Source of the DNA: a virus
DNA: 64,000 nucleotides
Strand: one strand, 5' to 3'
IMG/VR virus record: IMGVR_UViG_3300023240_000018
Coordinates: 6,086 to 70,085 of that record
The translations under genes and the position numbers were made by a program. A model generated the notes under the pieces. That model did not search any database and had not been told where the DNA came from. It saw only the letters and a list, made by a program, of their open reading frames with translations. Each line of letters opens with the position of its first letter. Position 1 is the stretch's first letter. Of this stretch, positions 1 to 64,000 are shown one piece after another.

Positions 1-58
1 TGCGGGATGGTATTGGAGTTCACCGGCCAGTGAGACGGCCACAAACGGGGGAAAGACT

Positions 59-352
59 ATGAAGACACGACACGATCTAAAACGGGCACGTCAACACGTC
101 GCACAATGGACACGCAAGAACGCAAAAGCCATTCGCGTCTGTGGCGACTATGGAATACATGTTTCGGAATCCGAAAAAGATTCCAGTTTACAAAACTCTC
201 TCCTGTACGCTGACGAGGTTGAGTCCGGACAACACGATAACAATTTCAGCGTCTGGCAAGAGATGCACTATTTTCTGACCGGTGAGTGCGTCAGTTTTCT
301 CCCACCTACCCGAAAAGCATTCCTGTCAGATACAACGGAGACGATACTATGA
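59..352 (+). CDS. hypothetical early protein
   Basis: 97-aa ORF with purine-rich RBS-like leader; first 17 nt identical to start of next gene (ATGAAGACACGACACGA). Confidence 0.7.
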   Translation: MKTRHDLKRARQHVAQWTRKNAKAIRVCGDYGIHVSESEKDSSLQNSLLYADEVESGQHDNNFSVWQEMHYFLTGECVSFLPPTRKAFLSDTTETIL

Positions 353-552
353 AGACACGACACGAACTGTCCAGCGGCGAAGATGCAGTCGAGGTTGATA
401 GCGTTGGAACCCCGACATACACCACTTACACACGAGGTTGCCGTGACCCACTGTACGTCGGTGACGACTTCACGGACGCTGCAAAATCCCTGAACCTTGG
501 AGAGCAGCAGTTCGACGACTTGCTTGCCTCGGATGACGTGTGTCCTGAGTAA
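349..552 (+). CDS. hypothetical early protein (67 aa, acidic)
   Basis: ATG at 349 overlaps previous stop (ATGA), GGAG upstream; internal start of ORF 286..552. Confidence 0.6.
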   Translation: MKTRHELSSGEDAVEVDSVGTPTYTTYTRGCRDPLYVGDDFTDAAKSLNLGEQQFDDLLASDDVCPE

Positions 553-568
553 CACGCTCCGCCTTCAT

Positions 569-585
569 CCGGGATAGGCTCCGGG
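569..585 (+). repeat. intergenic repeat CCGGGATAGGCTCCGGG, copy 1
   Basis: Same motif at 966-982 and 1379-1395, each after a stop codon and followed by a T-run. Confidence 0.9.
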
Positions 586-628
586 ATTTTTCAACTGGCC
601 AGTGAGACGGCCAACAAGGATTGAGACT

Positions 629-949
629 ATGTATTACAAAATCGAAGCAGACTACGAAAACAACGCCACTTTGTTTTGGGCCTCGTTCCGCGAGACGATG
701 CCCAGCGTGTCGGCAGCCATGGAGCGACACGGCCACGTCGTTGTGTCGGAGAACGGCTGGGCGGCGATCCAAAACATTCCGGGATTTGCTGACGGGCCTG
801 CACACGCCCGTGCCGCGCTAGTTGAGTGCGGGGACACTGACACAACGGGTCACGATGCGTGGCATCTACTCAATTCGGAGGACTCCGGAACCGTCTGGTG
901 TACCGAGAGCGAGATGACCGACACTGTACGGGCGGTTTTTGTAGACTAG
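629..949 (+). CDS. hypothetical early protein
   Basis: ATG at 629 preceded by AAGGA; 106 aa. Confidence 0.7.
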   Translation: MYYKIEADYENNATLFWASFRETMPSVSAAMERHGHVVVSENGWAAIQNIPGFADGPAHARAALVECGDTDTTGHDAWHLLNSEDSGTVWCTESEMTDTVRAVFVD

Positions 950-965
950 CACCAGCTCGCCTCCA

Positions 966-982
966 CCGGGATAGGCTCCGGG
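966..982 (+). repeat. intergenic repeat copy 2
   Basis: Exact 17-nt match to 569-585. Confidence 0.9.
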
Positions 983-1013
983 GTTTTGAACCACACACAA
1001 GGGAAATGAAACA

Positions 1014-1364
1014 ATGACACAAGTACGACAAATCAGACAGACACGAGACGCAATCACTGTCATCGACGAGATGGCCTGCAAGACGATCGTACTCACGATC
1101 ATCACTGAGGACTGCGAGATCTACGCCGTGCAGGATGACGACGCAGCCTATCAGCTAATCCCTGACGGTGGCGATCGGTGGGAGCTATCCCCACAGTCGG
1201 TGGGATCGACATTCGACGGCATGGACACCAGATACGTAGTGGCCAAAAAAGGCGACAGGGCACTTGCCAAGGTTTCCGCCTTTGCGGTCCCCACCAGATA
1301 CGTAGTGGCCGCAAACGGCGACGGGGCACGGTGGGAAACCATCACTGCCTATGCAATAGAGTAA
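1014..1364 (+). CDS. hypothetical early protein with internal 22-aa-spaced repeat (TRYVVA..GD.A x2)
   Basis: 116-aa ORF; CACCAGATACGTAGTGGCC at 1226 and 1292. Confidence 0.7.
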   Translation: MTQVRQIRQTRDAITVIDEMACKTIVLTIITEDCEIYAVQDDDAAYQLIPDGGDRWELSPQSVGSTFDGMDTRYVVAKKGDRALAKVSAFAVPTRYVVAANGDGARWETITAYAIE

Positions 1365-1378
1365 CACCTTTGCCGTTT

Positions 1379-1395
1379 CCGGGATCGGCTCCGGG
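1379..1395 (+). repeat. intergenic repeat copy 3
   Basis: 16/17 match (A>C) to the other copies. Confidence 0.9.
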
Positions 1396-1414
1396 TTTTC
1401 AAGGAACGGGCAAT

Positions 1415-1645
1415 ATGACTGATCTCGAAAAGACACGCACGGATCTACAAATTGATCAACTAGTCGAAGCGTTCCGCAACGACCTAACGAGTCGATCAAT
1501 TGCGATCGCGAAAAAAGGCAACCGTGAGTCACTCGACATTAGCGACGTGGCGATAGCGGCTCGTGGGCTTGTCGACATGAAAAGCATTGAGGAGGATTTC
1601 GGTTGCGAACTATTCTCAGAAATTGCAAACTTAATGATCAACTAA
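1415..1645 (+). CDS. putative histone-fold-like protein (76 aa)
   Basis: AAGGA RBS; LVEAFRNDLTSRSIAIAKKGNRESLDISDVAIA resembles histone alpha2-L2-alpha3 with R-x-[TS]-h-x-x-x-D. Confidence 0.5.
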   Translation: MTDLEKTRTDLQIDQLVEAFRNDLTSRSIAIAKKGNRESLDISDVAIAARGLVDMKSIEEDFGCELFSEIANLMIN

Positions 1646-1654
1646 AGGAGAGTC

Positions 1655-1990
1655 ATGACTGAACCACTCACACACGGAGATTTCCACGTGTTCTTTCGTG
1701 GGATCTCACGGGCACTGGGCTCCATCCCGTACAAAACCATGTACGTCGATATCGCGAAAATCGTGTGGGGCATGGGCGTTGGAGAGACCGACCATGACCC
1801 GCTGTTCCTATTCGATCGATACGACCTGCTGGCGACCTACTGCCCTGTTGAAAGCCGTCGTTCGGCCTACGGGGAAACAGAAGTCGTCGAGGTGCGATCG
1901 TTCGACGTGGCTGACGGGCTTGACGGTCGCACAATTGACACAGTAACGTTTCAGAGAATGCGACAACTAGAGGAAGGGGAAGTGGTTTAA
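1655..1990 (+). CDS. hypothetical protein
   Basis: AAGGAG RBS, 111 aa. Confidence 0.75.
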   Translation: MTEPLTHGDFHVFFRGISRALGSIPYKTMYVDIAKIVWGMGVGETDHDPLFLFDRYDLLATYCPVESRRSAYGETEVVEVRSFDVADGLDGRTIDTVTFQRMRQLEEGEVV

Positions 1991-2005
1991 TCTCGCAAGA
2001 CTTGG

Positions 2006-5000
2006 TCATTCCGTTTTCTTCTTGCGACGAATCGTGAACACCTCCCGCGCCCATTCGGGCGTGCCGACATCCCTGCCAGAGTCGATCCATTCCTGGTGTC
2101 GCTCGGCTTGGGAGTTGGTCAACTTCTTGAATCCATCTTGGTCCGTCTTCACCCCGTACTGTTCGAGCGTGGCGTCGTCGACGTCAAGCATGTTGCCCGC
2201 GCTCTTTCGCTCAATGCGAGACTCACGATTCCAAAGGTCTCGAAGATCTTTAGTGGCCTTCACTTTCTCGTATTTCTCAGGAGTCCGCGACTTCACGTCC
2301 TCAGCTAATTCATCAGCGATCGAAAAGGTTTCGAATGAGCGAGCACCAGCATCACGAGCGATCTTGTTTCCGAGTGCGCGGAGTCCATACCGTGCCTGTT
2401 CGGGGGAAACTGTCGTGATCTGTACACCACTCATGAACCTGAGCGCATTCTGAGCGTATGTCTTCCTGGTGTCCCCCAGGTTCTTAACCGTGCTCAAGAT
2501 TCGAGATATCGGGCTGTTGGAGGCCGCAAACTCCAGAGCCCTCGAGCCAAACAAGGGAGACACACCACCACCGGGAGCTTCGTCTTTAAGTCCCAACTGT
2601 GTTGCTATCCTCCCCAGAACTGGGTCCATGTCATCTAGGTCTCGCCCACCCATTGGGCCACCCTGGAATGATGACCGGCCAAGACCAAATTCAGCAAAGC
2701 CTTTTATGAGCGGATTCATCATGCTTAAAGCCGATCGCATGCCCTGCTGCGGATCAGCCAAGCCACCCGCGATATCGGAGAGCACGTCCTCGTGCATCAG
2801 TCCCATTCCCGTCAGGAAGGTCCGGCCACCATCATTGGAGTCCCCGAGGGGAATCGCCATTTTACTTCTCACATGTTCCGGCAGGAATTCGTCCTGTGAT
2901 GATTCGCTGCCATGTCGTTGCAAACGGATCAGTTTTCCCAGCCGGCCAGCCGGGTTTGTCCACAGTTCATTGCTTAGATACTTCGCCTCACGTGAGAAGA
3001 ACGAGTAAAACGGAAAGAATCGTTTCAAGGCCTGCTCGGTGGGCGTAAACGTGCGAGGGTCATAGTTCAACTGAACCCTGTCCACGATCGCCATCGCCTC
3101 ATCGGCCGACTTCCCCTGCCGCATGGACTCAATGAATCCCACCAGTCGGTTGGAGTCGTCGAAGTATTTACCAATAAGATTACCGGCCTGAACAGGAGCA
3201 AGGGTGGTCTCCCTGCGGCGATTGACACCTGCAATGTTAAGCGGGTTGAAATCCCCGCCGCGTCTCCCCATGGCCGTCGCGAAGAGTTCCTTGATAAGAT
3301 CACCAACGCCATTGATCTTGGGGTTTCCAGGCAGAGTGTCAGTGATTGACGCGAAATCTCTCGCTGCATCCACGCTGGTGTCGAGATTGTCAACGTCGTG
3401 ATAAATTGACGATGAGTGCCCGTGTCGTGCAGAATACATCTGACGAACAGCCTTGGTTGCGTTCTCGCCGGTCGCATCCATCCCTCGCTGTCTCATAAAT
3501 TCCGTGACTTCGTCAAATTGCAGCAGCCCTTCGTCTGATCGATTGAACAGGACGTTAAACATCGACTTCATGGAATCGTACGAGAAAATCCCGTGAGTCA
3601 TATTCTGGATCTGACCAGTCACGCCGTCGCGAATGTACCTAGCCTGATGGGTCAACACGCCAGTCTTGAACATCGCGGTGAATGAGCGGAAGGCGTTCTC
3701 GACCGACCCAGCCACACCAGGTGAGTCTGCGGTTGCCTTGAATTCCCACGCGCGATTCATGTCCTCAGCAATCTCGGGGTCAATCCGGATTGTGCCCATG
3801 TAGTCATGGATTGCTTCGAGGTCCAAAAACTCATCATCCTCATTGGTTTTCAGGATATCCTCCGGCCCTAAATCGTCCATCGCCTTTACGAGATCAGGAT
3901 TGCTCGAAAGCATTTCGTCATAGACGGCACGCCGATCCATGGCTGTGAACGAACTCATATCAAACAGTTTGTCCAATGTCATCGCATGGCCACGAACCTC
4001 AGAAGGCATCTGTAAAATGCCTTTCCCAAATGCGTCTCCAGAACCAAAACCATTTTTCAGGACGTGTGTTGTCGCTGCGGAATTCCGGACAGCGACGGCG
4101 AACGCACGGACACCGGTCTGCATGGAGTGAAACGGGTTAGTGAAGATTCCTCCCGTTTCCTTGTAGATTGGCCGGTTGTAGATGTGGTCAGCCAGTTGCT
4201 GGAAACGATCGTCCATTTGGTGAGTGAGGGTTTTTGTGTAATCCTCCATCACAACATTGCCATCTACGTCGACCTTGGGCGTGCCGGTAGCGTCCAGCAC
4301 GGGACGCGTCGACTGCTCAACTCGGCGAGTCTTACTCGCATCTGCCGTGTTTTTTGTGGCGTCGTCCCAGTGACTCAGTTGATCCATCGGAGCGTAGCTT
4401 TCACCCTGCGTGGCTTCGTCAAAGAATTTCGCCATCGGAGGGATTTCATTCACGCCATGATTGGTAATGATTTCCTGAATCTTGCGACCATTCGCCCAAA
4501 ACCACTGGCCATTCACCGTCCACTGAACCGTATCGCCGACCTGGATGCGTGGGTCGTAATTCAGTTTGTTAAGCGCAGCACCCGTTCGAAGCTCGGGGAC
4601 GCCAGCATCATTCAACATTTTGAAATTCTGCTCACCCTTGTCCATGGCTTTTGCATCCCGAAGAATGCGGCCACCAGCAACCTCCTCTATGCGGTCACGA
4701 ACCTTTGTCATCAGTTCTGCAAATGCCTTGGGGTCATCCTTCACTGCATGCGCTTGGTCAGCCAAGGCGTGAGCTTGCGGATCAGAAGTCACATCATTGA
4801 ACGCATTCGTTTCCCCGTCTTTTAGCATCTGGGATCGCTTGCCATGAACCTGTGAGTTTGTGACACCCATTGGTCGAGCACCAGAGCCACCAACTGAACC
4901 GGGATCGTTCCGACTGATCCAGTTTTTCACAGGCGTCATCATCTGTCGATGAAGATGGTCGACCATTTCGTCCTGCAGCACAGAAAGGTTCATGTTGTTC

Positions 5001-6121
5001 TGCTTGGCGTACACCTGGAGCTTCTCATTCATGAACGTCTTTATCCGCTGCAATGGGAGGTGCATCGACTCAGGCATGTCTGGGAAGTTTTTAGCATTGA
5101 CATCCAGTTTAGATTCCATCGTGGTTCGCATCGTCTTTGAGAACCTGTCCATCCAGCCTTCCAGCTCGTCCACTGGAGTATCCTTGGATAGCTCCCGGAT
5201 TTCATCGAACGCGTGGTAATACTCACCACCGAACTCGTTCATGATGGATTTCTCAATGCGAGACGCTGCGATAGCACCCTCTTGGACGGGGGCATTCACA
5301 GCGCTGTTGGCCCTTTTGTCGAACGCCTCCGTCAACCGCTCGCCGACCTTGACCTTGGCAACCTTGGCCGCCGTGAATGCTCGGTTCGCGCCGCGGACAG
5401 CAGCTGACCCTGACCGCTTGATTTTACCATCCGTTGGGTCAACATTATCCGCCCATTTGTTCGCAGCACGAGCACCACCGAGGGCTTTGTCAATGCGACT
5501 GCCCAGCCCGTCACGCATCTTGCCGCCGTATTTCTGAATGAACTCTCGACTGGCGGGATTATTGTGTGCTGCCCGTCCGATATTGAACCCCGGATCGAGT
5601 GTGTCGATAACCTTGCCCGTGGCTGACATTGCACGACTGATTCGACCAGCGGGTTTCGCGGCCTGGCCAGCTTTCCCTGCGAGGGAGATTGCCTTTGCTC
5701 CCTTGCCCGCGGCAGAGGACATCCAACCTGTCGCCCAGCCCAGAGGGTCAAGAGCCAGTTCAGCGCCGAAACCAATCACGTCGCGAGCAAACTCACCGGG
5801 ATCTTCAAGTGGAACCCAGCCTGTTTCCTTGTTGGGCCGCATCCCAAACTGCTCCATCATCGTCCGCCCGTCTGTACGGTTTTCCCCTGACAAGGGAGAG
5901 AGTAACTGATCAAACGGGTTTGCGGCGGCTGGGCCACCGGGAAGCCACGTGACCGCGTCGCGGACCATAGAGCCCGGCAAGTCCAACGCGTTTCCAACCA
6001 TCCCGAGGCCAGACACGACACCAGATGAAAGCTTGCCGACGAGAGATTGCTCGGTTTCGGCTTCGGGCTGACCTAATTGCTGAGATGCCTGAGGCAGGCG
6101 GCGAATCGTAAAGTCTTCCAT
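2006..6121 (-). CDS. large internal virion/DNA-ejection-like protein (large polyvalent protein-like C-terminus)
   Basis: 1371 aa, AGGA RBS; C-terminal 'VQLNYD..FTPTEQ.LKRFFPFYSF...LNPLIK' pattern typical of large phage ejected proteins. Confidence 0.6.
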   Translation of the reverse strand: MEDFTIRRLPQASQQLGQPEAETEQSLVGKLSSGVVSGLGMVGNALDLPGSMVRDAVTWLPGGPAAANPFDQLLSPLSGENRTDGRTMMEQFGMRPNKETGWVPLEDPGEFARDVIGFGAELALDPLGWATGWMSSAAGKGAKAISLAGKAGQAAKPAGRISRAMSATGKVIDTLDPGFNIGRAAHNNPASREFIQKYGGKMRDGLGSRIDKALGGARAANKWADNVDPTDGKIKRSGSAAVRGANRAFTAAKVAKVKVGERLTEAFDKRANSAVNAPVQEGAIAASRIEKSIMNEFGGEYYHAFDEIRELSKDTPVDELEGWMDRFSKTMRTTMESKLDVNAKNFPDMPESMHLPLQRIKTFMNEKLQVYAKQNNMNLSVLQDEMVDHLHRQMMTPVKNWISRNDPGSVGGSGARPMGVTNSQVHGKRSQMLKDGETNAFNDVTSDPQAHALADQAHAVKDDPKAFAELMTKVRDRIEEVAGGRILRDAKAMDKGEQNFKMLNDAGVPELRTGAALNKLNYDPRIQVGDTVQWTVNGQWFWANGRKIQEIITNHGVNEIPPMAKFFDEATQGESYAPMDQLSHWDDATKNTADASKTRRVEQSTRPVLDATGTPKVDVDGNVVMEDYTKTLTHQMDDRFQQLADHIYNRPIYKETGGIFTNPFHSMQTGVRAFAVAVRNSAATTHVLKNGFGSGDAFGKGILQMPSEVRGHAMTLDKLFDMSSFTAMDRRAVYDEMLSSNPDLVKAMDDLGPEDILKTNEDDEFLDLEAIHDYMGTIRIDPEIAEDMNRAWEFKATADSPGVAGSVENAFRSFTAMFKTGVLTHQARYIRDGVTGQIQNMTHGIFSYDSMKSMFNVLFNRSDEGLLQFDEVTEFMRQRGMDATGENATKAVRQMYSARHGHSSSIYHDVDNLDTSVDAARDFASITDTLPGNPKINGVGDLIKELFATAMGRRGGDFNPLNIAGVNRRRETTLAPVQAGNLIGKYFDDSNRLVGFIESMRQGKSADEAMAIVDRVQLNYDPRTFTPTEQALKRFFPFYSFFSREAKYLSNELWTNPAGRLGKLIRLQRHGSESSQDEFLPEHVRSKMAIPLGDSNDGGRTFLTGMGLMHEDVLSDIAGGLADPQQGMRSALSMMNPLIKGFAEFGLGRSSFQGGPMGGRDLDDMDPVLGRIATQLGLKDEAPGGGVSPLFGSRALEFAASNSPISRILSTVKNLGDTRKTYAQNALRFMSGVQITTVSPEQARYGLRALGNKIARDAGARSFETFSIADELAEDVKSRTPEKYEKVKATKDLRDLWNRESRIERKSAGNMLDVDDATLEQYGVKTDQDGFKKLTNSQAERHQEWIDSGRDVGTPEWAREVFTIRRKKKTE

Positions 6122-6134
6122 GACAACTTATCCT

Positions 6135-6205
6135 AAAAAAAGACGGGCACCGGACACTCTGGCTGGCGAGGCGAACCAACCGTGGTGAAGAGACCGATGC
6201 CCGCC
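6135..6205 (-). terminator. long imperfect stem-loop plus U7 tract directly upstream of the RBS of the 1371-aa gene
   Basis: GGCGGGCATCGG pairs with CCGGTGCCCGTC (12 bp incl. 2 G-U), followed by TTTTTTT. Confidence 0.6.
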
Positions 6206-6234
6206 GTGAGCGGATGATCTTGAACGTTAGCCAC

Positions 6235-6555
6235 TCAATTGGAGTGCGTACCTTCAACACCCTTAGCTTTACGATCTCGCGTCCGTCGCTGTAGAGCGTC
6301 GATCGCCTTTCGGAGATGGTCAATCGCCTCAGCGTTGTAGTCGCACGCAAACTTGCTCGACTGATAAAACTCAATCCGATCCTCAGCCGCTGCGATCACA
6401 TCCTCCACAAACGCCCCATTCGGTCGGCGATCATTGCCACGGCCTAGCGGGCCGTTCTGCCAGCTCACAACAAAGCCCCGACCACTTGTGCAGCCGCCTG
6501 CCGGGTTACCATTATCGTCACTCCAGTGCTCTGAAAAGAAACCTTGTGCTGCCAT
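6235..6555 (-). CDS. tad1: Tad1/Acb2-hairpin family anti-defence nucleotide-signal sponge
   Basis: WQNGP...G...EDVI....DRIEFYQSSKFAC..NAEAI.HL..A...LQRRTRDR...GVEGT follows the Tad1 pattern FQ.G...G....DLL....DRL..FQ.GPF..RENA.AL...EEAL.....R..DR..R.V.GT. Confidence 0.75.
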   Translation of the reverse strand: MAAQGFFSEHWSDDNGNPAGGCTSGRGFVVSWQNGPLGRGNDRRPNGAFVEDVIAAAEDRIEFYQSSKFACDYNAEAIDHLRKAIDALQRRTRDRKAKGVEGTHSN

Positions 6556-6634
6556 TGCTCATCAATCTTAAAAAGTGACTAACCATAAAATACACCGGAG
6601 CGACGATTGTCGCCGCTCCTGAATAGCCGGACTG

Positions 6635-8356
6635 TCAGCCAAGAGGCTGCAGGAATAGTGGCTCGACTGAGACTCCGTGCTTAACTGAAACGATCAGCTG
6701 AGCCTCAGCGTACTCACCCGACTCCGAATCATACCCATCGACATCGAAAATGTCATAGTTGTGAAGACCTTCGTAAAGCCTCGAGGAGTCCTTCGAAGTG
6801 ATATTGAACGTTCCGACCAGTCCGCTTATCGAACCTGAAACCTTCAGCAGAGGCCGGCCAGAGTCATCGGAGATGCCGAGCAGGATCGTGTCGTATTCCG
6901 GCTCAGACAGGAACGTAAATGACAGCGAGATAGCGCTCGACTGCTTGAGAGAGATCGGATCACCGACTTCACCAGCCCCGAGGACAGTGACATCAATCGC
7001 CAAGGTGTCGCGAGGGAGCCCGCCAACAATTGCCCCTGCAGTTCCAGCACCGTAAGATCCAGGAAGTGGCGTTATCCAAGGATCTCCAGCTAATCCTGCA
7101 GCAGAGAGGGCCGCCCCAGCCGAACCAGATTCAGTGTGATCACTAAGTTGTGTATCGAAGACCGCTTCAGCAAGTGCCTCGGCGCTCACCCCACCCGGCC
7201 CATTGGCAAGGCTGGCGGTGGTATAAACATTGGTAGAAATCATCGCGGCAAGGCTGGTCAGCACCGCCAACCGCTCCGCCGACAGTTTAGTGTCCAGCGA
7301 TGCCTGCGTGGCGAATCCGGAAACCATATCCGTGTTAGTTGTCGTCGTATCAACAAGCGCCACGCGTGGAATGATTGCCCCAGTATGTGTGACACCTGAC
7401 AACACGATCCCAGTCGCTGACGTTATATTTGTCGGCGTCGCGAATCCTGTCGCCGTCACCAGCGATGTAAGGTCACTCCCCGTGCCAAACGCAGCCAGGA
7501 CCGCCGCAGCATTGTGCGTCGAAAACCCGGTTGCAGTCGCCCAATCGCCTTGATTACTCTGTAGGTCGTCCGTGTCCTCCAGTATCGATGTGATGTTGGT
7601 TTGCATCGTCACCAAATTCGACCATTGAGCGTCCGCCTTCAACGCGGCAACAATTGCCAAAGGTGAAGCATCCCCCTGGACCCAATCAGCAGCGATTGCA
7701 TCAGCTAACGCCCCGATGAAATCTGCCCCATCCCCGGTGTTGATTAAGGCCAAATCGATGACTCCAGCCAGTGTTGACCGCTCGCCGCTTGTTAACGCAT
7801 ATCCTGTTTTGTCAGAGTTGGTTCCTACGGTGACGGCAAACGTAAACGCTGACAAGGTCCGAGTCGTCGAAGTCCAAACATCAGATGCGGAATGAGTGCT
7901 CAATCCGTCTTGAATCGCAGTCACGGCTGTAGTGTTCGGTGCGTCAACTAGATCCATTTCATCGCCCGCCACGGATGCACCTAATGCCACCGCTGACCCA
8001 TCATAACCGCCGACATAGATGTCCGTCGGTCCGGAATCACAATCTGCTAACTCAATCCACACTCTCACCCGCGTTCCTGCGGTTGCCAGCACAGCATCAG
8101 CAAGTCCAATTTTGTACCACCCGTTGCCGACGTGATAAATGCCCCAGTCAGCATGTGACCCGCCTGCAGACATGGATGCTGGTGCTGGCGAGCCTGCAAC
8201 TGTAACCGACACGATGGCCGCATTGCCGATCTGGTATTTGATCGATAGGCCAGACGTGTTGTAAACGGCGTCTGTCTTTGGCAGGCCGTCGGCTACTGTC
8301 CAGAGTTTGCACTCAGTGTATTGATCGACGGACGCCGATTTGTAGACGTTGCTCAT
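6635..8356 (-). CDS. Ala/Thr/Gly-rich virion structural (fibre-like) protein
   Basis: ATG at 8356 overlaps upstream stop; low-complexity A/T/G-rich with repeated ATGF motifs. Confidence 0.55.
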   Translation of the reverse strand: MSNVYKSASVDQYTECKLWTVADGLPKTDAVYNTSGLSIKYQIGNAAIVSVTVAGSPAPASMSAGGSHADWGIYHVGNGWYKIGLADAVLATAGTRVRVWIELADCDSGPTDIYVGGYDGSAVALGASVAGDEMDLVDAPNTTAVTAIQDGLSTHSASDVWTSTTRTLSAFTFAVTVGTNSDKTGYALTSGERSTLAGVIDLALINTGDGADFIGALADAIAADWVQGDASPLAIVAALKADAQWSNLVTMQTNITSILEDTDDLQSNQGDWATATGFSTHNAAAVLAAFGTGSDLTSLVTATGFATPTNITSATGIVLSGVTHTGAIIPRVALVDTTTTNTDMVSGFATQASLDTKLSAERLAVLTSLAAMISTNVYTTASLANGPGGVSAEALAEAVFDTQLSDHTESGSAGAALSAAGLAGDPWITPLPGSYGAGTAGAIVGGLPRDTLAIDVTVLGAGEVGDPISLKQSSAISLSFTFLSEPEYDTILLGISDDSGRPLLKVSGSISGLVGTFNITSKDSSRLYEGLHNYDIFDVDGYDSESGEYAEAQLIVSVKHGVSVEPLFLQPLG

Positions 8357-10122
8357 GGGGCCATCCTTATGTTTCGCAGGTTGTTGTGTTGTGCGTTTTG
8401 TGCGGGGGCTCCTGATGATGGAGGAACGTATGTTGCATCGTATCCACCGTCGGTTATCGTCCAATTGCGTGGGGCCGCTGTGAGGATATCCCTCTGAGTT
8501 TGGCCTGTGTCGTGGTATTTACTAGAACCTCCGCCCCACGTGACGCTGTTGTTTGCATTAGCGGATAGCCCTGCCAATAGTGCGTTATAATCTCCGGTGT
8601 TTATCGTATTGCCGGCCCACGCGATCCCAAAATTAGTTCCGCTGCTTGTGTCGATCAGCGGGAAACTTGTTAGGGAATTATCTCGCCATGCGCCTGAAAA
8701 ATCAGTTCCGCTGCTTGTGTCAATCAATGGGAAACTTGTTAGGGAATTCCCGTCCCATGCGCTCTCAAAATCAGTTCCGCTGCTTGTGTCGATCAGCGGG
8801 AAACTTGTTAGGGAATTCCCGAGCCACGCGCCTGAAAAATTAGTTCCGCTGCTTGTGTCAATCAATGGGAAACTTGTTAGGGAATTATTGAACCATGCGC
8901 TCCCAAAATTAGTTCCACTGCTTGTATCGATCAGCGGGAAACTTGTTAGGGAATTCCCGAGCCACGCGCCTGAAAAATTAGTTCCGCTGCTTGTGTCGAT
9001 CAGCGGGAAACTTGTTAGGGAATTATTGAGCCATGCGTTCCCAAAATTAGTTCCGCTGCTTGTGTCGATCAGCGGGAAACTTGTTAGGGAATTATCTCGC
9101 CATGCGCCTGAAAAATTAGTTCCTCTGCTTGTGTCAATCAATGGGAAACTTGTTAGCGAATTCCCTCGCCATGCGTTCCCAAAATCAGTTCCGCTGCTTG
9201 TGTCGATCAGCGGGAAACTTGTTAGGGAATTCCCGTCCCATGCGAATGAAAAAGTAGTTCCACTGCTTGTATCGATCAGCGGGAAACTTGTTAGCGAATT
9301 CTCTCGCCATGCGCCTGAAAAATTAGTTCCGCTGCTTGTGTCAATCAATGGGAAACTTGTTAGGGAATTATTGAGCCATGCGAATGAAAAATTAGTTCCG
9401 CTGCTTGTGTCAATCAATGGGAAACTTGTTAGCGAATTGTTGACCCATGAATATCGAAAATTAGTTCCGCTGCTTGTGTCAATCAATGGGAAACTTGTTA
9501 GCGAATTGTTGAACCATGCGAATAGAAAATTAGTTCCGCTGCTTGTGTCGATCAGCGGGAAACTTGTTAGCGAATTCTCTCGCCATGCGAATGAAAAAAT
9601 AGTTCCACTGCTTGTGTCAATCAATGGGAAACTTGTTAGCGAATTCCCTCGCCATGCGTTCCCAAAATTAGTTCCGCTGCTTGTGTCAATCAGCGGGAAA
9701 CTTGTTAGCGAATTATCTCGCCATGCGAATGAAAAATCAGTAACAAACCCAGTCACTGCTGTTGCGTGATCCGTTGCTGTGATGGTCAAATTGGAGCATC
9801 CGTAGAACGCATCCTCAAACGTGATCCACTTGTTCGTTCCCCAGTTGGCCAACTCCAAGACCTTCAGTTTATCGCCGCCATTATTGAATTTAATAGCGGG
9901 AAATCCACCGGTTGATGACTCCGTGATGCTCAGAGTGTAATCTCCACCAGATGAATACGTGTGAGTCCAACTTGATCCGCTATTTATCGTCTCGTCCGCT
10001 CCACCGTCGCCCCAATCGATGACAAAATCGTACGTCTCGCCCGAATCACCCGGCAGGGTGAATTGCGTGCTACTGGATGTGCCAGAGTTGGTTGTTCGGA
10101 TCAATAGCTGGAATGCACTCAC
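8353..10122 (-). CDS. PKD-like domain plus BspA/DUF285-type repeat adhesin (putative receptor-binding or decoration protein)
   Basis: IDWGDG...THTYSSGGDY PKD signature, WG...W.TFEDAFYGCSNL, then 16 x 23-aa repeats. Confidence 0.75.
   Translation of the reverse strand: MSAFQLLIRTTNSGTSSSTQFTLPGDSGETYDFVIDWGDGGADETINSGSSWTHTYSSGGDYTLSITESSTGGFPAIKFNNGGDKLKVLELANWGTNKWITFEDAFYGCSNLTITATDHATAVTGFVTDFSFAWRDNSLTSFPLIDTSSGTNFGNAWRGNSLTSFPLIDTSSGTIFSFAWRENSLTSFPLIDTSSGTNFLFAWFNNSLTSFPLIDTSSGTNFRYSWVNNSLTSFPLIDTSSGTNFSFAWLNNSLTSFPLIDTSSGTNFSGAWRENSLTSFPLIDTSSGTTFSFAWDGNSLTSFPLIDTSSGTDFGNAWRGNSLTSFPLIDTSRGTNFSGAWRDNSLTSFPLIDTSSGTNFGNAWLNNSLTSFPLIDTSSGTNFSGAWLGNSLTSFPLIDTSSGTNFGSAWFNNSLTSFPLIDTSSGTNFSGAWLGNSLTSFPLIDTSSGTDFESAWDGNSLTSFPLIDTSSGTDFSGAWRDNSLTSFPLIDTSSGTNFGIAWAGNTINTGDYNALLAGLSANANNSVTWGGGSSKYHDTGQTQRDILTAAPRNWTITDGGYDATYVPPSSGAPAQNAQHNNLRNIRMAP
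8617..9740 (-). repeat. 69-bp coding tandem repeat, 16 units (NSLTSFPLIDTSSGT-xFxxAWxx)
   Basis: GGGAAACTTGTTAG recurs every 69 nt. Confidence 0.95.
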
Positions 10123-10124
10123 GA

Positions 10125-10796
10125 TTAACCCCCGCTCGGATTGCCGTCATACCCACTCGGATGACCGACCGGATTGCCGTCAGTCGTCGACAGCAACTCA
10201 TCGGCGTACGATTGCAGTGCGGCTGGCGTCATGTCGTCCGTTGTCTCAAGCCACGCCGCCATTGCGTTCAGACGCCTCTGCTGCGGGTCAATGATCGCCT
10301 GCGGAATCGCCAATGTCGCGGCAATGATTGTCCGTTTAGCATCCTCGTCCATGACCGCTGCCACGACATCCGCTGTCACGTCGCGGTACTTAACACCGCC
10401 AGTCAGCTCGTCCATGTCGGCTTGGATGTCCTCAGCGGATTCCGGTCGTATTGCCTTTGCGGTATTTGTGATCGTCGTGGTCAACTGACCAATCGCAGCC
10501 ACGTCCCCGCTGTGGATCACTCGATTGTGTGTGTTCATGTATCGGATCAATTTGTCGTACGCTGACGATAGGCTTTTACTGCCGACATTGTCGACCGACG
10601 TCTTCAGCGACCCGTCGAGTAAGTCATAACGCTCTAAGACTTTTTGCAGGTCAGGACTCGATCCGTCAGAGTCCACTCCAACAGTGTTACGCACGTGCTG
10701 AGTCATCGCACGAAACGCGGCCGCAATCGTCTCAGTATTTGTAGTGTCGTCGTTGGCAGCTCGCACTGCGTTGATCTCATCGATAGTCGGTCGCAT
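10125..10796 (-). CDS. hypothetical helical protein (possible fibre-associated)
   Basis: ATG at 10796 preceded by AAGGA; 223 aa. Confidence 0.65.
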   Translation of the reverse strand: MRPTIDEINAVRAANDDTTNTETIAAAFRAMTQHVRNTVGVDSDGSSPDLQKVLERYDLLDGSLKTSVDNVGSKSLSSAYDKLIRYMNTHNRVIHSGDVAAIGQLTTTITNTAKAIRPESAEDIQADMDELTGGVKYRDVTADVVAAVMDEDAKRTIIAATLAIPQAIIDPQQRRLNAMAAWLETTDDMTPAALQSYADELLSTTDGNPVGHPSGYDGNPSGG

Positions 10797-10855
10797 GTCG
10801 TTTGATCCTTGAGAGTAAAAAACCCGGTGTCTCCCGTCACACCGGGAAGCCGCAT

Positions 10856-11050
10856 CTATGACGGTCCTGATTCGTTGTGCTTCACGCGGTCGAATGCAAG
10901 CAATTCTTCCGCCAATTTCCAGCGCTCGCAGCACTCGCAGCCGGGCTCATAATGGTCGCACTTGTCGCCAAAATTCTGCGACAACCAAGCATCGAGTCTT
11001 GACCTAAGTGACTTCGCTGTTCGTTCGAACTCCTCGTCCTCGTCGTCCAT
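10856..11050 (-). CDS. small Cys-containing hypothetical protein
   Basis: GGAG upstream of ATG 11050; 64 aa, C.....C.CC. Confidence 0.5.
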   Translation of the reverse strand: MDDEDEEFERTAKSLRSRLDAWLSQNFGDKCDHYEPGCECCERWKLAEELLAFDRVKHNESGPS

Positions 11051-11312
11051 CGATCGCTCCGATTTGCTTCTCAATAATCCGCTCGAGCCATCTGTCGAAT
11101 TCGATCCTGATCGTCTCACGCTCTTGCATGTGACGATTTTCAAGCGTCTCGTATCCACGTTGGATTTCTCGAATGTGATCTGGAATTGCCTTCGTGACTG
11201 CGAAGTGAATCGCCCACCCACCGGACACCAAGATACACATCAGCAGCACGTTGTTGAACGACTGCCCTGCGAGCCAATCAACGGCTTTTGTTTTGAGATC
11301 TTCAGTGGTCAC
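11004..11312 (-). CDS. membrane protein, possible holin-like
   Basis: One hydrophobic segment followed by charged coiled C-terminus. Confidence 0.5.
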   Translation of the reverse strand: MTTEDLKTKAVDWLAGQSFNNVLLMCILVSGGWAIHFAVTKAIPDHIREIQRGYETLENRHMQERETIRIEFDRWLERIIEKQIGAIDGRRGRGVRTNSEVT

Positions 11313-11713
11313 TGAGTGTTTCCGTCGTTGGTTGTGTGCTTACTTGTGTCGTCGTAAAGCCCCATGGCCTGCGACTGTGCCGCAATCTCGTCCAGTAGTC
11401 GTGCCGACTGTCGCTCGCTGTACAGCCCCCAAATAAAGTCGACCCACTTCGCAATCTGCCAGCCCCAATAAATCCACGAAATAACCGACAGGCCCATGCG
11501 TAACCGGACCTGCTTTCGCAACTGCCGACGTGTCAATGGTTCGCCGAACGTTGCGTAGTCGATCACCACGGATGCCGCCGCCTGACTTACTCGCCGAGAC
11601 ATTTTCCCGGCCTCAGTTTCGGCCATGTGTCCGGTGCTGTTTTTGCGATGCGGGGCGATGCCGAATTGCCGATTGATCCGGTTGTTTGTGTCGGCCATTA
11701 CTAGGTTTGTCAT
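11309..11713 (-). CDS. hypothetical membrane-associated protein
   Basis: Coupled overlaps at both ends; Trp-rich hydrophobic stretch. Confidence 0.6.
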   Translation of the reverse strand: MTNLVMADTNNRINRQFGIAPHRKNSTGHMAETEAGKMSRRVSQAAASVVIDYATFGEPLTRRQLRKQVRLRMGLSVISWIYWGWQIAKWVDFIWGLYSERQSARLLDEIAAQSQAMGLYDDTSKHTTNDGNTQ

Positions 11714-12000
11714 TTGGTGGCAATCGTAATGTCAGCCCACGGCCAGACAGTAATCTCGATCCGGTCCCGATATTGACGGATTTCTGTGACGCTAGAATCA
11801 GGTCCCGGCGTGTCAACTTTTGCTGGCTTGTCGAACGTCCAAACCACTGCATCGCCCCGTACTGTAGGCGTCGGCAGTTTTCGGCTTCCGAGCCTGATTT
11901 CTCGACCGCCTACCGTTAGCTTGCCGGCATGAAACAACTCCCACACCAGAGCGTTCGCTGGCGACGGATGCCGCTCGTTGATTTTGAGCAGTGTCGCCAT
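11710..12000 (-). CDS. hypothetical protein
   Basis: ATG 12000 just after upstream stop, GGAGG RBS. Confidence 0.65.
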   Translation of the reverse strand: MATLLKINERHPSPANALVWELFHAGKLTVGGREIRLGSRKLPTPTVRGDAVVWTFDKPAKVDTPGPDSSVTEIRQYRDRIEITVWPWADITIATK

Positions 12001-12001
12001 G

Positions 12002-12832
12002 TTATCGCCTCCGGCCAAACAGACCGCGACGTGTCGAGCGTGACCGCGTAGGACACACACCACCCGGACAGGACGACGTGTTGCTGTATCTGACTGGCTG
12101 AGATTGGGCTCCAGAATCGACACCGTGAGTTTCGCGCAGGTGCGTGGCCAGATCACCGGGCCACGTCCACGACCCGCCACCGTGAAGTGCGTTGTGCGTC
12201 GCGACCATATCGCTGTGTGATGCTGCTGCAGGGCGCGACGGACGAGCAGGGCGAGACACGATCATCTCCGCCTGTGTGTCCAGCAGATTAGACTTAAGCC
12301 ACCTGAGCATTGTGTCGCTGTATCCGTACTGCACTGCGTAGCCCGTCTCTGATGTCGCTGAGCGGAAACGGATTGCGGGTCTACTGCCGCCGATCCCGTT
12401 ACCTGATGCCACGGCGATCGTAAATTCGTCGAGCATGCCGGATGCAATGTCGGCGCGAAGTCGGTCACATGGCGGGCAGTTGAAATCAGCGTAGGTGACC
12501 CACAGCGTCGGCTTGTCATTGGACTCGACAGTCTTACCCCCACAGACACACGGGTCGCACTCGCAGTCGGCACAATCACAATCCACAGTGGACGCCCCAC
12601 CCGTCTCCGTCACTAGTGGCACTAGATCCTCAGGGCTAGCGTCCAGCTGCTGGATTATCCTGTCGAGCTTCGCTGTCTGGTCGGTCAATTGTGCGTGCGT
12701 CGTGTCGTTTTGGCTGGCCAAAGCGGACACTCCGGAGAGCGATCGTTTGAGCATCGTCAGTTCGGCTGAGTCCGGTGCTGACTGAGTACAGCCGCACAGG
12801 CATATTGTTATCGTCAACAAAATGGTTCGCAT
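12002..12832 (-). CDS. putative lipoprotein with thioredoxin-like CPPC motif
   Basis: Signal peptide ending LCGC, CDCADCECDPCVC cluster, CPPC, RPA/P motif. Confidence 0.65.
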   Translation of the reverse strand: MRTILLTITICLCGCTQSAPDSAELTMLKRSLSGVSALASQNDTTHAQLTDQTAKLDRIIQQLDASPEDLVPLVTETGGASTVDCDCADCECDPCVCGGKTVESNDKPTLWVTYADFNCPPCDRLRADIASGMLDEFTIAVASGNGIGGSRPAIRFRSATSETGYAVQYGYSDTMLRWLKSNLLDTQAEMIVSRPARPSRPAAASHSDMVATHNALHGGGSWTWPGDLATHLRETHGVDSGAQSQPVRYSNTSSCPGGVCPTRSRSTRRGLFGRRR

Positions 12833-12835
12833 ATT

Positions 12836-13114
12836 CTATTCCTGTTCTAGCGACAGTGGCGTGTATTCCATGCCGCATTTAGCAGCGGCAATTATAACAG
12901 CGGATCGAAACACGCCTTTGCTTGCGAATGCACCGTGTCCCCCTACCCAAAAGGGTATGGCTTTTTGAATCTCTTGGGCGATTTTGTTGCGGCCTTTTAC
13001 GCTGTCTCTCCAATCTGGCCACACCTGTTCTTGCCACGTATCGAAAAAATGGACGAGCGTCAGGTAATCGGCAGTGACTGTGACGGTTTGTCCGTCAGCG
13101 TTGTTTGTAATCAT
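12836..13114 (-). CDS. hypothetical protein
   Basis: 92-aa ORF with AGGA RBS. Confidence 0.6.
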   Translation of the reverse strand: MITNNADGQTVTVTADYLTLVHFFDTWQEQVWPDWRDSVKGRNKIAQEIQKAIPFWVGGHGAFASKGVFRSAVIIAAAKCGMEYTPLSLEQE

Positions 13115-13148
13115 CGTGTAGTTTCCTGCGTTTTGGGTAGGAAGTAAT

Positions 13149-13976
13149 TCAAATCCTCAAATCGTTTTTCATGTCGTCGAGCGTGTATTCTCGGGGCTGC
13201 ATGTTGGGCATGTCCGACAGCCCCACAAACGTCGTGTTTTGATAACGCAACATCTGTTTGATCGCTGTTGGGCTCCATTCGGCCCAGCCGTTTTGCCCCC
13301 AAGTGTTGGCCCACGAATTTAGAATCCAGGCGTACGGATCGCCGTTGGAATCAACTCTGGTTGACAGACACAGAGCGCAGATCGAATGACCGCCGTCTCG
13401 CCCGCCGCTGGAATACGAATCCACCAGTTTTCGATTGACGGTGCTGTTCCAGCCGATGCCCTGATGGATTCCGCCGAGCCCAGCGCCGAGGAACGTCCGG
13501 TAGCCGTCGTAGCTGGTGATCTGCGTGCTGCTGCCGACTGTGTAGTTTTTTGCGTCTGCCAAAACTGCTGAGTAATCCGACGGCCGTGCTGGACTGTAAC
13601 TGCGTGGATACCTCCACAATTCCTCGCGGCACAAGCCTGTATTGATGGCCAATTTAACGCCCGCTGATATGGTTGAGCCACGGTCGCCACGGATGTTGCT
13701 CAGCTTCTGAGCCTCGTAGTATCCCATGGCCCGGCTGAGCTGAAACCATTTTGCCTCGCCGTGGAGCACGACGTAAATCCATTCCATCACGGACGACAGC
13801 GAGTGACCAGCGCACGCCCCTTGGCCGCCCTGATTTTCGACGATCGCCAGCGACCGGACGTCTAACCGGACCTCATTGTACGTGCCACGCATGGCCAAAA
13901 CGTTAGTCTCGCGAGACAGTGACCGGATGTATTCTTGGTCTTCTAGCTCGATCGGATAGCCGGTAAAGTTGGTCAT
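13149..13976 (-). CDS. papain-like (C1) cysteine peptidase
   Basis: NQGGQGACAGHS (Gln/Cys), GGHSI (His), ILNSW..TWG.NG (Asn). Confidence 0.85.
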   Translation of the reverse strand: MTNFTGYPIELEDQEYIRSLSRETNVLAMRGTYNEVRLDVRSLAIVENQGGQGACAGHSLSSVMEWIYVVLHGEAKWFQLSRAMGYYEAQKLSNIRGDRGSTISAGVKLAINTGLCREELWRYPRSYSPARPSDYSAVLADAKNYTVGSSTQITSYDGYRTFLGAGLGGIHQGIGWNSTVNRKLVDSYSSGGRDGGHSICALCLSTRVDSNGDPYAWILNSWANTWGQNGWAEWSPTAIKQMLRYQNTTFVGLSDMPNMQPREYTLDDMKNDLRI

Positions 13977-14527
13977 TGCGACGCCTCCAGTTTGTCGGCC
14001 ATCTGAACCAGCGTCCCGGCGTCAATTGCCTCGGCCAGCATGTCGGTATACGGCACCCAGTCCGTCCTGCGTGCGGCTGCTCGTCGGTCATTTACGGCGA
14101 CGACGATTGCTCGGCGATCGGCTGCGGTTTCTGCTGGCATCGTCGCGGCGTCTCGCAGGATTGCGGCTTGGCTGGCTCGGTCAGCCGCATGGCACGTGGC
14201 CAACACGTCGCCGACAACCATCTGATCCAGCGTCCCGGCGTCAATTGCCTCAGCCAACATTTCGGTGTACGGCATCCAGTCCGTCGTATGCGCTGCTGCT
14301 CGCCGATCGTTTACTGCTACGACGATCGCCCGGAGGTCATCCGAAGTCACCGCGGGCATCGTGGCGGCGTCTCGCAGAATTGCAACCTGGCTGGCACGGT
14401 CAGCCGCATGGCTGTTTGCTAACGCCTCGCCGACAGCCGACGTGGTATCTGACGTACTATCCGACGTAGGCACCAGCAGCAAAACGCCGCCGATAATCGC
14501 GATAATTGCGGGGGCGAATCGTTTCAT
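13973..14527 (-). CDS. membrane-anchored protein with 73-aa tandem duplication
   Basis: N-terminal TM/signal; 219-bp imperfect direct repeat. Confidence 0.75.
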   Translation of the reverse strand: MKRFAPAIIAIIGGVLLLVPTSDSTSDTTSAVGEALANSHAADRASQVAILRDAATMPAVTSDDLRAIVVAVNDRRAAAHTTDWMPYTEMLAEAIDAGTLDQMVVGDVLATCHAADRASQAAILRDAATMPAETAADRRAIVVAVNDRRAAARRTDWVPYTDMLAEAIDAGTLVQMADKLEASQ

Positions 14528-14868
14528 TCTGCCACCGCCGTTTCAACCGGCCTGCCCTCAAGATCTCTGATCCTCGCGACCTGAGCTGCATCCCGAGACG
14601 CACCGGAGGTGAGCTGCGCGATTATACTGTCGGCGGAGGCGCTGCCCATTGATTTGACGATGTCCTCCACCCACGCGACGGCACCGGGTGGCGGTAGTTC
14701 ATCCGCCAATCGAGCTGTCAAGGAATCCTTGACAGCTGAATCGTCAACTGTTGAGTGATCCTTAACAGTTCGGCCCGTCCACATCTGATAGGCCAGAGTT
14801 CCGACGCCGCCCACGGCCATGACAGCCCCGAAAATCGGCATCCAGTTAATCGTGATCGTTGCAATCAT
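14524..14868 (-). CDS. single-TM membrane protein
   Basis: WMPIFGAVMAVGGVGTLAY hydrophobic helix; GAGG RBS. Confidence 0.65.
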   Translation of the reverse strand: MIATITINWMPIFGAVMAVGGVGTLAYQMWTGRTVKDHSTVDDSAVKDSLTARLADELPPPGAVAWVEDIVKSMGSASADSIIAQLTSGASRDAAQVARIRDLEGRPVETAVAE

Positions 14869-14882
14869 CGGCTCGACCTCGG

Positions 14883-15218
14883 TTATACGTAGATTGACAG
14901 ACCTGTTTTCGCAAGGTCCAGAACAGCCTGCACGACCGGCCGCAGAAGACTGGCCTCCATACTCTCGGTCATCCACGGGATGTCGATCCGATCGTTGAGC
15001 ACGTTGACCAAGATGTCCTCAAGCCGGCCCAACTCCTCAGCGCTCAATCCGTCTGCTGCATCGAGGACAAACGTCTTGATTGAGTCAGGGATTCGCGGGC
15101 CGATCAGATTGACGCACCACGCGATTGCGACCGCTTCCTGCTCTTCGGAAAGAAACGGCAGGTCAAGCTGTACGTTGATCCGGGCCGTGAGTGCCGCGTT
15201 GAAATCGTGGTCGGTCAT
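14883..15218 (-). CDS. hypothetical protein with two internal (L/I)D(L/I)P(F/W)..E..E motifs
   Basis: ATG 15218 with AAAGG RBS. Confidence 0.65.
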   Translation of the reverse strand: MTDHDFNAALTARINVQLDLPFLSEEQEAVAIAWCVNLIGPRIPDSIKTFVLDAADGLSAEELGRLEDILVNVLNDRIDIPWMTESMEASLLRPVVQAVLDLAKTGLSIYV

Positions 15219-15281
15219 GGGAACGCCTTTGGTGGTGTGCGGAATGGTTCCTGCCACATTCTGCGGATTCCGGGCTGATTG

Positions 15282-15512
15282 TCAAGGCCAATCCCATGAC
15301 AGGCCCTTCAGCGCTTCTGCGATTTTTCGCTTCAGGTCGTTCAGCTGTTTTTCGGCTTCGTCGGCACGCTGCTTTTCGATGAGCAGTTCTTTCGACAGCA
15401 TTCGCGCGCGATGATTCGAGCTTATCACCTGATCTATCAGCTGCATGTTCCGGTCGCGCATGGCCCGCAACTTCAATCGGGACGTCAGAATCTCCGTTAG
15501 CGTTTTGATCAT
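15282..15512 (-). CDS. small coiled-coil hypothetical protein
   Basis: 76-aa ORF, charged heptads. Confidence 0.5.
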   Translation of the reverse strand: MIKTLTEILTSRLKLRAMRDRNMQLIDQVISSNHRARMLSKELLIEKQRADEAEKQLNDLKRKIAEALKGLSWDWP

Positions 15513-15624
15513 CGTACAAGCCTTTCGTTCGAACCCTGGAAACGTATGTTCACGAAACAGATTTCGTTAACATGGCGGGTTTTTATGCGCCGATTATGCG
15601 TCGGTTATGCGTCGTTTTCGTGAC

Positions 15625-16011
15625 TCATTCTGGGTTCCTCAGCTTGTCGTTCGCGGCCCTCAGTTTGTTGTTCTCGTGCCGCAGGACTGCCATTTTGCCT
15701 TGGGTCTGATGCACCAGTTTTTTCCATCGTCTCGCCTGCCGTTTACTGCATTCCAATCGGCTTTTAAGCATCTCGGTTTCTTGGCCCGTTGCATTCCATT
15801 GTCGCTGCAAATACATCCACGTCTGCGGATCATTGCCGAACAGGATCGCCAGCCGGTCTGCAATGGCCTGAGTGACATGAGTAGTCCCGTCGAGCAGATC
15901 AGCGATCTGCTGAGTCGTCATGTCGTCCCACGCGTTTGCGAGATCCTCACGCGTCATGCCTCGGGCGGTCATTTCGTCTCGAATGTAGACCGCAGGTTTA
16001 AACCCACTCAC
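15625..16011 (-). CDS. XRE/HigA-like HTH protein with C-terminal coiled coil
   Basis: PAVYIRDEM.ARGMT.EDLA...IT..IA.RLA..FG.DPQ.WM.LQ. Confidence 0.75.
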   Translation of the reverse strand: MSGFKPAVYIRDEMTARGMTREDLANAWDDMTTQQIADLLDGTTHVTQAIADRLAILFGNDPQTWMYLQRQWNATGQETEMLKSRLECSKRQARRWKKLVHQTQGKMAVLRHENNKLRAANDKLRNPE

Positions 16012-16379
16012 TGGACCACCTCCGAATAAGCCGCCAGCAGTTTTTCGATTCGCGATTCCTCGGCGTGTTTCTCCGCGAGAAACGTCGCCAGCAGCTGGGC
16101 TTTTGCAAGCTCAATCTCTGCACGTCGATCGATCACCAGTCGCTCGAAATCATCCTGCCACGGCCCGTCGTGTTTCCATCCGTACTCTTCGGTGCCGAGG
16201 AGTCCATAGACCTGAACTGCGTCGCGGCCTAGGTATCCCGGCACGAACCCTTCGGGCACGACGTAAATCTCAAACGCCCTGCCTTGGCGAGCTGCTCCGA
16301 CGTGAAGCCACAGCCGACCGTACAGTCCGGTTTCGAACAGCTCGGCGTATTCTCTTGCGCTGCCAAAATCTTCAGTCAT
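16008..16379 (-). CDS. hypothetical protein
   Basis: GGAG RBS before ATG 16379. Confidence 0.6.
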   Translation of the reverse strand: MTEDFGSAREYAELFETGLYGRLWLHVGAARQGRAFEIYVVPEGFVPGYLGRDAVQVYGLLGTEEYGWKHDGPWQDDFERLVIDRRAEIELAKAQLLATFLAEKHAEESRIEKLLAAYSEVVQ

Positions 16380-16641
16380 CGGTATCTCCGCATTTAAAGC
16401 AAATCGTGCGAACATCATCATCCTCTGGATCCCACTGGCAATCGGGGCAGCACTCGTCGCCACAGACGTCACACGTGCTGGCCGAGTGGCCTTCACCGCC
16501 GCCGCCGCAACCCCTGCACCAGACCATGATGTCGCCGCAGTTATCGCACCTGCTTCCGTGTTCGATTGAGCCGCGATACTCGACACCACAACACGGAAAC
16601 CAATCGGGCCGTGTCTCGTCAGATTCCCGTAAATTATTCAT
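16372..16641 (-). CDS. Cys-rich zinc-ribbon protein
   Basis: Multiple CxxC pairs including CxGCxGxG. Confidence 0.6.
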   Translation of the reverse strand: MNNLRESDETRPDWFPCCGVEYRGSIEHGSRCDNCGDIMVWCRGCGGGGEGHSASTCDVCGDECCPDCQWDPEDDDVRTICFKCGDTDD

Positions 16642-16894
16642 CGCTGTCCCTCCATCCCATGCCATTATCGATCCAACGCAACTCCGCGTCGTCTCCAGCG
16701 ATCACCTGACCGATCGTCTCCCACGGGTCGTGTTCGAACGTGCATTGTGCTAGTTCGAATCGTTCTGTCTGCTCTGTCTGCGCGGCCACAAACCAGAAGT
16801 CATGATCAGGCTGGTAAAAACAGCACCCGAAATACCACTTGCTGGTCGCTGTCGGTCGGTGCTTAAATCTCTGCGGAAGTAGCTGTCCAGTCAT
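16634..16894 (-). CDS. hypothetical protein
   Basis: AGGAG RBS, coupled overlaps. Confidence 0.6.
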   Translation of the reverse strand: MTGQLLPQRFKHRPTATSKWYFGCCFYQPDHDFWFVAAQTEQTERFELAQCTFEHDPWETIGQVIAGDDAELRWIDNGMGWRDSDE

Positions 16895-17172
16895 TGCGCG
16901 CTCCTAGTAAATCCCCTTTTGAGCCGAGAGCAGAAGACACACCCCCCGACCCCCATCGCCGAAACCGGCGATAGTTTACGGAGGCAGTCCCCTTCGTCAC
17001 GTCGGACGTCGGAACCACTTCTTCGGCCTTTTATTTTGCGTGGCGAATCCAAAAAACTGATTTGTTCCGGGATTCGATCGTTTTTAAAACTCCCGAGACA
17101 GAACCTTTCGCGACATATTGCACGCCATTTATCATTGTACTTGCTCCTCATCTTCGGTTTGTAAAACATCAA
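16891..17172 (-). CDS. basic hypothetical protein
   Basis: ORF filling operon gap. Confidence 0.4.
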   Translation of the reverse strand: MMFYKPKMRSKYNDKWRAICRERFCLGSFKNDRIPEQISFLDSPRKIKGRRSGSDVRRDEGDCLRKLSPVSAMGVGGCVFCSRLKRGFTRSAQ

Positions 17173-17377
17173 GGACTACCTGAATCCGTTCACACTGCTC
17201 AGCGTCCTGCGATTTCTCCAACTTCACAACCAACCCGCGAATGAACTTTTCATCACACACCATCCAAACACCCCGGGGAATCGTGCAGTTATCAGTCTTG
17301 ACCTCCACTCGATCAGCGAACCAGACCGGCAAGCTGATAATCTGGGCAGGACGGGGGGTTAGGCTAATATATTTCAT
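17132..17377 (-). CDS. hypothetical protein
   Basis: 81-aa ORF. Confidence 0.5.
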   Translation of the reverse strand: MKYISLTPRPAQIISLPVWFADRVEVKTDNCTIPRGVWMVCDEKFIRGLVVKLEKSQDAEQCERIQVVLDVLQTEDEEQVQ

Positions 17378-17728
17378 AGGCTTGTTACTTTTTTTGCCCG
17401 TCTGTTCATGCTTGTATCAGTCTCCTGAAACAGCGTTTCACTAACGTATGCGTTGACGAAGTGACCCACTGTAACGTTGTACGCTTTTTTCCCGACACAC
17501 ACACACCAACAGAGAGATAAGAGTAGAGTCAAGATAGTCAGCTTGGTTTATTTTCCCAAAGGTGTGTCTACTCTAATTACACAGTTACACTGTTACACTA
17601 CTACTACTACTTCTTCTTCTTTCTTTCTTTCTTCCTTCTATAGAAGGGAGAAAGTCTAGCATCCCCGGAAAACATGGCTGTCACAAAGCCGTAACTAAAC
17701 TGCCGAAAACGAAGACTCCGTCACAAAC
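17378..17728. other. non-coding AT-rich region after primase gene, candidate replication origin
   Basis: No credible CDS; repeated GTTACA/TGTAAC/GTCACA motifs, (CTA)n and (CTT)n runs, pyrimidine/purine hairpin. Confidence 0.45.
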
Positions 17729-20578
17729 TCACATGGAATCCAAGTCACCGTCTATCTCAACGGTGGCAAACGGCTCAACCTTGGTGTCATTAACATTGCC
17801 AATGTTCGACGAGGGGATGAATGTGCCTCTGGTTGGATTGCCAACGCGGCACAATCCGGAGAACGCCCCGGGCAACCGCTTCAGGATTGTCTTCAGGTCT
17901 TGACGTACATGGTCCGTTCCTTTCAGCAGCGTGCGCTTCAGCTGATTCCCTGACGCGAGGAACACGTAGGACTCATCACGTCGGAACGGGCAATCCTTCC
18001 AGTCCCTCATGCTCTGGACCTCGGAAAATGGTATTCGTCGAATCCCGTACGTTTGCAGTATCTTCCCGGAGTCATGACCGTTCAGACCGTGGCTACCCTC
18101 AGTTGCCAGCACCGTTCCGATAGTTGTTTGCGCTCCACTCCCCAGTTGCACGATTGATTCGAGGATCGAGTTCATTAGCATTTTCTGTTCACTCTCCTCC
18201 TCCTCGACCACTGAGCCCTCCCTGAGCTTCCCCATGAGCGTTGCATGGTGTTTGACTGCCCGTGCGTCACTATCGCCGCAGATGGCCGCGTAGATAGCAC
18301 AGGGGAGCGCGTACGACTCAGCCTGCCTTGAGTATGACTGGTCCATCGACTTGATAATGGTCGGGCACAGCTCTTTTACCCGAGCCCAGCACCGCATTAT
18401 CGTAGCGATTGACTTATTTCTCAGCTCGCTCAGGCGATCTGGGTCGTTTGGGATGTCGAAAAACGGCAGACCATCCCGATTCCCAAGCTCAAACGTAATG
18501 TAGCGGTTGCTTTCCGTTTGTTTGTCGCGCTTCATGTCCGTCGCACTGAACCATGGAATCAGCTGAAGCTCGGATTTCGTGCTCTGGAGGCTAGAGCTTG
18601 AGCGGACAGTCACTCCGAACCGGCTTCGTCGGCTCGACGACATCAGCCGGGCAATTATTTCGTCCCTGTATTTGCTACCCTCGAATTCGTCGTACATCAG
18701 GATCAGGCCGGAACTGCCAATCTCATCCCGGATCCCAGCGGCCGAGGCATCGCAGGTGGCAAATGCGAGTTTGTCGAAATAGTTCGCGATGAATTCCATC
18801 AACGCGGTCTTGCCAGTCGAGCTCTCACCTTGAATCGCGATCCACGGTCTCCAGTCCCAGATTGACTGCGCCCACGTTCCGATAGCTAGGCAGGCCAAGA
18901 TCATCCCGGCGTCTGGATGCGTATGGTTTTCCCAGCGACCGAAAATTTCCGTCAGTTCCATCAGGTGATTCTCGCGCCATTCCGGCGACTTCGCGGATTC
19001 CAAATAGTTGAACAGCAGGTCTTTGTCGTACCAGCCCTCCTCGGTTTCCCCGAAGTCCACGATTTTGTCATCGATCAGTGGTGACGTGTATGCTTGCACG
19101 CCACCATTCACAGCCAACCACTCGCCAGCCCCGACCGCAAACATCCGGCCACCAGACTCCCACATTCCCACCCCGATGGTGTTCATCCGCGAAAGTTCTT
19201 TGCCACCAGCCTCGCGAGAAATGGCGACTTGCACGTCTACGTGGTAGATCATGTCCTCATCCGCGTCTTTATCGGACGGGTCGGCGATTTTCAGGACGGC
19301 CTGCTGCCCGATGTGGATCAACTGCTTATTGTAAGAAAACCTGTCGATGTCTGAGATTGTAAATTTCCGGCACTGCGCGGCGTTAAAAACTTGGATGCTG
19401 CCATTCTTGGTGTGGCCAAGCACGATCAGGTCGAGCTCTCGCAGGATCACCTGGTGCTCGGACAGACCCTCGTGTGTGACAATGGGCTCCTGAGTAATTG
19501 TCCCGCGCTTCTCAGCCGGCGTGGCCTTCACCAAATCCATAAACTGATCGTAGGTGTGGCCTTCCTCGATCCAATCCCGCAAATCTTTCCCTTTTTTCAT
19601 TTCGATTGCGTACGGCAGTTGCACATTTTGCACCGACTTCGCGCCGCCAGACAAGCAGCTGGCAACCCACTTCTGTGCGCCGCCGGTTTTCGATCCCGAT
19701 TCACCGAACTGGCCCGGCTCATCTGCGTCGTGGAGGATTACTATCTGCCGGCCGCGAGCAAAGTCCCCGAACGCATGTGCTGTTCCGCCATCGCACCCAT
19801 CGGAGTTTGTCACAACCAAGTGCCTGCCGCGATGCTCTTCGGGAATCAACTCCTGCAAGGCCAGCATGTCTGACACGCCCTCGACTTTGTAAATCACCTG
19901 AGACTGCTGCCAGTGCGTGATTGCATGGTGGTTCATTATCCCCTTCGTGCCGATGGACATCTTGCCGAGCATCTCAGCCGGTGCGCCTTTGCCGCGGTAG
20001 CGTGTTATTTCGCGACCGTTGGAATTCATCAGCACCCAGCCCTTCTGTTCGGTATTGAACCCCAACGAGGCGTCAACGATCGGGAAGCAGACGGCGAGCT
20101 CTCCGGAGTTGGTCTTCGCCATGCACGCACCAACGAGCTTTAGGGTTTCCTGACTGACACCTAGCTTTTTTGCCAGGGGTCGGGCTGCAATGTAATTCCA
20201 TTTCTGGAATTTGATCTTCGACCAAAACGAACTGCCCTTGGTTGATTTCGGTTTCAGGGACAAAACCTTTACCTCTTTGCCCAGTGAGTCAACACATTCG
20301 TGGAAGTGTGCGAATGGTCCGTACTCAACGCCGAGGCGGAAAAACGGGAATGACGGACCTGGTCCGAGGTCGCGGTAGTATCCTGTTCCAAGGTTCACAG
20401 CAGCCGAGGCGTTTTCGTCTGACCGATTCTTCGCCCTGCACTCTGCCCAACCAGAGCCTGACTCAGTGCCGGTGAACTCTAATCCCCACTCCTCGCATTT
20501 CTTCTGGATGCCATCAGCGCCCAATGCGTCAATAATAGCCTGGAGATATTCGTCCCACTTTTCCTTCTGAGTCTTCAT
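17729..20578 (-). CDS. TOPRIM primase fused to P-loop helicase-like domain
   Basis: D.N.SAAVN N-domain, KVEGVSD and HDADEPG TOPRIM motifs, KDLRDW, Walker A GESSTGKT, Walker B LMYDE. Confidence 0.85.
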   Translation of the reverse strand: MKTQKEKWDEYLQAIIDALGADGIQKKCEEWGLEFTGTESGSGWAECRAKNRSDENASAAVNLGTGYYRDLGPGPSFPFFRLGVEYGPFAHFHECVDSLGKEVKVLSLKPKSTKGSSFWSKIKFQKWNYIAARPLAKKLGVSQETLKLVGACMAKTNSGELAVCFPIVDASLGFNTEQKGWVLMNSNGREITRYRGKGAPAEMLGKMSIGTKGIMNHHAITHWQQSQVIYKVEGVSDMLALQELIPEEHRGRHLVVTNSDGCDGGTAHAFGDFARGRQIVILHDADEPGQFGESGSKTGGAQKWVASCLSGGAKSVQNVQLPYAIEMKKGKDLRDWIEEGHTYDQFMDLVKATPAEKRGTITQEPIVTHEGLSEHQVILRELDLIVLGHTKNGSIQVFNAAQCRKFTISDIDRFSYNKQLIHIGQQAVLKIADPSDKDADEDMIYHVDVQVAISREAGGKELSRMNTIGVGMWESGGRMFAVGAGEWLAVNGGVQAYTSPLIDDKIVDFGETEEGWYDKDLLFNYLESAKSPEWRENHLMELTEIFGRWENHTHPDAGMILACLAIGTWAQSIWDWRPWIAIQGESSTGKTALMEFIANYFDKLAFATCDASAAGIRDEIGSSGLILMYDEFEGSKYRDEIIARLMSSSRRSRFGVTVRSSSSLQSTKSELQLIPWFSATDMKRDKQTESNRYITFELGNRDGLPFFDIPNDPDRLSELRNKSIATIMRCWARVKELCPTIIKSMDQSYSRQAESYALPCAIYAAICGDSDARAVKHHATLMGKLREGSVVEEEESEQKMLMNSILESIVQLGSGAQTTIGTVLATEGSHGLNGHDSGKILQTYGIRRIPFSEVQSMRDWKDCPFRRDESYVFLASGNQLKRTLLKGTDHVRQDLKTILKRLPGAFSGLCRVGNPTRGTFIPSSNIGNVNDTKVEPFATVEIDGDLDSM

Positions 20579-20653
20579 TCTGTTCCGTTCGTAAAAAAAC
20601 CCGAGCTGCGAGGCGTCGGGTGGAAAGGTATTGAAGTTAGTGTGAAGCAGCCT

Positions 20654-20851
20654 TCAGCACGACGAGGTTTCGAAGCCATCATTCCATGACCCGTGCAGTT
20701 CATGGGATGAAGAATACGGATTGTCTGACCGATCCTTTCGCTGCTCGCATGCAGTCCAGCCAGCATCGAACGCTGAAGCTCGCTGTCGTTCTTTCATCGG
20801 GTTGACCTTGATTGTCACACTGCCGCGTTTTTTTCGGGGTCCGCGTTTCAT
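20654..20851 (-). CDS. Rmf/CrpP-fold (ribosome modulation factor-like) protein
   Basis: AFDAGW.A......SDNPY........W.DGF matches A...GY.AG......CPY......W..GW. Confidence 0.55.
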   Translation of the reverse strand: MKRGPRKKRGSVTIKVNPMKERQRASAFDAGWTACEQRKDRSDNPYSSSHELHGSWNDGFETSSC

Positions 20852-21348
20852 TGCTGCTTTCTCCAATACCGATCTAGTATTCTGAATGTTATTTTTTCTG
20901 CGAACCGTTTTCCTGGTGCCATCCACCAATGCACGTTTCGGAACTCTTTCCGTTGCTGCCATCCAATCACTGAGCGAGAGACGGTCTTCGGGTCCAGTTT
21001 AGACCTCTCCACGCCTCTCATGATCCTGGCCCAGTCTGCCTCGACGACAACGAATCCATGATCCAATTCATTAAGCCGGAACAGCTGCCGTTCGAATCGG
21101 TCACGATCACCACCAACGCAATTGAACAGGTCGGAAATTTCTTTCCGTTCAACTGAGATTTTATCTTCGAATCCCTCAATCGAATAGTCGCCAGTCTTCA
21201 GTCCATCACGCTTGGTCTTCACCACAATTGTGCCGCCACCTTCGGCCTTATTGGCTTCGATGTCGCGGAAATCATAAGAGCTTTGTTCTCTCGAATCGAC
21301 GATCAGAGTGTAGGGTCGGTAGACGAGATTCAGTTCTGGTTCATCCAT
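20848..21348 (-). CDS. ERCC4/XPF-type nuclease
   Basis: IVDSREQ, LKTGDYS, VERK..SDL. Confidence 0.9.
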   Translation of the reverse strand: MDEPELNLVYRPYTLIVDSREQSSYDFRDIEANKAEGGGTIVVKTKRDGLKTGDYSIEGFEDKISVERKEISDLFNCVGGDRDRFERQLFRLNELDHGFVVVEADWARIMRGVERSKLDPKTVSRSVIGWQQRKEFRNVHWWMAPGKRFAEKITFRILDRYWRKQQ

Positions 21349-21404
21349 GGCCGATTGATGCCTTCTGTGTGTGACGTTTGTGTGTGACGTTTGTATTTAC
21401 GAAC

Positions 21405-22253
21405 CTAGAAGTTCGTCCAGACGCATTCTGTTTTGATGTCTTTTGTTTTCTTCGAACTGGCATTGTTCACAATGCCGAACTCATGCCGTTTCCAATTACT
21501 ACCGCTAGCTGTCGCGTCGTAAAGTTCACTCCTGTAGCCACTCAGCAGAAACTTGCCTTTGATGTCGCGGAGCTTCAGCAATAGCTGAGTGTGCGATTCG
21601 GGAGACATTTCGTATTCGTAATCCTGAGTCGTCCTCCTAGTTTCATGGAGGTACGGTGGGTCAAGGTAGAACACGGTGCTTGGACCATCCTGAGTGTTGA
21701 TCACACTGATTGCATCACGGTTCAAAATGACGACTCGTTTCATTCTTTTGTGAACATCCGGCAACCCCTCGATCGCCGTCAACCACGACGACACCTGTTC
21801 GTTCATTCCGCGTCGCGTGCGGTTCCGAGACAGAGTTGCGAAGTCCTTCATCAAGCCCTGGCGAGACTGTCTGGCACGGATGAAAAACCGGTAGGCCCTA
21901 GCGACACATGCTCGGGTGAGTTGCTCGTTCGTTCTCATTTCTGATGGGTTGTCGACTGGGCAGCCATCAAACATGGATTCCGAAAATGGCGTGGCCTCAA
22001 CTGTTCGAAGAAGCAGATCGAACCATTCATCCGAACGAAGAACCGACCAGAATTGAATCAACTCGCCATGGATGTCATTCACCACCTCACTCACACCCTC
22101 CGGGTTTTTGTTTAGCAGCACACTGCCGCCACCAAAATACGGCTCAACGTAATGGGTGTGGCACGGCATCAGTGAAATAATCCACTTGGCGAGTTTGCCC
22201 CCGAAGGCACCTTTCCCGCCGTGCCACTTCAATGGTTGTGTCAGTGTTTTCAT
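21405..22253 (-). CDS. dam: D12-class N6-adenine DNA methyltransferase
   Basis: LKWHGGK, YVEPYFGGGSV, EVVND, FYLDPPY. Confidence 0.9.
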   Translation of the reverse strand: MKTLTQPLKWHGGKGAFGGKLAKWIISLMPCHTHYVEPYFGGGSVLLNKNPEGVSEVVNDIHGELIQFWSVLRSDEWFDLLLRTVEATPFSESMFDGCPVDNPSEMRTNEQLTRACVARAYRFFIRARQSRQGLMKDFATLSRNRTRRGMNEQVSSWLTAIEGLPDVHKRMKRVVILNRDAISVINTQDGPSTVFYLDPPYLHETRRTTQDYEYEMSPESHTQLLLKLRDIKGKFLLSGYRSELYDATASGSNWKRHEFGIVNNASSKKTKDIKTECVWTNF

Positions 22254-22328
22254 AGTTTGCCTATCGTTTTCGTTTTGTAGTACCGGAAAATCCATCGCCC
22301 ATTCGCCGGGTTATGGGTGTAAACCCAC

Positions 22329-22598
22329 TCAATCAAAACAAGCATCTTTCAGTTTCCCGTTCGTTCGTCGGTCCTCCATCTCCATCGCACGAACAACAGC
22401 GTCACGTGCCTCCGACAAGTCCTGCGTGCTGTCGCCTTTTCCACGAATACCAGCGCATAGCAACTTCTTAATTGCATGCTGCCGCGCCGAACAAGTGACA
22501 TTAAACGCATCAAGCACTGCGTAAACATCGACAGTCGCCGTCTTACTCCGTGACGTAATGTCAAACACCGTGCGGTGATATTTGTTACCACTGCTCAT
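22329..22598 (-). CDS. conserved phage protein (DUF3310-like)
   Basis: NKY...VDVY.VL.AF.V...A.QHAIKKLL.AG.RG......DL.EA. Confidence 0.65.
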   Translation of the reverse strand: MSSGNKYHRTVFDITSRSKTATVDVYAVLDAFNVTCSARQHAIKKLLCAGIRGKGDSTQDLSEARDAVVRAMEMEDRRTNGKLKDACFD

Positions 22599-23440
22599 GC
22601 ACATTCCCCTGCAAACAGTTTTCGGTACTGCACCCACCCGAGACCGAGATTTCCGCCCAGTCCGGGCTCACGGAACAATGCAGGGCGAGCAGCGTGCTCG
22701 AACGGAGACCAGTGCCCACTCTCCATCAAACGATCGTGCAACTCGATGTCTTTGCTTGTGTCTCGGATACCATCGTGAGTCAGGTAGGAGACTCTGGCGC
22801 AGCGCCCGACGCAGGCCCTCACCTGATCCATCGAGGTCAGTCCGTCGTCTCCAGCAAAGCCTATTAAAGGCAAGTGCCAATCGCCCTTCCCAAGATACTG
22901 AGGGTCTGAACCATCCATTGCATCGCGAGCCATGTACGCGATCTTCTGTATGTGCGGTTCGGCATCCTTATGGCAACGCAACCCAAAAAAATTAGCCCAG
23001 CCGCGATCGTTCGCCGTCGTGATAACAGTGATCCACATCCACGGTTCGAGCAGCCGGTTAGCAATTTGCTTGTGAAGGCCGATACCATTCAGAACAGTGA
23101 CAGTCCTCAACATTTCATCCCTAGCAATCAGCCACTCAACCCTGCACTCTTTCTGTTTATGGTCGCTTAAAACAGAATCAGCCTGCATCCCTGCCTGATT
23201 CGCACCCCAGTGCAATGGAATGAAAGGGGACTCCTTCACATTCTTCAGCATCCGGCTAATCGGAATCGCACGGCTCGAAGCCGCATTCCGCGAATGAGAC
23301 CGGTGCGTCATAAACTCACTGTGGATACAGCGAGGATACGTCAATTCCATCGTCGTAATTCGATTGTCATTCGTCACAGAATCAGCCAATACTTTCGCGT
23401 GAAAATCAATCACTCCAAAACTCCAATTAAATCCACTCAA
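22595..23440 (-). CDS. thyX: flavin-dependent thymidylate synthase (start uncertain)
   Basis: PRCIHSEFMTHRSHSRNAASSRAIP, HKQIANRLLEPW, CARVSY, HWSPFEH. Confidence 0.9.
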   Translation of the reverse strand: MSGFNWSFGVIDFHAKVLADSVTNDNRITTMELTYPRCIHSEFMTHRSHSRNAASSRAIPISRMLKNVKESPFIPLHWGANQAGMQADSVLSDHKQKECRVEWLIARDEMLRTVTVLNGIGLHKQIANRLLEPWMWITVITTANDRGWANFFGLRCHKDAEPHIQKIAYMARDAMDGSDPQYLGKGDWHLPLIGFAGDDGLTSMDQVRACVGRCARVSYLTHDGIRDTSKDIELHDRLMESGHWSPFEHAARPALFREPGLGGNLGLGWVQYRKLFAGECA

Positions 23441-23481
23441 TCAAAATAACCATCTCTATCCCTACGGGTTACTACTCGTCA

Positions 23482-24759
23482 CTAAATTCCTTGCAGCAGT
23501 CGTTCCTTCAGGAACGTCTTTCTCTTCTGCAGGTTGCTGCTCAGCAACTGACCCTGCAATGTCGCCATTCGCCCAACAGTGAACATGATCTTCTTAGCCC
23601 GTGACAGGCCAGTGTAGACTAGTTGCCGATCGTTTAGCCGGCAGTCATCAATCATGTACGCAGCGATTGGGTAGCCACTGCCTTGCACTGAATGGGTTGT
23701 CAGTGCATAACCCATAACCACCTCTCGTTCATAGCCGCCACTGCCAAACCGGACCATCCCGTCACGGAACTGAACGAATATTGCACGGTCATCGATGCTG
23801 TGGACGATGCCATCCTCTCCATTCGCGGTGTACAATTTTCCGCTAGTTTTCTCAGGCTTGTTTCCTATCTGGATGTACTCCTCTCGATAAGCGTTGCGCT
23901 TGCAAACAACCTTGTCGCCGATCCTGAACGGGCATTTCGACCATCGACCACCGTTAGGATTCAGCAACTGTTGCAGTCTAGGATTCACGATCTTTCTGCA
24001 GATGCCGCCAGCGTCATTCCGGGTGACGATCACTTGCATGTCTTTCATTGGCGAGAACCCACGATCCTTCACCTTCTCGCATAACAGGTCGATCGTCTCC
24101 AGCATTTGAATTGATGTTCGCCGCTCAATGTGCCGATAATTCTCAGGCCCGAACTCACTGGCATCTGGGTCTAGGTCGAGTTTCGGGGATGGTTGAATCG
24201 TCTGGCCATCCCGAACGGATTTGCACACATGTGCGATACGGCCAGCGTAACGATGAACTTCAGTGAGGTGCGCGTTCGGGAACACGCCACTGTCGATCAT
24301 GTCTTTGAATGGCCGCCCTTTGCCCACTGGGGGCAACTGGCCTACATCACCGATTGCGACGACCTGCGTGTTCGGGCCGATCGCACTGAGTAACCACGAG
24401 CACTCCATTGACCCGACCATTGAAAACTCATCAATCAAAACCCTGCTGCACGGCAGAGGATTCTCTCTGTTAAACTGAAATTTCCACCCTCGCCCGTTGT
24501 ACCCCGATTGCGTTGGGATCAGGCCTGAGTGAATCGTCTTCGCGCCGAGGCTCACGCCACACTCAAGGAACGCCTCCTCCATTCTCTGTGCGGCCTTGCC
24601 TGTCGGTGCGAAACATCCTGTCGGTATGTCTGGAGTTTGCCGTAGCCATTCAGCGAGCAATGTCGTTTTTCCAGTGCCACCACCTCCAGTCAGAAGACTA
24701 AAGGAGGATTGACTCACTAATGTTCTCGCTTTTCCTTGGCTCTCCGTTAATTGAATCAT
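23482..24759 (-). CDS. recD2: RecD2-like SF1B helicase, motor domains
   Basis: GGGGTGKT, APTGKAA, TIH, IDEFSMV, GDVGQLPPVG, YALTTHSVQGS, LVYTGLSRAK. Confidence 0.9.
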   Translation of the reverse strand: MIQLTESQGKARTLVSQSSFSLLTGGGGTGKTTLLAEWLRQTPDIPTGCFAPTGKAAQRMEEAFLECGVSLGAKTIHSGLIPTQSGYNGRGWKFQFNRENPLPCSRVLIDEFSMVGSMECSWLLSAIGPNTQVVAIGDVGQLPPVGKGRPFKDMIDSGVFPNAHLTEVHRYAGRIAHVCKSVRDGQTIQPSPKLDLDPDASEFGPENYRHIERRTSIQMLETIDLLCEKVKDRGFSPMKDMQVIVTRNDAGGICRKIVNPRLQQLLNPNGGRWSKCPFRIGDKVVCKRNAYREEYIQIGNKPEKTSGKLYTANGEDGIVHSIDDRAIFVQFRDGMVRFGSGGYEREVVMGYALTTHSVQGSGYPIAAYMIDDCRLNDRQLVYTGLSRAKKIMFTVGRMATLQGQLLSSNLQKRKTFLKERLLQGI

Positions 24760-25675
24760 GTGCGTTCCTGATTTCTAGTGCATATTTCGCAATCAGCGAC
24801 TCGGCGATTGCGTCTTGTCGTTCTGCCAACCACAGTTTCCCATCGGCGTCCTTTTTTCGGCTGAGCCACTTCGCCCGTACCCCCAATTGAATCGCCTTGC
24901 GCGGGTTCGTTTTCGAACTGACCAACCGCGACAATTCCTCAGCCGCTTCTTTCGCTCCGATCCACACACTGCCACTCGCCTCTTGGATTTGATGCCACAA
25001 GCAAATCGTTTGCCGTTTCAGCTTCCACTCCGGCAGGCCAAGGTCGCGATACAACTGGTCACACCTCAGGAAACCTACACTCGCATATCTCCTCACCAGC
25101 ATCGTGAACGGATCTCGTTTGATTCGCTCGTACGCCAATACGCCGAAATCGTTGATGCAGTTTTCAATGCAATCCTGGCTGAATCCTCGGCCCTGAAATA
25201 ACTGCACTAATCGCATTCGAGTCTCCTCGAACCGCTCAATTTCGATCAGTATTTTCGCAACCGCTTCAGCCTGCGGTTTTGTGATCCCAGTCAACTCTGC
25301 AACCTTTGCGGGTTCTGACTTGAGTGTAGCCAAGCATCGTTCAGGCCCGACTTCCGCCAGCACTTTGCGCGCCTTGACCGCACCGAACTGATAACCAGAC
25401 CCAAACAGAAACCGCTGGAGGTACGACATCACTGCCCCGTCAGTCACTGGAGCACGGGCAACGAATGTCTCGAATTTGAATTGCGGGCCGTAACTGTCGT
25501 TGTCCTCCCATCGCCCAGAAAACGTGTACTCTACGCCACGAATGAATAGTTCCGGGGACGCAGAGCCAACGATGCTGGTCCCGTCTTCAAGGATCGCAAT
25601 AAGCCAGGTGTTGTCAGGCTTAGACCAACGCACCTGACCGAACGTTCCAATGAGTTCTGTGATGGGTGACTTCAT
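24698..25675 (-). CDS. RecD2 N-terminal (OB plus HhH) region as a separate ORF
   Basis: G.W.....YG.QF, HhH G.VKA, I..DPF.L......GF...D. Confidence 0.8.
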   Translation of the reverse strand: MKSPITELIGTFGQVRWSKPDNTWLIAILEDGTSIVGSASPELFIRGVEYTFSGRWEDNDSYGPQFKFETFVARAPVTDGAVMSYLQRFLFGSGYQFGAVKARKVLAEVGPERCLATLKSEPAKVAELTGITKPQAEAVAKILIEIERFEETRMRLVQLFQGRGFSQDCIENCINDFGVLAYERIKRDPFTMLVRRYASVGFLRCDQLYRDLGLPEWKLKRQTICLWHQIQEASGSVWIGAKEAAEELSRLVSSKTNPRKAIQLGVRAKWLSRKKDADGKLWLAERQDAIAESLIAKYALEIRNAHDSINGEPRKSENISESILL

Positions 25676-26586
25676 AGTTCCAGAACCGCCATGACTCGTT
25701 TGAACAATTCCATCTCAGACCACGCATCGCTCGCAACATAGAAGGCCAAGTCCTCCCACTGGCCACCCTCGACCATTGCCAAGACGTGACTGCCGTTGAT
25801 CTCTCCAGCTGGCGGGAAGATCCCCAGCGATGGCAGTAGCAACTTCAGTTGAATTGCATCGGATAGGCCGCCGGGAAACATCTTCAACATGAGGTCAATA
25901 CTCTGCTTGCCACCCCATCTCCCAACGTGTAGCTTTTTCGGCACTCGCACGTTCAGTTTGATTGCACGCCAAAAAATCAGCATGTCGTCATAACTGGCAA
26001 TGTTGTATCCCACGCGGATCTTTCCGGTCATGTGGATGTCGAAAAATGCAGCGATGAGTTCCCGTTCTTCCTTCTCGTTCTGAGCCAACCACACCTGTGG
26101 CTGATCTTCGTTCAAGTGCTGAATCCCCATCGACACAATACGGCAAGTTGCGGGATTCTTAGACCTGTTCATCCAGTTCACGATCTCCTCCCCGCCAGCA
26201 ACAGCCATTTTCTCCAGAATGTTAAGCACGCCTTTGCGTTTTTTGCCGTCACGTTCAGCGATCAGCAATGTTTCCGCGTCGTCACAGTTGCATGGCGTGC
26301 TGAAGAATTTCTTGCACGTTGCTTCAGATTTCAGGACGTTTGAAATGTCGAACATGCGAGGTTCAATGATCACCTCCTCAGGTCGAGGCGTGTCCGGAAC
26401 AGACTCCAGATCGTAGGCGAAAAAATTCCCTTCGCTGGGGCACTCACAGTCCTCGCCGTATCTCCAAGCCCACTTCTTTGCCGGGCTTTCCGGCTCCAGT
26501 TCGAACGGTGGTTCTTCGATTTGGTCCATTGAATTCATGTCAACGTCAAGGGTTGACACTTCTTGGTTAAACACATCGAAACTCAT
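25672..26586 (-). CDS. DEDD 3'-5' exonuclease (PolB exo-like)
   Basis: YDLES, VGYNIASYD, YVASD. Confidence 0.8.
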   Translation of the reverse strand: MSFDVFNQEVSTLDVDMNSMDQIEEPPFELEPESPAKKWAWRYGEDCECPSEGNFFAYDLESVPDTPRPEEVIIEPRMFDISNVLKSEATCKKFFSTPCNCDDAETLLIAERDGKKRKGVLNILEKMAVAGGEEIVNWMNRSKNPATCRIVSMGIQHLNEDQPQVWLAQNEKEERELIAAFFDIHMTGKIRVGYNIASYDDMLIFWRAIKLNVRVPKKLHVGRWGGKQSIDLMLKMFPGGLSDAIQLKLLLPSLGIFPPAGEINGSHVLAMVEGGQWEDLAFYVASDAWSEMELFKRVMAVLEL

Positions 26587-26614
26587 AGTTGCATCCAGTC
26601 TGGTTTGGTTTTTA

Positions 26615-26878
26615 TTAGCAGTACCCGCATTCAGTTGTGCCCGTCGATCGCTCCGACTCAGGCGTTAAGTCACCACATCCCGAACAGAAGAAATAATCCT
26701 CTTCATCCATTTCGGCCAACTGTGATTCAATTTCCCTTCGCCCCTGATGGCGACCCGTCTTGTGTAGGAGCTGCCTGTCGCGGTGGCGGCCTTTGTATCC
26801 GCTTCCGGTGTATGTACTCGGAGGACCGCAGTCTTCGCCCCTCCACAGCCCCCGTTTCCATCCGTATGGTCGAGTCAT
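26615..26878 (-). CDS. small zinc-ribbon hypothetical protein
   Basis: GAGGAGG RBS; C..C and C..C. Confidence 0.55.
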   Translation of the reverse strand: MTRPYGWKRGLWRGEDCGPPSTYTGSGYKGRHRDRQLLHKTGRHQGRREIESQLAEMDEEDYFFCSGCGDLTPESERSTGTTECGYC

Positions 26879-26955
26879 TGATCCGCCTCCTCATTGCTGT
26901 GAAACCTTGGGCCTCTCACCCATCCGGCGCGCACGCTCCTCCCGTGAACCAACGA

Positions 26956-27582
26956 CTAGATGTCGTCAATGTCGCCACCATCTATCACGCCATTTGTGGC
27001 ACACGCCTTGGCTTCCAGATCCATGGGCACGTCATTCACCTTCTCGTGCGTAAGCGGCCAAACGTCGTTGTTCCACGCAATCTTTTGGGTGGTCTTGCCA
27101 TTGAACTCGCTAGGCGTAACCTTCACAATCGCCTGCGTTTGTTCGAGACGGTCGAACATGTCGCGATTTAGTTTGAACACTTCTTTTCCAAAAGCATCTT
27201 CGCCGATTGTTCCGAACGCATGGAGCAGCGCGAGGATGCCATGCACCTGCTTCTCCTCCAATTTCTTCATGACTCCGTCTTGCTTGCTTTCCCAGCCGGC
27301 CATGTAGATTCGGTGGTAGATTTTTTTGCCGACTTCAGAATCGTGCTCACCGGCTAAGCAAGCCATCTGGATTTTGAAGTTTGGCAACGATCTTTTTTTA
27401 TCGTCGTCATCTGCTCCACCTGAGATGTCAGCTTCTAGGTACTCGACGCTTTCCACTTGGACGTGGTATCGACCCTCGATATTTACGCTACCGCCGCCGC
27501 CTTCGTGAACCGTTTCTTCGCTCAGGTTCTCCGTGTTGTGGTCTTCAGAAAACGGATCGTAGTTGTCAGTTTCAGTATTCAT
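26956..27582 (-). CDS. putative ssDNA-binding protein (DUF669-like)
   Basis: EG.YHV.V N-terminal strand, acidic C-tail DDI, position downstream of Sak4-like ATPase. Confidence 0.6.
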   Translation of the reverse strand: MNTETDNYDPFSEDHNTENLSEETVHEGGGGSVNIEGRYHVQVESVEYLEADISGGADDDDKKRSLPNFKIQMACLAGEHDSEVGKKIYHRIYMAGWESKQDGVMKKLEEKQVHGILALLHAFGTIGEDAFGKEVFKLNRDMFDRLEQTQAIVKVTPSEFNGKTTQKIAWNNDVWPLTHEKVNDVPMDLEAKACATNGVIDGGDIDDI

Positions 27583-27724
27583 AACAGTTTCCTTAGTCGT
27601 TTCAGTTCACAAAATTCCGTGATCCAGGTCGCCGGATACCCCAGCAAATCAAGTCCCTGATCCCACACTCGTTCTTCACCATGCCTCACGACCAGCCCGA
27701 TAACGGTTACGGGCCAGTCGCGTT

Positions 27725-28999
27725 TCAATGCTTCTTTTTTTTGGCGTCGTTTCCCATATCTGCCTGTGTGAGCTTTGACCACAATGCCGCATGCAGATTG
27801 CAGAGTTGATCGATGTCTAGCCCTGCCAGTTTCGCGCCTACACCACCACGCTTTTCAATAGCCTTGACCATTGCTTCCTTTGTTAGACTCAGGCTTTTCA
27901 TCTGCCCCTTAATCACTGCCACTCGGTCAGCAAGGGACAGATTCGCGTCCTTCCATGACTCAGTAGTTTTCGTGACGCTTCCTTCGTCCTTCACTGCTGC
28001 CTGCGTCGCCGTAGCGGAAGCAGACGTACGGGCATCTGCATTGCGCTGTGCCGCAATAGCCGCAGAGTCCAGCCGGCCATTGCGCAATTCCTCAGCGACA
28101 ACATTGTCCGCAGCGATGCTTGCCTGAATTTGCAGTTTCTCGTCATCCGTGAGCGGTCTCATCTCCAGTCGCTCACCAGCCTTGAGAGAATCGTAGTTGG
28201 GTGGCTTCGCAACATATTCACGGAGTCGCTTCCAACTAAAGTCCTTGACTTGCGGCGGAAGAATCGGCAACACTTTCAACTCGCCATCGACCATCGTTGT
28301 GTGTGCCAGTCGGGATTTTCCAAGTGGCGGAACGATTGACGCAACTGGCATTGCCGGAACCTTGCCATCCTTGGGGTTCACGTCACGGCGAAGATGCAAG
28401 TAAAGGCTGGCCAACTCGTAGAACGTGTCGACACCCTTCGCCTTCATCTTGCCCTCGACTGGCGAACCACCACGCCAGATGGTGCCCATGTGAGCGGTAA
28501 AAATAAAACACTCAACTCTGCGACTCAACCGCCCCAGTGTCATTTTGAGGTGCGACTTCACATCAGCCCACAGTAATCCACTGGCTTTGTCGTACTGCGC
28601 TTTGGTTCGCCCGAACTTTTCTGGGTTTGCCTTGACCCATTCAACGACCCCGCTTTGCAAGTCCGTGATTGGGTCGACAAACAAAACGCGAGAATCAATG
28701 TTTGAGATCACGTCCTCGAACCACAGCCAGCACTCAATGGGTGATGGTATCCCATTCGCGGCCTTCGCGTGGACCTCATCGTACAGACTGTATCGTTTTT
28801 TGAGCGGAAGATTGTACGACGCTGACGAGTCCTCATTGTCGACAACAGTCGTGTTCTCCGGGTCCAGAGATAGCCCCGCGATCGTCTTCCCGCTGCCCTT
28901 CACTCCACATACGCCTATGATGGGAATTCGGAGCGGTTGCCCCCCCACGTCACCAAACAACGACTTGCTATATTTCACAGTCTCGGTAGTTTCACTCAT
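27725..28999 (-). CDS. AAA_24/Sak4-like recombination ATPase
   Basis: GVKGSGKT, VDNEDSS, VLFVDPIT, IFTAH; GAGG RBS before ATG 28999. Confidence 0.8.
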   Translation of the reverse strand: MSETTETVKYSKSLFGDVGGQPLRIPIIGVCGVKGSGKTIAGLSLDPENTTVVDNEDSSASYNLPLKKRYSLYDEVHAKAANGIPSPIECWLWFEDVISNIDSRVLFVDPITDLQSGVVEWVKANPEKFGRTKAQYDKASGLLWADVKSHLKMTLGRLSRRVECFIFTAHMGTIWRGGSPVEGKMKAKGVDTFYELASLYLHLRRDVNPKDGKVPAMPVASIVPPLGKSRLAHTTMVDGELKVLPILPPQVKDFSWKRLREYVAKPPNYDSLKAGERLEMRPLTDDEKLQIQASIAADNVVAEELRNGRLDSAAIAAQRNADARTSASATATQAAVKDEGSVTKTTESWKDANLSLADRVAVIKGQMKSLSLTKEAMVKAIEKRGGVGAKLAGLDIDQLCNLHAALWSKLTQADMGNDAKKKKH

Positions 29000-29075
29000 A
29001 TCAATTTCAACCTCTCGTAGTGCGACGGGATTGCCCCGCCAATCGTCAGGAAACACACAACTCAGAACTCTCAAG

Positions 29076-29375
29076 TCAGCTGGTGGTACGTGGTACTGCC
29101 TCTTCTTGCATTGACAGTTTTTCGACGCGCCTCGCGTCAGTAGCAACGGGCAACTTTCCAGAATCAAGTCTTCCAGAATCTGGCTCTTGCTGAACGTGCA
29201 AAGATTCATTTTCAATTCTGTCCCTCACCTTCTTTCGGAGAATTTTCACAATCGGGTCCGCGTCCCAAGACATGCGAACGGTGTTGCCGCTGATCGCTTG
29301 GACCCGCACGCTAAATCTCACCTCGCCAACTTCGAGATAGGTCACATCGCCGACTTTACTTCCGAGAACTAACAT
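29076..29375 (-). CDS. csrA: CsrA-like carbon storage regulator
   Basis: MLVL..KVG.......I.V.V..I.GN.VR...DA...V.ILR. Confidence 0.8.
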   Translation of the reverse strand: MLVLGSKVGDVTYLEVGEVRFSVRVQAISGNTVRMSWDADPIVKILRKKVRDRIENESLHVQQEPDSGRLDSGKLPVATDARRVEKLSMQEEAVPRTTS

Positions 29376-29491
29376 ACTTCATCCTTGAGTTAAAAAGGCC
29401 ACTAGGTTGCGTTGCGGTGAATCTCTAAGGTTTGGGCGCAACGGTAGCACAGAAAAAAATTACGGGAGAAATTACAGGGCAAACACTGCCG

Positions 29492-30301
29492 CTATGGGGC
29501 AGGAGAAACCGTGACCTTGTTGGGGTCGACACTTTCAGTGATGTCTAGTGCTAGAGTAGCAAGACAGTCCGACTGCAGTTTTTGAAGTTGCCCACCGTAT
29601 GGGCTTAGAGCCAGTTTCTGGTTCTGGATGTCGAATTCCCAGAAACATTGTATGTCAGCACTCCCAGTCATCGAATGGTCGCTATACGCTCGCACGTTCC
29701 TCAGCGTGAAGTCGGTGAGTGCTGAATCAGGCTCCGACACAGCTTCCTCGACAACATCATTGCCGTAGCTGGCTCGAGACGCCTTCATCCCACTGTCTGA
29801 AGATGCACTTGCGTTCACTCTCCACTTCAGATCTGCAATCTGAAACACAAGTTTTTCAGGATGAACAATGTGCTGATACATTTCGGACGCCCGGATTAGC
29901 CGGATGACCTCACTAGTCGACAGCATCACTGTTTTCTCAGCAAAGTCAGACAGCATGCTCAAGACGGGCGATCGTTGAATCGCAAGACTTAAATGCACAG
30001 GCTCCATTCCGTCGGTGCTGTCTAAATCGTGGACGCCATCTGCACGCACGAGGACGATATCATTCTGAATCGAGATATGAATTGAATCATGCGGGAGTGT
30101 TTTCACAACGGCAATCAATCCGGCCACTGAAGACGGAACATGGTGGTGAAATGACCGAGGGTTTTGGTGATACTCGTATTCCCCCTTGCCGTTAACAATG
30201 AGCCTCTGATTGCAGTCAAGATCCATCAACTGAACCTTGTCTTTCGCGCCCACTGAACCAGTGACCGCGTCTTTGAATAACTTTAGTGCCTCTGCGAACA
30301 T
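29492..30301 (-). CDS. conserved phage protein (DUF2303-like, tentative)
   Basis: 269 aa, GAGG RBS; S..GLI..V motif; paired with upstream small gene. Confidence 0.5.
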   Translation of the reverse strand: MFAEALKLFKDAVTGSVGAKDKVQLMDLDCNQRLIVNGKGEYEYHQNPRSFHHHVPSSVAGLIAVVKTLPHDSIHISIQNDIVLVRADGVHDLDSTDGMEPVHLSLAIQRSPVLSMLSDFAEKTVMLSTSEVIRLIRASEMYQHIVHPEKLVFQIADLKWRVNASASSDSGMKASRASYGNDVVEEAVSEPDSALTDFTLRNVRAYSDHSMTGSADIQCFWEFDIQNQKLALSPYGGQLQKLQSDCLATLALDITESVDPNKVTVSPAP

Positions 30302-30362
30302 GATTGCCTCGATCTAAAAAACTGTGACTGTGAAACGTAACTCAACAGGAACTCAACAGAAA

Positions 30363-30764
30363 CTATTCCTCTTCTGGTCCCTCAGCAGGTTCTTGTGTGA
30401 ACGGAAGCGGTTGCTGTTCGAACTGACCGGGGAACGCCTTGTTCAGCATTGGCACGCCAGTTTTGCTTAGCCGGATATCAGTCACGCCACCAACCACAGA
30501 CGGGAGCATCCCAACGACGGTCGGTTCCATGTCGATGCCAATCAGTTCCTCCGTCTCTGTCGCTTTGTCGTACTGTAGCCGCGGAGAAAATGAAAGCTGA
30601 ATTTTTAGCTTGCGGGCACCGGTCGCTTTGCCCGCGACGGTCTTCGGCCGCTGACGAATGTCATTGACTGCAGTGCGAATTTGACGAGTGATTTCTCGGC
30701 CAAGCGCACCTTCGTCGATCTGACTAATGAATTGGCCGGTAAGTTCTTCGATGTGCTCGTTCAT
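30363..30764 (-). CDS. hypothetical protein
   Basis: IDEGAL......I..AV.DI..RP......RKL.I pattern. Confidence 0.65.
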   Translation of the reverse strand: MNEHIEELTGQFISQIDEGALGREITRQIRTAVNDIRQRPKTVAGKATGARKLKIQLSFSPRLQYDKATETEELIGIDMEPTVVGMLPSVVGGVTDIRLSKTGVPMLNKAFPGQFEQQPLPFTQEPAEGPEEE

Positions 30765-30796
30765 GATTGCTCTAAAGTTTGGGGTTACGGGTTGAA

Positions 30797-32470
30797 TCAA
30801 TTCACAGTCTGGGTGAAATTCCTGAACGTGTCACTAGCAGAGCCACTGCGGCTTTCAACTGCTGGAGCCTGAGAATCCATGAACTTTTGAAACCATGAAT
30901 TCACAACTGACTCATTAGTTAAGTCAAGACTCGCAGATGATTCCATTGCGACCCGGAAAGCCTCTCGGCTTTGCTGGCTAAATCCGATAGACTCAGACTG
31001 AGCTCCCCCCAGCCAAGAATCGCCCTGTCTGCGATAGTTTCCCTGAATCTGCATCGCGAAGGCTTTTGCCGAACGCGACTTCAATTCGGGGCTTCCCATG
31101 TCGTATGTTGCACGAAAAGACGGATCAATCATGGCTGAGTGAACATCCTTCGCACTCGATTGAGCCGTTACTCCTACTGAGTTCAGAATGGCTCCCTCAG
31201 GACTGTCAGTAGTAGCCAACTGGTTGAGCTGGTCTACCCCAGCCTGCTGCGTCTTAGGATCGAACGTCCCATCGTAACCCTTCACGGCAGCCGACTTCGC
31301 CAGCGAGTTTGATTCACGCTTGATGATCTTCGCAAGTTTTGCCTTGTCCACTTTACCCTGGTCGTTCAGGTAATCCTTGGGCTCAATTCCCTTTGCTGCC
31401 AAACCCGCCTCGGCAGCTGACGTCATCCGGCCAGTCTTTTGTAGAGCCGCCAGTCCTCGCTTCTGAACTGCGGGATCTTGCAAATGATCCTGTCGATTCT
31501 GTGCATTCTGAGAAACATCAGATTCAGTCATCGGCCTCCGTGAGCTAGTAGTCAATGCAAATGAACCATCACCCCGCTGAACTACAGGAAATCCGTTCTG
31601 AGCCATTCGGACCTGCTCACCTGTATCGCGCTTGTACAGATCCCTGCCTTCATGGAAACCGCTAGACAATGCGTCCTTGCCTGCTTGAATGTGGGCAGCA
31701 GTGTCCTGTTGTGCAGGCGAGCGTGAATCCTGACCACGCAAAGCAGCCAGTCTTGAAAACCGATCAATCATTTGCTGCCCACCGGGTGATGAACCAGCGA
31801 AGATCCGGTTTTCGTTTCTTTTCTGAGCACCAGCAAAGTCAGTATCCCCCATCAGCCCCGGAACTGGACCACTCAAAGAGCCAGAGCCGGCGAGTCCCTG
31901 CTGGTATCCGACGCTACCGCTCGCAGCCGCCATGCCCTGCTGCTCTCGCATGTCATTCATCTGTGACAGATAGTTGGTCTGGGCACTGGGCTGAGGCTCT
32001 GCCTTACGCATGTCGCTGATTCGCTTTGACGCTTGACTGTTCAGTGACTGCAATTTGTTCGTGAGTGTTTTTGTTGCCTGCAAGCGATTATTTGCTGATT
32101 CTAAATTTGATTTGTAATCCTGTTCATGACCCATACCCGGAGTCAACAATCCGTACCCAGCAAGGCCCGCTGGAGAAACCCCACCAGACAGGCCTGACAT
32201 CTGTATCGCACGCTGGATCATATGGTTACTTAAAGCATCTCCACCACCATAGCCACCCAGCCCTTGCTTCCGGTAAGAATCTGACACGCCGGCAACATTC
32301 GGCTTTGGCGGCATGGCCAGCCCGAAAAAGTGCGCTTGCGGCCCAGCCGTCGGACTACCTGAGACGTTCGACGTGTACTGATCAGCCTGTGAAGACGGAC
32401 CTGAAGCGAGATAGTTTTGTGTGCGGCCGTACTGATTGCCCATGCTACGTGAGAATGGTCGGATTGGCAT
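30797..32470 (-). CDS. Gly/Gln/Ala-rich putative internal virion protein
   Basis: 557 aa low-complexity, no Cys; composition typical of ejected proteins. Confidence 0.5.
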   Translation of the reverse strand: MPIRPFSRSMGNQYGRTQNYLASGPSSQADQYTSNVSGSPTAGPQAHFFGLAMPPKPNVAGVSDSYRKQGLGGYGGGDALSNHMIQRAIQMSGLSGGVSPAGLAGYGLLTPGMGHEQDYKSNLESANNRLQATKTLTNKLQSLNSQASKRISDMRKAEPQPSAQTNYLSQMNDMREQQGMAAASGSVGYQQGLAGSGSLSGPVPGLMGDTDFAGAQKRNENRIFAGSSPGGQQMIDRFSRLAALRGQDSRSPAQQDTAAHIQAGKDALSSGFHEGRDLYKRDTGEQVRMAQNGFPVVQRGDGSFALTTSSRRPMTESDVSQNAQNRQDHLQDPAVQKRGLAALQKTGRMTSAAEAGLAAKGIEPKDYLNDQGKVDKAKLAKIIKRESNSLAKSAAVKGYDGTFDPKTQQAGVDQLNQLATTDSPEGAILNSVGVTAQSSAKDVHSAMIDPSFRATYDMGSPELKSRSAKAFAMQIQGNYRRQGDSWLGGAQSESIGFSQQSREAFRVAMESSASLDLTNESVVNSWFQKFMDSQAPAVESRSGSASDTFRNFTQTVN

Positions 32471-32572
32471 TGTGATTCCCTTCAGGATTTTCAAATTCAG
32501 ATTGTACAGTGATCAGTCTAATCACTCACCATGCGGTGGTGACGCCTCTTCTTTTCTAGTTGATGTGCCCCA

Positions 32573-32758
32573 TCACGAATTCACCCTCTTCATCCCCACG
32601 ATCTTCTTGACATCCGCCCTTGACAGCATGTAGTAATCGCCGAGCGGACTTTTCACTTTTTCCCCAATGTTGTAGTCGCGGCACCGCCTTCGAATCATGG
32701 ACATTGTCAGCCCGATCTCTTCAGCGCATTCTGTAATTTTTCTTCGCTTCAGTGCCAT
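32573..32758 (-). CDS. small HTH DNA-binding regulator
   Basis: ITECAEEIGLTMSMIRRRCR...IG.K.......Y.LS..DV. Confidence 0.75.
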   Translation of the reverse strand: MALKRRKITECAEEIGLTMSMIRRRCRDYNIGEKVKSPLGDYYMLSRADVKKIVGMKRVNS

Positions 32759-32830
32759 AGTTGTTTACCAGTCCAGCTCCGGAAGGTCGTATCAGGTTCG
32801 CCATTGCGTCGATCTCCTTCAGACGAAGGT

Positions 32831-32859
32831 AGTGTACCGAGTGCGGTACAGCCCGTCAA
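32831..32859 (-). promoter_or_regulatory. sigma70-type promoter TTGACG-N17-TACACT with palindromic operator TGTACCG-N4-CGGTACA
   Basis: Consensus spacing; same architecture repeated at 59128-59156. Confidence 0.8.
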
Positions 32860-32998
32860 TGGCGTGTTTTATATTTTGTGAGATTGGCCGAGCGGGACTC
32901 AAAGGATGGTTTCAAAGGCCGCTATCTACTGCGTTTTTCCCACGGGAATCCATACACCCAGCAGTCGTCAATTGCGTACTGGCCTCTGGCAACCATAC

Positions 32999-33625
32999 TT
33001 AGCCCTTGATGTCGCAGACTCTATCAAAACTGGCGATGGTCGGAGTGACTGCCGTGCCGGTCGCGCCGTCATTGCACACGATCGTGACCACGACATCCAA
33101 AACGTCACCCGGCTCCAGTCCTGCCGGATTAAACGCGAACAATTTGTCCGCCAATGTCGTATGATTAATCGTCATAGCGGAGGTCGTGCAAAGGTCGCTG
33201 CCGATACTGCCAAGTTTGTCGAGAAGATAGGCCTCTACGTCGATTGTGCAGGACGTGTCGGCCACTGTCGTGACGACGCCAGCAGACAGACTCAGGCCGG
33301 CTGTTTCTCCAGGGTCGTAACTTTCGGGAAGGATGTACGAAAGTCTCAACTTGCGCGTCGTTGACCCCGCTGCTTTCAGGTCGCCCGCCTCTACTTTTGG
33401 TGGGGCAGTTCCGAACGTGCCGCCAATCAAAGCAAGATCGTCATTTGCTGCGGTGCCCGGCAGGACCGTCTGGTATGCGTCCCAGACTCGCAGCGTCGCC
33501 ATGTCGATCGGCAGGACTGCGTTTGGCGTTTGCTTCAGAATCGTATCGCGGTCCTGCGCGGAAACCCCATCCGATTTAATTGTCAGCGTGCCGGTCAGTT
33601 TGATGTTGTCATGCTTGAGAGTCAT
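32999..33625 (-). CDS. virion structural protein (beta-rich)
   Basis: 208 aa Thr/Asp/Ala-rich, end of structural module. Confidence 0.55.
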   Translation of the reverse strand: MTLKHDNIKLTGTLTIKSDGVSAQDRDTILKQTPNAVLPIDMATLRVWDAYQTVLPGTAANDDLALIGGTFGTAPPKVEAGDLKAAGSTTRKLRLSYILPESYDPGETAGLSLSAGVVTTVADTSCTIDVEAYLLDKLGSIGSDLCTTSAMTINHTTLADKLFAFNPAGLEPGDVLDVVVTIVCNDGATGTAVTPTIASFDRVCDIKG

Positions 33626-33903
33626 GGTGTTTCTTTCGCTTTGTGGGTTGGAGATCTGTAATTTTATTTATGGCTGGTTGGAATTGCGGAGGGAAGTCGT
33701 TTGGCCAGCTCGCAGTGTTGGCGGGTCTTTGATGGTATCGATTATCGTCATTGTGCTGCCTCAAAAATAGATGGCCGGTGGTGTGTGGTGGGTCTTCATT
33801 TCGTTCATTCAGTCCGATTCTAACACACTGAAGTCAGCAGGATCGATCACGTCGACCGTGTACGTTGGGCCGGAGGCAAGGTAGGGGAGTTTGATTGTGG
33901 ATG

Positions 33904-36213
33904 TCATAAGGATACGGCCTCGATTGTTTTCGGAGAAGAATTCATCACAGCGGTGGCGGTCTCTTTTGACAGGTCGTCGTAGTCCGGAGTGCTGAGATAG
34001 ATCAGCGGAGTAGTCAGATTGTCGACGCCTGCACCGACAGAGATCACGACCGTGCGAGTGACAGAAGGCTGTGATTCCGTGTCGGACCCCTCACGAGTGA
34101 GATCAGCGACTAACTCGCCATCACGCCGCATCTTCGATCGGCTGACGGGCTCTGATTCCCACGGTGGGCTATCAGCGGCGCCATACTGTTTACCCCACGA
34201 ATGCGGATAGTAATTCAGCTGTTGATTTATTCCGGCACCGAATTGCGAGTGGACAAACCTAAAGTCAAAATCTGCCTCTCCGACGTACGTTGGCCGTGCG
34301 TTGCGTGCATGGATCGGAAACTGCACTTGCATCTGTGAATCGAGGCCGAACCCGAAGCCTGAAATGATCGTATAGATGCCGTGCTTTGTGGGAATGCTGT
34401 CGCCGCTGCCTTTGCCGAGGAAACTAGCCCACTCATTGATCGCGGGCAGCGCTGGTAGTGGGAACAGCCACTCGGATTCGGGAACTTCTAACACGTTAAA
34501 TGTGACCGACTGGTAAGAACTCTTTTCGTCGTCGTCAAGGTTCATGTCTGCGACGAAGTAATCGTCTAAATCCGCTGCGAAAAACAAATACTCGTTGCTG
34601 ATGTTTGCGTAGTTGCCTTGCCAATTTCCATTCTCCAGCGCGTGCGCGTCGGCGAAATCCTTTGCTTCTTGCTGCGTTTGAAACGGGCCACCTAGTACCG
34701 GATTCCCAACAGTTGTCGATGCTTCGTTTTGATGAAAACGAAAATCAACCGCTTGGTAGAATTTGAATTGGTAAAAGCCGTAGCCGGATTCCGTCGGGTT
34801 GTTTTCGAGGCCCACGCCAGTGATCGCCGCCGGAGGCATTCGGCCCCACGCATGCCGAGCGTCAGGCGGGAAAATGCACTCGCTTGTTACACGAGTGATG
34901 TTATTATGATTTACGGAAAACGGCGAGCCCCAAGATTGATCTGTTCGCTTTGACTGTACGGTTATCGGAGTCAACCTCGTTGATCGAGCGACGAACGTTT
35001 GCGGGTTTCCGTTAACGATAAACACGCCGTTTTCGAACGCGGAACTAACATTCACTATCGACATGATTTCATCGACTCGCCCGACCGTAGGCGTGCCCCA
35101 CGAATACGGAACATCAGGTGACCACGTGCATTGACGGTTGGCGTAACCGCCAAGAATTTCGTTTCGAAAGATGTTGTACACCGCAGTGGAAACGAATCCC
35201 ACATCGTCTAACGTCGCCAGAATGAGACCTCCGCGGTAATTTGCTTGGCATCCGTCCGCCTCGTAGACGTCTGGAATTGTCGGGTCTCCATCAGGTGACT
35301 CATGCGACCCCAGAACAATCAACCATCCCCGACTGGGGTGGCTAGGCCATGTCTCTGTGTGCCCAAAGTTACCGCCTGCTGTGGGGGCAAGATGCACAGG
35401 CGAGCCATCCGTGTACACCAATTCGGACTGCGGAAACTCATCTAGCTTGATTGGAGCGTATCCGATCGTGGAGTTGTACTTCCGCACAAACCAGACTGTT
35501 GGTGTGTAGGTGAATCCAGCCGGGGAAACCTTGCTCAGCGTAATCGGCAGTCGTTCCTGCGTGTCGTACATAAACCCCACAGTCGACGGATTAGGTGCAA
35601 CGGGCAGGCTGTCGAATGTCCAGTGCTCGTCAGGCCCAGTGTTGTAAGCTTCCGACGTGTTGTCGATCGGTGCCCCGGTCACGACGTGTTCTGCGTTGCC
35701 GGAGATTCCGCCAGTAATGTAAGCGCCAAGCGATGCAATCGCCGCGGGCGGATACGCGACAACTCCGCTGAATGTGCGATTGAAGTAGCTTTTCGTGACG
35801 CTTGCACCAAGATTGCAGTCTGGCGGAAATTGAAACTCGCCGAACGTGATTGAAAAACTCGGTGGCGTGATGTATCGACCGTCGTCAAGAATTGCATCGG
35901 TTGAAACCGTGGAAACGGTTTGGTCCGGCCATTCCAGAAGCGACGTGTATCGCAATGATCTTGAATTCGCGTTGAAGAATCCCACGCCCGTGTTTCCGCC
36001 CGGCCCGAATGACCGCGCGCCACCGGGCAGCGTCTTTGGCCCAGTCGGGTATCCGTCCAAAGCGACCGTGTAACTGCTGCCGAGCAGGTCAGCCAGCGGG
36101 TTTTCCGCCAGTTGGAAGTTCACAGCGTCGAACTCGAATATGCGTGGATCTTCTGTTCGCATCCACATTTGAAGGCAGTTTTTCACACCACAACAACATG
36201 ACATCATCGGCAT
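33904..36213 (-). CDS. putative tail/receptor-binding protein
   Basis: 769 aa, N-terminal CCC motif, Pro/Gly/aromatic-rich, distal in tail module. Confidence 0.55.
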   Translation of the reverse strand: MPMMSCCCGVKNCLQMWMRTEDPRIFEFDAVNFQLAENPLADLLGSSYTVALDGYPTGPKTLPGGARSFGPGGNTGVGFFNANSRSLRYTSLLEWPDQTVSTVSTDAILDDGRYITPPSFSITFGEFQFPPDCNLGASVTKSYFNRTFSGVVAYPPAAIASLGAYITGGISGNAEHVVTGAPIDNTSEAYNTGPDEHWTFDSLPVAPNPSTVGFMYDTQERLPITLSKVSPAGFTYTPTVWFVRKYNSTIGYAPIKLDEFPQSELVYTDGSPVHLAPTAGGNFGHTETWPSHPSRGWLIVLGSHESPDGDPTIPDVYEADGCQANYRGGLILATLDDVGFVSTAVYNIFRNEILGGYANRQCTWSPDVPYSWGTPTVGRVDEIMSIVNVSSAFENGVFIVNGNPQTFVARSTRLTPITVQSKRTDQSWGSPFSVNHNNITRVTSECIFPPDARHAWGRMPPAAITGVGLENNPTESGYGFYQFKFYQAVDFRFHQNEASTTVGNPVLGGPFQTQQEAKDFADAHALENGNWQGNYANISNEYLFFAADLDDYFVADMNLDDDEKSSYQSVTFNVLEVPESEWLFPLPALPAINEWASFLGKGSGDSIPTKHGIYTIISGFGFGLDSQMQVQFPIHARNARPTYVGEADFDFRFVHSQFGAGINQQLNYYPHSWGKQYGAADSPPWESEPVSRSKMRRDGELVADLTREGSDTESQPSVTRTVVISVGAGVDNLTTPLIYLSTPDYDDLSKETATAVMNSSPKTIEAVSL

Positions 36214-37076
36214 CAGACAATCTCCAATTCAAACGCAGTTTCCATCGCGCCAAAATTCGGGGCGCACTTGCGGCATTTTTTGACAGCCGCAAGGTTGTTG
36301 AGAATCGTCTGATTGTTTCTCGCTCGACCCGTGGATCGCAGCGGAACGATCCCATGCGACAAACTGCCCTGATGCAGTCGCCGTCGCCCCAGAATCTCAC
36401 GATGATCGATGATCTTGCGGCTGAACTTGCGAGCGCGTGCGTCGAATTCGAAATCGCCGCCGCTGAACATATTGCAGAATCCATTCAGCGATTGAAAGAA
36501 ATCTAGCCTGACCAGCCGCATGGAATTGACGCCGCTGCCGTCTGGGACGCACGAAAAAATGCGGCCCGGAAATAGAAACGGGTCGTTCGCCAATCGTCTC
36601 CGCATGTCCTCGTCTGGGCCGTCGCAGAACTGTTCCATGCCTGAGGAAATCATCACCGAGCGTGACTGCTGAAGCACGCTGACTTGCCGCCACAACCGAT
36701 CAGGCAGACTGATGTCATCGGCGTCATTCAATGCCAGATAATCCGTGCGGCAATGCCCATGTCTGACCAGTGCGTTCGTCAGTCGGTACGGGCCTCGTCC
36801 GGGTGGCTTGTTGGTGCGATAGCGGATAATTTCGGCCGACGTGTTTTGCAATGCAGGCAGCGGCGGAAACTCGCAACTGTCGGCGATCACGTGAATGATC
36901 GGCGTGCAATGATTCTGATGCAGCAGGCCTTCAACGCATTCCGCCAGCCACTGCGCGTCGCCTGACCAGAACGGAACGACAACGTCGACGGCGAACGGGT
37001 CTGACGGCGCAACAGGATCGGGCAGCGATCGTTGCTGCTGATTCCGGCGTAGAGTTTTGGGGCTTTGAATTTTCAT
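36213..37076 (-). CDS. GT2-family glycosyltransferase
   Basis: DVVVPF, LAECVEGLL.Q, IADS, YLALNDADDISLPDRL..Q, GD.EF. Confidence 0.85.
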   Translation of the reverse strand: MKIQSPKTLRRNQQQRSLPDPVAPSDPFAVDVVVPFWSGDAQWLAECVEGLLHQNHCTPIIHVIADSCEFPPLPALQNTSAEIIRYRTNKPPGRGPYRLTNALVRHGHCRTDYLALNDADDISLPDRLWRQVSVLQQSRSVMISSGMEQFCDGPDEDMRRRLANDPFLFPGRIFSCVPDGSGVNSMRLVRLDFFQSLNGFCNMFSGGDFEFDARARKFSRKIIDHREILGRRRLHQGSLSHGIVPLRSTGRARNNQTILNNLAAVKKCRKCAPNFGAMETAFELEIV

Positions 37077-37942
37077 TCGCTGATCGCTGGCCACTCCCAC
37101 GCTGACGAATCGCAATCGGTTTTGTACGGCACCCAGTAGCCCGCCTGAAATTCGATTCCGATCAGTGTGTTTGCCGCGATGTCGATCTCGCGAAAGTCGT
37201 TGACGACGGGCACGGTGATCAGAGCGTTTGCCGCGTCGCGAGTCTGAACCAGTCGACCGCAGGCGTTGCGTTTTAAGATCCACACGTCGGCCACTGCGAG
37301 GATTCCAATGTCGGCGTCTGTGACGGCGGTGGTTGCGTCAACGCCCAGCGTGGCCACTGTGGATGTGGCGGCTGTGATCGTGGTGACGAGCGGCACGCCG
37401 TCTACGCCAGCGCCGCAGATGATTACAGTGTAGTCGTCGATGTACCCCGACAGATCAACGGACGTCGTCAACTGATCACTGTCCGCGTCAATCGTGCCAG
37501 TCGCGTAGATGGCTGGCGACGCTGGCAAGTCGTCGACTAGGACCGCGAAGTGCCGTGACTCACCACGGGCAATCGCAGAGCAAATACCTGATTCGACTTC
37601 AGCAAGGTGAGTCACGAACCCGCCCTCGCTCATTTCCCATGAACCCGCTTCGGCTGCGAGGCCAGTGCCAACGTCGGGGCTCACAGAGCACAAGACGTGT
37701 TGTGGAAGATGCCAAAGGCGCGACGCGCCCCAATCGCCGGCAGGAACAGGCGTCTCGCCATTTGCCAACCAGAAATTTCCGCCGGCTGTCGGTTTTGTGA
37801 TTGTGTAGGTGTTCGTCTCCGCGACATACTCGACCAGTTCAACCACGCCATAGGCAGGCACGGTCTCCTCTGACGTGTTCTGCCAGTGAATGACTGAGCT
37901 GAAGTCTTGCGTCCGTAAAGACTGGAATGAGTTTCTATTCAT
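37073..37942 (-). CDS. tail/baseplate structural protein
   Basis: N.S.E.VPAYGVV motif; tail-module position. Confidence 0.55.
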   Translation of the reverse strand: MNRNSFQSLRTQDFSSVIHWQNTSEETVPAYGVVELVEYVAETNTYTITKPTAGGNFWLANGETPVPAGDWGASRLWHLPQHVLCSVSPDVGTGLAAEAGSWEMSEGGFVTHLAEVESGICSAIARGESRHFAVLVDDLPASPAIYATGTIDADSDQLTTSVDLSGYIDDYTVIICGAGVDGVPLVTTITAATSTVATLGVDATTAVTDADIGILAVADVWILKRNACGRLVQTRDAANALITVPVVNDFREIDIAANTLIGIEFQAGYWVPYKTDCDSSAWEWPAISE

Positions 37943-39587
37943 TGCCCTTCAATACTTTCTGCTTGGCGACCATGTCTCGCGTGAGATCGCTGCGCTGGCT
38001 TAGGACAAACATGTCCCGTTGCTTCTGCGGTTCCGTTCGAGTGAATGGGTCGGTGTTCATATTACGAGAAGCGACGGTGTGATGCCCCGGCTCGTTACTG
38101 TCGCCGTCAGTGATGACATGCTTGATTTGCGAAATGAGACCATCCAGCCGAATATCGAACTTCGGGCGGTTGTACCAGCCAACATCACGGGCGGAATACG
38201 TGTACATTCCCAAAGCGTTCGCTGAATACTCAGCCGCTAGTGAGTCAAGGTTCACTCGGTTCGTGATTGTCCCTGTAACCACGTGGTCGGAGTCGTACGT
38301 GACAACTGTTCGGGCGAAATTAGTCGGGTCGTTAATTGAGTGGTATCCGAACCCTGACGAACTCACTTCCGTGTCCTTCATGTATGATGCCAGTTGGTTC
38401 GTCACTGAGTTGCGGAGCCGGAACGCCGATTCCAGATACAACTCTGACGGCGAGATTGTTTCCTCTACTGTGTTACTAACAAACACGGCTTCACTGAACG
38501 CAACCAGCCCGCGATGCTCGTCGAACGTGAAGGGAAACCCAACCTCGTCATTGATTAGCGAAGGCAGCCGGACAGGCGCAGTTCTCTGCATGTGAATCCC
38601 ATAGACTCGCGGTTGAGGATTGTACGGGACGCCGTTAATGAATTCCGTTTCCACAAGCTGTGGCAACATCGGAAGCACTTGGTTAATGCTGGAAATCAGC
38701 CCCGATCCGTCTGGCAAGTTCAATCCACCATCAGCAAATGTGGCGGGAATGTACCACCGAAAAACGGTCTTGATTGCGAGTTTGTATTCATCCGAGTCCT
38801 TGTCGTACGTTTTGAGAACGTTTGGCATTTCAGGGTTTTCAGTTTCCCATCCGGAAAGCGGAGCATAGCTCAGGTCCGCAATTGGCTTGATGTTGCCGTC
38901 AGTGTCCATCCCCACCGCAATCATCTTGAATCGGGCCTGCGCAACTGACGGTGCAAAGCAGACTCTCACGTATTGTGGAGGAGTCGGCGGATCTAGCCCT
39001 TCAGCCGCTGCCATCAAATTTTCGGTAGGAAGCGATTCCCCAACCCCGACTTGAACAACCTTCACTGGGTCAGCGTTGAAGCCTAAGCAAATCCCGTACC
39101 CCCAGTCGGAGGTGACTTGGTCGAGCAGAGTATCTGGTCGCATGCAATACACGTCGACCTCAGGATAGAAGTTAGTGGCGACGGCAGACACGTCAATGTT
39201 TGTTTCGCCGATGTCCGCAAGTAACTGGGTAACGATTTGACGGTGGCTGAATAGCGTTGCAGCAATGAGGTTGCCATTAGTATCTCGCTCATTGAAGTGG
39301 TAGCTCACAGACGGATACCGCGACCATCGCCAGCGTCGATCCTGAAGCGTGATGCTCCCCTTGAAACCGCTTGGCGATATGTGAACGTTGGACTTGTCTG
39401 CCAAGCAATCTGGTAGTGTTTGCGTTTCAATGCCGTAGATGAACGTAACCGCACCGACCGCAGCCAGTGACGTGCTCTGCGGAACAATCTGCACGGAAAC
39501 CTTGTCCGGCGCCACGCCTCGGACCTGAGTGTAAATGGCACCCTTTGCTAGTAGGACGCCCGCGTATGTGACTGACCCCTGTGTCAT
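37935..39587 (-). CDS. baseplate hub/tail-tip-like protein
   Basis: 550 aa; L.DRRWRW, DG.I.QI.H; tail-module position. Confidence 0.55.
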   Translation of the reverse strand: MTQGSVTYAGVLLAKGAIYTQVRGVAPDKVSVQIVPQSTSLAAVGAVTFIYGIETQTLPDCLADKSNVHISPSGFKGSITLQDRRWRWSRYPSVSYHFNERDTNGNLIAATLFSHRQIVTQLLADIGETNIDVSAVATNFYPEVDVYCMRPDTLLDQVTSDWGYGICLGFNADPVKVVQVGVGESLPTENLMAAAEGLDPPTPPQYVRVCFAPSVAQARFKMIAVGMDTDGNIKPIADLSYAPLSGWETENPEMPNVLKTYDKDSDEYKLAIKTVFRWYIPATFADGGLNLPDGSGLISSINQVLPMLPQLVETEFINGVPYNPQPRVYGIHMQRTAPVRLPSLINDEVGFPFTFDEHRGLVAFSEAVFVSNTVEETISPSELYLESAFRLRNSVTNQLASYMKDTEVSSSGFGYHSINDPTNFARTVVTYDSDHVVTGTITNRVNLDSLAAEYSANALGMYTYSARDVGWYNRPKFDIRLDGLISQIKHVITDGDSNEPGHHTVASRNMNTDPFTRTEPQKQRDMFVLSQRSDLTRDMVAKQKVLKGNE

Positions 39588-40336
39588 AGTTCTGGCACCT
39601 CGAATGAGCTCAGGAACAGGAAGATCGCGGACTCGCCTTCATAGTGCCACTCAACAGAGTGCATGTCCTCGGTCTGAGAGTCGCCGTTCTTCGTGATGGA
39701 TTTCGGTGCATGATAGGTGATTCGTGCTCGTTCCCCGTGCATGTTGACAAGGGGGAAGACAGGTTCATTGGCCTCAGGGAGCTCGTCAAGCAGGACAAGC
39801 ATTCCCCGCTGAACGTACTTAATTGTTGTTGCCGCCGAAAGGGTTTGGTACTCCGGTGCTCCCGTCAGGCTAGGCATGTATCGCCACCGTGGCCCACCAT
39901 TGCCAATTCTCAGCACCTGCTCTTGGTACTTGATCACCTTAGCGGACAGTCGGTATTCAGCTTGAATGACGGCATAGAATGCACGCCGGTTCGACATCTC
40001 GGTGTGCATTTTCCAAGGACCGGTCATGTAGCCGAAGCTGACAACACGGACGCCTGAGAAAGATGCCGTGTCGCTCAAGGTGTGAGTGTTCCCATTTGCT
40101 GTGTACGACACCTCACCGTAGTTCTGGGCACCATCTGCGTAAGCTAATTCCAGGTCACGCATGGCGCCATTCAGGCCTTCCGGTGAACCGTCATTGACCA
40201 AAGCGCCTGCGATCGTCCACCGATCAATCCTCGTGAGCGGCTCTTTGTTGGGCGACTCGATAATGCGGGAATCGATCTTGATGCCAACCTCGTCAACGGG
40301 ATGCACCTTGTTGTTGAATACCAAGACGCCGCTCAT
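39584..40336 (-). CDS. distal tail-like structural protein
   Basis: 250 aa, W.I.G.L.......L......LE.AY. Confidence 0.5.
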   Translation of the reverse strand: MSGVLVFNNKVHPVDEVGIKIDSRIIESPNKEPLTRIDRWTIAGALVNDGSPEGLNGAMRDLELAYADGAQNYGEVSYTANGNTHTLSDTASFSGVRVVSFGYMTGPWKMHTEMSNRRAFYAVIQAEYRLSAKVIKYQEQVLRIGNGGPRWRYMPSLTGAPEYQTLSAATTIKYVQRGMLVLLDELPEANEPVFPLVNMHGERARITYHAPKSITKNGDSQTEDMHSVEWHYEGESAIFLFLSSFEVPEL

Positions 40337-41529
40337 GATCTCTCCCACACTTGAATGCTATTCGATGCTCTCTCAAGGCGTAGGATATTTTCCGATTCTG
40401 TCGTGACGCCGGGAGAGAATGTTTCCAGTGATGGTAGGTCATCAAATCCGGGGACTGTTATCGAAGCCGACAGCCCCCCGCGATCAGCGCTCATTGCCTC
40501 ATTCTCTGCCTGAATTAGCATCTCGGTGAATTCAGCTTCTCGACCTTCTGGTGCTATAATAAGGCTTCCCTGTGGCTTGGCAATTAACTCAGGACTAGCC
40601 GGCCCTTCCTGTTGAATCTCGGCTGTGAGTTCGTTGTCTGCTGCCTGGACAAGTGCGACTGGAAGCGGCAGGACTTCATTGAATTCCGTGGGTTCAGTGG
40701 GTTCCGTTGGGGTTGCGTCTGTTGCTGATTCATCGATTCGGGGCTTATTGACATCTGCCAGTTCGGACTCTGGCTGACGTGAGTTCTCCTGCTCGACGGC
40801 ACCGTCTCCGGTGAACAAATCTGGGTCAGCAATATCTGCTTCCGGAGTAATAAAAACATCCGGGAGAGTGGGACTCGATACAGTAACTACATCTGCCAGT
40901 TCGGACTCTGGCTGACGTGAGTTCTCCTGCTCGACGGCACCGTCTCCGGTGAACAAATCTGGGTCAGCAATATCTGCTTCCGGAGTAATAAAAACATCCG
41001 GGAGAGTGGGACTCGATACAGTAACTACATCAGTGACTGATGCAGGGCTGGCAGATGCTGAAAGGACTTCACTCTGGTCTGGTACTGTTGGACTAATCGA
41101 TTGACTCGTATCTGCTCCTGCTGTGATCGCCTCTGCATGTTGTGCCTCTGTGGTTAACGGTTCAGTTGATTCGGCTTCGTCTCCGATCGCAGAAATCAAT
41201 TCCTCTGGTGGGGAAACTAGCGTTGGCTGACTCTCCGGGACTTCGTTCGCGACAGCGGAATCTCCCTCCGTCGCTTCTTCTTGTGTGAAAATGGCCGAGT
41301 CCATGGCCGGTTCTGACATCAGTGTCAAGCTCAACGAATCCTCCGTTAGCTCGTCAACATCCCTGACTTCACGTTTCTCTCCATCGGAGGAAACTATGTC
41401 TGTGCGTTCATCCAGTTCCTGATCACGCGAAAGACTAATGAGTCCCTGCATGTCATCATCCAGCATGGATGCCGGATCTTTATTTCCCTGGCGTGCCAGG
41501 AATTCCGAGATGAATTTTCGGTAGTCCAT
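40333..41529 (-). CDS. highly acidic low-complexity protein at tape-measure position
   Basis: E/D/P/S/T-rich; exact 46-aa duplication. Confidence 0.65.
   Translation of the reverse strand: MDYRKFISEFLARQGNKDPASMLDDDMQGLISLSRDQELDERTDIVSSDGEKREVRDVDELTEDSLSLTLMSEPAMDSAIFTQEEATEGDSAVANEVPESQPTLVSPPEELISAIGDEAESTEPLTTEAQHAEAITAGADTSQSISPTVPDQSEVLSASASPASVTDVVTVSSPTLPDVFITPEADIADPDLFTGDGAVEQENSRQPESELADVVTVSSPTLPDVFITPEADIADPDLFTGDGAVEQENSRQPESELADVNKPRIDESATDATPTEPTEPTEFNEVLPLPVALVQAADNELTAEIQQEGPASPELIAKPQGSLIIAPEGREAEFTEMLIQAENEAMSADRGGLSASITVPGFDDLPSLETFSPGVTTESENILRLERASNSIQVWERS
40751..41031 (-). repeat. 138-bp tandem duplication (2 copies, no mismatch seen by eye)
   Basis: ACATCTGCCAGTTCGGACTC... 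at 40751 and 40889. Confidence 0.95.
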
Positions 41530-42091
41530 ACTGTTCAATCATATCGCCGATCAGTTTCCAATTCCTTCGAACGATCGGGCATTGCTTATGAAGGTCTGGC
41601 AGTCCAACGTGACGCCATTCCAGATAGTGCTTCCATGCCTGTTGATTTCTTGGACTCCACTCTGCTGGGCTGGAGTGGTGGCCTTTCTCGCATCCGGCTG
41701 TTGTTTCGCAAGAAGCCTTTGCGTGTCGCTTCCGCCTGATTGGCCCTCTCTCATTTAAGCAAACGTACCCTGTGTCTTGATTGAACCACCACGCTTTGCA
41801 AAGCTCGCAGGAGCGAAGTGAAAGAAGCGGATGTTTAAGTGCGATCTCAAGGCCGGATCTCAAATTGTTGAAATCATTCTCGTCATCCCACTCCAGCTGT
41901 CGCTTCGTGATTTCCGTTAGTTGTGTCTCGTCAGGCTCCCCCCCATCAAATCGGATTGGCGACCAGAGGATGTCATCGATTCCCCACCAGTCTTCAAGCC
42001 TATGAAGCGCCTCGAGCTTCAGGCGGTCAACCCCCAGCAATGGCCGAAAGCGAAACCCCTGAAACTCTTCGGTGTAGCCGTCATCGATCAT
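41480..42091 (-). CDS. tail assembly chaperone-like protein
   Basis: Directly after tube gene; C..C...C...C..G.......N.QAW.HY pattern. Confidence 0.55.
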   Translation of the reverse strand: MIDDGYTEEFQGFRFRPLLGVDRLKLEALHRLEDWWGIDDILWSPIRFDGGEPDETQLTEITKRQLEWDDENDFNNLRSGLEIALKHPLLSLRSCELCKAWWFNQDTGYVCLNERGPIRRKRHAKASCETTAGCEKGHHSSPAEWSPRNQQAWKHYLEWRHVGLPDLHKQCPIVRRNWKLIGDMIEQYGLPKIHLGIPGTPGK

Positions 42092-43026
42092 GGTGAGTCT
42101 TGTTGCGATATCGTGATTGGCGGAATCCGAGTTATATCATCCTCCTCAATATCACGATGCAAGAGCATTGTGACTGGAGTGCGGATCTGATCAGCCTTGC
42201 CAGTGATGTTACCCGGACGGGCAACGCCGATACCGGCTGGCATTGTGAATGTAAGTTCCTTGGTGCCGTTGTCTAAGATCAGAACTGACCCGATTCCTTC
42301 GTCGAAGTCGCGAGCGTTGAAAAACGTGTCATTATGTGCGGTCACATACGGAATCGAGGTGGCGAACACCGACTGCCGGTTGCCAATCTGGATGTCCGTC
42401 ATCGTGATTGAGTTGTTGTGTTCAATGATTGGATTGCTGTCAACCTGCAACATGAATCGGTCAAACGGGCGGTTAACGTAGGCTGGTGTTCCAGCATCAT
42501 TCTCCATCGTCAGGCTTGAGTGAGTGAACGCGAACTCATCTCCGAAGTCGAGTTTGTCTACAGTGAACGTACCGGCCACTTCATCGACACCAACTACGTC
42601 AATGGTCATCTGGACTGGGCGACTACCCTTTGATCCCCGAAAAGCAAACTTCGTGATGAATGCTTCAGCAATGCTGTGGATCTCGCCAACCATGTCAATA
42701 ACAACCGCGAATGACACGAGCGGGTCTGTGGGGCCGAGCGTCCATGGACCATTAGCGCCCGGAGCGATTGTAACACCCAGAAGCGGAAAGATGTGCTCCG
42801 CGATCGGGTAAGTGAGGTCAAATGCGAACTGCCACTTGACCATCTTGCGGCCCTTTTGAGCTCGGGAGATAAATGGGTCCAAGTCGCCGCAGATGTTGTT
42901 GTCGGAATTCGTCACGATCTCGCGTGTGGACATTGGGGTCGCACTCGCAAAACAGATGGTTTTGGCGTTGATGTTCAGGCGGGCCAAAACGGCTGGTGCG
43001 ATTTCACTGCCAAGTGTAATGGTCAT
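42088..43026 (-). CDS. tail tube-like protein
   Basis: 312 aa beta-rich, follows tail-completion gene. Confidence 0.55.
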   Translation of the reverse strand: MTITLGSEIAPAVLARLNINAKTICFASATPMSTREIVTNSDNNICGDLDPFISRAQKGRKMVKWQFAFDLTYPIAEHIFPLLGVTIAPGANGPWTLGPTDPLVSFAVVIDMVGEIHSIAEAFITKFAFRGSKGSRPVQMTIDVVGVDEVAGTFTVDKLDFGDEFAFTHSSLTMENDAGTPAYVNRPFDRFMLQVDSNPIIEHNNSITMTDIQIGNRQSVFATSIPYVTAHNDTFFNARDFDEGIGSVLILDNGTKELTFTMPAGIGVARPGNITGKADQIRTPVTMLLHRDIEEDDITRIPPITISQQDSP

Positions 43027-43035
43027 TCGATTTCC

Positions 43036-43599
43036 TTATCGTTCTACTTTTCTGGGTGTGCGTGTGAAACACTCAACGTTGAGCGCCATTCGGAAATGTT
43101 CACTGAATGCCCAATCTGTTTCGTCCGAGGGATTCATGTCTGAAACGTGAACCATGTAAACTTGGCCCAATGATAACGGACATTGAGCCAAAGGTGAAAG
43201 CGATCCCGGAGCTCCCTGCAATTGAAATCGAATTGCTGCGGTCCACGCCATGTACGACGCGATGTTCGTTGCATCGCCATCATCGCCTGCATCGACTAAC
43301 TGAACCAGAATCTCGACGACTCCATCATCCACTGTGTTCTCGCCAGCCGTGACTGGTCGCCTGTGGCCGCGGTACGTGACAATGAATCCGGGTAAATCGA
43401 TCCCCCGTTCTGGTGCCTGCTGAGAACGCTCATCATTGCTTGGTCTACGATTCAGCCGAATGATGACCGATTCCTTGTTGACTTCCTGAATGCTGTCTCC
43501 GGGGATAGCAGAAAACCTATGGTTCTTCGCCATTTGACTGATAGTGCCGTGAACAGTGGAGAGACACCAGTGCTCAATGCTCGTTGCTGGACTGGCCAT
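43036..43599 (-). CDS. tail completion/terminator-like protein
   Basis: LPG.IV motif, position. Confidence 0.5.
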   Translation of the reverse strand: MASPATSIEHWCLSTVHGTISQMAKNHRFSAIPGDSIQEVNKESVIIRLNRRPSNDERSQQAPERGIDLPGFIVTYRGHRRPVTAGENTVDDGVVEILVQLVDAGDDGDATNIASYMAWTAAIRFQLQGAPGSLSPLAQCPLSLGQVYMVHVSDMNPSDETDWAFSEHFRMALNVECFTRTPRKVER

Positions 43600-44760
43600 C
43601 TAATCAGCCCCCTCGACCGAGAAGTAAATTCGCCTGTTCGCAGAACGCTCTTGGCCTGGCGCGTCAGCCCTGAGAGCTGCACGAAACGCCATCATTCGCT
43701 CTGCCTTGGATGTTCGTCGAATCGATGCCTCCGCGCGTGTGAGGATGTCGTACTGTTCCTCAGCCAGTCGCAATAGCAGTTCCCACATGCCTTCGAAGTT
43801 CACGTCGATGTGTGGAGACATCGAGAATCCGACTGTTGACTGGGATTCCGCAGCCGATGACAGGGTCGCAGAGACTGTGCTTTCAACTGAAATGATAATC
43901 TTTTCAGAGATCGCCGGGTTCAACGTGTTTTCGTAGACGCCCGTTGCGTTGTCCTTCACCAGTTTGCCGAATTCACTTGTTGGTGAGTCAGCGTCCACTG
44001 AAGTCCTGAATACCGAACCAACGTGATTCGAGTTGAGGATTCCCTCACTGAAAGTTGCAGTGCTTCCACTCACAGTGACATTGCCATTCGCTGTGCTCGA
44101 CTCGATTGAATTAAACCGGATGACAGTGTTTCGGGCCTGATACAAATAGCGGAGAGTCCGGGATGATTCGACTGACCCAGACAGCCACAGTTCCAAGCGA
44201 CCGGGGTTTGCCGCAGACGGCAGGATCGCCCAGTGTGCTGGCATGGAATCAATGTTGATCATCTCCTGCCATTCCCACACATTAACCGCAGGGACGCGAC
44301 TGAACGAGTAGAACCCCGTGTCTGTCAGTTCAACAATATCGCCTAGGTCCATAGGCAACAGGTATCGAACCTGTGACCAGCGAACAGATCCCGTGACATC
44401 TGCAGCCGGCCCTTCCTTTAACTGCAGGACTGTGGTAGACAATTTCCTGATGATTCGATATCGGCGATCGGCAATTGTGACCGATCCCATTTCGACATCA
44501 TCGCCCCATGTGCCGGAGGACAACGTGAGCTTCAGGTCTGCTACTGTGTACGCGACCCCCTCGTAAGTCACGGGGAGGGATGTGTTGATTGATCCAGTGC
44601 GGCGAAAATACTCCCAATTCGCGAGGGAAGGCAGCAGCCGATAGGCTTCAATAATTGCCCTGCGCAGAACCCGAGCCTGCCGCCCGACGGCTTTACCGTT
44701 TTGGTAAAACACGTCAAGCAGGTGCTCATACACATCACTGTAAGATAGGAGTTCTGACAT
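43600..44760 (-). CDS. head-tail adaptor-like protein
   Basis: AI.EAY......W.YF, Y.LP.D, LW; downstream of portal. Confidence 0.65.
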   Translation of the reverse strand: MSELLSYSDVYEHLLDVFYQNGKAVGRQARVLRRAIIEAYRLLPSLANWEYFRRTGSINTSLPVTYEGVAYTVADLKLTLSSGTWGDDVEMGSVTIADRRYRIIRKLSTTVLQLKEGPAADVTGSVRWSQVRYLLPMDLGDIVELTDTGFYSFSRVPAVNVWEWQEMINIDSMPAHWAILPSAANPGRLELWLSGSVESSRTLRYLYQARNTVIRFNSIESSTANGNVTVSGSTATFSEGILNSNHVGSVFRTSVDADSPTSEFGKLVKDNATGVYENTLNPAISEKIIISVESTVSATLSSAAESQSTVGFSMSPHIDVNFEGMWELLLRLAEEQYDILTRAEASIRRTSKAERMMAFRAALRADAPGQERSANRRIYFSVEGAD

Positions 44761-44794
44761 CGGACATATCTCAAAAACAGTCTAAAACGGGGAA

Positions 44795-45079
44795 CTACGC
44801 TTCAGGCTCAGTTTCAGGATCAGTTTCAGGCTCGAGCGCCTCCAATCGCCTTTTCAGATTGACGACGGACTCTGAGAGATCCTCAACCATTTCCCGCAAC
44901 TGCTGGACTTGACCCTCATTCGGGCACTTGCCCAGGCTTCCGCCTTTGCGGTCCCGAAGATCTTTCAGGAACTCAATCAAGATCGCAGCTCCCTGCTTGG
45001 GAACCTTTACTGTGCTTCGGATTGCGCCCTCAATCTGCGACCATTTTTTTTCGGGGGTCATTTTGTCTGGTCTCATCAT
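44795..45079 (-). CDS. hypothetical protein
   Basis: TGATG coupling; coiled coil and PET repeats. Confidence 0.55.
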   Translation of the reverse strand: MMRPDKMTPEKKWSQIEGAIRSTVKVPKQGAAILIEFLKDLRDRKGGSLGKCPNEGQVQQLREMVEDLSESVVNLKRRLEALEPETDPETEPEA

Positions 45080-45654
45080 CAGTCTTTCTTGTTGTTGCCG
45101 TGCCGCTCAATGATCGAGGCGGCGAGTTCGGCACGGGGTTTTCTTGCCAAGCTGGGATCTGCTTTGATCCTCTCCTGTGCAATGCGATTAACGATTCTGG
45201 GATTCAATGCCACATGCGGCTTAGGCTTCAGTCGTTCCTCAGCAACATGATTGGCATGATTCTGGACACTCTCACGCGTGTTCGTGTTCGAAAGGACTGC
45301 GTTCACGTCACCGGGGAACGCTGCGGCCGTCGGGATATAGTGATCATCGGACTTGAGGCTGTACCCCTGCTTCGCGAGTTGCCCCCTGAGTCTCTCGACG
45401 GCACGGCGGTCTCCATTCATCCGGTCAAGAATTGAAAGGCCGTGACGCCGCTGGTCGCTTTGGAAGACAGCATTCGTGATTCCGATACCCGGAGCCTGTT
45501 GCATCGCCAGCGTTTCCGCGAACTTCGGCGTGTTTCCGGCAGCAACAGATTCTAGAAAGAACTGCATGACGGTCTTGTCGCCGCATCGCATCGGGCAATC
45601 ACCGAATGCCTGAATGTCATCAGGGATGTCGAGTTGTTTTAGTTTAGTCTTCAC
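45079..45654 (-). CDS. hypothetical portal-adjacent protein (start approximate)
   Basis: GTG start overlapping portal end; A.FPGD..A motif. Confidence 0.55.
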   Translation of the reverse strand: MKTKLKQLDIPDDIQAFGDCPMRCGDKTVMQFFLESVAAGNTPKFAETLAMQQAPGIGITNAVFQSDQRRHGLSILDRMNGDRRAVERLRGQLAKQGYSLKSDDHYIPTAAAFPGDVNAVLSNTNTRESVQNHANHVAEERLKPKPHVALNPRIVNRIAQERIKADPSLARKPRAELAASIIERHGNNKKD

Positions 45655-47848
45655 TCTGTTTGCCTTCTTTGAGTTTCTGTTTTCCCTGAGCATCATTGAA
45701 CAGAAGCATCTGAATCTGGTTCTGTCCGTCGTGCGCCAGCAACTGCTCATGCAGTTCTTCCTTCTGCCGCATATTCTGCTCATGCTCCATTTCGCCGATC
45801 ATCCCACCGGGGATCTGTGTCTTGATCATCGTTGCTGCAGCATCTGCCATCGCTTTTTTCGCGGCGGCATTCTTCGCTTCGGTCTCAGCGGCTGTCTTCT
45901 GCATGTCCAGTTGCTGAGATTGCTGCTGAATCTGCTGCTGCTCTTCGTTGACTGGTGGCTGCCACGGAGGCAACTGGATTGGCTCGCCAGCAAGCTCCAT
46001 CGCCTCAGACATCATCTCAATGAGCTGATTGATTGGCTTGGTGTCCGTTGTCGATTGGGCGTACTGTTGGAGCGCCGGGAGAAGAAACTGCTGTAAGGCC
46101 TGGACGTTTGCCGTATCGCGTTCCTTGTTCGGCCGTCGAACCTCAGAGGCTTCAACCGTCGCTTTGGCTTCCCGCATGAGTTGCTCAATGGGCATCTGGC
46201 CGAAATACTGATCCCATTGCGACGCCCCGAATCCGCCAAGCAAGTGAGTGAGATCGACGCCTTGAACGTGCATCACTGCCAGAAACATTTCCAACTGAGA
46301 GGCATCGGTCAGGAATCGAGCAACATCGCCAGACATCTTCTCGGGACGAATGTTGACCGCGTCGGACTTCTGACGACTATCAGCTGCGACTCGCACCTGA
46401 GTTTTTGATTCCCCGTAGTGCAATTCCGACAGGCCAACGCGACGATCAAACGCGGCTGCCATCATCTGAATCGCCGCAAGCTGGTCAGTGTTGGCTGCTG
46501 GACGCTGCAGGAACTGCATGACCTCATTGATGTTGCTGTTGATGTTGTCGTTCAGCGGGACTTTCACAAACGCCGCATCTGAATTAAGAGCTTCCTGTAG
46601 GCTTATGGTGGCTGACTCGACATACGCCAGAATCTGCTGGCGATTATTCCACGCCTGATCGACATAGCTCGATGTGAGCACGTTTAGTGCGATGAGCTCC
46701 CCAAGCCCCGGAGCCAATGGGGCTAAAGGCCATGGTGAGTTGAGAATCGGGTTGTACGAAAGCCGCGCAACAGGCCAGCGGTTGTCTTTATTGCAAGGAA
46801 ACTCAGCACCGAAGTTGGTGCATCGCCACTTGAACATGTCTTTGACTTCGTCTGAAGTCGCTGGATTGTCCCCAAAATACTTCTCTGGTGGTGCGTTGAG
46901 CGGGAACGGAACGCCTGGCGCGACAACAAGATAGGCGTCATCACCCACCTGCTGATCAAACGCGTCGACCATCTGGTGGTTCAGGTCTTTTGTGCGAGGA
47001 CCAACACCGACTTTCGACCAGACTTCATACCATTCCATGCAGTCGAACGTGTCTTTTTTTTTGTCCTTCTGTGCTTGGTTCGTGTCTTGGCGTGCTTGGT
47101 GTTCCTTGCTCTTGACTGTGCCCATGCCATCAAGTCGGCCTCGTTCTAGCCCAAACTTGCGTTCAACAAACCAGATGGGGTCCACGTGCTTGCGAACAAT
47201 GTAGCCAGCAGTGTCCCACAGCGGATCATGGCAATCCGGATCTACGAATAGATCATCAACTGTACCGTAGGTGTTTTTGGTGTAGACGGCTTCGGAGCCA
47301 CGAGGGGAATACGTTTCCGTCCACAGCAGCCCCATGCCCTTAATGAGTGACTCCGTAACCGCGTGCATCCCGTGGACAATCAGCCCAGCCGGCTGCTCAC
47401 GTTGAGACCAGTCCAGATACAACGACATCATCTGGTTGCCGAAGTTCGTAAGAGCTTCTTCCTGAGCCTCCTGCAACATGACCTGACCGGCCATCTCCTG
47501 AACGGCTGGATCGTTGGGGTCTCCAAAAATCTCAGGAGTTAACTTCAGTTTTCGCTGAGAGAAAACCTTGCGACTAGCGTACTGCCAATACAAATGCGGC
47601 CCGAAAATCGAAACGAATTCAAACGCCTTGGCAATAGTGAACGCGAATTTCGGTGAAGGAAGATCCCCGTTGAAATACTCCTTTTCTTTCCACATGAACC
47701 CAGCTTGGGATTCGTAGAAATCGTTGCACGTCTTGCCAATGGCAATGAACCGTTTCTTGGCGTGCTTAGCAGCCTTGATTCGCTCTAGCCAGATGGCCGT
47801 GAGCGGACCATAGAACTGCCCTTGGAGTTGGTGTACGTCTTTGTACAT
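45644..47848 (-). CDS. portal protein
   Basis: 734 aa after terminase; KG.G.LW, D.FVDPD, WYEVW, Gln-rich coiled C-terminus. Confidence 0.8.
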   Translation of the reverse strand: MYKDVHQLQGQFYGPLTAIWLERIKAAKHAKKRFIAIGKTCNDFYESQAGFMWKEKEYFNGDLPSPKFAFTIAKAFEFVSIFGPHLYWQYASRKVFSQRKLKLTPEIFGDPNDPAVQEMAGQVMLQEAQEEALTNFGNQMMSLYLDWSQREQPAGLIVHGMHAVTESLIKGMGLLWTETYSPRGSEAVYTKNTYGTVDDLFVDPDCHDPLWDTAGYIVRKHVDPIWFVERKFGLERGRLDGMGTVKSKEHQARQDTNQAQKDKKKDTFDCMEWYEVWSKVGVGPRTKDLNHQMVDAFDQQVGDDAYLVVAPGVPFPLNAPPEKYFGDNPATSDEVKDMFKWRCTNFGAEFPCNKDNRWPVARLSYNPILNSPWPLAPLAPGLGELIALNVLTSSYVDQAWNNRQQILAYVESATISLQEALNSDAAFVKVPLNDNINSNINEVMQFLQRPAANTDQLAAIQMMAAAFDRRVGLSELHYGESKTQVRVAADSRQKSDAVNIRPEKMSGDVARFLTDASQLEMFLAVMHVQGVDLTHLLGGFGASQWDQYFGQMPIEQLMREAKATVEASEVRRPNKERDTANVQALQQFLLPALQQYAQSTTDTKPINQLIEMMSEAMELAGEPIQLPPWQPPVNEEQQQIQQQSQQLDMQKTAAETEAKNAAAKKAMADAAATMIKTQIPGGMIGEMEHEQNMRQKEELHEQLLAHDGQNQIQMLLFNDAQGKQKLKEGKQSED

Positions 47849-48171
47849 TAGTCTTCAGCGTCCCGTCGAGTCCATGTGCCACTACTAACACGGTGCCTCT
47901 TTGTCAGAGTGGGGTCATCAGAATGCTTGACGGCGTCTTTCGCGTCGTCCCCATTCTCGCCGAAAACCCGCAGACACAACGTTGTGGGCCCCCGGACCTG
48001 AATGATCAATGCAGGCAGAGACCCATTGCGTGTTTCCCCGGCCGGGTGCCAGAAAACAAAGTCAGCAATGGACAACCCCTCAGTGCTGACATAGGGCTTC
48101 TTTGCGTTCGGTTTCTTCGCTGGCTTTGCCGGCTTTGCTGTCTCGTTTGGTATCAATGTTGCCTGAGCCAT
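47848..48171 (-). CDS. small conserved phage protein
   Basis: V.W.......PALI..V......L.VF....G.W pattern. Confidence 0.6.
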   Translation of the reverse strand: MAQATLIPNETAKPAKPAKKPNAKKPYVSTEGLSIADFVFWHPAGETRNGSLPALIIQVRGPTTLCLRVFGENGDDAKDAVKHSDDPTLTKRHRVSSGTWTRRDAED

Positions 48172-49928
48172 TATGATGGGATTCCTATGTTGAATTGAGT
48201 GGCCTTCTTTAGCGGTTGCCTCGCCGCATATTCTGCCGTTAATTGTCGATGCCTTTGCAATGCAAAGGAAGCGTCATCGATTGAAACTGTTGGTGGAGTG
48301 ACATATTTGGGACGACGGGAAATCCAATACTCCAAGCATTGACGCATGTCATCAACCTGGTTGTCGGCCGCCTCTTCCTTTGCCTCGCCGTCTGGAGTGG
48401 TCTTCCGGATGTTGGACTTGAGTTGCTTGACGAGATTTGGAACCCCTGGAATAACGCATCGCAACTGCGGTCTGCCACATGGGCGTTGTCGCATTGCGTG
48501 AATAACCTGCTTCGAGCGACGGGCAAAATCATCATCCCCGGCAATGAAGCCGAATCCCGTCTGCCGTGACTCTAGTCCGGCTGCCTTGAACGCCTTTGTG
48601 TACTGGTACGAAACAGTCTCAACGAAGCCCGGTGGCTTCTGCCGTCCCATGCGATTGTCGATAATGAATCGCTCAAAGTGGAAGTTCTTCTCGCGGAGCA
48701 TGATCGCCTTCGCCATATCCAGCGGTTGCATGCGACGGATAAACAACTCGGCGTAGGGAACGAAATATGGCTCGTCGTGATCCCACAATTCCGGTGGAGG
48801 GATAGCCCCTAGCAGGATTGCAGGCTTCTGCGTTCCCGGGTCAAGAATTAACTCCCGCGTCCAGTCCGCGGGTGGTGACCAGTTGTTCTTCTCGAGAACC
48901 GCCGTCAACTTGTCATTCATCGTCTCGTCGTGATACCGCACGGTGTGGTAATCAGCGTCGAAGTCCTGATAAATTGCAATGATTCGTGAGGACCGAACCC
49001 CGTAAATTCGCACCAGCGCGTCACGATCGCCAGCTTGTTCTTTGGCTAATTCTTTCTGGCGGTCAGGGATGAACGGCGAATCAAGATAGCTCAGGTGAAT
49101 CTTGGCACAGTGAAGTTCGTCGGCATCCCGCTCGCCCTTCTCGACTTCTTCTTCGCACGCCTCCATGCGGTCGATGACAGAGTTGAACACGTAGCATTCA
49201 TCCCTTGGGATCGTTGACCACATGATCATGCCTTCGTCATCGCGAAGCCGTGAGATCCATTCTTGGTAGTAATCTTTCGTGACGATATTCTCGTCGTTCC
49301 AAATAATATCGACCGGGTCGCCCTGCTTGACCTCAGCGGAAGACGCAAACGCATAGATTGTCGCACCATTTAACAATCGGATATTGCGAAACTCATGGTC
49401 GCCCTTGTGAGCCCAAGATGGTTCACGAGAAAAGGTCGATGGAGGAATGACTGGTGGAGCCCAACGCGTTTCATTCTTACGATCCCAGTCGTTGTCGTAC
49501 AGTTCCGGCTGCCACGCTCTCCACGCCCCAGTTACCTCGTCCTTAATGATTTTGAACAACCCCTTGGACGGTTCAGGATCAAACAGCAGCCGATAGAGAG
49601 TTTGCCCAATGTGCTTCAGGTGGTCACCAATCAGCCACGCATTGACCGTCTGCCCGCGTAGTCGATCAGGGCGGCAGTAGATTTTCTCACCAGACCGGCA
49701 CGTGACGGGAACGTCGCGAAGGAACGAAGCAAAGAAAACGGCTGCGAGAACTGACTTGCCAGCACGGTTACCAGCAACAATCAGGACTTCAAAGACGTGC
49801 TCTAAGCTCATCCGCTTGAGTGCGGCTTCCTGCATTTCAGTCGGCCGGAACAGGCGAAGCCCGTCCATGTCGTGATCATTAAGCGCTGCGGCGGCCAGCA
49901 TCAGTGAGCGGGTATCAAGCGGAGGCAT
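48171..49928 (-). CDS. terL: terminase large subunit
   Basis: AGNRAGKS Walker A, QG..VDIIWNDE Walker B, ILDPG and DDMRQCLEY nuclease motifs. Confidence 0.9.
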   Translation of the reverse strand: MPPLDTRSLMLAAAALNDHDMDGLRLFRPTEMQEAALKRMSLEHVFEVLIVAGNRAGKSVLAAVFFASFLRDVPVTCRSGEKIYCRPDRLRGQTVNAWLIGDHLKHIGQTLYRLLFDPEPSKGLFKIIKDEVTGAWRAWQPELYDNDWDRKNETRWAPPVIPPSTFSREPSWAHKGDHEFRNIRLLNGATIYAFASSAEVKQGDPVDIIWNDENIVTKDYYQEWISRLRDDEGMIMWSTIPRDECYVFNSVIDRMEACEEEVEKGERDADELHCAKIHLSYLDSPFIPDRQKELAKEQAGDRDALVRIYGVRSSRIIAIYQDFDADYHTVRYHDETMNDKLTAVLEKNNWSPPADWTRELILDPGTQKPAILLGAIPPPELWDHDEPYFVPYAELFIRRMQPLDMAKAIMLREKNFHFERFIIDNRMGRQKPPGFVETVSYQYTKAFKAAGLESRQTGFGFIAGDDDFARRSKQVIHAMRQRPCGRPQLRCVIPGVPNLVKQLKSNIRKTTPDGEAKEEAADNQVDDMRQCLEYWISRRPKYVTPPTVSIDDASFALQRHRQLTAEYAARQPLKKATQFNIGIPS

Positions 49929-50556
49929 GTACTGTCATCTCCTTCTTGATCTGTTCGGCGACTTCTAAAACCTCAGCAATGAACGTTGGGCACCGTTCAA
50001 GGAACCCATGGATTAACTGCTTGCGTAGGCTAATGTCATCAGCTGAGTGCTCAATGGCTCCCTGCAACATTGTCGCACGGAGGTCTTCCGGCGTTGCATT
50101 GCCGAATGGATTAGCGCCCTTTAGATCCTCGTCATGAATTTTCTGGGCTTCCTGAAGCATTTTCAGGTAATGACCAATCGTCTTGAAGTCGACTGGCATC
50201 GCCGCAAGCTGCTCCATGGACAAGTCGTTGCGGTCCTTGGATGGATTCCGCATCTCCAGAATCACCTCAGCCATAACCTCCTGTGGAGACTGGCCGAGTA
50301 TTTCAAGAGCCTTCTGGACGCCAGTGACAATCTGAGGGTCAGCAGTTTTTCGCATCTCCACAAGCTGACTCGTGAAGTCGTTGCGAGCGTGCTCATCAGC
50401 AGAGATCGTAACCTCTTGACGCTTCATGACTTTGGGCGTGCAGGACTTGCACACTACGCTGTCGTCATTGAACTTCTTCGGCGGTTTCGGAACTCCACAT
50501 TCGACGCAGACAATGTCCTTGCCAAATTCTTGGGAGATTTGAGATTCCGAAACCAC
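49915..50556 (-). CDS. zinc-finger protein, candidate terminase small subunit
   Basis: CVEC...CKSC; immediately upstream of terL. Confidence 0.45.
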   Translation of the reverse strand: MVSESQISQEFGKDIVCVECGVPKPPKKFNDDSVVCKSCTPKVMKRQEVTISADEHARNDFTSQLVEMRKTADPQIVTGVQKALEILGQSPQEVMAEVILEMRNPSKDRNDLSMEQLAAMPVDFKTIGHYLKMLQEAQKIHDEDLKGANPFGNATPEDLRATMLQGAIEHSADDISLRKQLIHGFLERCPTFIAEVLEVAEQIKKEMTVHASA

Positions 50557-50719
50557 TGGAGACTTTCTTTACTTGCCTCCGCGTGTTCCCGGAGACAGGG
50601 TCTCTGGTTTAATCGGAGTGCCATTCGTTTTGGGTAACTGGCTGCTATTACTGTCTGCCATGACTGTACCTGAGCTTTGAGAAGTAGAGTGAATGGAAGC
50701 GACTTCTCGCCTCCGTCGG

Positions 50720-51238
50720 TTAACCACGTCCCTGACATTGCAGAAAGACGCGGAAGGTTCCGTTGTCAGCCAGCGAAGTTCCGTCTGCCATTGTGCGACC
50801 ATTAGAGGCAATAACATTCGTGGAGGTCTTGAACTTGCCTGATCCTGACGGGATCACATACTGGCCACTGATTGCGGCACTGACAATGACCTTGCATGGA
50901 CCCTCAATGAACAGTAGGAATGTATCCCCTGTTGCCACGTTGGCCGTGAGATCTGGGTCCACAACACCATCTGCAGAAACGCCATCGGCGGGAGAGCCGT
51001 CAACGTGCGTACCGTAGAGGTTTGCGTCGTAAATCGCGTTGACGCCGGGTGCCAGAGCAGATCCAGCGTTTTTGACAATGCGGGCAATTGAGAACATTCC
51101 CGTGTTGACTTTTGTCCCGCGAAGACCTGTGAGTGGGCTCGTGTCTTCAAGCCGGCACAGTTCACCGAGAATACGACCATTGGCCTCGTCGACAATGTTG
51201 ACTTGGCCACGAAGCATGCTTGTGATGAATTCGGACAT
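50720..51238 (-). CDS. capsid decoration/cement-like protein
   Basis: GVVD..L...VA.GD.F.L..EGP, directly after capsid gene. Confidence 0.6.
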   Translation of the reverse strand: MSEFITSMLRGQVNIVDEANGRILGELCRLEDTSPLTGLRGTKVNTGMFSIARIVKNAGSALAPGVNAIYDANLYGTHVDGSPADGVSADGVVDPDLTANVATGDTFLLFIEGPCKVIVSAAISGQYVIPSGSGKFKTSTNVIASNGRTMADGTSLADNGTFRVFLQCQGRG

Positions 51239-51354
51239 ATTTGAAATTCCTGTTTCCTACGAGGCTTTGAGCCAAAGCTGTGATCTATCACCACCTCAAG
51301 CTCGCGACAGTTTCCTGTGCGAGCGTGAGGATGACAAACGGAGAACTTGTCTGC

Positions 51355-52560
51355 TTATGCAATCTGACCGTTATAGTGAGCAAGTGATGCGAGTTTTGTC
51401 ACGAACTTCGGCTGAATCCGCAGGTTGCCGAATGTGCTTGAACGCATGATGTACGCGCCCATGGCGTCTTCCCAAGTTGGGCCGAACACGTCGATCATTG
51501 GTTTTTCGCCGCCGCCGTTCATGGTGCCGAGATTGAAGAACTCCATGTGGTTGGCGACGAAGCCATAACCGATACCGGAGGGGCAGCCGCTGTCGGACTT
51601 GAAACTGCAACCGTCGATCTGCAGTGTCTGATACTCAGGAAACCCGTGATTTCCAGTTGCGGTCTGTGCGATCCGGAAGCGATCACCAAAGTGGTTTTCC
51701 AATCCGGGATACAAGTCAGGAGCAATCAGGAACGCGATTCTCGCATCTGGGCCAATTCCGGTGCGGTTGTGTAGCACGTTCAGCGCTTCACGGACCACGT
51801 CTTCGTTGTTGTCAACCCAGAGGTTTGAGCCTGAACCCCATCTCTCCGCGTTGTAGTTCCACAAAACTGGACTCATCGCGTCATACTGGCTGTCGGCCTG
51901 ACCGTACGGGAAGTCGTTGTCCGCACCTTGACCCTGATTCATGCGACTGGTGGAAGCAATCTCCGCAGTGCTCGTGCCGCCGAAGTAGCCCAAGTCAGTG
52001 CTGTGACCGCCATAACTGTCAGACGGCAAGATGACCGCGTCGTCATTGTCGGCATCAGTTCCGCCACGGGCTGAGTTGTTGGCTCCAAGGCAGCTTTCGA
52101 AGCCCTGATACCCATCCTGATAGGCAGTTGTGTTGCCATCGCGATACAGGCCTTCCACGATGTTTTCACACATTGACTGGCCCATCTGCTTCAGTTTCAA
52201 CTCAAGCAGGTTGATCAGTTGGGTGCTTCCTTGGTTTCGCTTGTAGTCAAGTTCTTTCAGCGAGTCGTCATTTTCGTATCCACGAACATCGACCTGAAGC
52301 TCTTCCAAGCCGTTGTGATCGCCGAAAGTCTTGCGGGTCGTGTTCTGGAACGTCCGAACCTTGGGCTTACGAACCAAGATTTTCCAGACACATGAGATGA
52401 CTGAATCAGCATTGTACTCAACGTTGCCAAACTGCTCCATCATGTCAAGCAGGACATGATTCCGCATCGTGAGGTCTGAGTAGCCACTCATGAACAAAGG
52501 CGCGGCAGCGCGAACGTTCTGCAAAGCCGCCTGTGCGGTAACAGTCAGGAATCCAGGCAT
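51355..52560 (-). CDS. major capsid protein
   Basis: 401 aa; N.G..QLINLL..KL......M......LY.DG...GF.S pattern; follows scaffold-like gene. Confidence 0.8.
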   Translation of the reverse strand: MPGFLTVTAQAALQNVRAAAPLFMSGYSDLTMRNHVLLDMMEQFGNVEYNADSVISCVWKILVRKPKVRTFQNTTRKTFGDHNGLEELQVDVRGYENDDSLKELDYKRNQGSTQLINLLELKLKQMGQSMCENIVEGLYRDGNTTAYQDGYQGFESCLGANNSARGGTDADNDDAVILPSDSYGGHSTDLGYFGGTSTAEIASTSRMNQGQGADNDFPYGQADSQYDAMSPVLWNYNAERWGSGSNLWVDNNEDVVREALNVLHNRTGIGPDARIAFLIAPDLYPGLENHFGDRFRIAQTATGNHGFPEYQTLQIDGCSFKSDSGCPSGIGYGFVANHMEFFNLGTMNGGGEKPMIDVFGPTWEDAMGAYIMRSSTFGNLRIQPKFVTKLASLAHYNGQIA

Positions 52561-52594
52561 TATGACAATCCTTTATCAACGGGGAATGATCGCA

Positions 52595-53683
52595 TTACTG
52601 CGGCAGAGGGAGTTGGCCTGCTTGCTGCAGGGCCATAATTCGGTCTAGTCTTGGGGGTCCGCTTGGCGTTCTGCCCAGCTGGGGAGAACCATTCGGTTGC
52701 TGTGCTGGATGCTGCGACAACCAGTTGCCATTTGCCGGCTGGGCTGCAGCTTGCTGCATGAATGTCTGTGGCTGAGGTGCCGGCTGAGGTACCGGCTGAG
52801 TCTGCGAAACAACACCATTGACGGACAGGAGTTTCAACGTCTGATCGTGACGCTGAGACCGAGTCAGTGTTTTCCCCAAAAACTGAGCGTTGCTGTCGGC
52901 GACAGCCGCAAACTCATTGTACGACTTGGCATACGGCGTAAACTGCTGGCGATCACCACCAACAAATAATTGTGATTCGTTCTGGTTGACCCAATTGTCG
53001 ACCCGTGTGTCTTCTTTTTGCTGGCGATCAGCGGCCATTGTCGCCTTGAGTTCAGCAAGTTCCTTCTGAATCGGAGAAGCAAACTGCTGAAATGCCGTTT
53101 CGACATGTGGCGTAATATATTTGTCGGGAGAGTCGACTAACTGCTGAGCCTGCTGTTGCCGATACTGGTGAACCGAATTCGCCTCGTCCGCAAAATGCTT
53201 GAGATTAGGATCGTTTGCGACCCAAACCCCGCCAGCACCCTGTTTCAATAAGCCCTGAGATTGCAGGGCCTTGGCGGTATCGCTCAGTGCGGGGGCGGCA
53301 GGAGTCGGAATAGGAGCGGGAGCGACGATTCCAGCATCTGGATTGCTGGCAGACTTCTGTGCCTCCCATTCCGACGTGATCTTGTTGGCGTTGTCGATCT
53401 GGCTAGCGATCTGGTCCAGAAACGTCTTTCGGTCCATCCCGGATGGAATGTCATAGCCCAACTGGCGAAACTCCGCAACAACTGCATCCTCAACGGGAGC
53501 GGTGGCAGGAACGGGAGCAACTGGGGCGGGGGCAGGAGCAAACTGCTGCTGAGTCGCGTCGACTACAGGTGCGGGCGCGACAGGCGAGACGCCATCACCG
53601 AATGGGGCATCTGCCGTCGGTTGACTCGCCATCACACTTGTGAGGCTGGGAGCGCTTAGTGGTGTGCCGTTGTTTGGTTCCAT
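52595..53683 (-). CDS. capsid scaffolding-like protein
   Basis: Pro/Ala/Gln-rich, coiled, directly upstream of capsid gene. Confidence 0.65.
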   Translation of the reverse strand: MEPNNGTPLSAPSLTSVMASQPTADAPFGDGVSPVAPAPVVDATQQQFAPAPAPVAPVPATAPVEDAVVAEFRQLGYDIPSGMDRKTFLDQIASQIDNANKITSEWEAQKSASNPDAGIVAPAPIPTPAAPALSDTAKALQSQGLLKQGAGGVWVANDPNLKHFADEANSVHQYRQQQAQQLVDSPDKYITPHVETAFQQFASPIQKELAELKATMAADRQQKEDTRVDNWVNQNESQLFVGGDRQQFTPYAKSYNEFAAVADSNAQFLGKTLTRSQRHDQTLKLLSVNGVVSQTQPVPQPAPQPQTFMQQAAAQPANGNWLSQHPAQQPNGSPQLGRTPSGPPRLDRIMALQQAGQLPLPQ

Positions 53684-53813
53684 GAACTAAACGTTAGCGA
53701 CGACACAACAACCTGAAATACTAGAGTGCAGAGAATGAATCACAACCGCATAAGAGTTGCAAATGCAATCAATGTTCAGTTACGATGCGGAGTAGTTCAA
53801 ATAAGGAGAACCA

Positions 53814-53999
53814 ATGACTGACGAAAAGCTACTGACGATCAAAGAAGTTCGATACATGCTCAAAAAACGTGGGTGCGAAAAAACAACAGCCACGATCACA
53901 CGGTGGTGCCATAGCAAGACGTTTGTAAACGCGAGGCAGGTTGGCCACATCTGGTACATCCCGACAATTGACGTAGAGAAGGTGATCAACGGAGTCTGA
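53814..53999 (+). CDS. excisionase/MerR-like HTH (possible recombination directionality factor)
   Basis: AGGAG RBS; LLTIKEV.......TITRWC......A.QVG..W.IP..DV. Confidence 0.8.
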   Translation: MTDEKLLTIKEVRYMLKKRGCEKTTATITRWCHSKTFVNARQVGHIWYIPTIDVEKVINGV

Positions 54000-54001
54000 G
54001 G

Positions 54002-55459
54002 CTACGACGACATCACATCTTCAAGGAATTCCATGTCCCGCCGCGCGTTCTTCACTGCAATGTAGGACCACTCGCGGTCGATGTACCCGTCCTTGTCCTT
54101 CGGACGAGTCTTGAACCACTTTTTCAGGGCTTTCCTTTCAATGGCCGTGTGCCTCGCCTTGTTGTTCTTGATCCACGCACACGAATTAAATCGCGTTGCG
54201 GGAACAACTGGCCGGCCCAACCTAGCGGCGATCCTCTCCTCCATGAAATCCGCAACTTCGGTGATCTTCATTCCTTTGACATCCAGCAGTTCCCGGACCT
54301 CACGGAACTGTTCGACCTTTATCAGATTTGGGTGGCACGTCCATCCATTTTCATTGTAGACAACATCCATCCATTTCGGGACGAACTTGTCGGTGAACCA
54401 TTTCCCGCGCAGTGATCTAAGGTGACTCATCGCCATTTTCGTTCGCCAACTAATATCGCGAGACTCCCACGCCGCCATCATTGACAGGATTTCAATGCTC
54501 TGCCGGCCCATTGGTGTTCGCGTGTCCAATCCACAGCCCGTGACTATGTGAATGTCTCGTTCAAGCAGAGACTTTATCGTGTTCGCCATGTCATGGACTG
54601 AGCGGAATATTCGGTCGAGTCGCGAGACGCAAACGCAGTCGTACGGTTGCAGCTGATCGTACATCTGCTTGCCAAGCGGCCGGTCCTTCCAATCAACGGA
54701 GAACGCCGACACCCCATGATCAGAGAACAGGTCGGGGATTCGCTGATACCCAATCGCCACCATTCGGTCGATTGTTGCCTGAACCGTTGGTATTTGAGAC
54801 GCGACGCTTTGGCCCCCAGTCGAGACGCGAGTGTAGCCCCACGCTCGACCGCATTTTTTCGGCAGCCCGTAGTCGAACGTGATGTTCGCGTCTCTAACCA
54901 GTGCGGCCAGCTTGGGGTTATTCGCCTGCAGTATTTTGGTTTTCGGCTGAGTAAGAAAACCGGCACTCTTCGCAGCAGCGACAGCCTTCCCTTCCCTGAC
55001 CCTCGCTGAAATCACGTCGCTCTTGAACTGCGCGAACGACGCGCACATGTTCGCCATCAGTTTGCCGGTTGGAGTTCGCATGTCGAACTGGTCGCGAACA
55101 AAGATTGGATTGATCTTGGCGGACTGGAACGACTTGCACATCCCGCTGAAGTCATGAACAGAACGGAACATTCTATCAATCGACAGACAAATGAAACTGT
55201 CTCCCGGTTTCATCGCCATCCACATCTTCTTGAAGCCCGGTCGCTCCATCGCAGGAATTTTCCACGCAGAGACACCCGGGTCAGCGAACACGCCGGGGTT
55301 GCGGTAGTTCGACTTCCTGCCGAGTTTGAGACCGTGAGTGGCTGCGTACTCACGGCAAGCCTTTGCTTGAGTGATAAGTGAGTCGCCTTCGCAGGCCTGC
55401 TCTTTCGTGGAAACGCGGACGTAGATGTATGTGACCATCAGGCTGGAGTTTTTTAACAT
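54002..55459 (-). CDS. serine recombinase with two tandem resolvase catalytic domains
   Basis: Domain 1 YVRVST...D.GVSA...RPG...IDRMFRS...TPTGKLM; domain 2 YTRVST...D.GVSA...RP.G...LDRIFRS...TPMGR. Confidence 0.9.
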   Translation of the reverse strand: MLKNSSLMVTYIYVRVSTKEQACEGDSLITQAKACREYAATHGLKLGRKSNYRNPGVFADPGVSAWKIPAMERPGFKKMWMAMKPGDSFICLSIDRMFRSVHDFSGMCKSFQSAKINPIFVRDQFDMRTPTGKLMANMCASFAQFKSDVISARVREGKAVAAAKSAGFLTQPKTKILQANNPKLAALVRDANITFDYGLPKKCGRAWGYTRVSTGGQSVASQIPTVQATIDRMVAIGYQRIPDLFSDHGVSAFSVDWKDRPLGKQMYDQLQPYDCVCVSRLDRIFRSVHDMANTIKSLLERDIHIVTGCGLDTRTPMGRQSIEILSMMAAWESRDISWRTKMAMSHLRSLRGKWFTDKFVPKWMDVVYNENGWTCHPNLIKVEQFREVRELLDVKGMKITEVADFMEERIAARLGRPVVPATRFNSCAWIKNNKARHTAIERKALKKWFKTRPKDKDGYIDREWSYIAVKNARRDMEFLEDVMSS

Positions 55460-56190
55460 CAGGCGATCTCCTGAATTTTATCGCCCGCAGCTTTCAGGAT
55501 GTCGCGAATTTGATCACTGTACAGTTGCAGTGATTTCGGGATTTCGAAAAACCCAACCTGGTCGGCGAGGTCATTTATTTGAATTTGTAGCTTTCTTTTC
55601 GCCATTGACTTAGCAAATTTACCCGTGTGGCCAGCGACAATCCGCCCTTCGTTTTTCGCTGCTCTAAATTCGTCGGCAGTGACCTGCTCATCTGCCAGAC
55701 GGTCTGCCGCCAACTCGTCAGCGATGGCCTGATCATACGCCAGTTGCTGGCGATCCTCCTCGATCCGCAGACGTTCAACCGCCCGCTCTTCATCGATTTC
55801 GAGCTGCTCGAACTGCTGCGCAACACGTAGCGCTTCGCGCTCAGCCTCCAGTTGCTTTCGCTCCTCTTCGAGCCGCAGACGCTCAGCCGCAAGCCCCTGA
55901 AAGTACTCTTCGAAATAGGCATCGCTCATCAGCGACACCAGCTGCGTTTCCACTCGACACGAAGCCGCGTTGAGCCGGTTGAATCGTGCCTGCATCTTGG
56001 CGGCCTTTGCCACCTCGGCCAACCGTAGCTCTTGCTTATCAATCACTCCCAGCCACGAATCAATCGTCAATAACTCCTGACGTCGGAAAAACGAATCTGG
56101 CGACCGCAGCAACCACGATTTTTCGAGCAGCAACTTTTCATGCTCGTTTGCGACATGCTCACGCTCAGTCTTTATTTCTTCAGCATTCAT
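55459..56190 (-). CDS. coiled-coil hypothetical protein
   Basis: GGAG RBS; E/R-rich heptads; ends resemble neighbour. Confidence 0.7.
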   Translation of the reverse strand: MNAEEIKTEREHVANEHEKLLLEKSWLLRSPDSFFRRQELLTIDSWLGVIDKQELRLAEVAKAAKMQARFNRLNAASCRVETQLVSLMSDAYFEEYFQGLAAERLRLEEERKQLEAEREALRVAQQFEQLEIDEERAVERLRIEEDRQQLAYDQAIADELAADRLADEQVTADEFRAAKNEGRIVAGHTGKFAKSMAKRKLQIQINDLADQVGFFEIPKSLQLYSDQIRDILKAAGDKIQEIA

Positions 56191-56238
56191 TTCATCATCT
56201 CCAGTAGTAGAATTTGATCAGGTCAGCTCGGTTTGCCA

Positions 56239-56613
56239 TCAGATCAGGTCCGCAATCTTGCCAGCGGCCTCATCAAGTATCCGTCCGACCTCGCTGTCGT
56301 AGCCCTTAATCGACTGGAAGCCCTCAATCGATTGGTCTCCCGACAGTGTTGCAACTTTGTCCGCGAATAATCTTAAGGCCTCGCGTGCATCTGACGAGCG
56401 GCGAGTCGTAACCTGCAATGAATCGCGGAACTTTCGCTCCTCTTCATCAAGCAGGTCGATCCTGGCCCGGATCGCCAGAGCATTGTCTTTAGCCTCGATC
56501 ACCTGCACTTGGAGCGACACTTGCGACAGCAGATTAGACTCTAGGTCCAGTTGTGCTTGCCTCTGTTCGAGTCCGATTCTCTTAGATTCGGCCCGTATTT
56601 CCTCATTGTTCAT
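56239..56613 (-). CDS. coiled-coil hypothetical protein, likely paralog of 55459-56190
   Basis: MNNEEIRAE vs MNAEEIKTE; IL..A..KI.. Confidence 0.65.
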   Translation of the reverse strand: MNNEEIRAESKRIGLEQRQAQLDLESNLLSQVSLQVQVIEAKDNALAIRARIDLLDEEERKFRDSLQVTTRRSSDAREALRLFADKVATLSGDQSIEGFQSIKGYDSEVGRILDEAAGKIADLI

Positions 56614-56624
56614 TTCATCATCCC

Positions 56625-57035
56625 CTAGTAAATGGAAACACCCGAAAAGTTGTTCAGATTTTGCTGTTGGTTTTTTTTGTGGTGGCATTTCTCAATGCAC
56701 AGTATTTGCAGATGATCGGTTTCGCAGAATAGACGTTCACAAAATGCCGCGAACTCCGGCCACGTCTTCATCGGCCCGCATGGATGCAGGTGGTCCACCT
56801 GCACCTGTTTTCGCGGATACCATTCGCCGCATTCCGCGCACTGGAACTCCCACTTCAGTCGTTTGTTGCTGCTCTGACTCGGCCGCTTGGCTGCATCCAG
56901 TGCAAGCCTTGCTAGTGGAGGCCATCGCATTGACGCGCGACGAACATTAGACCGCAGGAATCCCCAGAACGCGGCCTCTGTCCATTCGCCGCCTGCTCTA
57001 GTCCGTGGCACTCGATTGGTCTTCGGTTTCCTCAT
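56625..57035 (-). CDS. HNH endonuclease
   Basis: QCAEC...VQVDH..PCG...LQILC..KCH.KK. Confidence 0.85.
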   Translation of the reverse strand: MRKPKTNRVPRTRAGGEWTEAAFWGFLRSNVRRASMRWPPLARLALDAAKRPSQSSNKRLKWEFQCAECGEWYPRKQVQVDHLHPCGPMKTWPEFAAFCERLFCETDHLQILCIEKCHHKKNQQQNLNNFSGVSIY

Positions 57036-57269
57036 CGTCTATTCCCGTGACTTTATAAAAAAAATTGGCGGCCTCTCACCGCCCCGAGCGTTGTTTGTCC
57101 TGATGGGCCACACGCCTCCGCCCAACGTTTTCAGTTAGTCTAAAAAACAGGGCGACAAACTGCCGCCCCGTTCCGACCGGACCCGACCTAGGGATTCGTT
57201 CCCGGTGCCTCCTGCGCGTCGCTCACACATCCTGCGTTAACTATCTCGGTCTGCAGCTGCTTCTGTAAA

Positions 57270-57343
57270 TTGGTGGGGCAGGATTCGAACCTGCAACTTA
57301 CCGCTTAGAAGGCGGCTGCTCTATCCAATTGAACTACCCACCA
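57270..57343 (-). tRNA. tRNA-Arg(TCT), no encoded CCA
   Basis: TGGTGGG/CCCACCA acceptor, D-arm GTTCAATTGGATAGAGC, anticodon arm GCCGC-CTTCTAA-GCGGT, T-arm GCAGG-TTCGAAT-CCTGC. Confidence 0.92.
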
Positions 57344-57344
57344 T

Positions 57345-57475
57345 TCGATCGGGCAGGATTCGAACCTGCAACCAGTCACAAACCGGACGTCGAATCGTTT
57401 CCGGGATCTGGTATCTGAGCTGCTGAGTCGCTTACTCAGTACGGGATGTTGTTTTCCCATTCCCGCGTCCGATCG
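57345..57475 (-). ncRNA. expanded tRNA-like RNA (acceptor stem plus T-arm with non-canonical interior)
   Basis: CGATCGG/CCGATCG 7-bp stem, perfect T-arm, three internal hairpins. Confidence 0.6.
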
Positions 57476-57613
57476 CTCTGAGTTAATATCTCATATCAAT
57501 CTCCCTTGTTCTCTGGCCTGCACAGTCGGCCGTAATTCGAATTCGAGTTCTCAGGCTTGCGGAGTACGCAATCGTCGTTTGTGCTCTGTGTCGGGCCTGA
57601 TTCCTCTGGTGAC

Positions 57614-58159
57614 CTACAGCTTCACCAACACCACGCTGACCGGATCAGTAGCCAGAAGGTGCGAACTATTCCAGTGCTGAGGGAAAAGGATAGCATGACC
57701 GCCAGCATCAACGAAACGCTTGATGTTGTGCTCGCCATCGTCGATCAATGTGGTTTCCTGATCCGCCATCAACCACTTGTCTGGACCCATCTGATAACGA
57801 CGAAACCGCTTTCCGAAGTTTCGGTGGAGCCATGCCAACTTGCCAGCCAGCGACATCGCATCAGAGCTCGGAGACGTGGCGATCCACCAATCATAACCAG
57901 CGTTCTCAATCACGCCGATGAGATCGTCAATCCATGAATGGCGATCCAGCCCCTCCCAGAACTCATAGCCAGCTTTGTCGATCGCCGCCCACATCTCTCG
58001 GGGACTTACGCCAAGCACCTTCGAAATGTCATACTCGCCAGCCGGCCAAGAACACGGACTGAACTCAACCCCAAACAGCCGCATCGCGGCTGGAGTGAAC
58101 TGAGTCAGAACACCGTCCATGTCAATCAAAACTTTTTTTCTCTTCACGTCAATCTCCAT
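57614..58159 (-). CDS. HAD-family 5'(3')-deoxyribonucleotidase (NT5C-like)
   Basis: IDMDGVL, IATSP, K..WL, K....LIDD..HN. Confidence 0.88.
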   Translation of the reverse strand: MEIDVKRKKVLIDMDGVLTQFTPAAMRLFGVEFSPCSWPAGEYDISKVLGVSPREMWAAIDKAGYEFWEGLDRHSWIDDLIGVIENAGYDWWIATSPSSDAMSLAGKLAWLHRNFGKRFRRYQMGPDKWLMADQETTLIDDGEHNIKRFVDAGGHAILFPQHWNSSHLLATDPVSVVLVKL

Positions 58160-58267
58160 GAAAAAAACCGCAAGCACTCTATATTAACCGCCGACCGACA
58201 CATCGCATAATGGGAAGTCGGCGGCCTTCACTGCCTACACAGCAGTGATTCTTGTTTCATAATAAAC

Positions 58268-58359
58268 GCACCATTGGTGCCCTCGCCGTGCCGTGCCGCG
58301 CCTTGCACTGCCACGCCCTGCCACGCCGTGCCACGCCAGGCTTTGCCGGGCCGGGCCGT
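58268..58359 (-). ncRNA. putative guide-like RNA: 15 x (NN-GGC) pentamer tract plus terminal hairpin
   Basis: Strict 5-nt periodicity 58285-58359; hairpin GCACC-AAT-GGTGC at 58268-58280; RNA status inferred. Confidence 0.65.
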
Positions 58360-58362
58360 GAA

Positions 58363-59010
58363 TTAAATCTCAGTGACAACAGCATCTGACTGACCATACG
58401 GACCCGGAGTCTTCCCCGCTGGTCGCCAGTCACACAACCCAGCCTTGCCCGCCAGTTCGAACAATTGTGCCAAAATCACCGGCGTGATATCCGGCTTCAG
58501 GACCATGACTTCGCCGGTCACTGTCCATTGTGAAAATTTCGGGCGAACGCGAATGTGCTTCGCTTTACCAACACTGGCCCGCTTGACAAACAAGTCAAAA
58601 CCCATTTTTTTACAAGCAGCCGACTGCTCAGCAAATGTCAACTCACGCATGCCAATAACGTCATCCCACTTGATTTGCTTGCCGTTGTTGCGGAACTCGC
58701 ACGCCTCGGTCGAAATCAACAGGCCTGTTTGGGTGAGTTCCTTGAAAGTCTTCTGCCCCTTCAAATTCAACTGAGTCCCAGCCTGGCGAAGTGCGACCAT
58801 GATGTTCTCCGACGGCATCACGATGTGCCCTCCATCGTGGTAGCAATACGTTTGCCATGTCCAAGGCGGCGAACGGTCATCACCAGCTACACTCACGCCC
58901 TTGTTGATCGGGGATTTCCGCCATTCCTTCAACCCATCTGCCCCTTCGACATTGTCGGCGTGCATCAGCAAAGGCATAAACCCAGTCATCGTAAATCTGA
59001 AATTCTTCAT
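58363..59010 (-). CDS. stand-alone Cas7-group RAMP-like protein
   Basis: GGAG RBS; TG..PLLMH, IVMPSENIMVALRQA, RVRPKF..W, GLCDWRP....GPYG Gly-rich loop. Confidence 0.7.
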   Translation of the reverse strand: MKNFRFTMTGFMPLLMHADNVEGADGLKEWRKSPINKGVSVAGDDRSPPWTWQTYCYHDGGHIVMPSENIMVALRQAGTQLNLKGQKTFKELTQTGLLISTEACEFRNNGKQIKWDDVIGMRELTFAEQSAACKKMGFDLFVKRASVGKAKHIRVRPKFSQWTVTGEVMVLKPDITPVILAQLFELAGKAGLCDWRPAGKTPGPYGQSDAVVTEI

Positions 59011-59023
59011 CCGTACTCTCCAT

Positions 59024-59066
59024 GAAAAAACCCGCTTCATGAGCGGCAAGACTCATGAGCGGGTTT
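59024..59066 (-). terminator. strong hairpin plus U-tract in leader of RAMP-like gene (attenuator-like)
   Basis: AAACCCGC-TCATGAG...CTCATGA-A-GCGGGTTT then T-run, just before RBS. Confidence 0.7.
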
Positions 59067-59127
59067 CCCTTGCCACGATTACTCGCGGAGTGCTTCCAGT
59101 GTGCGACACTTGCCTGTCGACTAAAGG

Positions 59128-59156
59128 ATAGTACCGATGCCGGTACAACACGTCAA
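59128..59156 (-). promoter_or_regulatory. sigma70-type promoter TTGACG-N17-TACTAT with operator GTACCG-N4-CGGTAC
   Basis: Consensus spacing; same palindrome in the same position as at 32831-32859. Confidence 0.8.
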
Positions 59157-59186
59157 CTGATATTCCGAAACAAATGTGAGATCATT

Positions 59187-59681
59187 TCACTTCTTGCTTC
59201 GATTGACTATCTCCTCAAACTCAATGTCAGTGATCCGATTCACGCCGCGAGGCGGAGTGTACGACCGGCTGTGAATTTCAAACAAGAACACAAGGGTCTT
59301 CTTGCACCAGAAATACCCCATGGTCTGAAAGAAGCCGGGCTTGTAGCTGATAATCTTCTGAAGATCCACAACACACATTACCCGCAGAGATTCCATTTCT
59401 TTGCGGACCAGACCACCCTTTTTAGTCCGCCGAGGACGCCAGTGCGTTGAGTCATACGCCCCGCTGGAACTTAACTCTGGGTGACACCACTCTGGCCCGG
59501 GACACACATGTGAGACAATCCCCGAAATGCGATGGCGGTGGAAACTACCAGTGTAGTAATCCGTGCCGCCGTACGTTTTCATCCACTTCCTTGCGGCCCG
59601 GTGACACTTCAGTTCCTGCTTGAAATGCTCCTGAATCTCAACCGACAATTCCACTCCAGTTACTCTATAGTAAGCCATCAT
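59187..59681 (-). CDS. hypothetical protein
   Basis: 164 aa, GGAG RBS. Confidence 0.65.
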   Translation of the reverse strand: MMAYYRVTGVELSVEIQEHFKQELKCHRAARKWMKTYGGTDYYTGSFHRHRISGIVSHVCPGPEWCHPELSSSGAYDSTHWRPRRTKKGGLVRKEMESLRVMCVVDLQKIISYKPGFFQTMGYFWCKKTLVFLFEIHSRSYTPPRGVNRITDIEFEEIVNRSKK

Positions 59682-60193
59682 TCTCCATTCTTTGAAACAA
59701 GACTCAGCCGCTCATGCTCGGCCGTCCACTCAGCGATCAAACGATCCGCATGAGCCTCAACCGACAAACTTGCAACCAGGTCCACGAAAGAAACAAAATG
59801 CTCAATGCCATAAGATGAACCGTCCACATTAAACACCCAGCGATAAGACACGCCAGTCGGAATTCTGCCTCCGCCCCACGCTGAACTAAACATCATGAGC
59901 TCGCCGAAAGCGAACGCCAACCGAAGACGACCATACAACTCACCAGCCAACTGGAAGTCGCGGTGAGGACCAGTCGCCACCGAACTCGCCACCGAACGGA
60001 GATTCGCTGAGAAAATTGCCCGCCGACAATACCAACGATAACTCAACGGCGAATAACAAGCATCACTGCCCGCAGCTGTCAACTTCGCAATGTCCTGACG
60101 AACAACCTTCGGACTCACCTTCAACGATACCGAAATCTCGCTCAGCCTCGCACCAACCAGAAGCAACGACTCCAACGAAACCAATCGATTCAT
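59678..60193 (-). CDS. HTH-containing hypothetical protein
   Basis: RL..LE.LL..GA.LSEI...L.VS.K.VRQDI..L wHTH-like N-terminus. Confidence 0.55.
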   Translation of the reverse strand: MNRLVSLESLLLVGARLSEISVSLKVSPKVVRQDIAKLTAAGSDACYSPLSYRWYCRRAIFSANLRSVASSVATGPHRDFQLAGELYGRLRLAFAFGELMMFSSAWGGGRIPTGVSYRWVFNVDGSSYGIEHFVSFVDLVASLSVEAHADRLIAEWTAEHERLSLVSKNGE

Positions 60194-60194
60194 A

Positions 60195-60566
60195 TTACTC
60201 GGCCTGCTCGACACAAGAACCTCCCACAACACAATCGCCCAACTTGTGCGTGTGGGCATGAAAATTCAACTGCACTCGCTGGCAACCCCCAGCGACCAAA
60301 CCGACATCGATAAGTAAATTAACCCAATTGCCGTTGCAAATTTCTCGTACCCATTTGCCGCAGACGTGCATGGAGGTCGCCAACTTGTCTTGATGCGGTG
60401 CCAGTTTTGCCAGCCAGTCAAGCGACGGGAACCGATAGCGTCCCATTTGGCTTTTGGAAACTAAGAGACCCCACTCAACAAACGGGAATCGTTCTTGCAT
60501 CGAAAGCATCCACTGAACATCAGTGCTGTCGTCCGCACCCGTTATCGTGACTTTGTCAATCTGCAT
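60195..60566 (-). pseudogene. phage TrpF-like/TIM-barrel protein, apparently C-terminally truncated
   Basis: TITGADD, FPFVEWGLL.S, RFPS..W, HVCG, QRVQLNFH then ends; C-terminal GYAGG-type half not seen. Confidence 0.5.
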
Positions 60567-60677
60567 GTCTTTTCTTCTGAAGTAAACCAAACACCATCGA
60601 AACACGGAAAGCAGCGAAGAGACTTCCGAACGTCATCGTCATTGCTTCACCCTAAAAAACCAGACTACGGCCCGTCG

Positions 60678-60959
60678 TCACCCGATTGAAACCACCTCAG
60701 AAACGTTGCCCTTAACCACGGTTACGTTAATTCTATCGGGTCGGTAGTCGCAAGTCCCAAGGCATGACTCGCCATCGACGCGCATTACTCGAACATACCA
60801 GCCAGACGCTAAAGCATTTGCCTCAACTTCCTCCAATGTGTGCCCGACAGACGACTCTCGTATCTTTGCAAGTATTTGATTGATCGGGATCTCAGTCAAA
60901 ACAACACTCCTGCCGTAAACGATCTGCCAACTTAGTCCCAATAACTCGTCAGCCACCAC
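60678..60959 (-). CDS. peptidase inhibitor I78/potato inhibitor I-like protein (start uncertain)
   Basis: VG.T.EE.......VRV...DG....T.DYRPDRINV.V..G.V..V..G. Confidence 0.7.
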   Translation of the reverse strand: MVADELLGLSWQIVYGRSVVLTEIPINQILAKIRESSVGHTLEEVEANALASGWYVRVMRVDGESCLGTCDYRPDRINVTVVKGNVSEVVSIG

Positions 60960-61396
60960 GACGCCTCGTTTTCGGATTTAATGTCGTACTCGTCCAAAAA
61001 CGCTGCGAGGTCTTGAAACGCTTCGTCCGTCTCGCGAAGAAACTCGACCGACACTTCTTGCGGCCTGCCTCTGCTGCATGACATGTGCCTTGAGGCCAGC
61101 AAATACTGCGGACAATCACAGCTGCAATAATTCACAACTTCGATCGGGATAGGATTCGATTCAAGCCATTCGCGGCGATAACGAAAATAATCCCCCACTT
61201 CCGGCGATCCGCAATTGTAGCCAGGTTCGTAATCGCCTTCCTGGTCAAATGGATAGTACATCGGATTTGAAAATCCCTTTACGTCCCGCCACCACTCTTC
61301 AATATCGCCTTCCCACTTCTCCGCGTCCCAAGGAAACTCAAAGTCCTCATCGAACACTACACCGTAACTCAATTGCCCGTCTGTCGATTGAACCAT
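60932..61396 (-). CDS. acidic hypothetical protein
   Basis: AAGG RBS before ATG 61396. Confidence 0.65.
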   Translation of the reverse strand: MVQSTDGQLSYGVVFDEDFEFPWDAEKWEGDIEEWWRDVKGFSNPMYYPFDQEGDYEPGYNCGSPEVGDYFRYRREWLESNPIPIEVVNYCSCDCPQYLLASRHMSCSRGRPQEVSVEFLRETDEAFQDLAAFLDEYDIKSENEASWWLTSYWD

Positions 61397-61518
61397 GAAA
61401 TCGCCTTGAAAAATGTTGAGTACCAAAAACCAACCCCAACCCAGCCCAGAGGTTGCGGCTCACGCAATCATAACTCCACCTTGTTATTCGCAGCCGTTAG
61501 CATGGCGGCGATTCAATT

Positions 61519-61791
61519 CTATATTAATGGTTCGGCCGTTTCCGAGTCCTGAGCCCTCTGGTACTTATCGATCAGCAACTCCAGCTCAACCAGCGAATCG
61601 AACCAACCGCTCGGCTCGTTATGGGCGGAAAAACCGACAACACCAGCCCTGACAGTCCCGTCCGAGCGGAGATACTGGAACGGACGAAGAACTTCGCACG
61701 CCCAGAACTTACCATAGCCCTTGCTCGTCTCATTCCATGCTGGCCCCGTAACTAAGCCGATCTCAAATCCCTTGTATGTCTTGATTCTCAT
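61519..61791 (-). CDS. hypothetical protein
   Basis: AAGGTGAG RBS; 90 aa. Confidence 0.6.
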   Translation of the reverse strand: MRIKTYKGFEIGLVTGPAWNETSKGYGKFWACEVLRPFQYLRSDGTVRAGVVGFSAHNEPSGWFDSLVELELLIDKYQRAQDSETAEPLI

Positions 61792-62244
61792 TATCTCACC
61801 TTAGTAAAAAACCAACCCCAGCCCAGAGGGGAAACAACTACAGGGAATTGTCCAGACTGGAGCCGGCAAATGAAAAACCCGCATTCCCATTCAAACAGAG
61901 ACCGAAACAACATTATCCCTATACCCAAAAAGGGTCAACCCAAAAAGGGGGTAGGCTTGGCCAGATTTCGAAAATTCCGGAGGCCTTACCTAATATAGTG
62001 TGGCGATCCGAATGGGCAAAGCCACCCCCCTCCTCCCATCTTTTTACTACCTAGGGTGGTTTTTGGCCAGCGTTTTTGCTGGTCAAGGCTGGAATTGGCC
62101 TGAATTGTCGTGGAATGACGAAATCGACACAAACAAAGACTGTATTTAATTTTACGACGATCGAGATGGCTAAGGATGACCCCAAATCTGGCAACCTAGC
62201 GTATTGTCAGAATTTTTGAGCACTATCAGCCAAGATGATCGATC

Positions 62245-62592
62245 ATCAACCACTATCAACCACTATATATATAACCAACCACAATCAGTCTCAGCCAGAG
62301 CTTGTGTTTTGGCTTGTGGTTGTGGTTGTCTTGAACTTGCGTTGTGTTGTGTTTTGTTGTGGGGGGATTTTGTGGTTGTTGAAGGTTGTTGTCTTGAAGG
62401 TTGTTGTCTTGAAGGCTGGCCGCCGTTGTTGTCCTCAACCACTCCACCACTATATATATAACCATCCACCACAATCAGCCAGAACTTGTATGAAGGCTTG
62501 TGGTTGTGGTTGTGGTTGTGGTGCGCATAAAAAAACCCGGTAGTTTTGGCTACCGGGTTTGGTGAAGGTGGTTGTGGTTGTGGTTGTGGTGC
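62245..62592. repeat. non-coding direct/inverted repeat region (ACCAC-TATATATATAACCA x2; TGTGGT runs)
   Basis: Two ~85-nt related blocks (about 62247-62330 and 62437-62522), TTGAAGGTTGTTGTC x2. Confidence 0.85.
62529..62560 (-). terminator. intrinsic terminator after 62601-63215
   Basis: AAACCCGGTAG-N6-CTACCGGGTTT plus T-run on - strand. Confidence 0.8.
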
Positions 62593-62600
62593 GCTATGCG

Positions 62601-63215
62601 CTAGCCTAGCCGGTGCTCTAGCTTTGCCAGATCTGCCGATTGAGACGCAACGGCAAACCAGGCTGCGCCTTCGGCGCTGCCATGCATCGACCGGGTAAAT
62701 ACAACACCATCGTGTAGGGTTTCGAGGGCGATTGTGTGGACCGATGCCCGAAAAGGTTTGCCTCCGGCGCGAAACGAGTTTAATCCTCGCATGATTTTTC
62801 CAGTTGAGCCCGATTTGACAAGTCGAACACGGTAGGTAACGGTTGGCGCTGGTTTGCGTTTTGGTTTTGGTGCTGGTTTTGGTGTCGGTTTTGGTGTCGG
62901 TGCGAGCTCAACAGCTGCAGACTCAATAGCTGCCTTTTTAGCTGCCTTTTTAGCTGCCTTTTTAGCTGCCTTTTTGGCCTTTCGCTCTCGTTTTTCAGCC
63001 GGGGTTTCGTCCGGGGTTTCGTCCGCCTCGAGAATCGCAGCCTCGAGAATAGACCGAAGGTGATTGGACTCGCAAAGTTTGGCGCACTTGATGTCGTCCG
63101 ATAGTAGCTCGGCGCGTTTTTTAGGGTCTCGAAGGACCGCTTCGAGGCTTTTAAGCTGCATTTCTTCTCGTGTCGGAACCGGAACGAGCGTGTAGTCTGT
63201 TGTTGTTGGTGTCAT
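62601..63215 (-). CDS. basic protein with (KKAA)n and PK repeats (histone H1-like linker)
   Basis: AGGA RBS; 12-bp repeat TAGCTGCCTTTT x3; PKPTPKPAPKPKRKP. Confidence 0.7.
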   Translation of the reverse strand: MTPTTTDYTLVPVPTREEMQLKSLEAVLRDPKKRAELLSDDIKCAKLCESNHLRSILEAAILEADETPDETPAEKRERKAKKAAKKAAKKAAKKAAIESAAVELAPTPKPTPKPAPKPKRKPAPTVTYRVRLVKSGSTGKIMRGLNSFRAGGKPFRASVHTIALETLHDGVVFTRSMHGSAEGAAWFAVASQSADLAKLEHRLG

Positions 63216-63282
63216 TGTAGTTGTCCTGATTGTGGTTTGTGAGTGAAGCGTGAGTGTGAGTGTGAGTGAGTGTGTGTGAGTG

Positions 63283-63876
63283 TTACTGCAGAGATGACAT
63301 GCCGCCCAAGACGTCAAACGCGTAGTCCAAATAGGCATCTCGCGCCGTCTCAGCGCCCGGCGAACAGTGCTCTTCAACAGCGATTGCACAAGCCATTCGC
63401 CTGATTTGTCGATAATCCAGCGGCTGAGATTTGCGGTACCGTCGCACCGTTTTGATTGCCCGAATGCGAACGAGCAGTTTGGCGCGGCCCCCCAGCAATT
63501 CGGGATCGTCGGTCAACGACCTGCGACAGTCCGATAGCAGCCAGTGGGAGGATAAACCGCTGCGGGTATCGTCAGCAATTACAACGTCTGTGAGGCTGAT
63601 TGCGTGATCGTCCGGTATTGCTTGCCACTGCAGCGCGGAGAGCGTCGATCGTCGGCCGAAACCAGCTTGTCGTGCGATTGTCCGGGTCGCCTCGAGTAAC
63701 GCGTTTCTGGCTTGAGATCTCAACCGGCTTGGATTATCCCAGCTGGTCGACCGACTCAACAGGATCACCCACGCATGCTGACGTCTGTCGTGATGGTGTG
63801 CGCTGGTGGATAACGCAGCAGCGGATCCAAAAGTGTTGTTAACAAGGTCGATTTGCTGTTCAGTTAGCATCTTCAT
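63283..63876 (-). CDS. degenerate sigma70-region-2-like protein (tentative)
   Basis: AAGGA RBS; LTEQQ..LV..., D..Q.A...L......WD.P....S.A pattern. Confidence 0.4.
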   Translation of the reverse strand: MKMLTEQQIDLVNNTFGSAAALSTSAHHHDRRQHAWVILLSRSTSWDNPSRLRSQARNALLEATRTIARQAGFGRRSTLSALQWQAIPDDHAISLTDVVIADDTRSGLSSHWLLSDCRRSLTDDPELLGGRAKLLVRIRAIKTVRRYRKSQPLDYRQIRRMACAIAVEEHCSPGAETARDAYLDYAFDVLGGMSSLQ

Positions 63877-64000
63877 TGTAGTGGTCCTTAAACGGGTTTG
63901 GGTTTGCGTCCGGCAAAATCACCGGACGTCTGAACCTTATCGGGATCTCGACACCAAAATCCAGCCTGATTTGCTGATTTTTGGTGATAATTTTCGACGC

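Follow-up and report, generated by a model that had tools for sequence, protein, structure and literature searches.

A compact VIPR cassette with a single guide in a 70-kb phage genome

Introduction

VIPR (Viral Interference Programmable Repeat) is a viral system that resembles CRISPR. Its first description, in a 2026 preprint, covers 667 systems chosen as representatives and 2,664 proteins (10.64898/2026.04.26.720920). It is defined there by at least four tandem YNNGG or GGY-NN units, of which 9-16 are typical. VIPR loci have neither a CRISPR array nor a cas operon, and mostly lie in viral or proviral DNA. According to the available text of two preprints, one Vipr protomer occupies each repeat of the guide RNA (vrRNA), such that GGY is sequestered and NN is presented, and the complex binds dsDNA through a match to the NN positions, with one base skipped per unit, silencing transcription without cleaving the DNA (10.64898/2026.04.26.720920; 10.64898/2026.04.26.720927). 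VIPR thereby represents a newly described principle of RNA-guided DNA recognition, in which the code is gapped (NN-x) and the triplex is held by protein. It has also been put forward as an ancestor of CRISPR RAMPs.

The natural targets are reported to be mostly rival phages, satellites and prophages (10.64898/2026.04.26.720920). The same preprint describes vipr with one vrRNA as a sufficient effector, which vap1 enhances only, and mentions natural systems with one vrRNA. A vap gene beside vipr is typical but not universal. Self-targets are absent from the other published VIPR systems, as far as the available text of the preprints extends. Seven types (I-VII) have been published, distinguished by Vipr phylogeny, vrRNA architecture and the identity of vap. 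The exemplars of type II VIPR are Escherichia phage SUSP1 and a Pseudomonas fulva prophage (10.64898/2026.04.26.720920; 10.64898/2026.04.26.720927; 10.64898/2026.10.15.759431).

The Vipr considered here shares its fold with the Cas7-group RAMPs of CRISPR types III and VII, at a sequence identity of 8-18% (Csm3, Cmr4, type VII Cas7, Cas7-11). In the available accounts, the VIPR step is 5 nt with three bases sequestered, whereas that of the Cas7 group is 6 nt with one base flipped, and the published VIPR target is dsDNA, whereas the type III and VII RAMPs of the Cas7 group recognize RNA. TIGR-Tas resembles VIPR in having a non-CRISPR, array-encoded guide built of short, periodic constant and variable segments. 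However, its period is 18 nt, its effector has another fold, and the two systems are unrelated. In the available text on TIGR-Tas, the effector is named FpTasA (10.64898/2026.10.21.760802).

A VIPR locus in a phage contig

The DNA considered here, termed the window, is a stretch of 64,000 nt, the whole of which is contained in a single virus record of 70,085 nt; all positions below are those of the window. Recognisable genes of the contig encode a primase, an ERCC4 nuclease, a Dam-type methyltransferase, ThyX, a Dda/RecD helicase, a serine recombinase, an HNH endonuclease and a 5'-3' deoxyribonucleotidase, while most of the remaining ORFs have no match. The presence of phage genes in a virus record points to a viral origin of the cassette. 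The DNA occurs in 20 salt-lake metagenome runs from 2017-2019, which may include its source; among the 23 runs listed in all, none is of RNA.

The locus at 58268..59156 is a genuine VIPR system, and is assigned as such because it shows all the defining features that are open to in silico testing. It is a further member of the kind published in April 2026 and does not constitute a new class. A sequence-only reading of this DNA had tentatively suggested the label VIPR, with the caveat that the locus would then be a new member and not a new class, and it was right on both counts. A compact VIPR cassette in a 70-kb phage is the best explanation of the locus, with a probability of roughly 0.88.

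Like the type II exemplars, the locus encodes a small RAMP that stands alone and has the same residues for reading GGY, together with a guide in the range of 9-16 GGY-NN units (15 in the window) and a structured 3' tail; it is likewise phage-borne and devoid of cas genes, a CRISPR array and a self-target. In contrast to Cas7-group RAMPs, it has no partner Cas5, Cas10, Cas11 or Cas6 and no CRISPR repeat. It departs from SUSP1 in its layout. As described in the available text, SUSP1 has one guide upstream and an array of three downstream, whereas the window has one guide 5 nt past the vipr stop, and the tail of the SUSP1 clade is a pseudoknot of 40-60 nt, compared with a hairpin of 13 nt in the window. 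Unlike the SUSP1 exemplar, the window lacks a vap gene and has a conserved, repeat-free structured leader upstream.

The locus has its own clade, consisting of five IMG/VR loci (L001-L005) and a locus from a Planctomycetaceae MAG (L081), with 67-85% protein identity. The window and this clade have in common the leader, a TTCA after the stop codon, repeats made of GGC only, and a tail of the form GG-GCACC-AAY-GGTGC. The clade carries 4-8 guides in two arrays, split by an accessory gene of ~170 aa; in the window there is a single guide, and the accessory gene is missing.

No component of a CRISPR system was found alongside the locus. None of the 69 window ORFs reaches a Cas Pfam cut-off, and both a CRISPR array and partner genes (Cas10/Cas5/Cas11, Cas14) are absent from the window, in agreement with the sequence-only reading. 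At the Rfam gathering score, the window holds one tRNA only, with no CRISPR and no hammerhead ribozymes; the latter are also missing from 20 related loci. The sole repeat of CRISPR length, a 69-nt unit present 16 times in tandem (8629-9741), was rejected as a CRISPR-like array as it codes for a 23-aa protein repeat. The immediate neighbours of the vipr unit are the 5'-3' deoxyribonucleotidase gene and an ORF of no recognised family. The HNH endonuclease (56628-57035) was rejected as a nuclease-type vap, given that the deoxyribonucleotidase gene and a tRNA intervene before vipr and that a homologue occurs in none of 100 related loci (flanks up to 3 kb a side).

The Vipr protein and its family

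The vipr gene (58363..59010, minus strand; stop codon TAA at 58363-58365) encodes a minimal Cas7-like RAMP of 215 aa. The start, an ATG at 59010 with GGAGAG ahead of it, agrees with the N-termini of 36 aligned homologues, which confirms the ORF as originally read. A longer ORF (58363..59049, 228 aa from a TTG) was discarded, as homologue N-termini do not back its start.

A single-sequence phmmer search of the PDB returned 36pp (36pp_D), the 'SUSP1 Vipr protein', at E 7.4e-7, and a search with a profile of 37 homologues returned the same entry at E 6.9e-11; it is the only PDB match below E 1. The Cas7/RAMP-like character that had been read from sequence motifs thus holds, the protein being a sequence homologue of a solved Vipr. 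The residues of SUSP1 Vipr that hold GGY are given, in the available text, as H17, R138, D177, W178 and R179 (10.64898/2026.04.26.720927). In the phmmer alignment, H17 corresponds to H17 of the window protein, R138 to R156, and D177/W178/R179 to D194/W195/R196, and these five residues are invariant in 37/37 aligned homologues. The reading frame is intact, with all 43 positions that are invariant in the family retained. Homology, fold and key residues are in this way established by the present analysis. The similarity to SUSP1 is distant, and among 50,697 phage records searched by tblastn SUSP1 is not listed even at E up to 10. Given the low identity to SUSP1 Vipr, we infer details of the mechanism (the skip length, for example) from the published protein.

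The same tblastn search found only three matching records of isolated phages at E <=0.001, two of Gordonia phage Trine and one of Pseudomonas phage LESphi2, with 27-28% identity; the family is thus very rare among isolated phages. No model of Pfam, NCBIfam or PADLOC matches the protein, and its PHROGs match is to an unannotated family (phrog_4652, E 2.7e-15). The family as collected here comprises 1037 proteins at E <=0.001 among 1116 candidates. The nearest cellular homologues are encoded in Planctomycetaceae MAGs (67% and 49% identity) and a Planctomycetia MAG (45%). NCBI-sourced proteins include close relatives at 74-80% identity, and the clade was therefore probably within reach of the PSI-BLAST search of the VIPR preprint.

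The guide and its 3' tail

The vrRNA guide region (58283..58357, minus strand) was delimited by a scan for phased units, and its strand and position are those of the tracts in 79 of 80 related viral loci. It consists of 15 pentamers, made up of 13 GGC-NN units, one AGC-CT and one TGC-AA. The earlier description of 15 perfectly phased units is accurate with regard to phasing, although two of the 15 are not GGY. Between the TAA and the first pentamer lies TTCAC, such that the tract begins 5 nt past the stop codon in the GGY-NN register, or 3 nt past it in the NN-GGC register, the offset originally noted. From unit 1 to unit 15, the NN positions read CC CC AA CT GT AC GT AG GT AG AA GC AC AC GA.

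Tandem Repeats Finder reports periods of 5 and 10 at the tract. It is the sole tract of at least five units on either strand, both in the window and in the whole 70,085-nt contig. By comparison, 200 mononucleotide shuffles of the window contained a mean of 0.175 such tracts, the longest being of six units.

The guide is followed by a tail (58268..58282, minus strand) composed of GG and the hairpin GCACC-AAT-GGTGC, which lies at 58268-58280, as the sequence-only reading had it, and has a terminator-like score. A U-rich GTTTATTAT follows at 58259-58267. The same hairpin is found 3' of the vrRNAs in three loci of the clade (L001, L003 and L004), and other clades have covarying tail stems (AGCC/GGCT, TGCC/GGCA and CGCC/GGCG). 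Across 100 loci, a GC-rich hairpin lies exactly 2 nt past the last unit in 177 of 416 tracts, with AAT as the commonest loop; for comparison, when random 40-mers were allowed such a hairpin at 16 different offsets, 93 of 400 had one. The tail is thus structured and covarying, and corresponds to the conserved 3' tail expected of VIPR.

A consensus scan found no minus-strand promoter-like site inside the 3' part of the vipr gene. This, together with the start of the tract 5 nt past the stop codon, suggests that the guide is probably cut from the 3' UTR of the vipr mRNA, ending at the hairpin and U-run.

Association of gene and tract in related loci

Relatives at 38-85% identity were taken from 80 IMG/VR loci, and 20 more from prokaryotic genome assemblies, giving 100 loci in total. 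A GGY-NN tract of at least five units is present in 80/80 of the IMG/VR loci, and in 79 of them its strand is that of the gene. The exception, L054, has degenerate repeats, with typical tails still intact. The 100 loci together contain 416 tracts and 4891 units, in which positions 1-3 have an entropy of 0.22, 0.19 and 0.68 bit and positions 4-5 of 1.94 and 1.99 bit, with all 16 dinucleotides occurring at NN. The contrast is sharper in the close clade (<=0.06 bit at positions 1-3 vs ~1.9 bit at positions 4-5).

The guides themselves are not shared. The best score of the window guide against the 416 guides is 0.69, while a shuffle control had a mean of 0.65 and a maximum of 0.72, so there is no resemblance above the control. 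Even loci encoding proteins that each share 83-85% identity with the window Vipr have no guides in common. The expectation that homologues would be followed by GGY-NN tracts of different NN content is thereby borne out. The association of gene and tract, and the constancy of GGC and tail as opposed to the variable NN, are established by these comparisons.

The arrangement of the guides varies. LESphi2 has three tracts upstream of its vipr homologue, and Trine has one tract of 12 units just downstream of its homologue gp41, within an annotated CDS. At the upstream position that the leader occupies in the window, relatives that are more distant carry a true vrRNA. In the loci with proteins 83-85% identical to the window Vipr, the accessory gene of ~170 aa lies between two guide arrays and has no Pfam match. 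It was found in 34/100 loci (tblastn, two queries) and is absent from the 70-kb contig of the window, where the best match has an E of 0.003 over 38 aa. Of the relatives whose flanks extend for 1.5 kb or more in each direction, 74 in number, L054 has no tract and the other 73 have at least two. No relative in this set has exactly one, and the window is atypical for its clade.

Promoter and 5' leader

A promoter-like site, TTGACG-17-TACTAT, lies at 59128..59156 on the minus strand. The consensus scan that found it returned 8 sites in 2.8 kb vs 1.2 in shuffles, and the site is thus to be read as a consensus match only. Its -35 TTGAC and -10 GATAC/TACT are conserved and aligned in L003, L004, L005 and L081. 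The sequence-only reading had proposed a sigma70 promoter with an operator. The promoter-like elements are kept in relatives, but the operator, a 6-bp inverted repeat within the promoter spacer (59146-59131), is not conserved, as the relatives do not have it.

Between this site and the gene lies a structured 5' leader of ~115 nt with three hairpins (59011..59127, minus strand), recognised by alignment with six relatives. RNAalifold, applied to five distinct leader sequences, predicts 30 pairs, 11 of which show compensatory changes; the leader hairpin noted at the outset is therefore real, and it covaries. The last hairpin (~59031-59066) has a long stem and is followed by TTTTTT (59025-59030), the GGAGAG ribosome binding site and the ATG; a terminator-like element is called in the leader at 59046-59032. 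No leader of this kind is described in the available text of the three VIPR preprints (10.64898/2026.04.26.720920; 10.64898/2026.04.26.720927; 10.64898/2026.10.15.759431).

It is conceivable, although unlikely, that the leader is a repeat-less mimic of a vrRNA tail, or a terminator, that is bound by Vipr itself. It would then act as an autoregulatory attenuator setting the ratio of protein to guide, with the guide cut from the 3' UTR of the same mRNA. If this were true, the clade would illustrate the construction of an RNA-guided module that doses itself from one transcript, and also its passage from phage to phage as a cassette with the GCGG-T6-CATGGAGA motif, described below, on either side.

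As a separate observation, GGCAAGGG stands ahead of the last leader hairpin and resembles the GGCRA-GGG junction at the 3' ends of guides; the leader end, read as GGCAAGGG, long stem and U-run, has the same GGCRA-GGG-hairpin junction as the guide ends of the clade.

A cassette in an unrelated phage

The similarity of the window to L001-L004 spans the region from promoter to tail hairpin only. Ten neighbouring window genes have a homologue in none of the 100 related loci (flanks up to 3 kb a side). As judged from these sequence comparisons, the locus is thus a cassette, carried by a salt-lake phage that is unrelated in other respects, and its cassette nature is established in this analysis.

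The vipr-vrRNA unit is bracketed by two minus-strand copies of the motif GCGG-T(6-7)-CATGGAGA. One copy lies immediately before the vipr start (59017-59035) and the other just upstream of the GTG of the next gene (58153..58171). Within these lie the only two occurrences of TTTTTTCATGGAGA in the 64 kb (59017-59030 and 58153-58166). The bracketing motif may be a recombination joint, or it may reflect a terminator/RBS design that the two sites share.

Search for targets

A pattern with one skipped nucleotide per unit was built from the 15 NN dinucleotides and compared with several sequence collections, the published threshold being an NN match of 80%. No site at this threshold was found in any collection searched, in scans that catch exact runs of 8-10 units or sites with <=3 mismatches and miss targets with scattered mismatches. 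The window itself has no site at <=3 mismatches. The best self-match on the contig is 20/30, and skips of 0 and 2 score alike, while a skip of 3 only re-finds the tract.

In IMG/VR, the exact sub-patterns of units 1-10 and units 5-14 have no match. Units 1-8 have 2 matches and units 8-15 have 28, the best full match being 21/30, and units 4-11 have 11, also with 21/30 at best. In metagenome contigs, units 3-12 have no match and units 6-14 have 24 (best 23/30), about the number expected by chance; the counts for the sub-patterns in general are close to those estimated for chance. The three MAGs with the nearest homologues contain no site, and the best match in the 100 related VIPR loci (582 kb) is 21/30. 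The reverse comparison, of 338 unique guides of relatives with the phage, gave 23, 28, 24 and 26 guides at >=80% for skips of 0, 1, 2 and 3, respectively, and thus no signal; the guides reaching this level are all short. As no target was found in the collections searched, a role against a competitor is suggested by analogy with the published systems.

Proposed mechanism and alternatives

In the mechanism proposed, a single transcript starting from the promoter-like site at ~59156-59128 would run through the structured leader and the vipr coding sequence into the guide, which begins 5 nt past the stop codon. The 3' end of the guide would be set by the tail of GG, hairpin and U-rich stretch (58259-58282), and its 5' end would arise by processing of the mRNA 3' UTR. 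Vipr protomers would polymerise on this RNA, one per pentamer, with the two G's of each unit gripped by H17, R156, D194 and W195 and the pyrimidine by R196. The 14-15 NN dinucleotides would be splayed out and pair with dsDNA reading NN-x-NN-x, with one skipped base per unit, over ~44 bp. Once bound, the complex would stand in the way of transcription and so silence a competitor (another phage, a satellite or a prophage) while leaving its DNA uncut. The published work on SUSP1 and P. fulva is the source for the formation of filaments, for the rule of one skipped nucleotide and for silencing, and co-transcription, processing and the identity of the target are what we infer. The sequence-only reading had arrived at essentially this scheme (a protomer per pentamer, the constant triplet gripped, NN displayed, silencing and not cleavage), which is the published VIPR mechanism as far as the available text describes it.

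An alternative is that the locus is a decayed or idle remnant of a vipr / vrRNA array / vap / vrRNA array arrangement, as in its relatives of 83-85% identity, and that it has lost the accessory gene and every guide but one and is now useless. Guides number 4-8 in L001, L003 and L004, which also have a vap-like gene, where the window has one guide and no vap, exactly one tract is seen in 0/74 relatives with full flanks, 2/15 units are degenerate, and the target search was negative in the collections covered. Decay is nevertheless difficult to reconcile with an intact ORF that retains the 43 invariant family positions, or with the intact leader, promoter-like site and tail hairpin. Contigs from four salt-lake DNA runs (2017-2019) are identical over 57600-59700, with no variant in 2.1 kb, although these runs may themselves be the source samples. 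Nor does a single guide mark a system as defective, since natural one-vrRNA systems are published and vipr with one vrRNA is reported to suffice (10.64898/2026.04.26.720920). A remnant is thus very unlikely.

Still less probable is a working VIPR aimed not at a competing mobile element but at the host or the phage's own programme, as a form of gene regulation. A single fixed guide is more regulator-like than an arsenal, and vrRNAs directed against host REP elements as decoys are reported in the available text of one preprint (10.64898/2026.10.15.759431). However, the phage's own 70 kb holds no match, the natural targets published are overwhelmingly other phages and satellites (10.64898/2026.04.26.720920), and 398 genomes from the family of the nearest cellular homologue contain 0 sites at <=3 mismatches, which is weak evidence given that the true host may differ. 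The tract might, finally, act as DNA or as coding sequence and not as a guide RNA, either as a G-rich recombination or structure motif or as a read-through C-terminal extension. GGC-rich repeats are able to form DNA structures, and an alternative-frame ORF (58257-58433, 58 aa) crosses the tract. This is extremely improbable, as the 5-nt period is incompatible with a reading frame, variation is confined to unit positions 4-5 whatever the codon phase, the tract is on the gene strand in 79/80 loci with a covarying RNA hairpin at its end, and the neighbouring protein is homologous to one solved in complex with such an RNA. The reading of the locus as a functional, compact VIPR cassette is therefore preferred.

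Implications

The locus adds nothing categorically new to VIPR. It is, however, close to the smallest natural configuration, with a promoter, a leader, a 215-aa protein, one 15-unit guide and a 13-nt hairpin tail in ~900 bp and no accessory gene. With a single guide and no vap, the cassette would lend itself well, as a minimal scaffold, to testing which components VIPR requires. The family is extended to a phage from salt-lake metagenomes, with the nearest cellular relatives of Vipr in Planctomycetaceae MAGs. Three features of the clade are absent from the available text of the preprint accounts, namely the covarying leader, a guide that probably lies in the mRNA 3' UTR, and the apparent cassette-like transfer between unrelated phage genomes.

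Two of the four salt-lake runs mentioned above also contain short contigs with other pentamer arrays, a hint of further VIPR loci in the community.

Organisation of the vipr locus

The interval between the promoter and vipr, the gene for the Cas7-like RAMP protein (59011–59127, minus strand), carries a leader of three hairpins with a terminator-like end, and this arrangement is conserved in the close-clade loci L001–L005 and in L081, a locus from a Planctomycetaceae genome. Covariation was seen at 11 of 30 base pairs of the leader (n = 5 sequences). The last stem begins after GGCAAGGG, a sequence resembling the 3' junction of a guide. A 14-mer, TTTTTTCATGGAGA, is present in the window in two copies and no more (59017–59030 and 58153–58166, minus strand), one on each side of the unit formed by vipr and its guide RNA, the vrRNA. 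Around these copies the likeness reaches GCGG upstream and the region of the start codon, and the pair may represent a recombination joint of the vipr cassette.

Guide tracts and vipr genes in relatives and in the community

Guide tracts were found in both relatives from isolated phages. Gordonia phage Trine has a 12-unit tract (L166, 2631–2690); as this falls inside the annotated gp40 coding sequence, the start of gp40 is probably mis-annotated. Pseudomonas phage LESphi2 has three guides (L167, 1594–1888), flanked by a sigma-factor gene on one side and the vipr homologue on the other. Only one related locus, L054, is without a clean GGY-NN tract. It keeps three typical tails at 3657–4000, each consisting of GG and a GC-rich stem with a loop of AAT or TAT and each preceded by degenerate repeats; L054 may hold a decaying or non-canonical guide set.

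In three of four salt-lake metagenome runs, assembly contigs end at one common 32-mer (58403–58434), which lies inside vipr in the part encoding the G-loop. The contig breaks at this point, together with the raised depth of the 32-mer (25–137x versus 6–20x), suggest that it is a word common to several related vipr genes of the community. Other GGC-NN arrays are present on short contigs from two of the runs.

Other features of the phage contig

A tRNA-Arg gene (anticodon TCT; 57270–57343, minus strand) lies in the 580-nt gap separating the HNH endonuclease and deoxyribonucleotidase genes; a tRNA likewise occurs in one related locus, L006, a short distance before the upstream guide. In a 485-aa serine recombinase (54002–55459, minus strand), Pfam PF00239, the resolvase N-terminal catalytic domain, is matched by two separate stretches; such a tandem catalytic domain is unusual.

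The 589-aa ORF at 8353–10122 (minus strand) contains 16 tandem units of 69 nt (8629–9741); in every unit 50 nt are constant and two short patches vary. The units code for a 23-aa repeat with a consensus of roughly NSLTSFPLIDTSSGTNFxxAWxx, and the region probably specifies a repeat-containing surface or tail-fibre-like protein and does not form an RNA array.

The 70,085-nt contig ends in 730 nt (window 63271–64000) that are 87% identical to contig positions 428–1133, near its start and outside the window; the two stretches form a long but imperfect direct repeat close to both ends and not a clean terminal overlap. Two tandem duplications lie at 40751–41031 and 13999–14412, a perfect one of 138 nt (2.0 copies, 100% identical) and one of 219 nt (1.9 copies, 82% identical). 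Short GT-rich and GGTT-type tandem repeats, with periods of 4–24 nt, mostly 6 and 12, cluster at 62245–63283, partly overlapping a 262-aa ORF (62601–63389) that contains a KKAA/PKP low-complexity region.

Follow-up and report, generated by a model that had tools for sequence, protein, structure and literature searches.

A probable minimal VIPR cassette with a single GGC-phased guide RNA gene in a salt-lake phage

VIPR (Viral Interference Programmable Repeat) loci reside mostly in phages and proviruses, and consist of vipr (encoding an early-branching RAMP protein with RRM core, G-loop and thumb), usually vap, and one or more vrRNA genes (10.64898/2026.04.26.720920). The vrRNA is made of at least four, typically 9–16, tandem repeats of a GGY triplet and a hypervariable NN dinucleotide, followed by a conserved structured tail (10.64898/2026.04.26.720920, also PMC13142463). 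The discovery paper distinguishes seven types over 667 loci, in which single-vrRNA systems exist and vap is typical, not universal (10.64898/2026.04.26.720920). In the structure described for SUSP1, Vipr protomers line up as a helical filament with one protomer per repeat, flip out G1, G2 and Y3 of each repeat and hold them via H17, R138, D177, W178 and R179, and present N4 and N5 (10.64898/2026.04.26.720927). The NN dinucleotides, which alone set specificity in the characterised homologues (10.64898/2026.04.26.720920), pair with double-stranded DNA under a '1 nt skip rule' in which every third target base is skipped, and in natural targets these skipped bases fall mostly at codon wobble positions (10.64898/2026.04.26.720920, 10.64898/2026.04.26.720927, 10.64898/2026.10.15.759431). 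R-loop formation advances from the 3′ tail in the direction of the 5′ end, no PAM is needed, and the result is transcriptional silencing of competing mobile elements (10.64898/2026.04.26.720920, 10.64898/2026.04.26.720927). The discovery paper reports no self-targeting for VIPR and applies a target threshold of 80% NN identity (10.64898/2026.04.26.720920), and a paper on satellites describes solo vrRNAs that direct decoys (10.64898/2026.10.15.759431).

As far as these sources describe it, the VIPR guide advances in 5-nt steps, each with three flipped bases and one skipped base of the target, whereas the guide of class 1 CRISPR systems advances in 6-nt steps with a single flipped base; unlike the latter, moreover, VIPR operates without a repeat-spacer array, other cas genes or a PAM (10.64898/2026.04.26.720920, 10.64898/2026.04.26.720927).

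The GGC-phased tract and the adjacent vipr gene

The window analysed here is a stretch of 64,000 nt (positions 6,086 to 70,085) of the 70,085-bp virus record IMGVR_UViG_3300023240_000018, in which neighbouring ORFs match PHROG families. The stretch is held by 20 DNA runs labelled salt lake metagenome, all listed runs being DNA. Between 58359 and 58283, read along the minus strand, triplets alternate with variable dinucleotides in an unbroken 5-nt phase. Specifically, the 15 scaffold triplets comprise 13 GGC, one AGC (at unit 4) and one TGC (at unit 11), and the 16 interspersed dinucleotides take eight different values without a single indel. Within the tract, the dinucleotides read CC CC AA CT GT AC GT AG GT AG AA GC AC AC, then GA. 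An earlier note on this DNA had quoted the same alternation, and the minus strand reads identically to that quotation in letters and counts alike; the range it had assigned (58285–58359) spans 75 nt, however, and is two short of the 77 nt that the string occupies, because the final GA lies at 58283–58284.

A search with the phased pattern GGCNNGGCNNGGCNNGGCNNGGC (five triplets), allowing up to two mismatches, returned 13 overlapping matches, all of them at 58280–58357. With the same five-triplet pattern, dinucleotide-preserving shuffles (n = 100) yielded a mean of 0.16 matches and a maximum of 2, and none reached 13. Tandem Repeats Finder reported a period of 5 with 0% indels at 58285–58332, together with a period-10 sub-pattern at 58308–58337. 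Across the whole 70,085-bp genome, a GGY-unit caller revealed this one 15-unit tract and three 4-unit calls, the latter being at chance level (shuffled genomes, n = 20, average 3.5 of them against 3 in the phage genome), and no second tract of five or more units elsewhere. Between the stop codon of the upstream gene and the first GGC, the TTC-AC of the 5′ junction could represent a degenerate 16th unit, with AC as a candidate guide dinucleotide.

The first GGC of the tract is located 5 nt past the TAA stop codon of a minus-strand ORF of 215 aa. As listed, this ORF begins at TTG 59049. Because a GGAGA ribosome-binding site stands 7 nt before ATG 59010 and homologues are mostly 213–217 aa long, the actual start is most likely this ATG, which gives the 215-aa product. 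The best 120 homologues range from 213 to 256 aa (with most of them in the narrower range just given) and cover 88–95%, mostly 94%, of the 228-aa query.

The sole PDB sequence match of the 215-aa protein is 36pp_D, deposited as 'SUSP1 Vipr protein', which phmmer found at E 8.3e-7 with about 60–90 residues aligned and which a profile of 38 sequences (hmmsearch) found at E 4.2e-10. In the phmmer alignment, three motifs of the protein, LLMHAD (with its H), RVRP (with its R) and GLCDWRP (with its DWR), correspond to SUSP1 H17, R138 and D177/W178/R179, and across the 38 homologues these positions are invariant, as H17, R154/R156 and D194-W195-R196. Judged by its sequence, the 215-aa protein is a Vipr homologue in which the GGY-contact residues are conserved. 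An AF2 model of the product (pLDDT 85, pTM 0.82) had Cas7 of type VII, Csm3 (type III-A) and Cas7-11 as its top Foldseek matches (E 1.6e-4 to 3e-3, probability 0.92–1.00), in a fold library that ends at 8 April 2026 and predates the VIPR structures. The product also matches phrog_4652 (function unknown) at E 1.4e-15, and Pfam has no family for it. Sequence and model together suggest that the product is an ancestral RAMP of Cas7-like type, expected to polymerise along the vrRNA. With the backbone of class 1 CRISPR complexes (Cas7 or Csm3 on crRNA) it would share a predicted RAMP/RRM fold with thumb and, by analogy, an arrangement of one protomer per fixed RNA step with periodic base flipping.

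Table 1. Positions of the putative VIPR cassette and its flanking elements in the window
Feature	Position	Strand	Remark
Promoter-like site TTGACG-17-TACTAT	59128..59156	-	Upstream of vipr; consensus match only
Hairpin with T-run	59032..59046	-	Just upstream of the vipr ribosome-binding site
vipr gene, 215 aa plus stop	58363..59010	-	Vipr homologue by sequence; predicted Cas7-like fold
5′ junction TTCAC	58358..58362	-	Between vipr stop codon and first GGC
Putative vrRNA repeat tract	58285..58357	-	15 units of scaffold triplet plus NN
Junction GAGG	58281..58284	-	RA-GG(G) past the last GGC, kept in relatives' units
Putative vrRNA tail hairpin GCACC-AAU-GGUGC	58268..58280	-	5-bp stem, covarying in relatives
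U-rich stretch GUUUAUUAUG	58258..58267	-	After the hairpin; consensus match only
Two stable hairpins, 58228-58248 and 58186-58226	58186..58248	-	Centroid structure; between the putative vrRNA and the next gene

In contigs of four salt-lake runs, which drop rare variants, the vrRNA region was identical to that of the window, and no length polymorphism of the tract between samples was seen. In three of these four runs, the assembly breaks at a 32-nt piece corresponding to window positions 58403–58434, in the 3′ part of vipr. This piece has a depth of about twice that of its flanks, and short divergent contigs (with 4–9 differences) occur nearby. The doubled depth and the divergent contigs together suggest that other vipr variants co-occur in those salt-lake samples.

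Tail hairpin, relatives and gene neighbourhood

Past the last GGC the tract runs into a short junction, of which A5, G6 and G7 are nearly or fully invariant in the units of relatives, and then into a hairpin. In an alignment of 18 hairpin tails, 100% of the cells pair, against 28–37% in slid controls of the same alignment; the 100% is partly built in because the 18 tails were chosen by a motif demanding at least four of five complementary positions. The variety of compensated pairs is not built in: three of the five stem pairs vary on both sides among the 18 tails, one of them taking the forms CG, UA, AU and GC, and a second one GC, AU and CG. The tail hairpin is retained in the centroid fold, and its motif occurs only once in the whole genome. 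The sequence past the hairpin differs between the window and its relatives and is not conserved. From its sequence, the U-rich stretch that follows the hairpin in the window is a possible vrRNA 3′ end or weak terminator, and a terminator-like call at 58280–58268 is likewise a consensus match only.

On the other side of the locus, the hairpin with T-run that precedes the vipr ribosome-binding site may terminate transcription of the gene before it or have a regulatory role. Further downstream of the tract lie a 5′-3′ deoxyribonucleotidase-like gene, a tRNA-Arg(TCT) gene and an HNH endonuclease gene. Only the tRNA gave a match in Rfam at gathering thresholds, and the same was true for a 3-kb BLAST search against cultured phages.

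In IMG/VR, relatives of the 215-aa protein were found at eight loci, with 42–83% identity. One or more GGCNN tracts and a hairpin follow directly after the stop codon in all eight of them; one of these loci (L002) ends shortly after its first unit, and the other seven carry tracts of about 6–22 units each. Nearly all of these tracts terminate with RA-GGG-NNCC-(A/U)A(U/C)-GGNNC. Arrays of two to five such units are frequent, and another array then lies past a small gene; the tracts are co-oriented with the vipr gene in all relatives, and their unit numbers are not multiples of three. The earlier note had regarded NN positions that stay invariant among distant homologues as evidence against a guide; we found the strings to differ completely between the relatives' loci, and to have nothing in common between loci that encode Vipr proteins with 83% identity each to that of the window.

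In five of seven relatives' loci (L001–L006; e.g. L001 4141–4656), a gene of about 170 aa is located between two vrRNA arrays. This gene has no match in Pfam, and is a candidate for the vap gene of the relatives' clade.

Within the window's genome this between-array gene has no match, and no gene besides vipr is shared with the relatives' loci in window 52,000–64,000. For the two ORFs that precede vipr, no relatives were found in IMG/VR; one of these ORFs weakly matches HTH_11, at E 0.004, which does not pass the Pfam cut-off. The comparisons of shared genes, the between-array gene and the upstream ORFs thus found no vap gene beside vipr, which counts against an assignment to VIPR.

Nevertheless, Vipr homology, the GGY-contact residues, the Cas7-like predicted fold, the 15 GGY-type units, the covarying hairpin, the architecture found in eight of eight relatives, the wide occurrence of such tracts in viral loci and the lack of a self-target in the phage's own genome lead us to conclude that window 58258–59010 (minus strand) is very probably a minimal VIPR cassette of a salt-lake phage, composed of vipr and one vrRNA gene. 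With the type II VIPR systems of SUSP1 and a Pseudomonas fulva prophage, it shares the Vipr homologue, the GGY-contact residues and a putatively structured 3′ tail, as well as its phage-borne location, the lack of a self-target in the scans and a unit number within 9–16. In contrast, its Vipr is only distantly similar to theirs (E 8e-7), it has one vrRNA where they have four, no vap1-like gene was found in the window, and its habitat is a salt lake. Moreover, tails of the SUSP1 clade form a pseudoknot, whereas that of the window is seen as a 13-nt hairpin only, and this simple form is a further point against the VIPR reading.

These differences could also be taken to mean that the locus represents a minimal variant of VIPR in its own right: vap-less, with a single 15-unit guide and a hairpin-only tail, and moving as a vipr-plus-guide cassette between otherwise unrelated phages. 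In such a variant a 5-bp hairpin with a 3-nt loop (RA-GGG-NNCC-AAU-GGNNC) would cap the vrRNA instead of a pseudoknot. We consider this further step tentative and rather unlikely.

Guide reading, target searches and rival explanations

For a VIPR cassette at this locus, we infer RNA expression and processing, binding, the skip rule and silencing by analogy, as carried over from the SUSP1 and P. fulva systems. A transcript of about 100 nt would be bound by Vipr protomers, one per 5-nt unit, into a helical filament in which the GGY triplets would be flipped out and gripped by Vipr while the NN dinucleotides would be presented for Watson-Crick pairing. Fifteen NN pairs would then read double-stranded DNA with every third target base skipped (NNxNNx...), forming an R-loop triplex that would nucleate near the 3′ tail, and the complex would silence transcription of a competing mobile element. 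The AGC and TGC triplets of the tract lack G1, and count against the VIPR reading because G1 is specifically read according to the structure paper (10.64898/2026.04.26.720927). Within a filament, these two units might cause a split into three shorter reading blocks.

The earlier note had proposed that the dinucleotides specify a target, read either contiguously or with one skipped base per unit, and that the skipped-base reading, if in frame, would be blind to codon wobble positions. That the dinucleotides specify a target is supported by homology to the characterised VIPR systems. The skipped base would equal the published '1 nt skip rule' for vrRNAs, and the proposed blindness would correspond to the published wobble alignment of the skipped bases in VIPR targets. 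The contiguous reading is the alternative that the VIPR papers reject (10.64898/2026.04.26.720920, 10.64898/2026.04.26.720927).

Within the phage's own genome, the best site under a 1-nt skip matched 20 of 32 positions, and 130 of 200 shuffled guides scored as high. No self-target was found there for skips of 0 to 2 against this shuffled-guide null, in agreement with the earlier note, whose author had spotted none by eye. With a 3-nt skip, the sole skip to reach 32 of 32, the site recovered was the tract itself.

The larger collections were scanned with exact sub-patterns of the guide, having a core of 8–14 units, which would miss targets with scattered mismatches; because the 80% NN identity of the VIPR papers generally lies beyond the reach of such exact-core scans, we do not claim that a target is absent. 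In IMG/VR, guide units 1–14 and units 6–14 gave no matches, units 8–15 gave 28 (best total 21/30, below 80%) and units 1–8 gave two (best total 20/30). In 596 Gb of prokaryote genomes, units 5–14 gave three matches, two of them distinct, with 2–3 of 12 flanking positions matching; the two that we inspected lie in housekeeping-looking ORFs. In metagenomes, units 6–14 gave 24 matches, with flanks (1–6 of 14) at chance level.

Mismatch-tolerant searches were run on the related records. The window's guide had no site with up to three mismatches in the records of five relatives. Conversely, 39 relatives' guides searched against the window's genome and the loci gave one match of 18/22, whose z of 4.8 is no longer significant once the roughly 117 tests are taken into account. 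When 26 guides were run against six whole records, the mean best identity was 0.741, compared to 0.737 for shuffled guides, under every skip rule. A target with at least 80% NN match was therefore found neither in the three collections (exact cores) nor in the six records (mismatch-tolerant), and this counts against the VIPR reading. The gapped-match search with shuffled controls that the earlier note had put forward returned nothing beyond chance, in the phage's own genome as in the collections, and the enrichment over shuffled controls that it had expected across homologous tracts did not appear in the 26 guides and six records.

A 5-nt period with two unconstrained bases is also known from TRAP, an oligomer that binds the (G/U)AG-N2-3 repeats of the trp leader. 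TRAP forms a closed ring of fixed size, and its spacers carry no information. A TRAP-like RNA with uninformative spacers was our initial reading of the tract, and was dropped because of the VIPR literature and the PDB match to Vipr; by analogy with VIPR, the spacers here would be the guide and the protein would form an open filament. More generally put, the tract might encode a periodic protein-binding RNA without guide function, in which GGC is bound at 5 nt per subunit in TRAP-like fashion, the dinucleotides are free spacers, and the RNA serves as a sponge or decoy or is a decayed vrRNA. The NN composition close to unconstrained, the lack of a target in any collection and the two scaffold triplets off consensus would all suit such an RNA, as would the decoy-directing solo vrRNAs described in the satellite paper (10.64898/2026.10.15.759431). 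We nevertheless hold it to be improbable: the adjacent Vipr homologue carries the very residues that hold GGY and expose NN, it is the NN alone that set specificity in characterised homologues (10.64898/2026.04.26.720920), and the target searches were limited to exact cores or six related records.

Explanations that dispense with a protein-bound RNA fare worse. A GGC every 5 bp at an intergenic position of a phage is also what might be seen in an element acting at the DNA level, be it iterons, a packaging or primase-site cluster, or a G-quadruplex-prone tract. This is very improbable, given that in all relatives such tracts keep strictly to one strand and run in the direction of the gene, that a covarying hairpin points to a folded single strand and the conserved C speaks against a G-quadruplex, and that the partner protein has a predicted RNA-binding RAMP fold. 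Least credible is that the tract is a microsatellite made by slippage, a GC-rich run arisen by chance or part of a coding sequence, even if a 58-aa ORF at 58257–58433 overlaps it and Mycobacterium phage BobaPhett has similar tracts with a CDS annotation. Chance is contradicted by the shuffles, none of which came up to the observed 13 matches, and slippage by heterogeneous units without indel. Coding is at odds with the relatives' unit numbers, which are not multiples of three, with NN that vary freely, and with a 5-nt period that codon selection cannot keep. On the strength of the shuffles, the unit heterogeneity and the non-triplet unit numbers, we ruled out the coding and microsatellite readings, as the earlier note had already argued for this tract.

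GGCNN tracts in other viruses and further repeats in the window

With the VIPR cassette as the preferred reading, a VIPR guide RNA and its gapped reading rule would appear to be recoverable from raw sequence alone. To VIPR, a family described only in 2026, the locus would contribute a salt-lake phage whose cassette is very small, with one gene and one guide, and the target of its guide, once found, would name a competitor of the window's phage.

GGCNN tracts are common in IMG/VR contigs, where an exact scan for seven phased GGC gave at least 138 loci. The matches listed comprise 390 unique tracts with 4,676 units from 136 viral loci. Among these listed matches, all 16 dinucleotides are used across the 390 tracts, N2 is uniform (0.24–0.27), and purines prevail at N1 (G 0.34, A 0.32, T 0.20, C 0.14). 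Of the variant triplets, GGT is the most frequent among the matches listed, with 202 occurrences versus 4,274 for GGC, in a scan whose pattern favoured GGC. Again among the matches listed, all tracts lie on one strand in 134 of the 136 loci, and a narrow Vipr profile has a match within 1.5 kb in 52 of the 138 loci.

Such tracts also occur in cultured mycobacteriophages, annotated as a protein gene. In Mycobacterium phage BobaPhett (NC_051636.1; locus L147), a GGCNN tract of about 20 units at 1150–1260 is annotated as protein-coding gene 51 and also as the start of gene 52 (1243–1989). The product of the latter, gp52, annotated as a 'hypothetical protein' of 248 aa, is homologous to Vipr according to hhalign (probability 92%, E 5.6e-7) and has GVGDWRP as its G-loop. 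The same BLAST match was obtained for seven further related cluster phage records. For annotation, GGCNN tracts should be called vrRNAs, not ORFs.

A number of the scanned loci differ in the layout of their tracts. Very long tracts were seen in L018 (57 and 82 units) and L057 (52 and 35 units), far above the 9–16 units described for vrRNAs. In L037, L038, L043, L047, L048 and L052, tracts abut with a 1-nt phase shift (GGCAGGC), and thereby resemble the 'staggered arrays' mentioned in the discovery paper (10.64898/2026.04.26.720920). In L034 and L039, a sequence resembling a tRNA T-arm, with GGTTCGACYCC in a stem, comes after the GGCNN tracts; it may represent a vrRNA 3′ end of another kind or a neighbouring tRNA gene.

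Further repeats of other kinds are present in the window. A 69-nt tandem repeat at 8629–9741 has 16 copies, in which about 51 positions are nearly invariant; each unit has an internal hairpin-like CCGCTG...CAGCGG and variable blocks at unit positions 52–57 and 65–69, and the whole does not follow a CRISPR-like repeat-spacer pattern. A 219-nt repeat (1.9 copies, 82%) is located at 13999–14412, and a stretch of 138 nt is perfectly duplicated in direct orientation (2.0 copies, 100% identity) at 40751–41031. Near the contig end, at 62240–63290, short tandem repeats (TTGTGG, GTGGTT, TGGTTT and TGTGAG) are dense, and a 12-nt unit at 62927–62975 is present in four exact copies.
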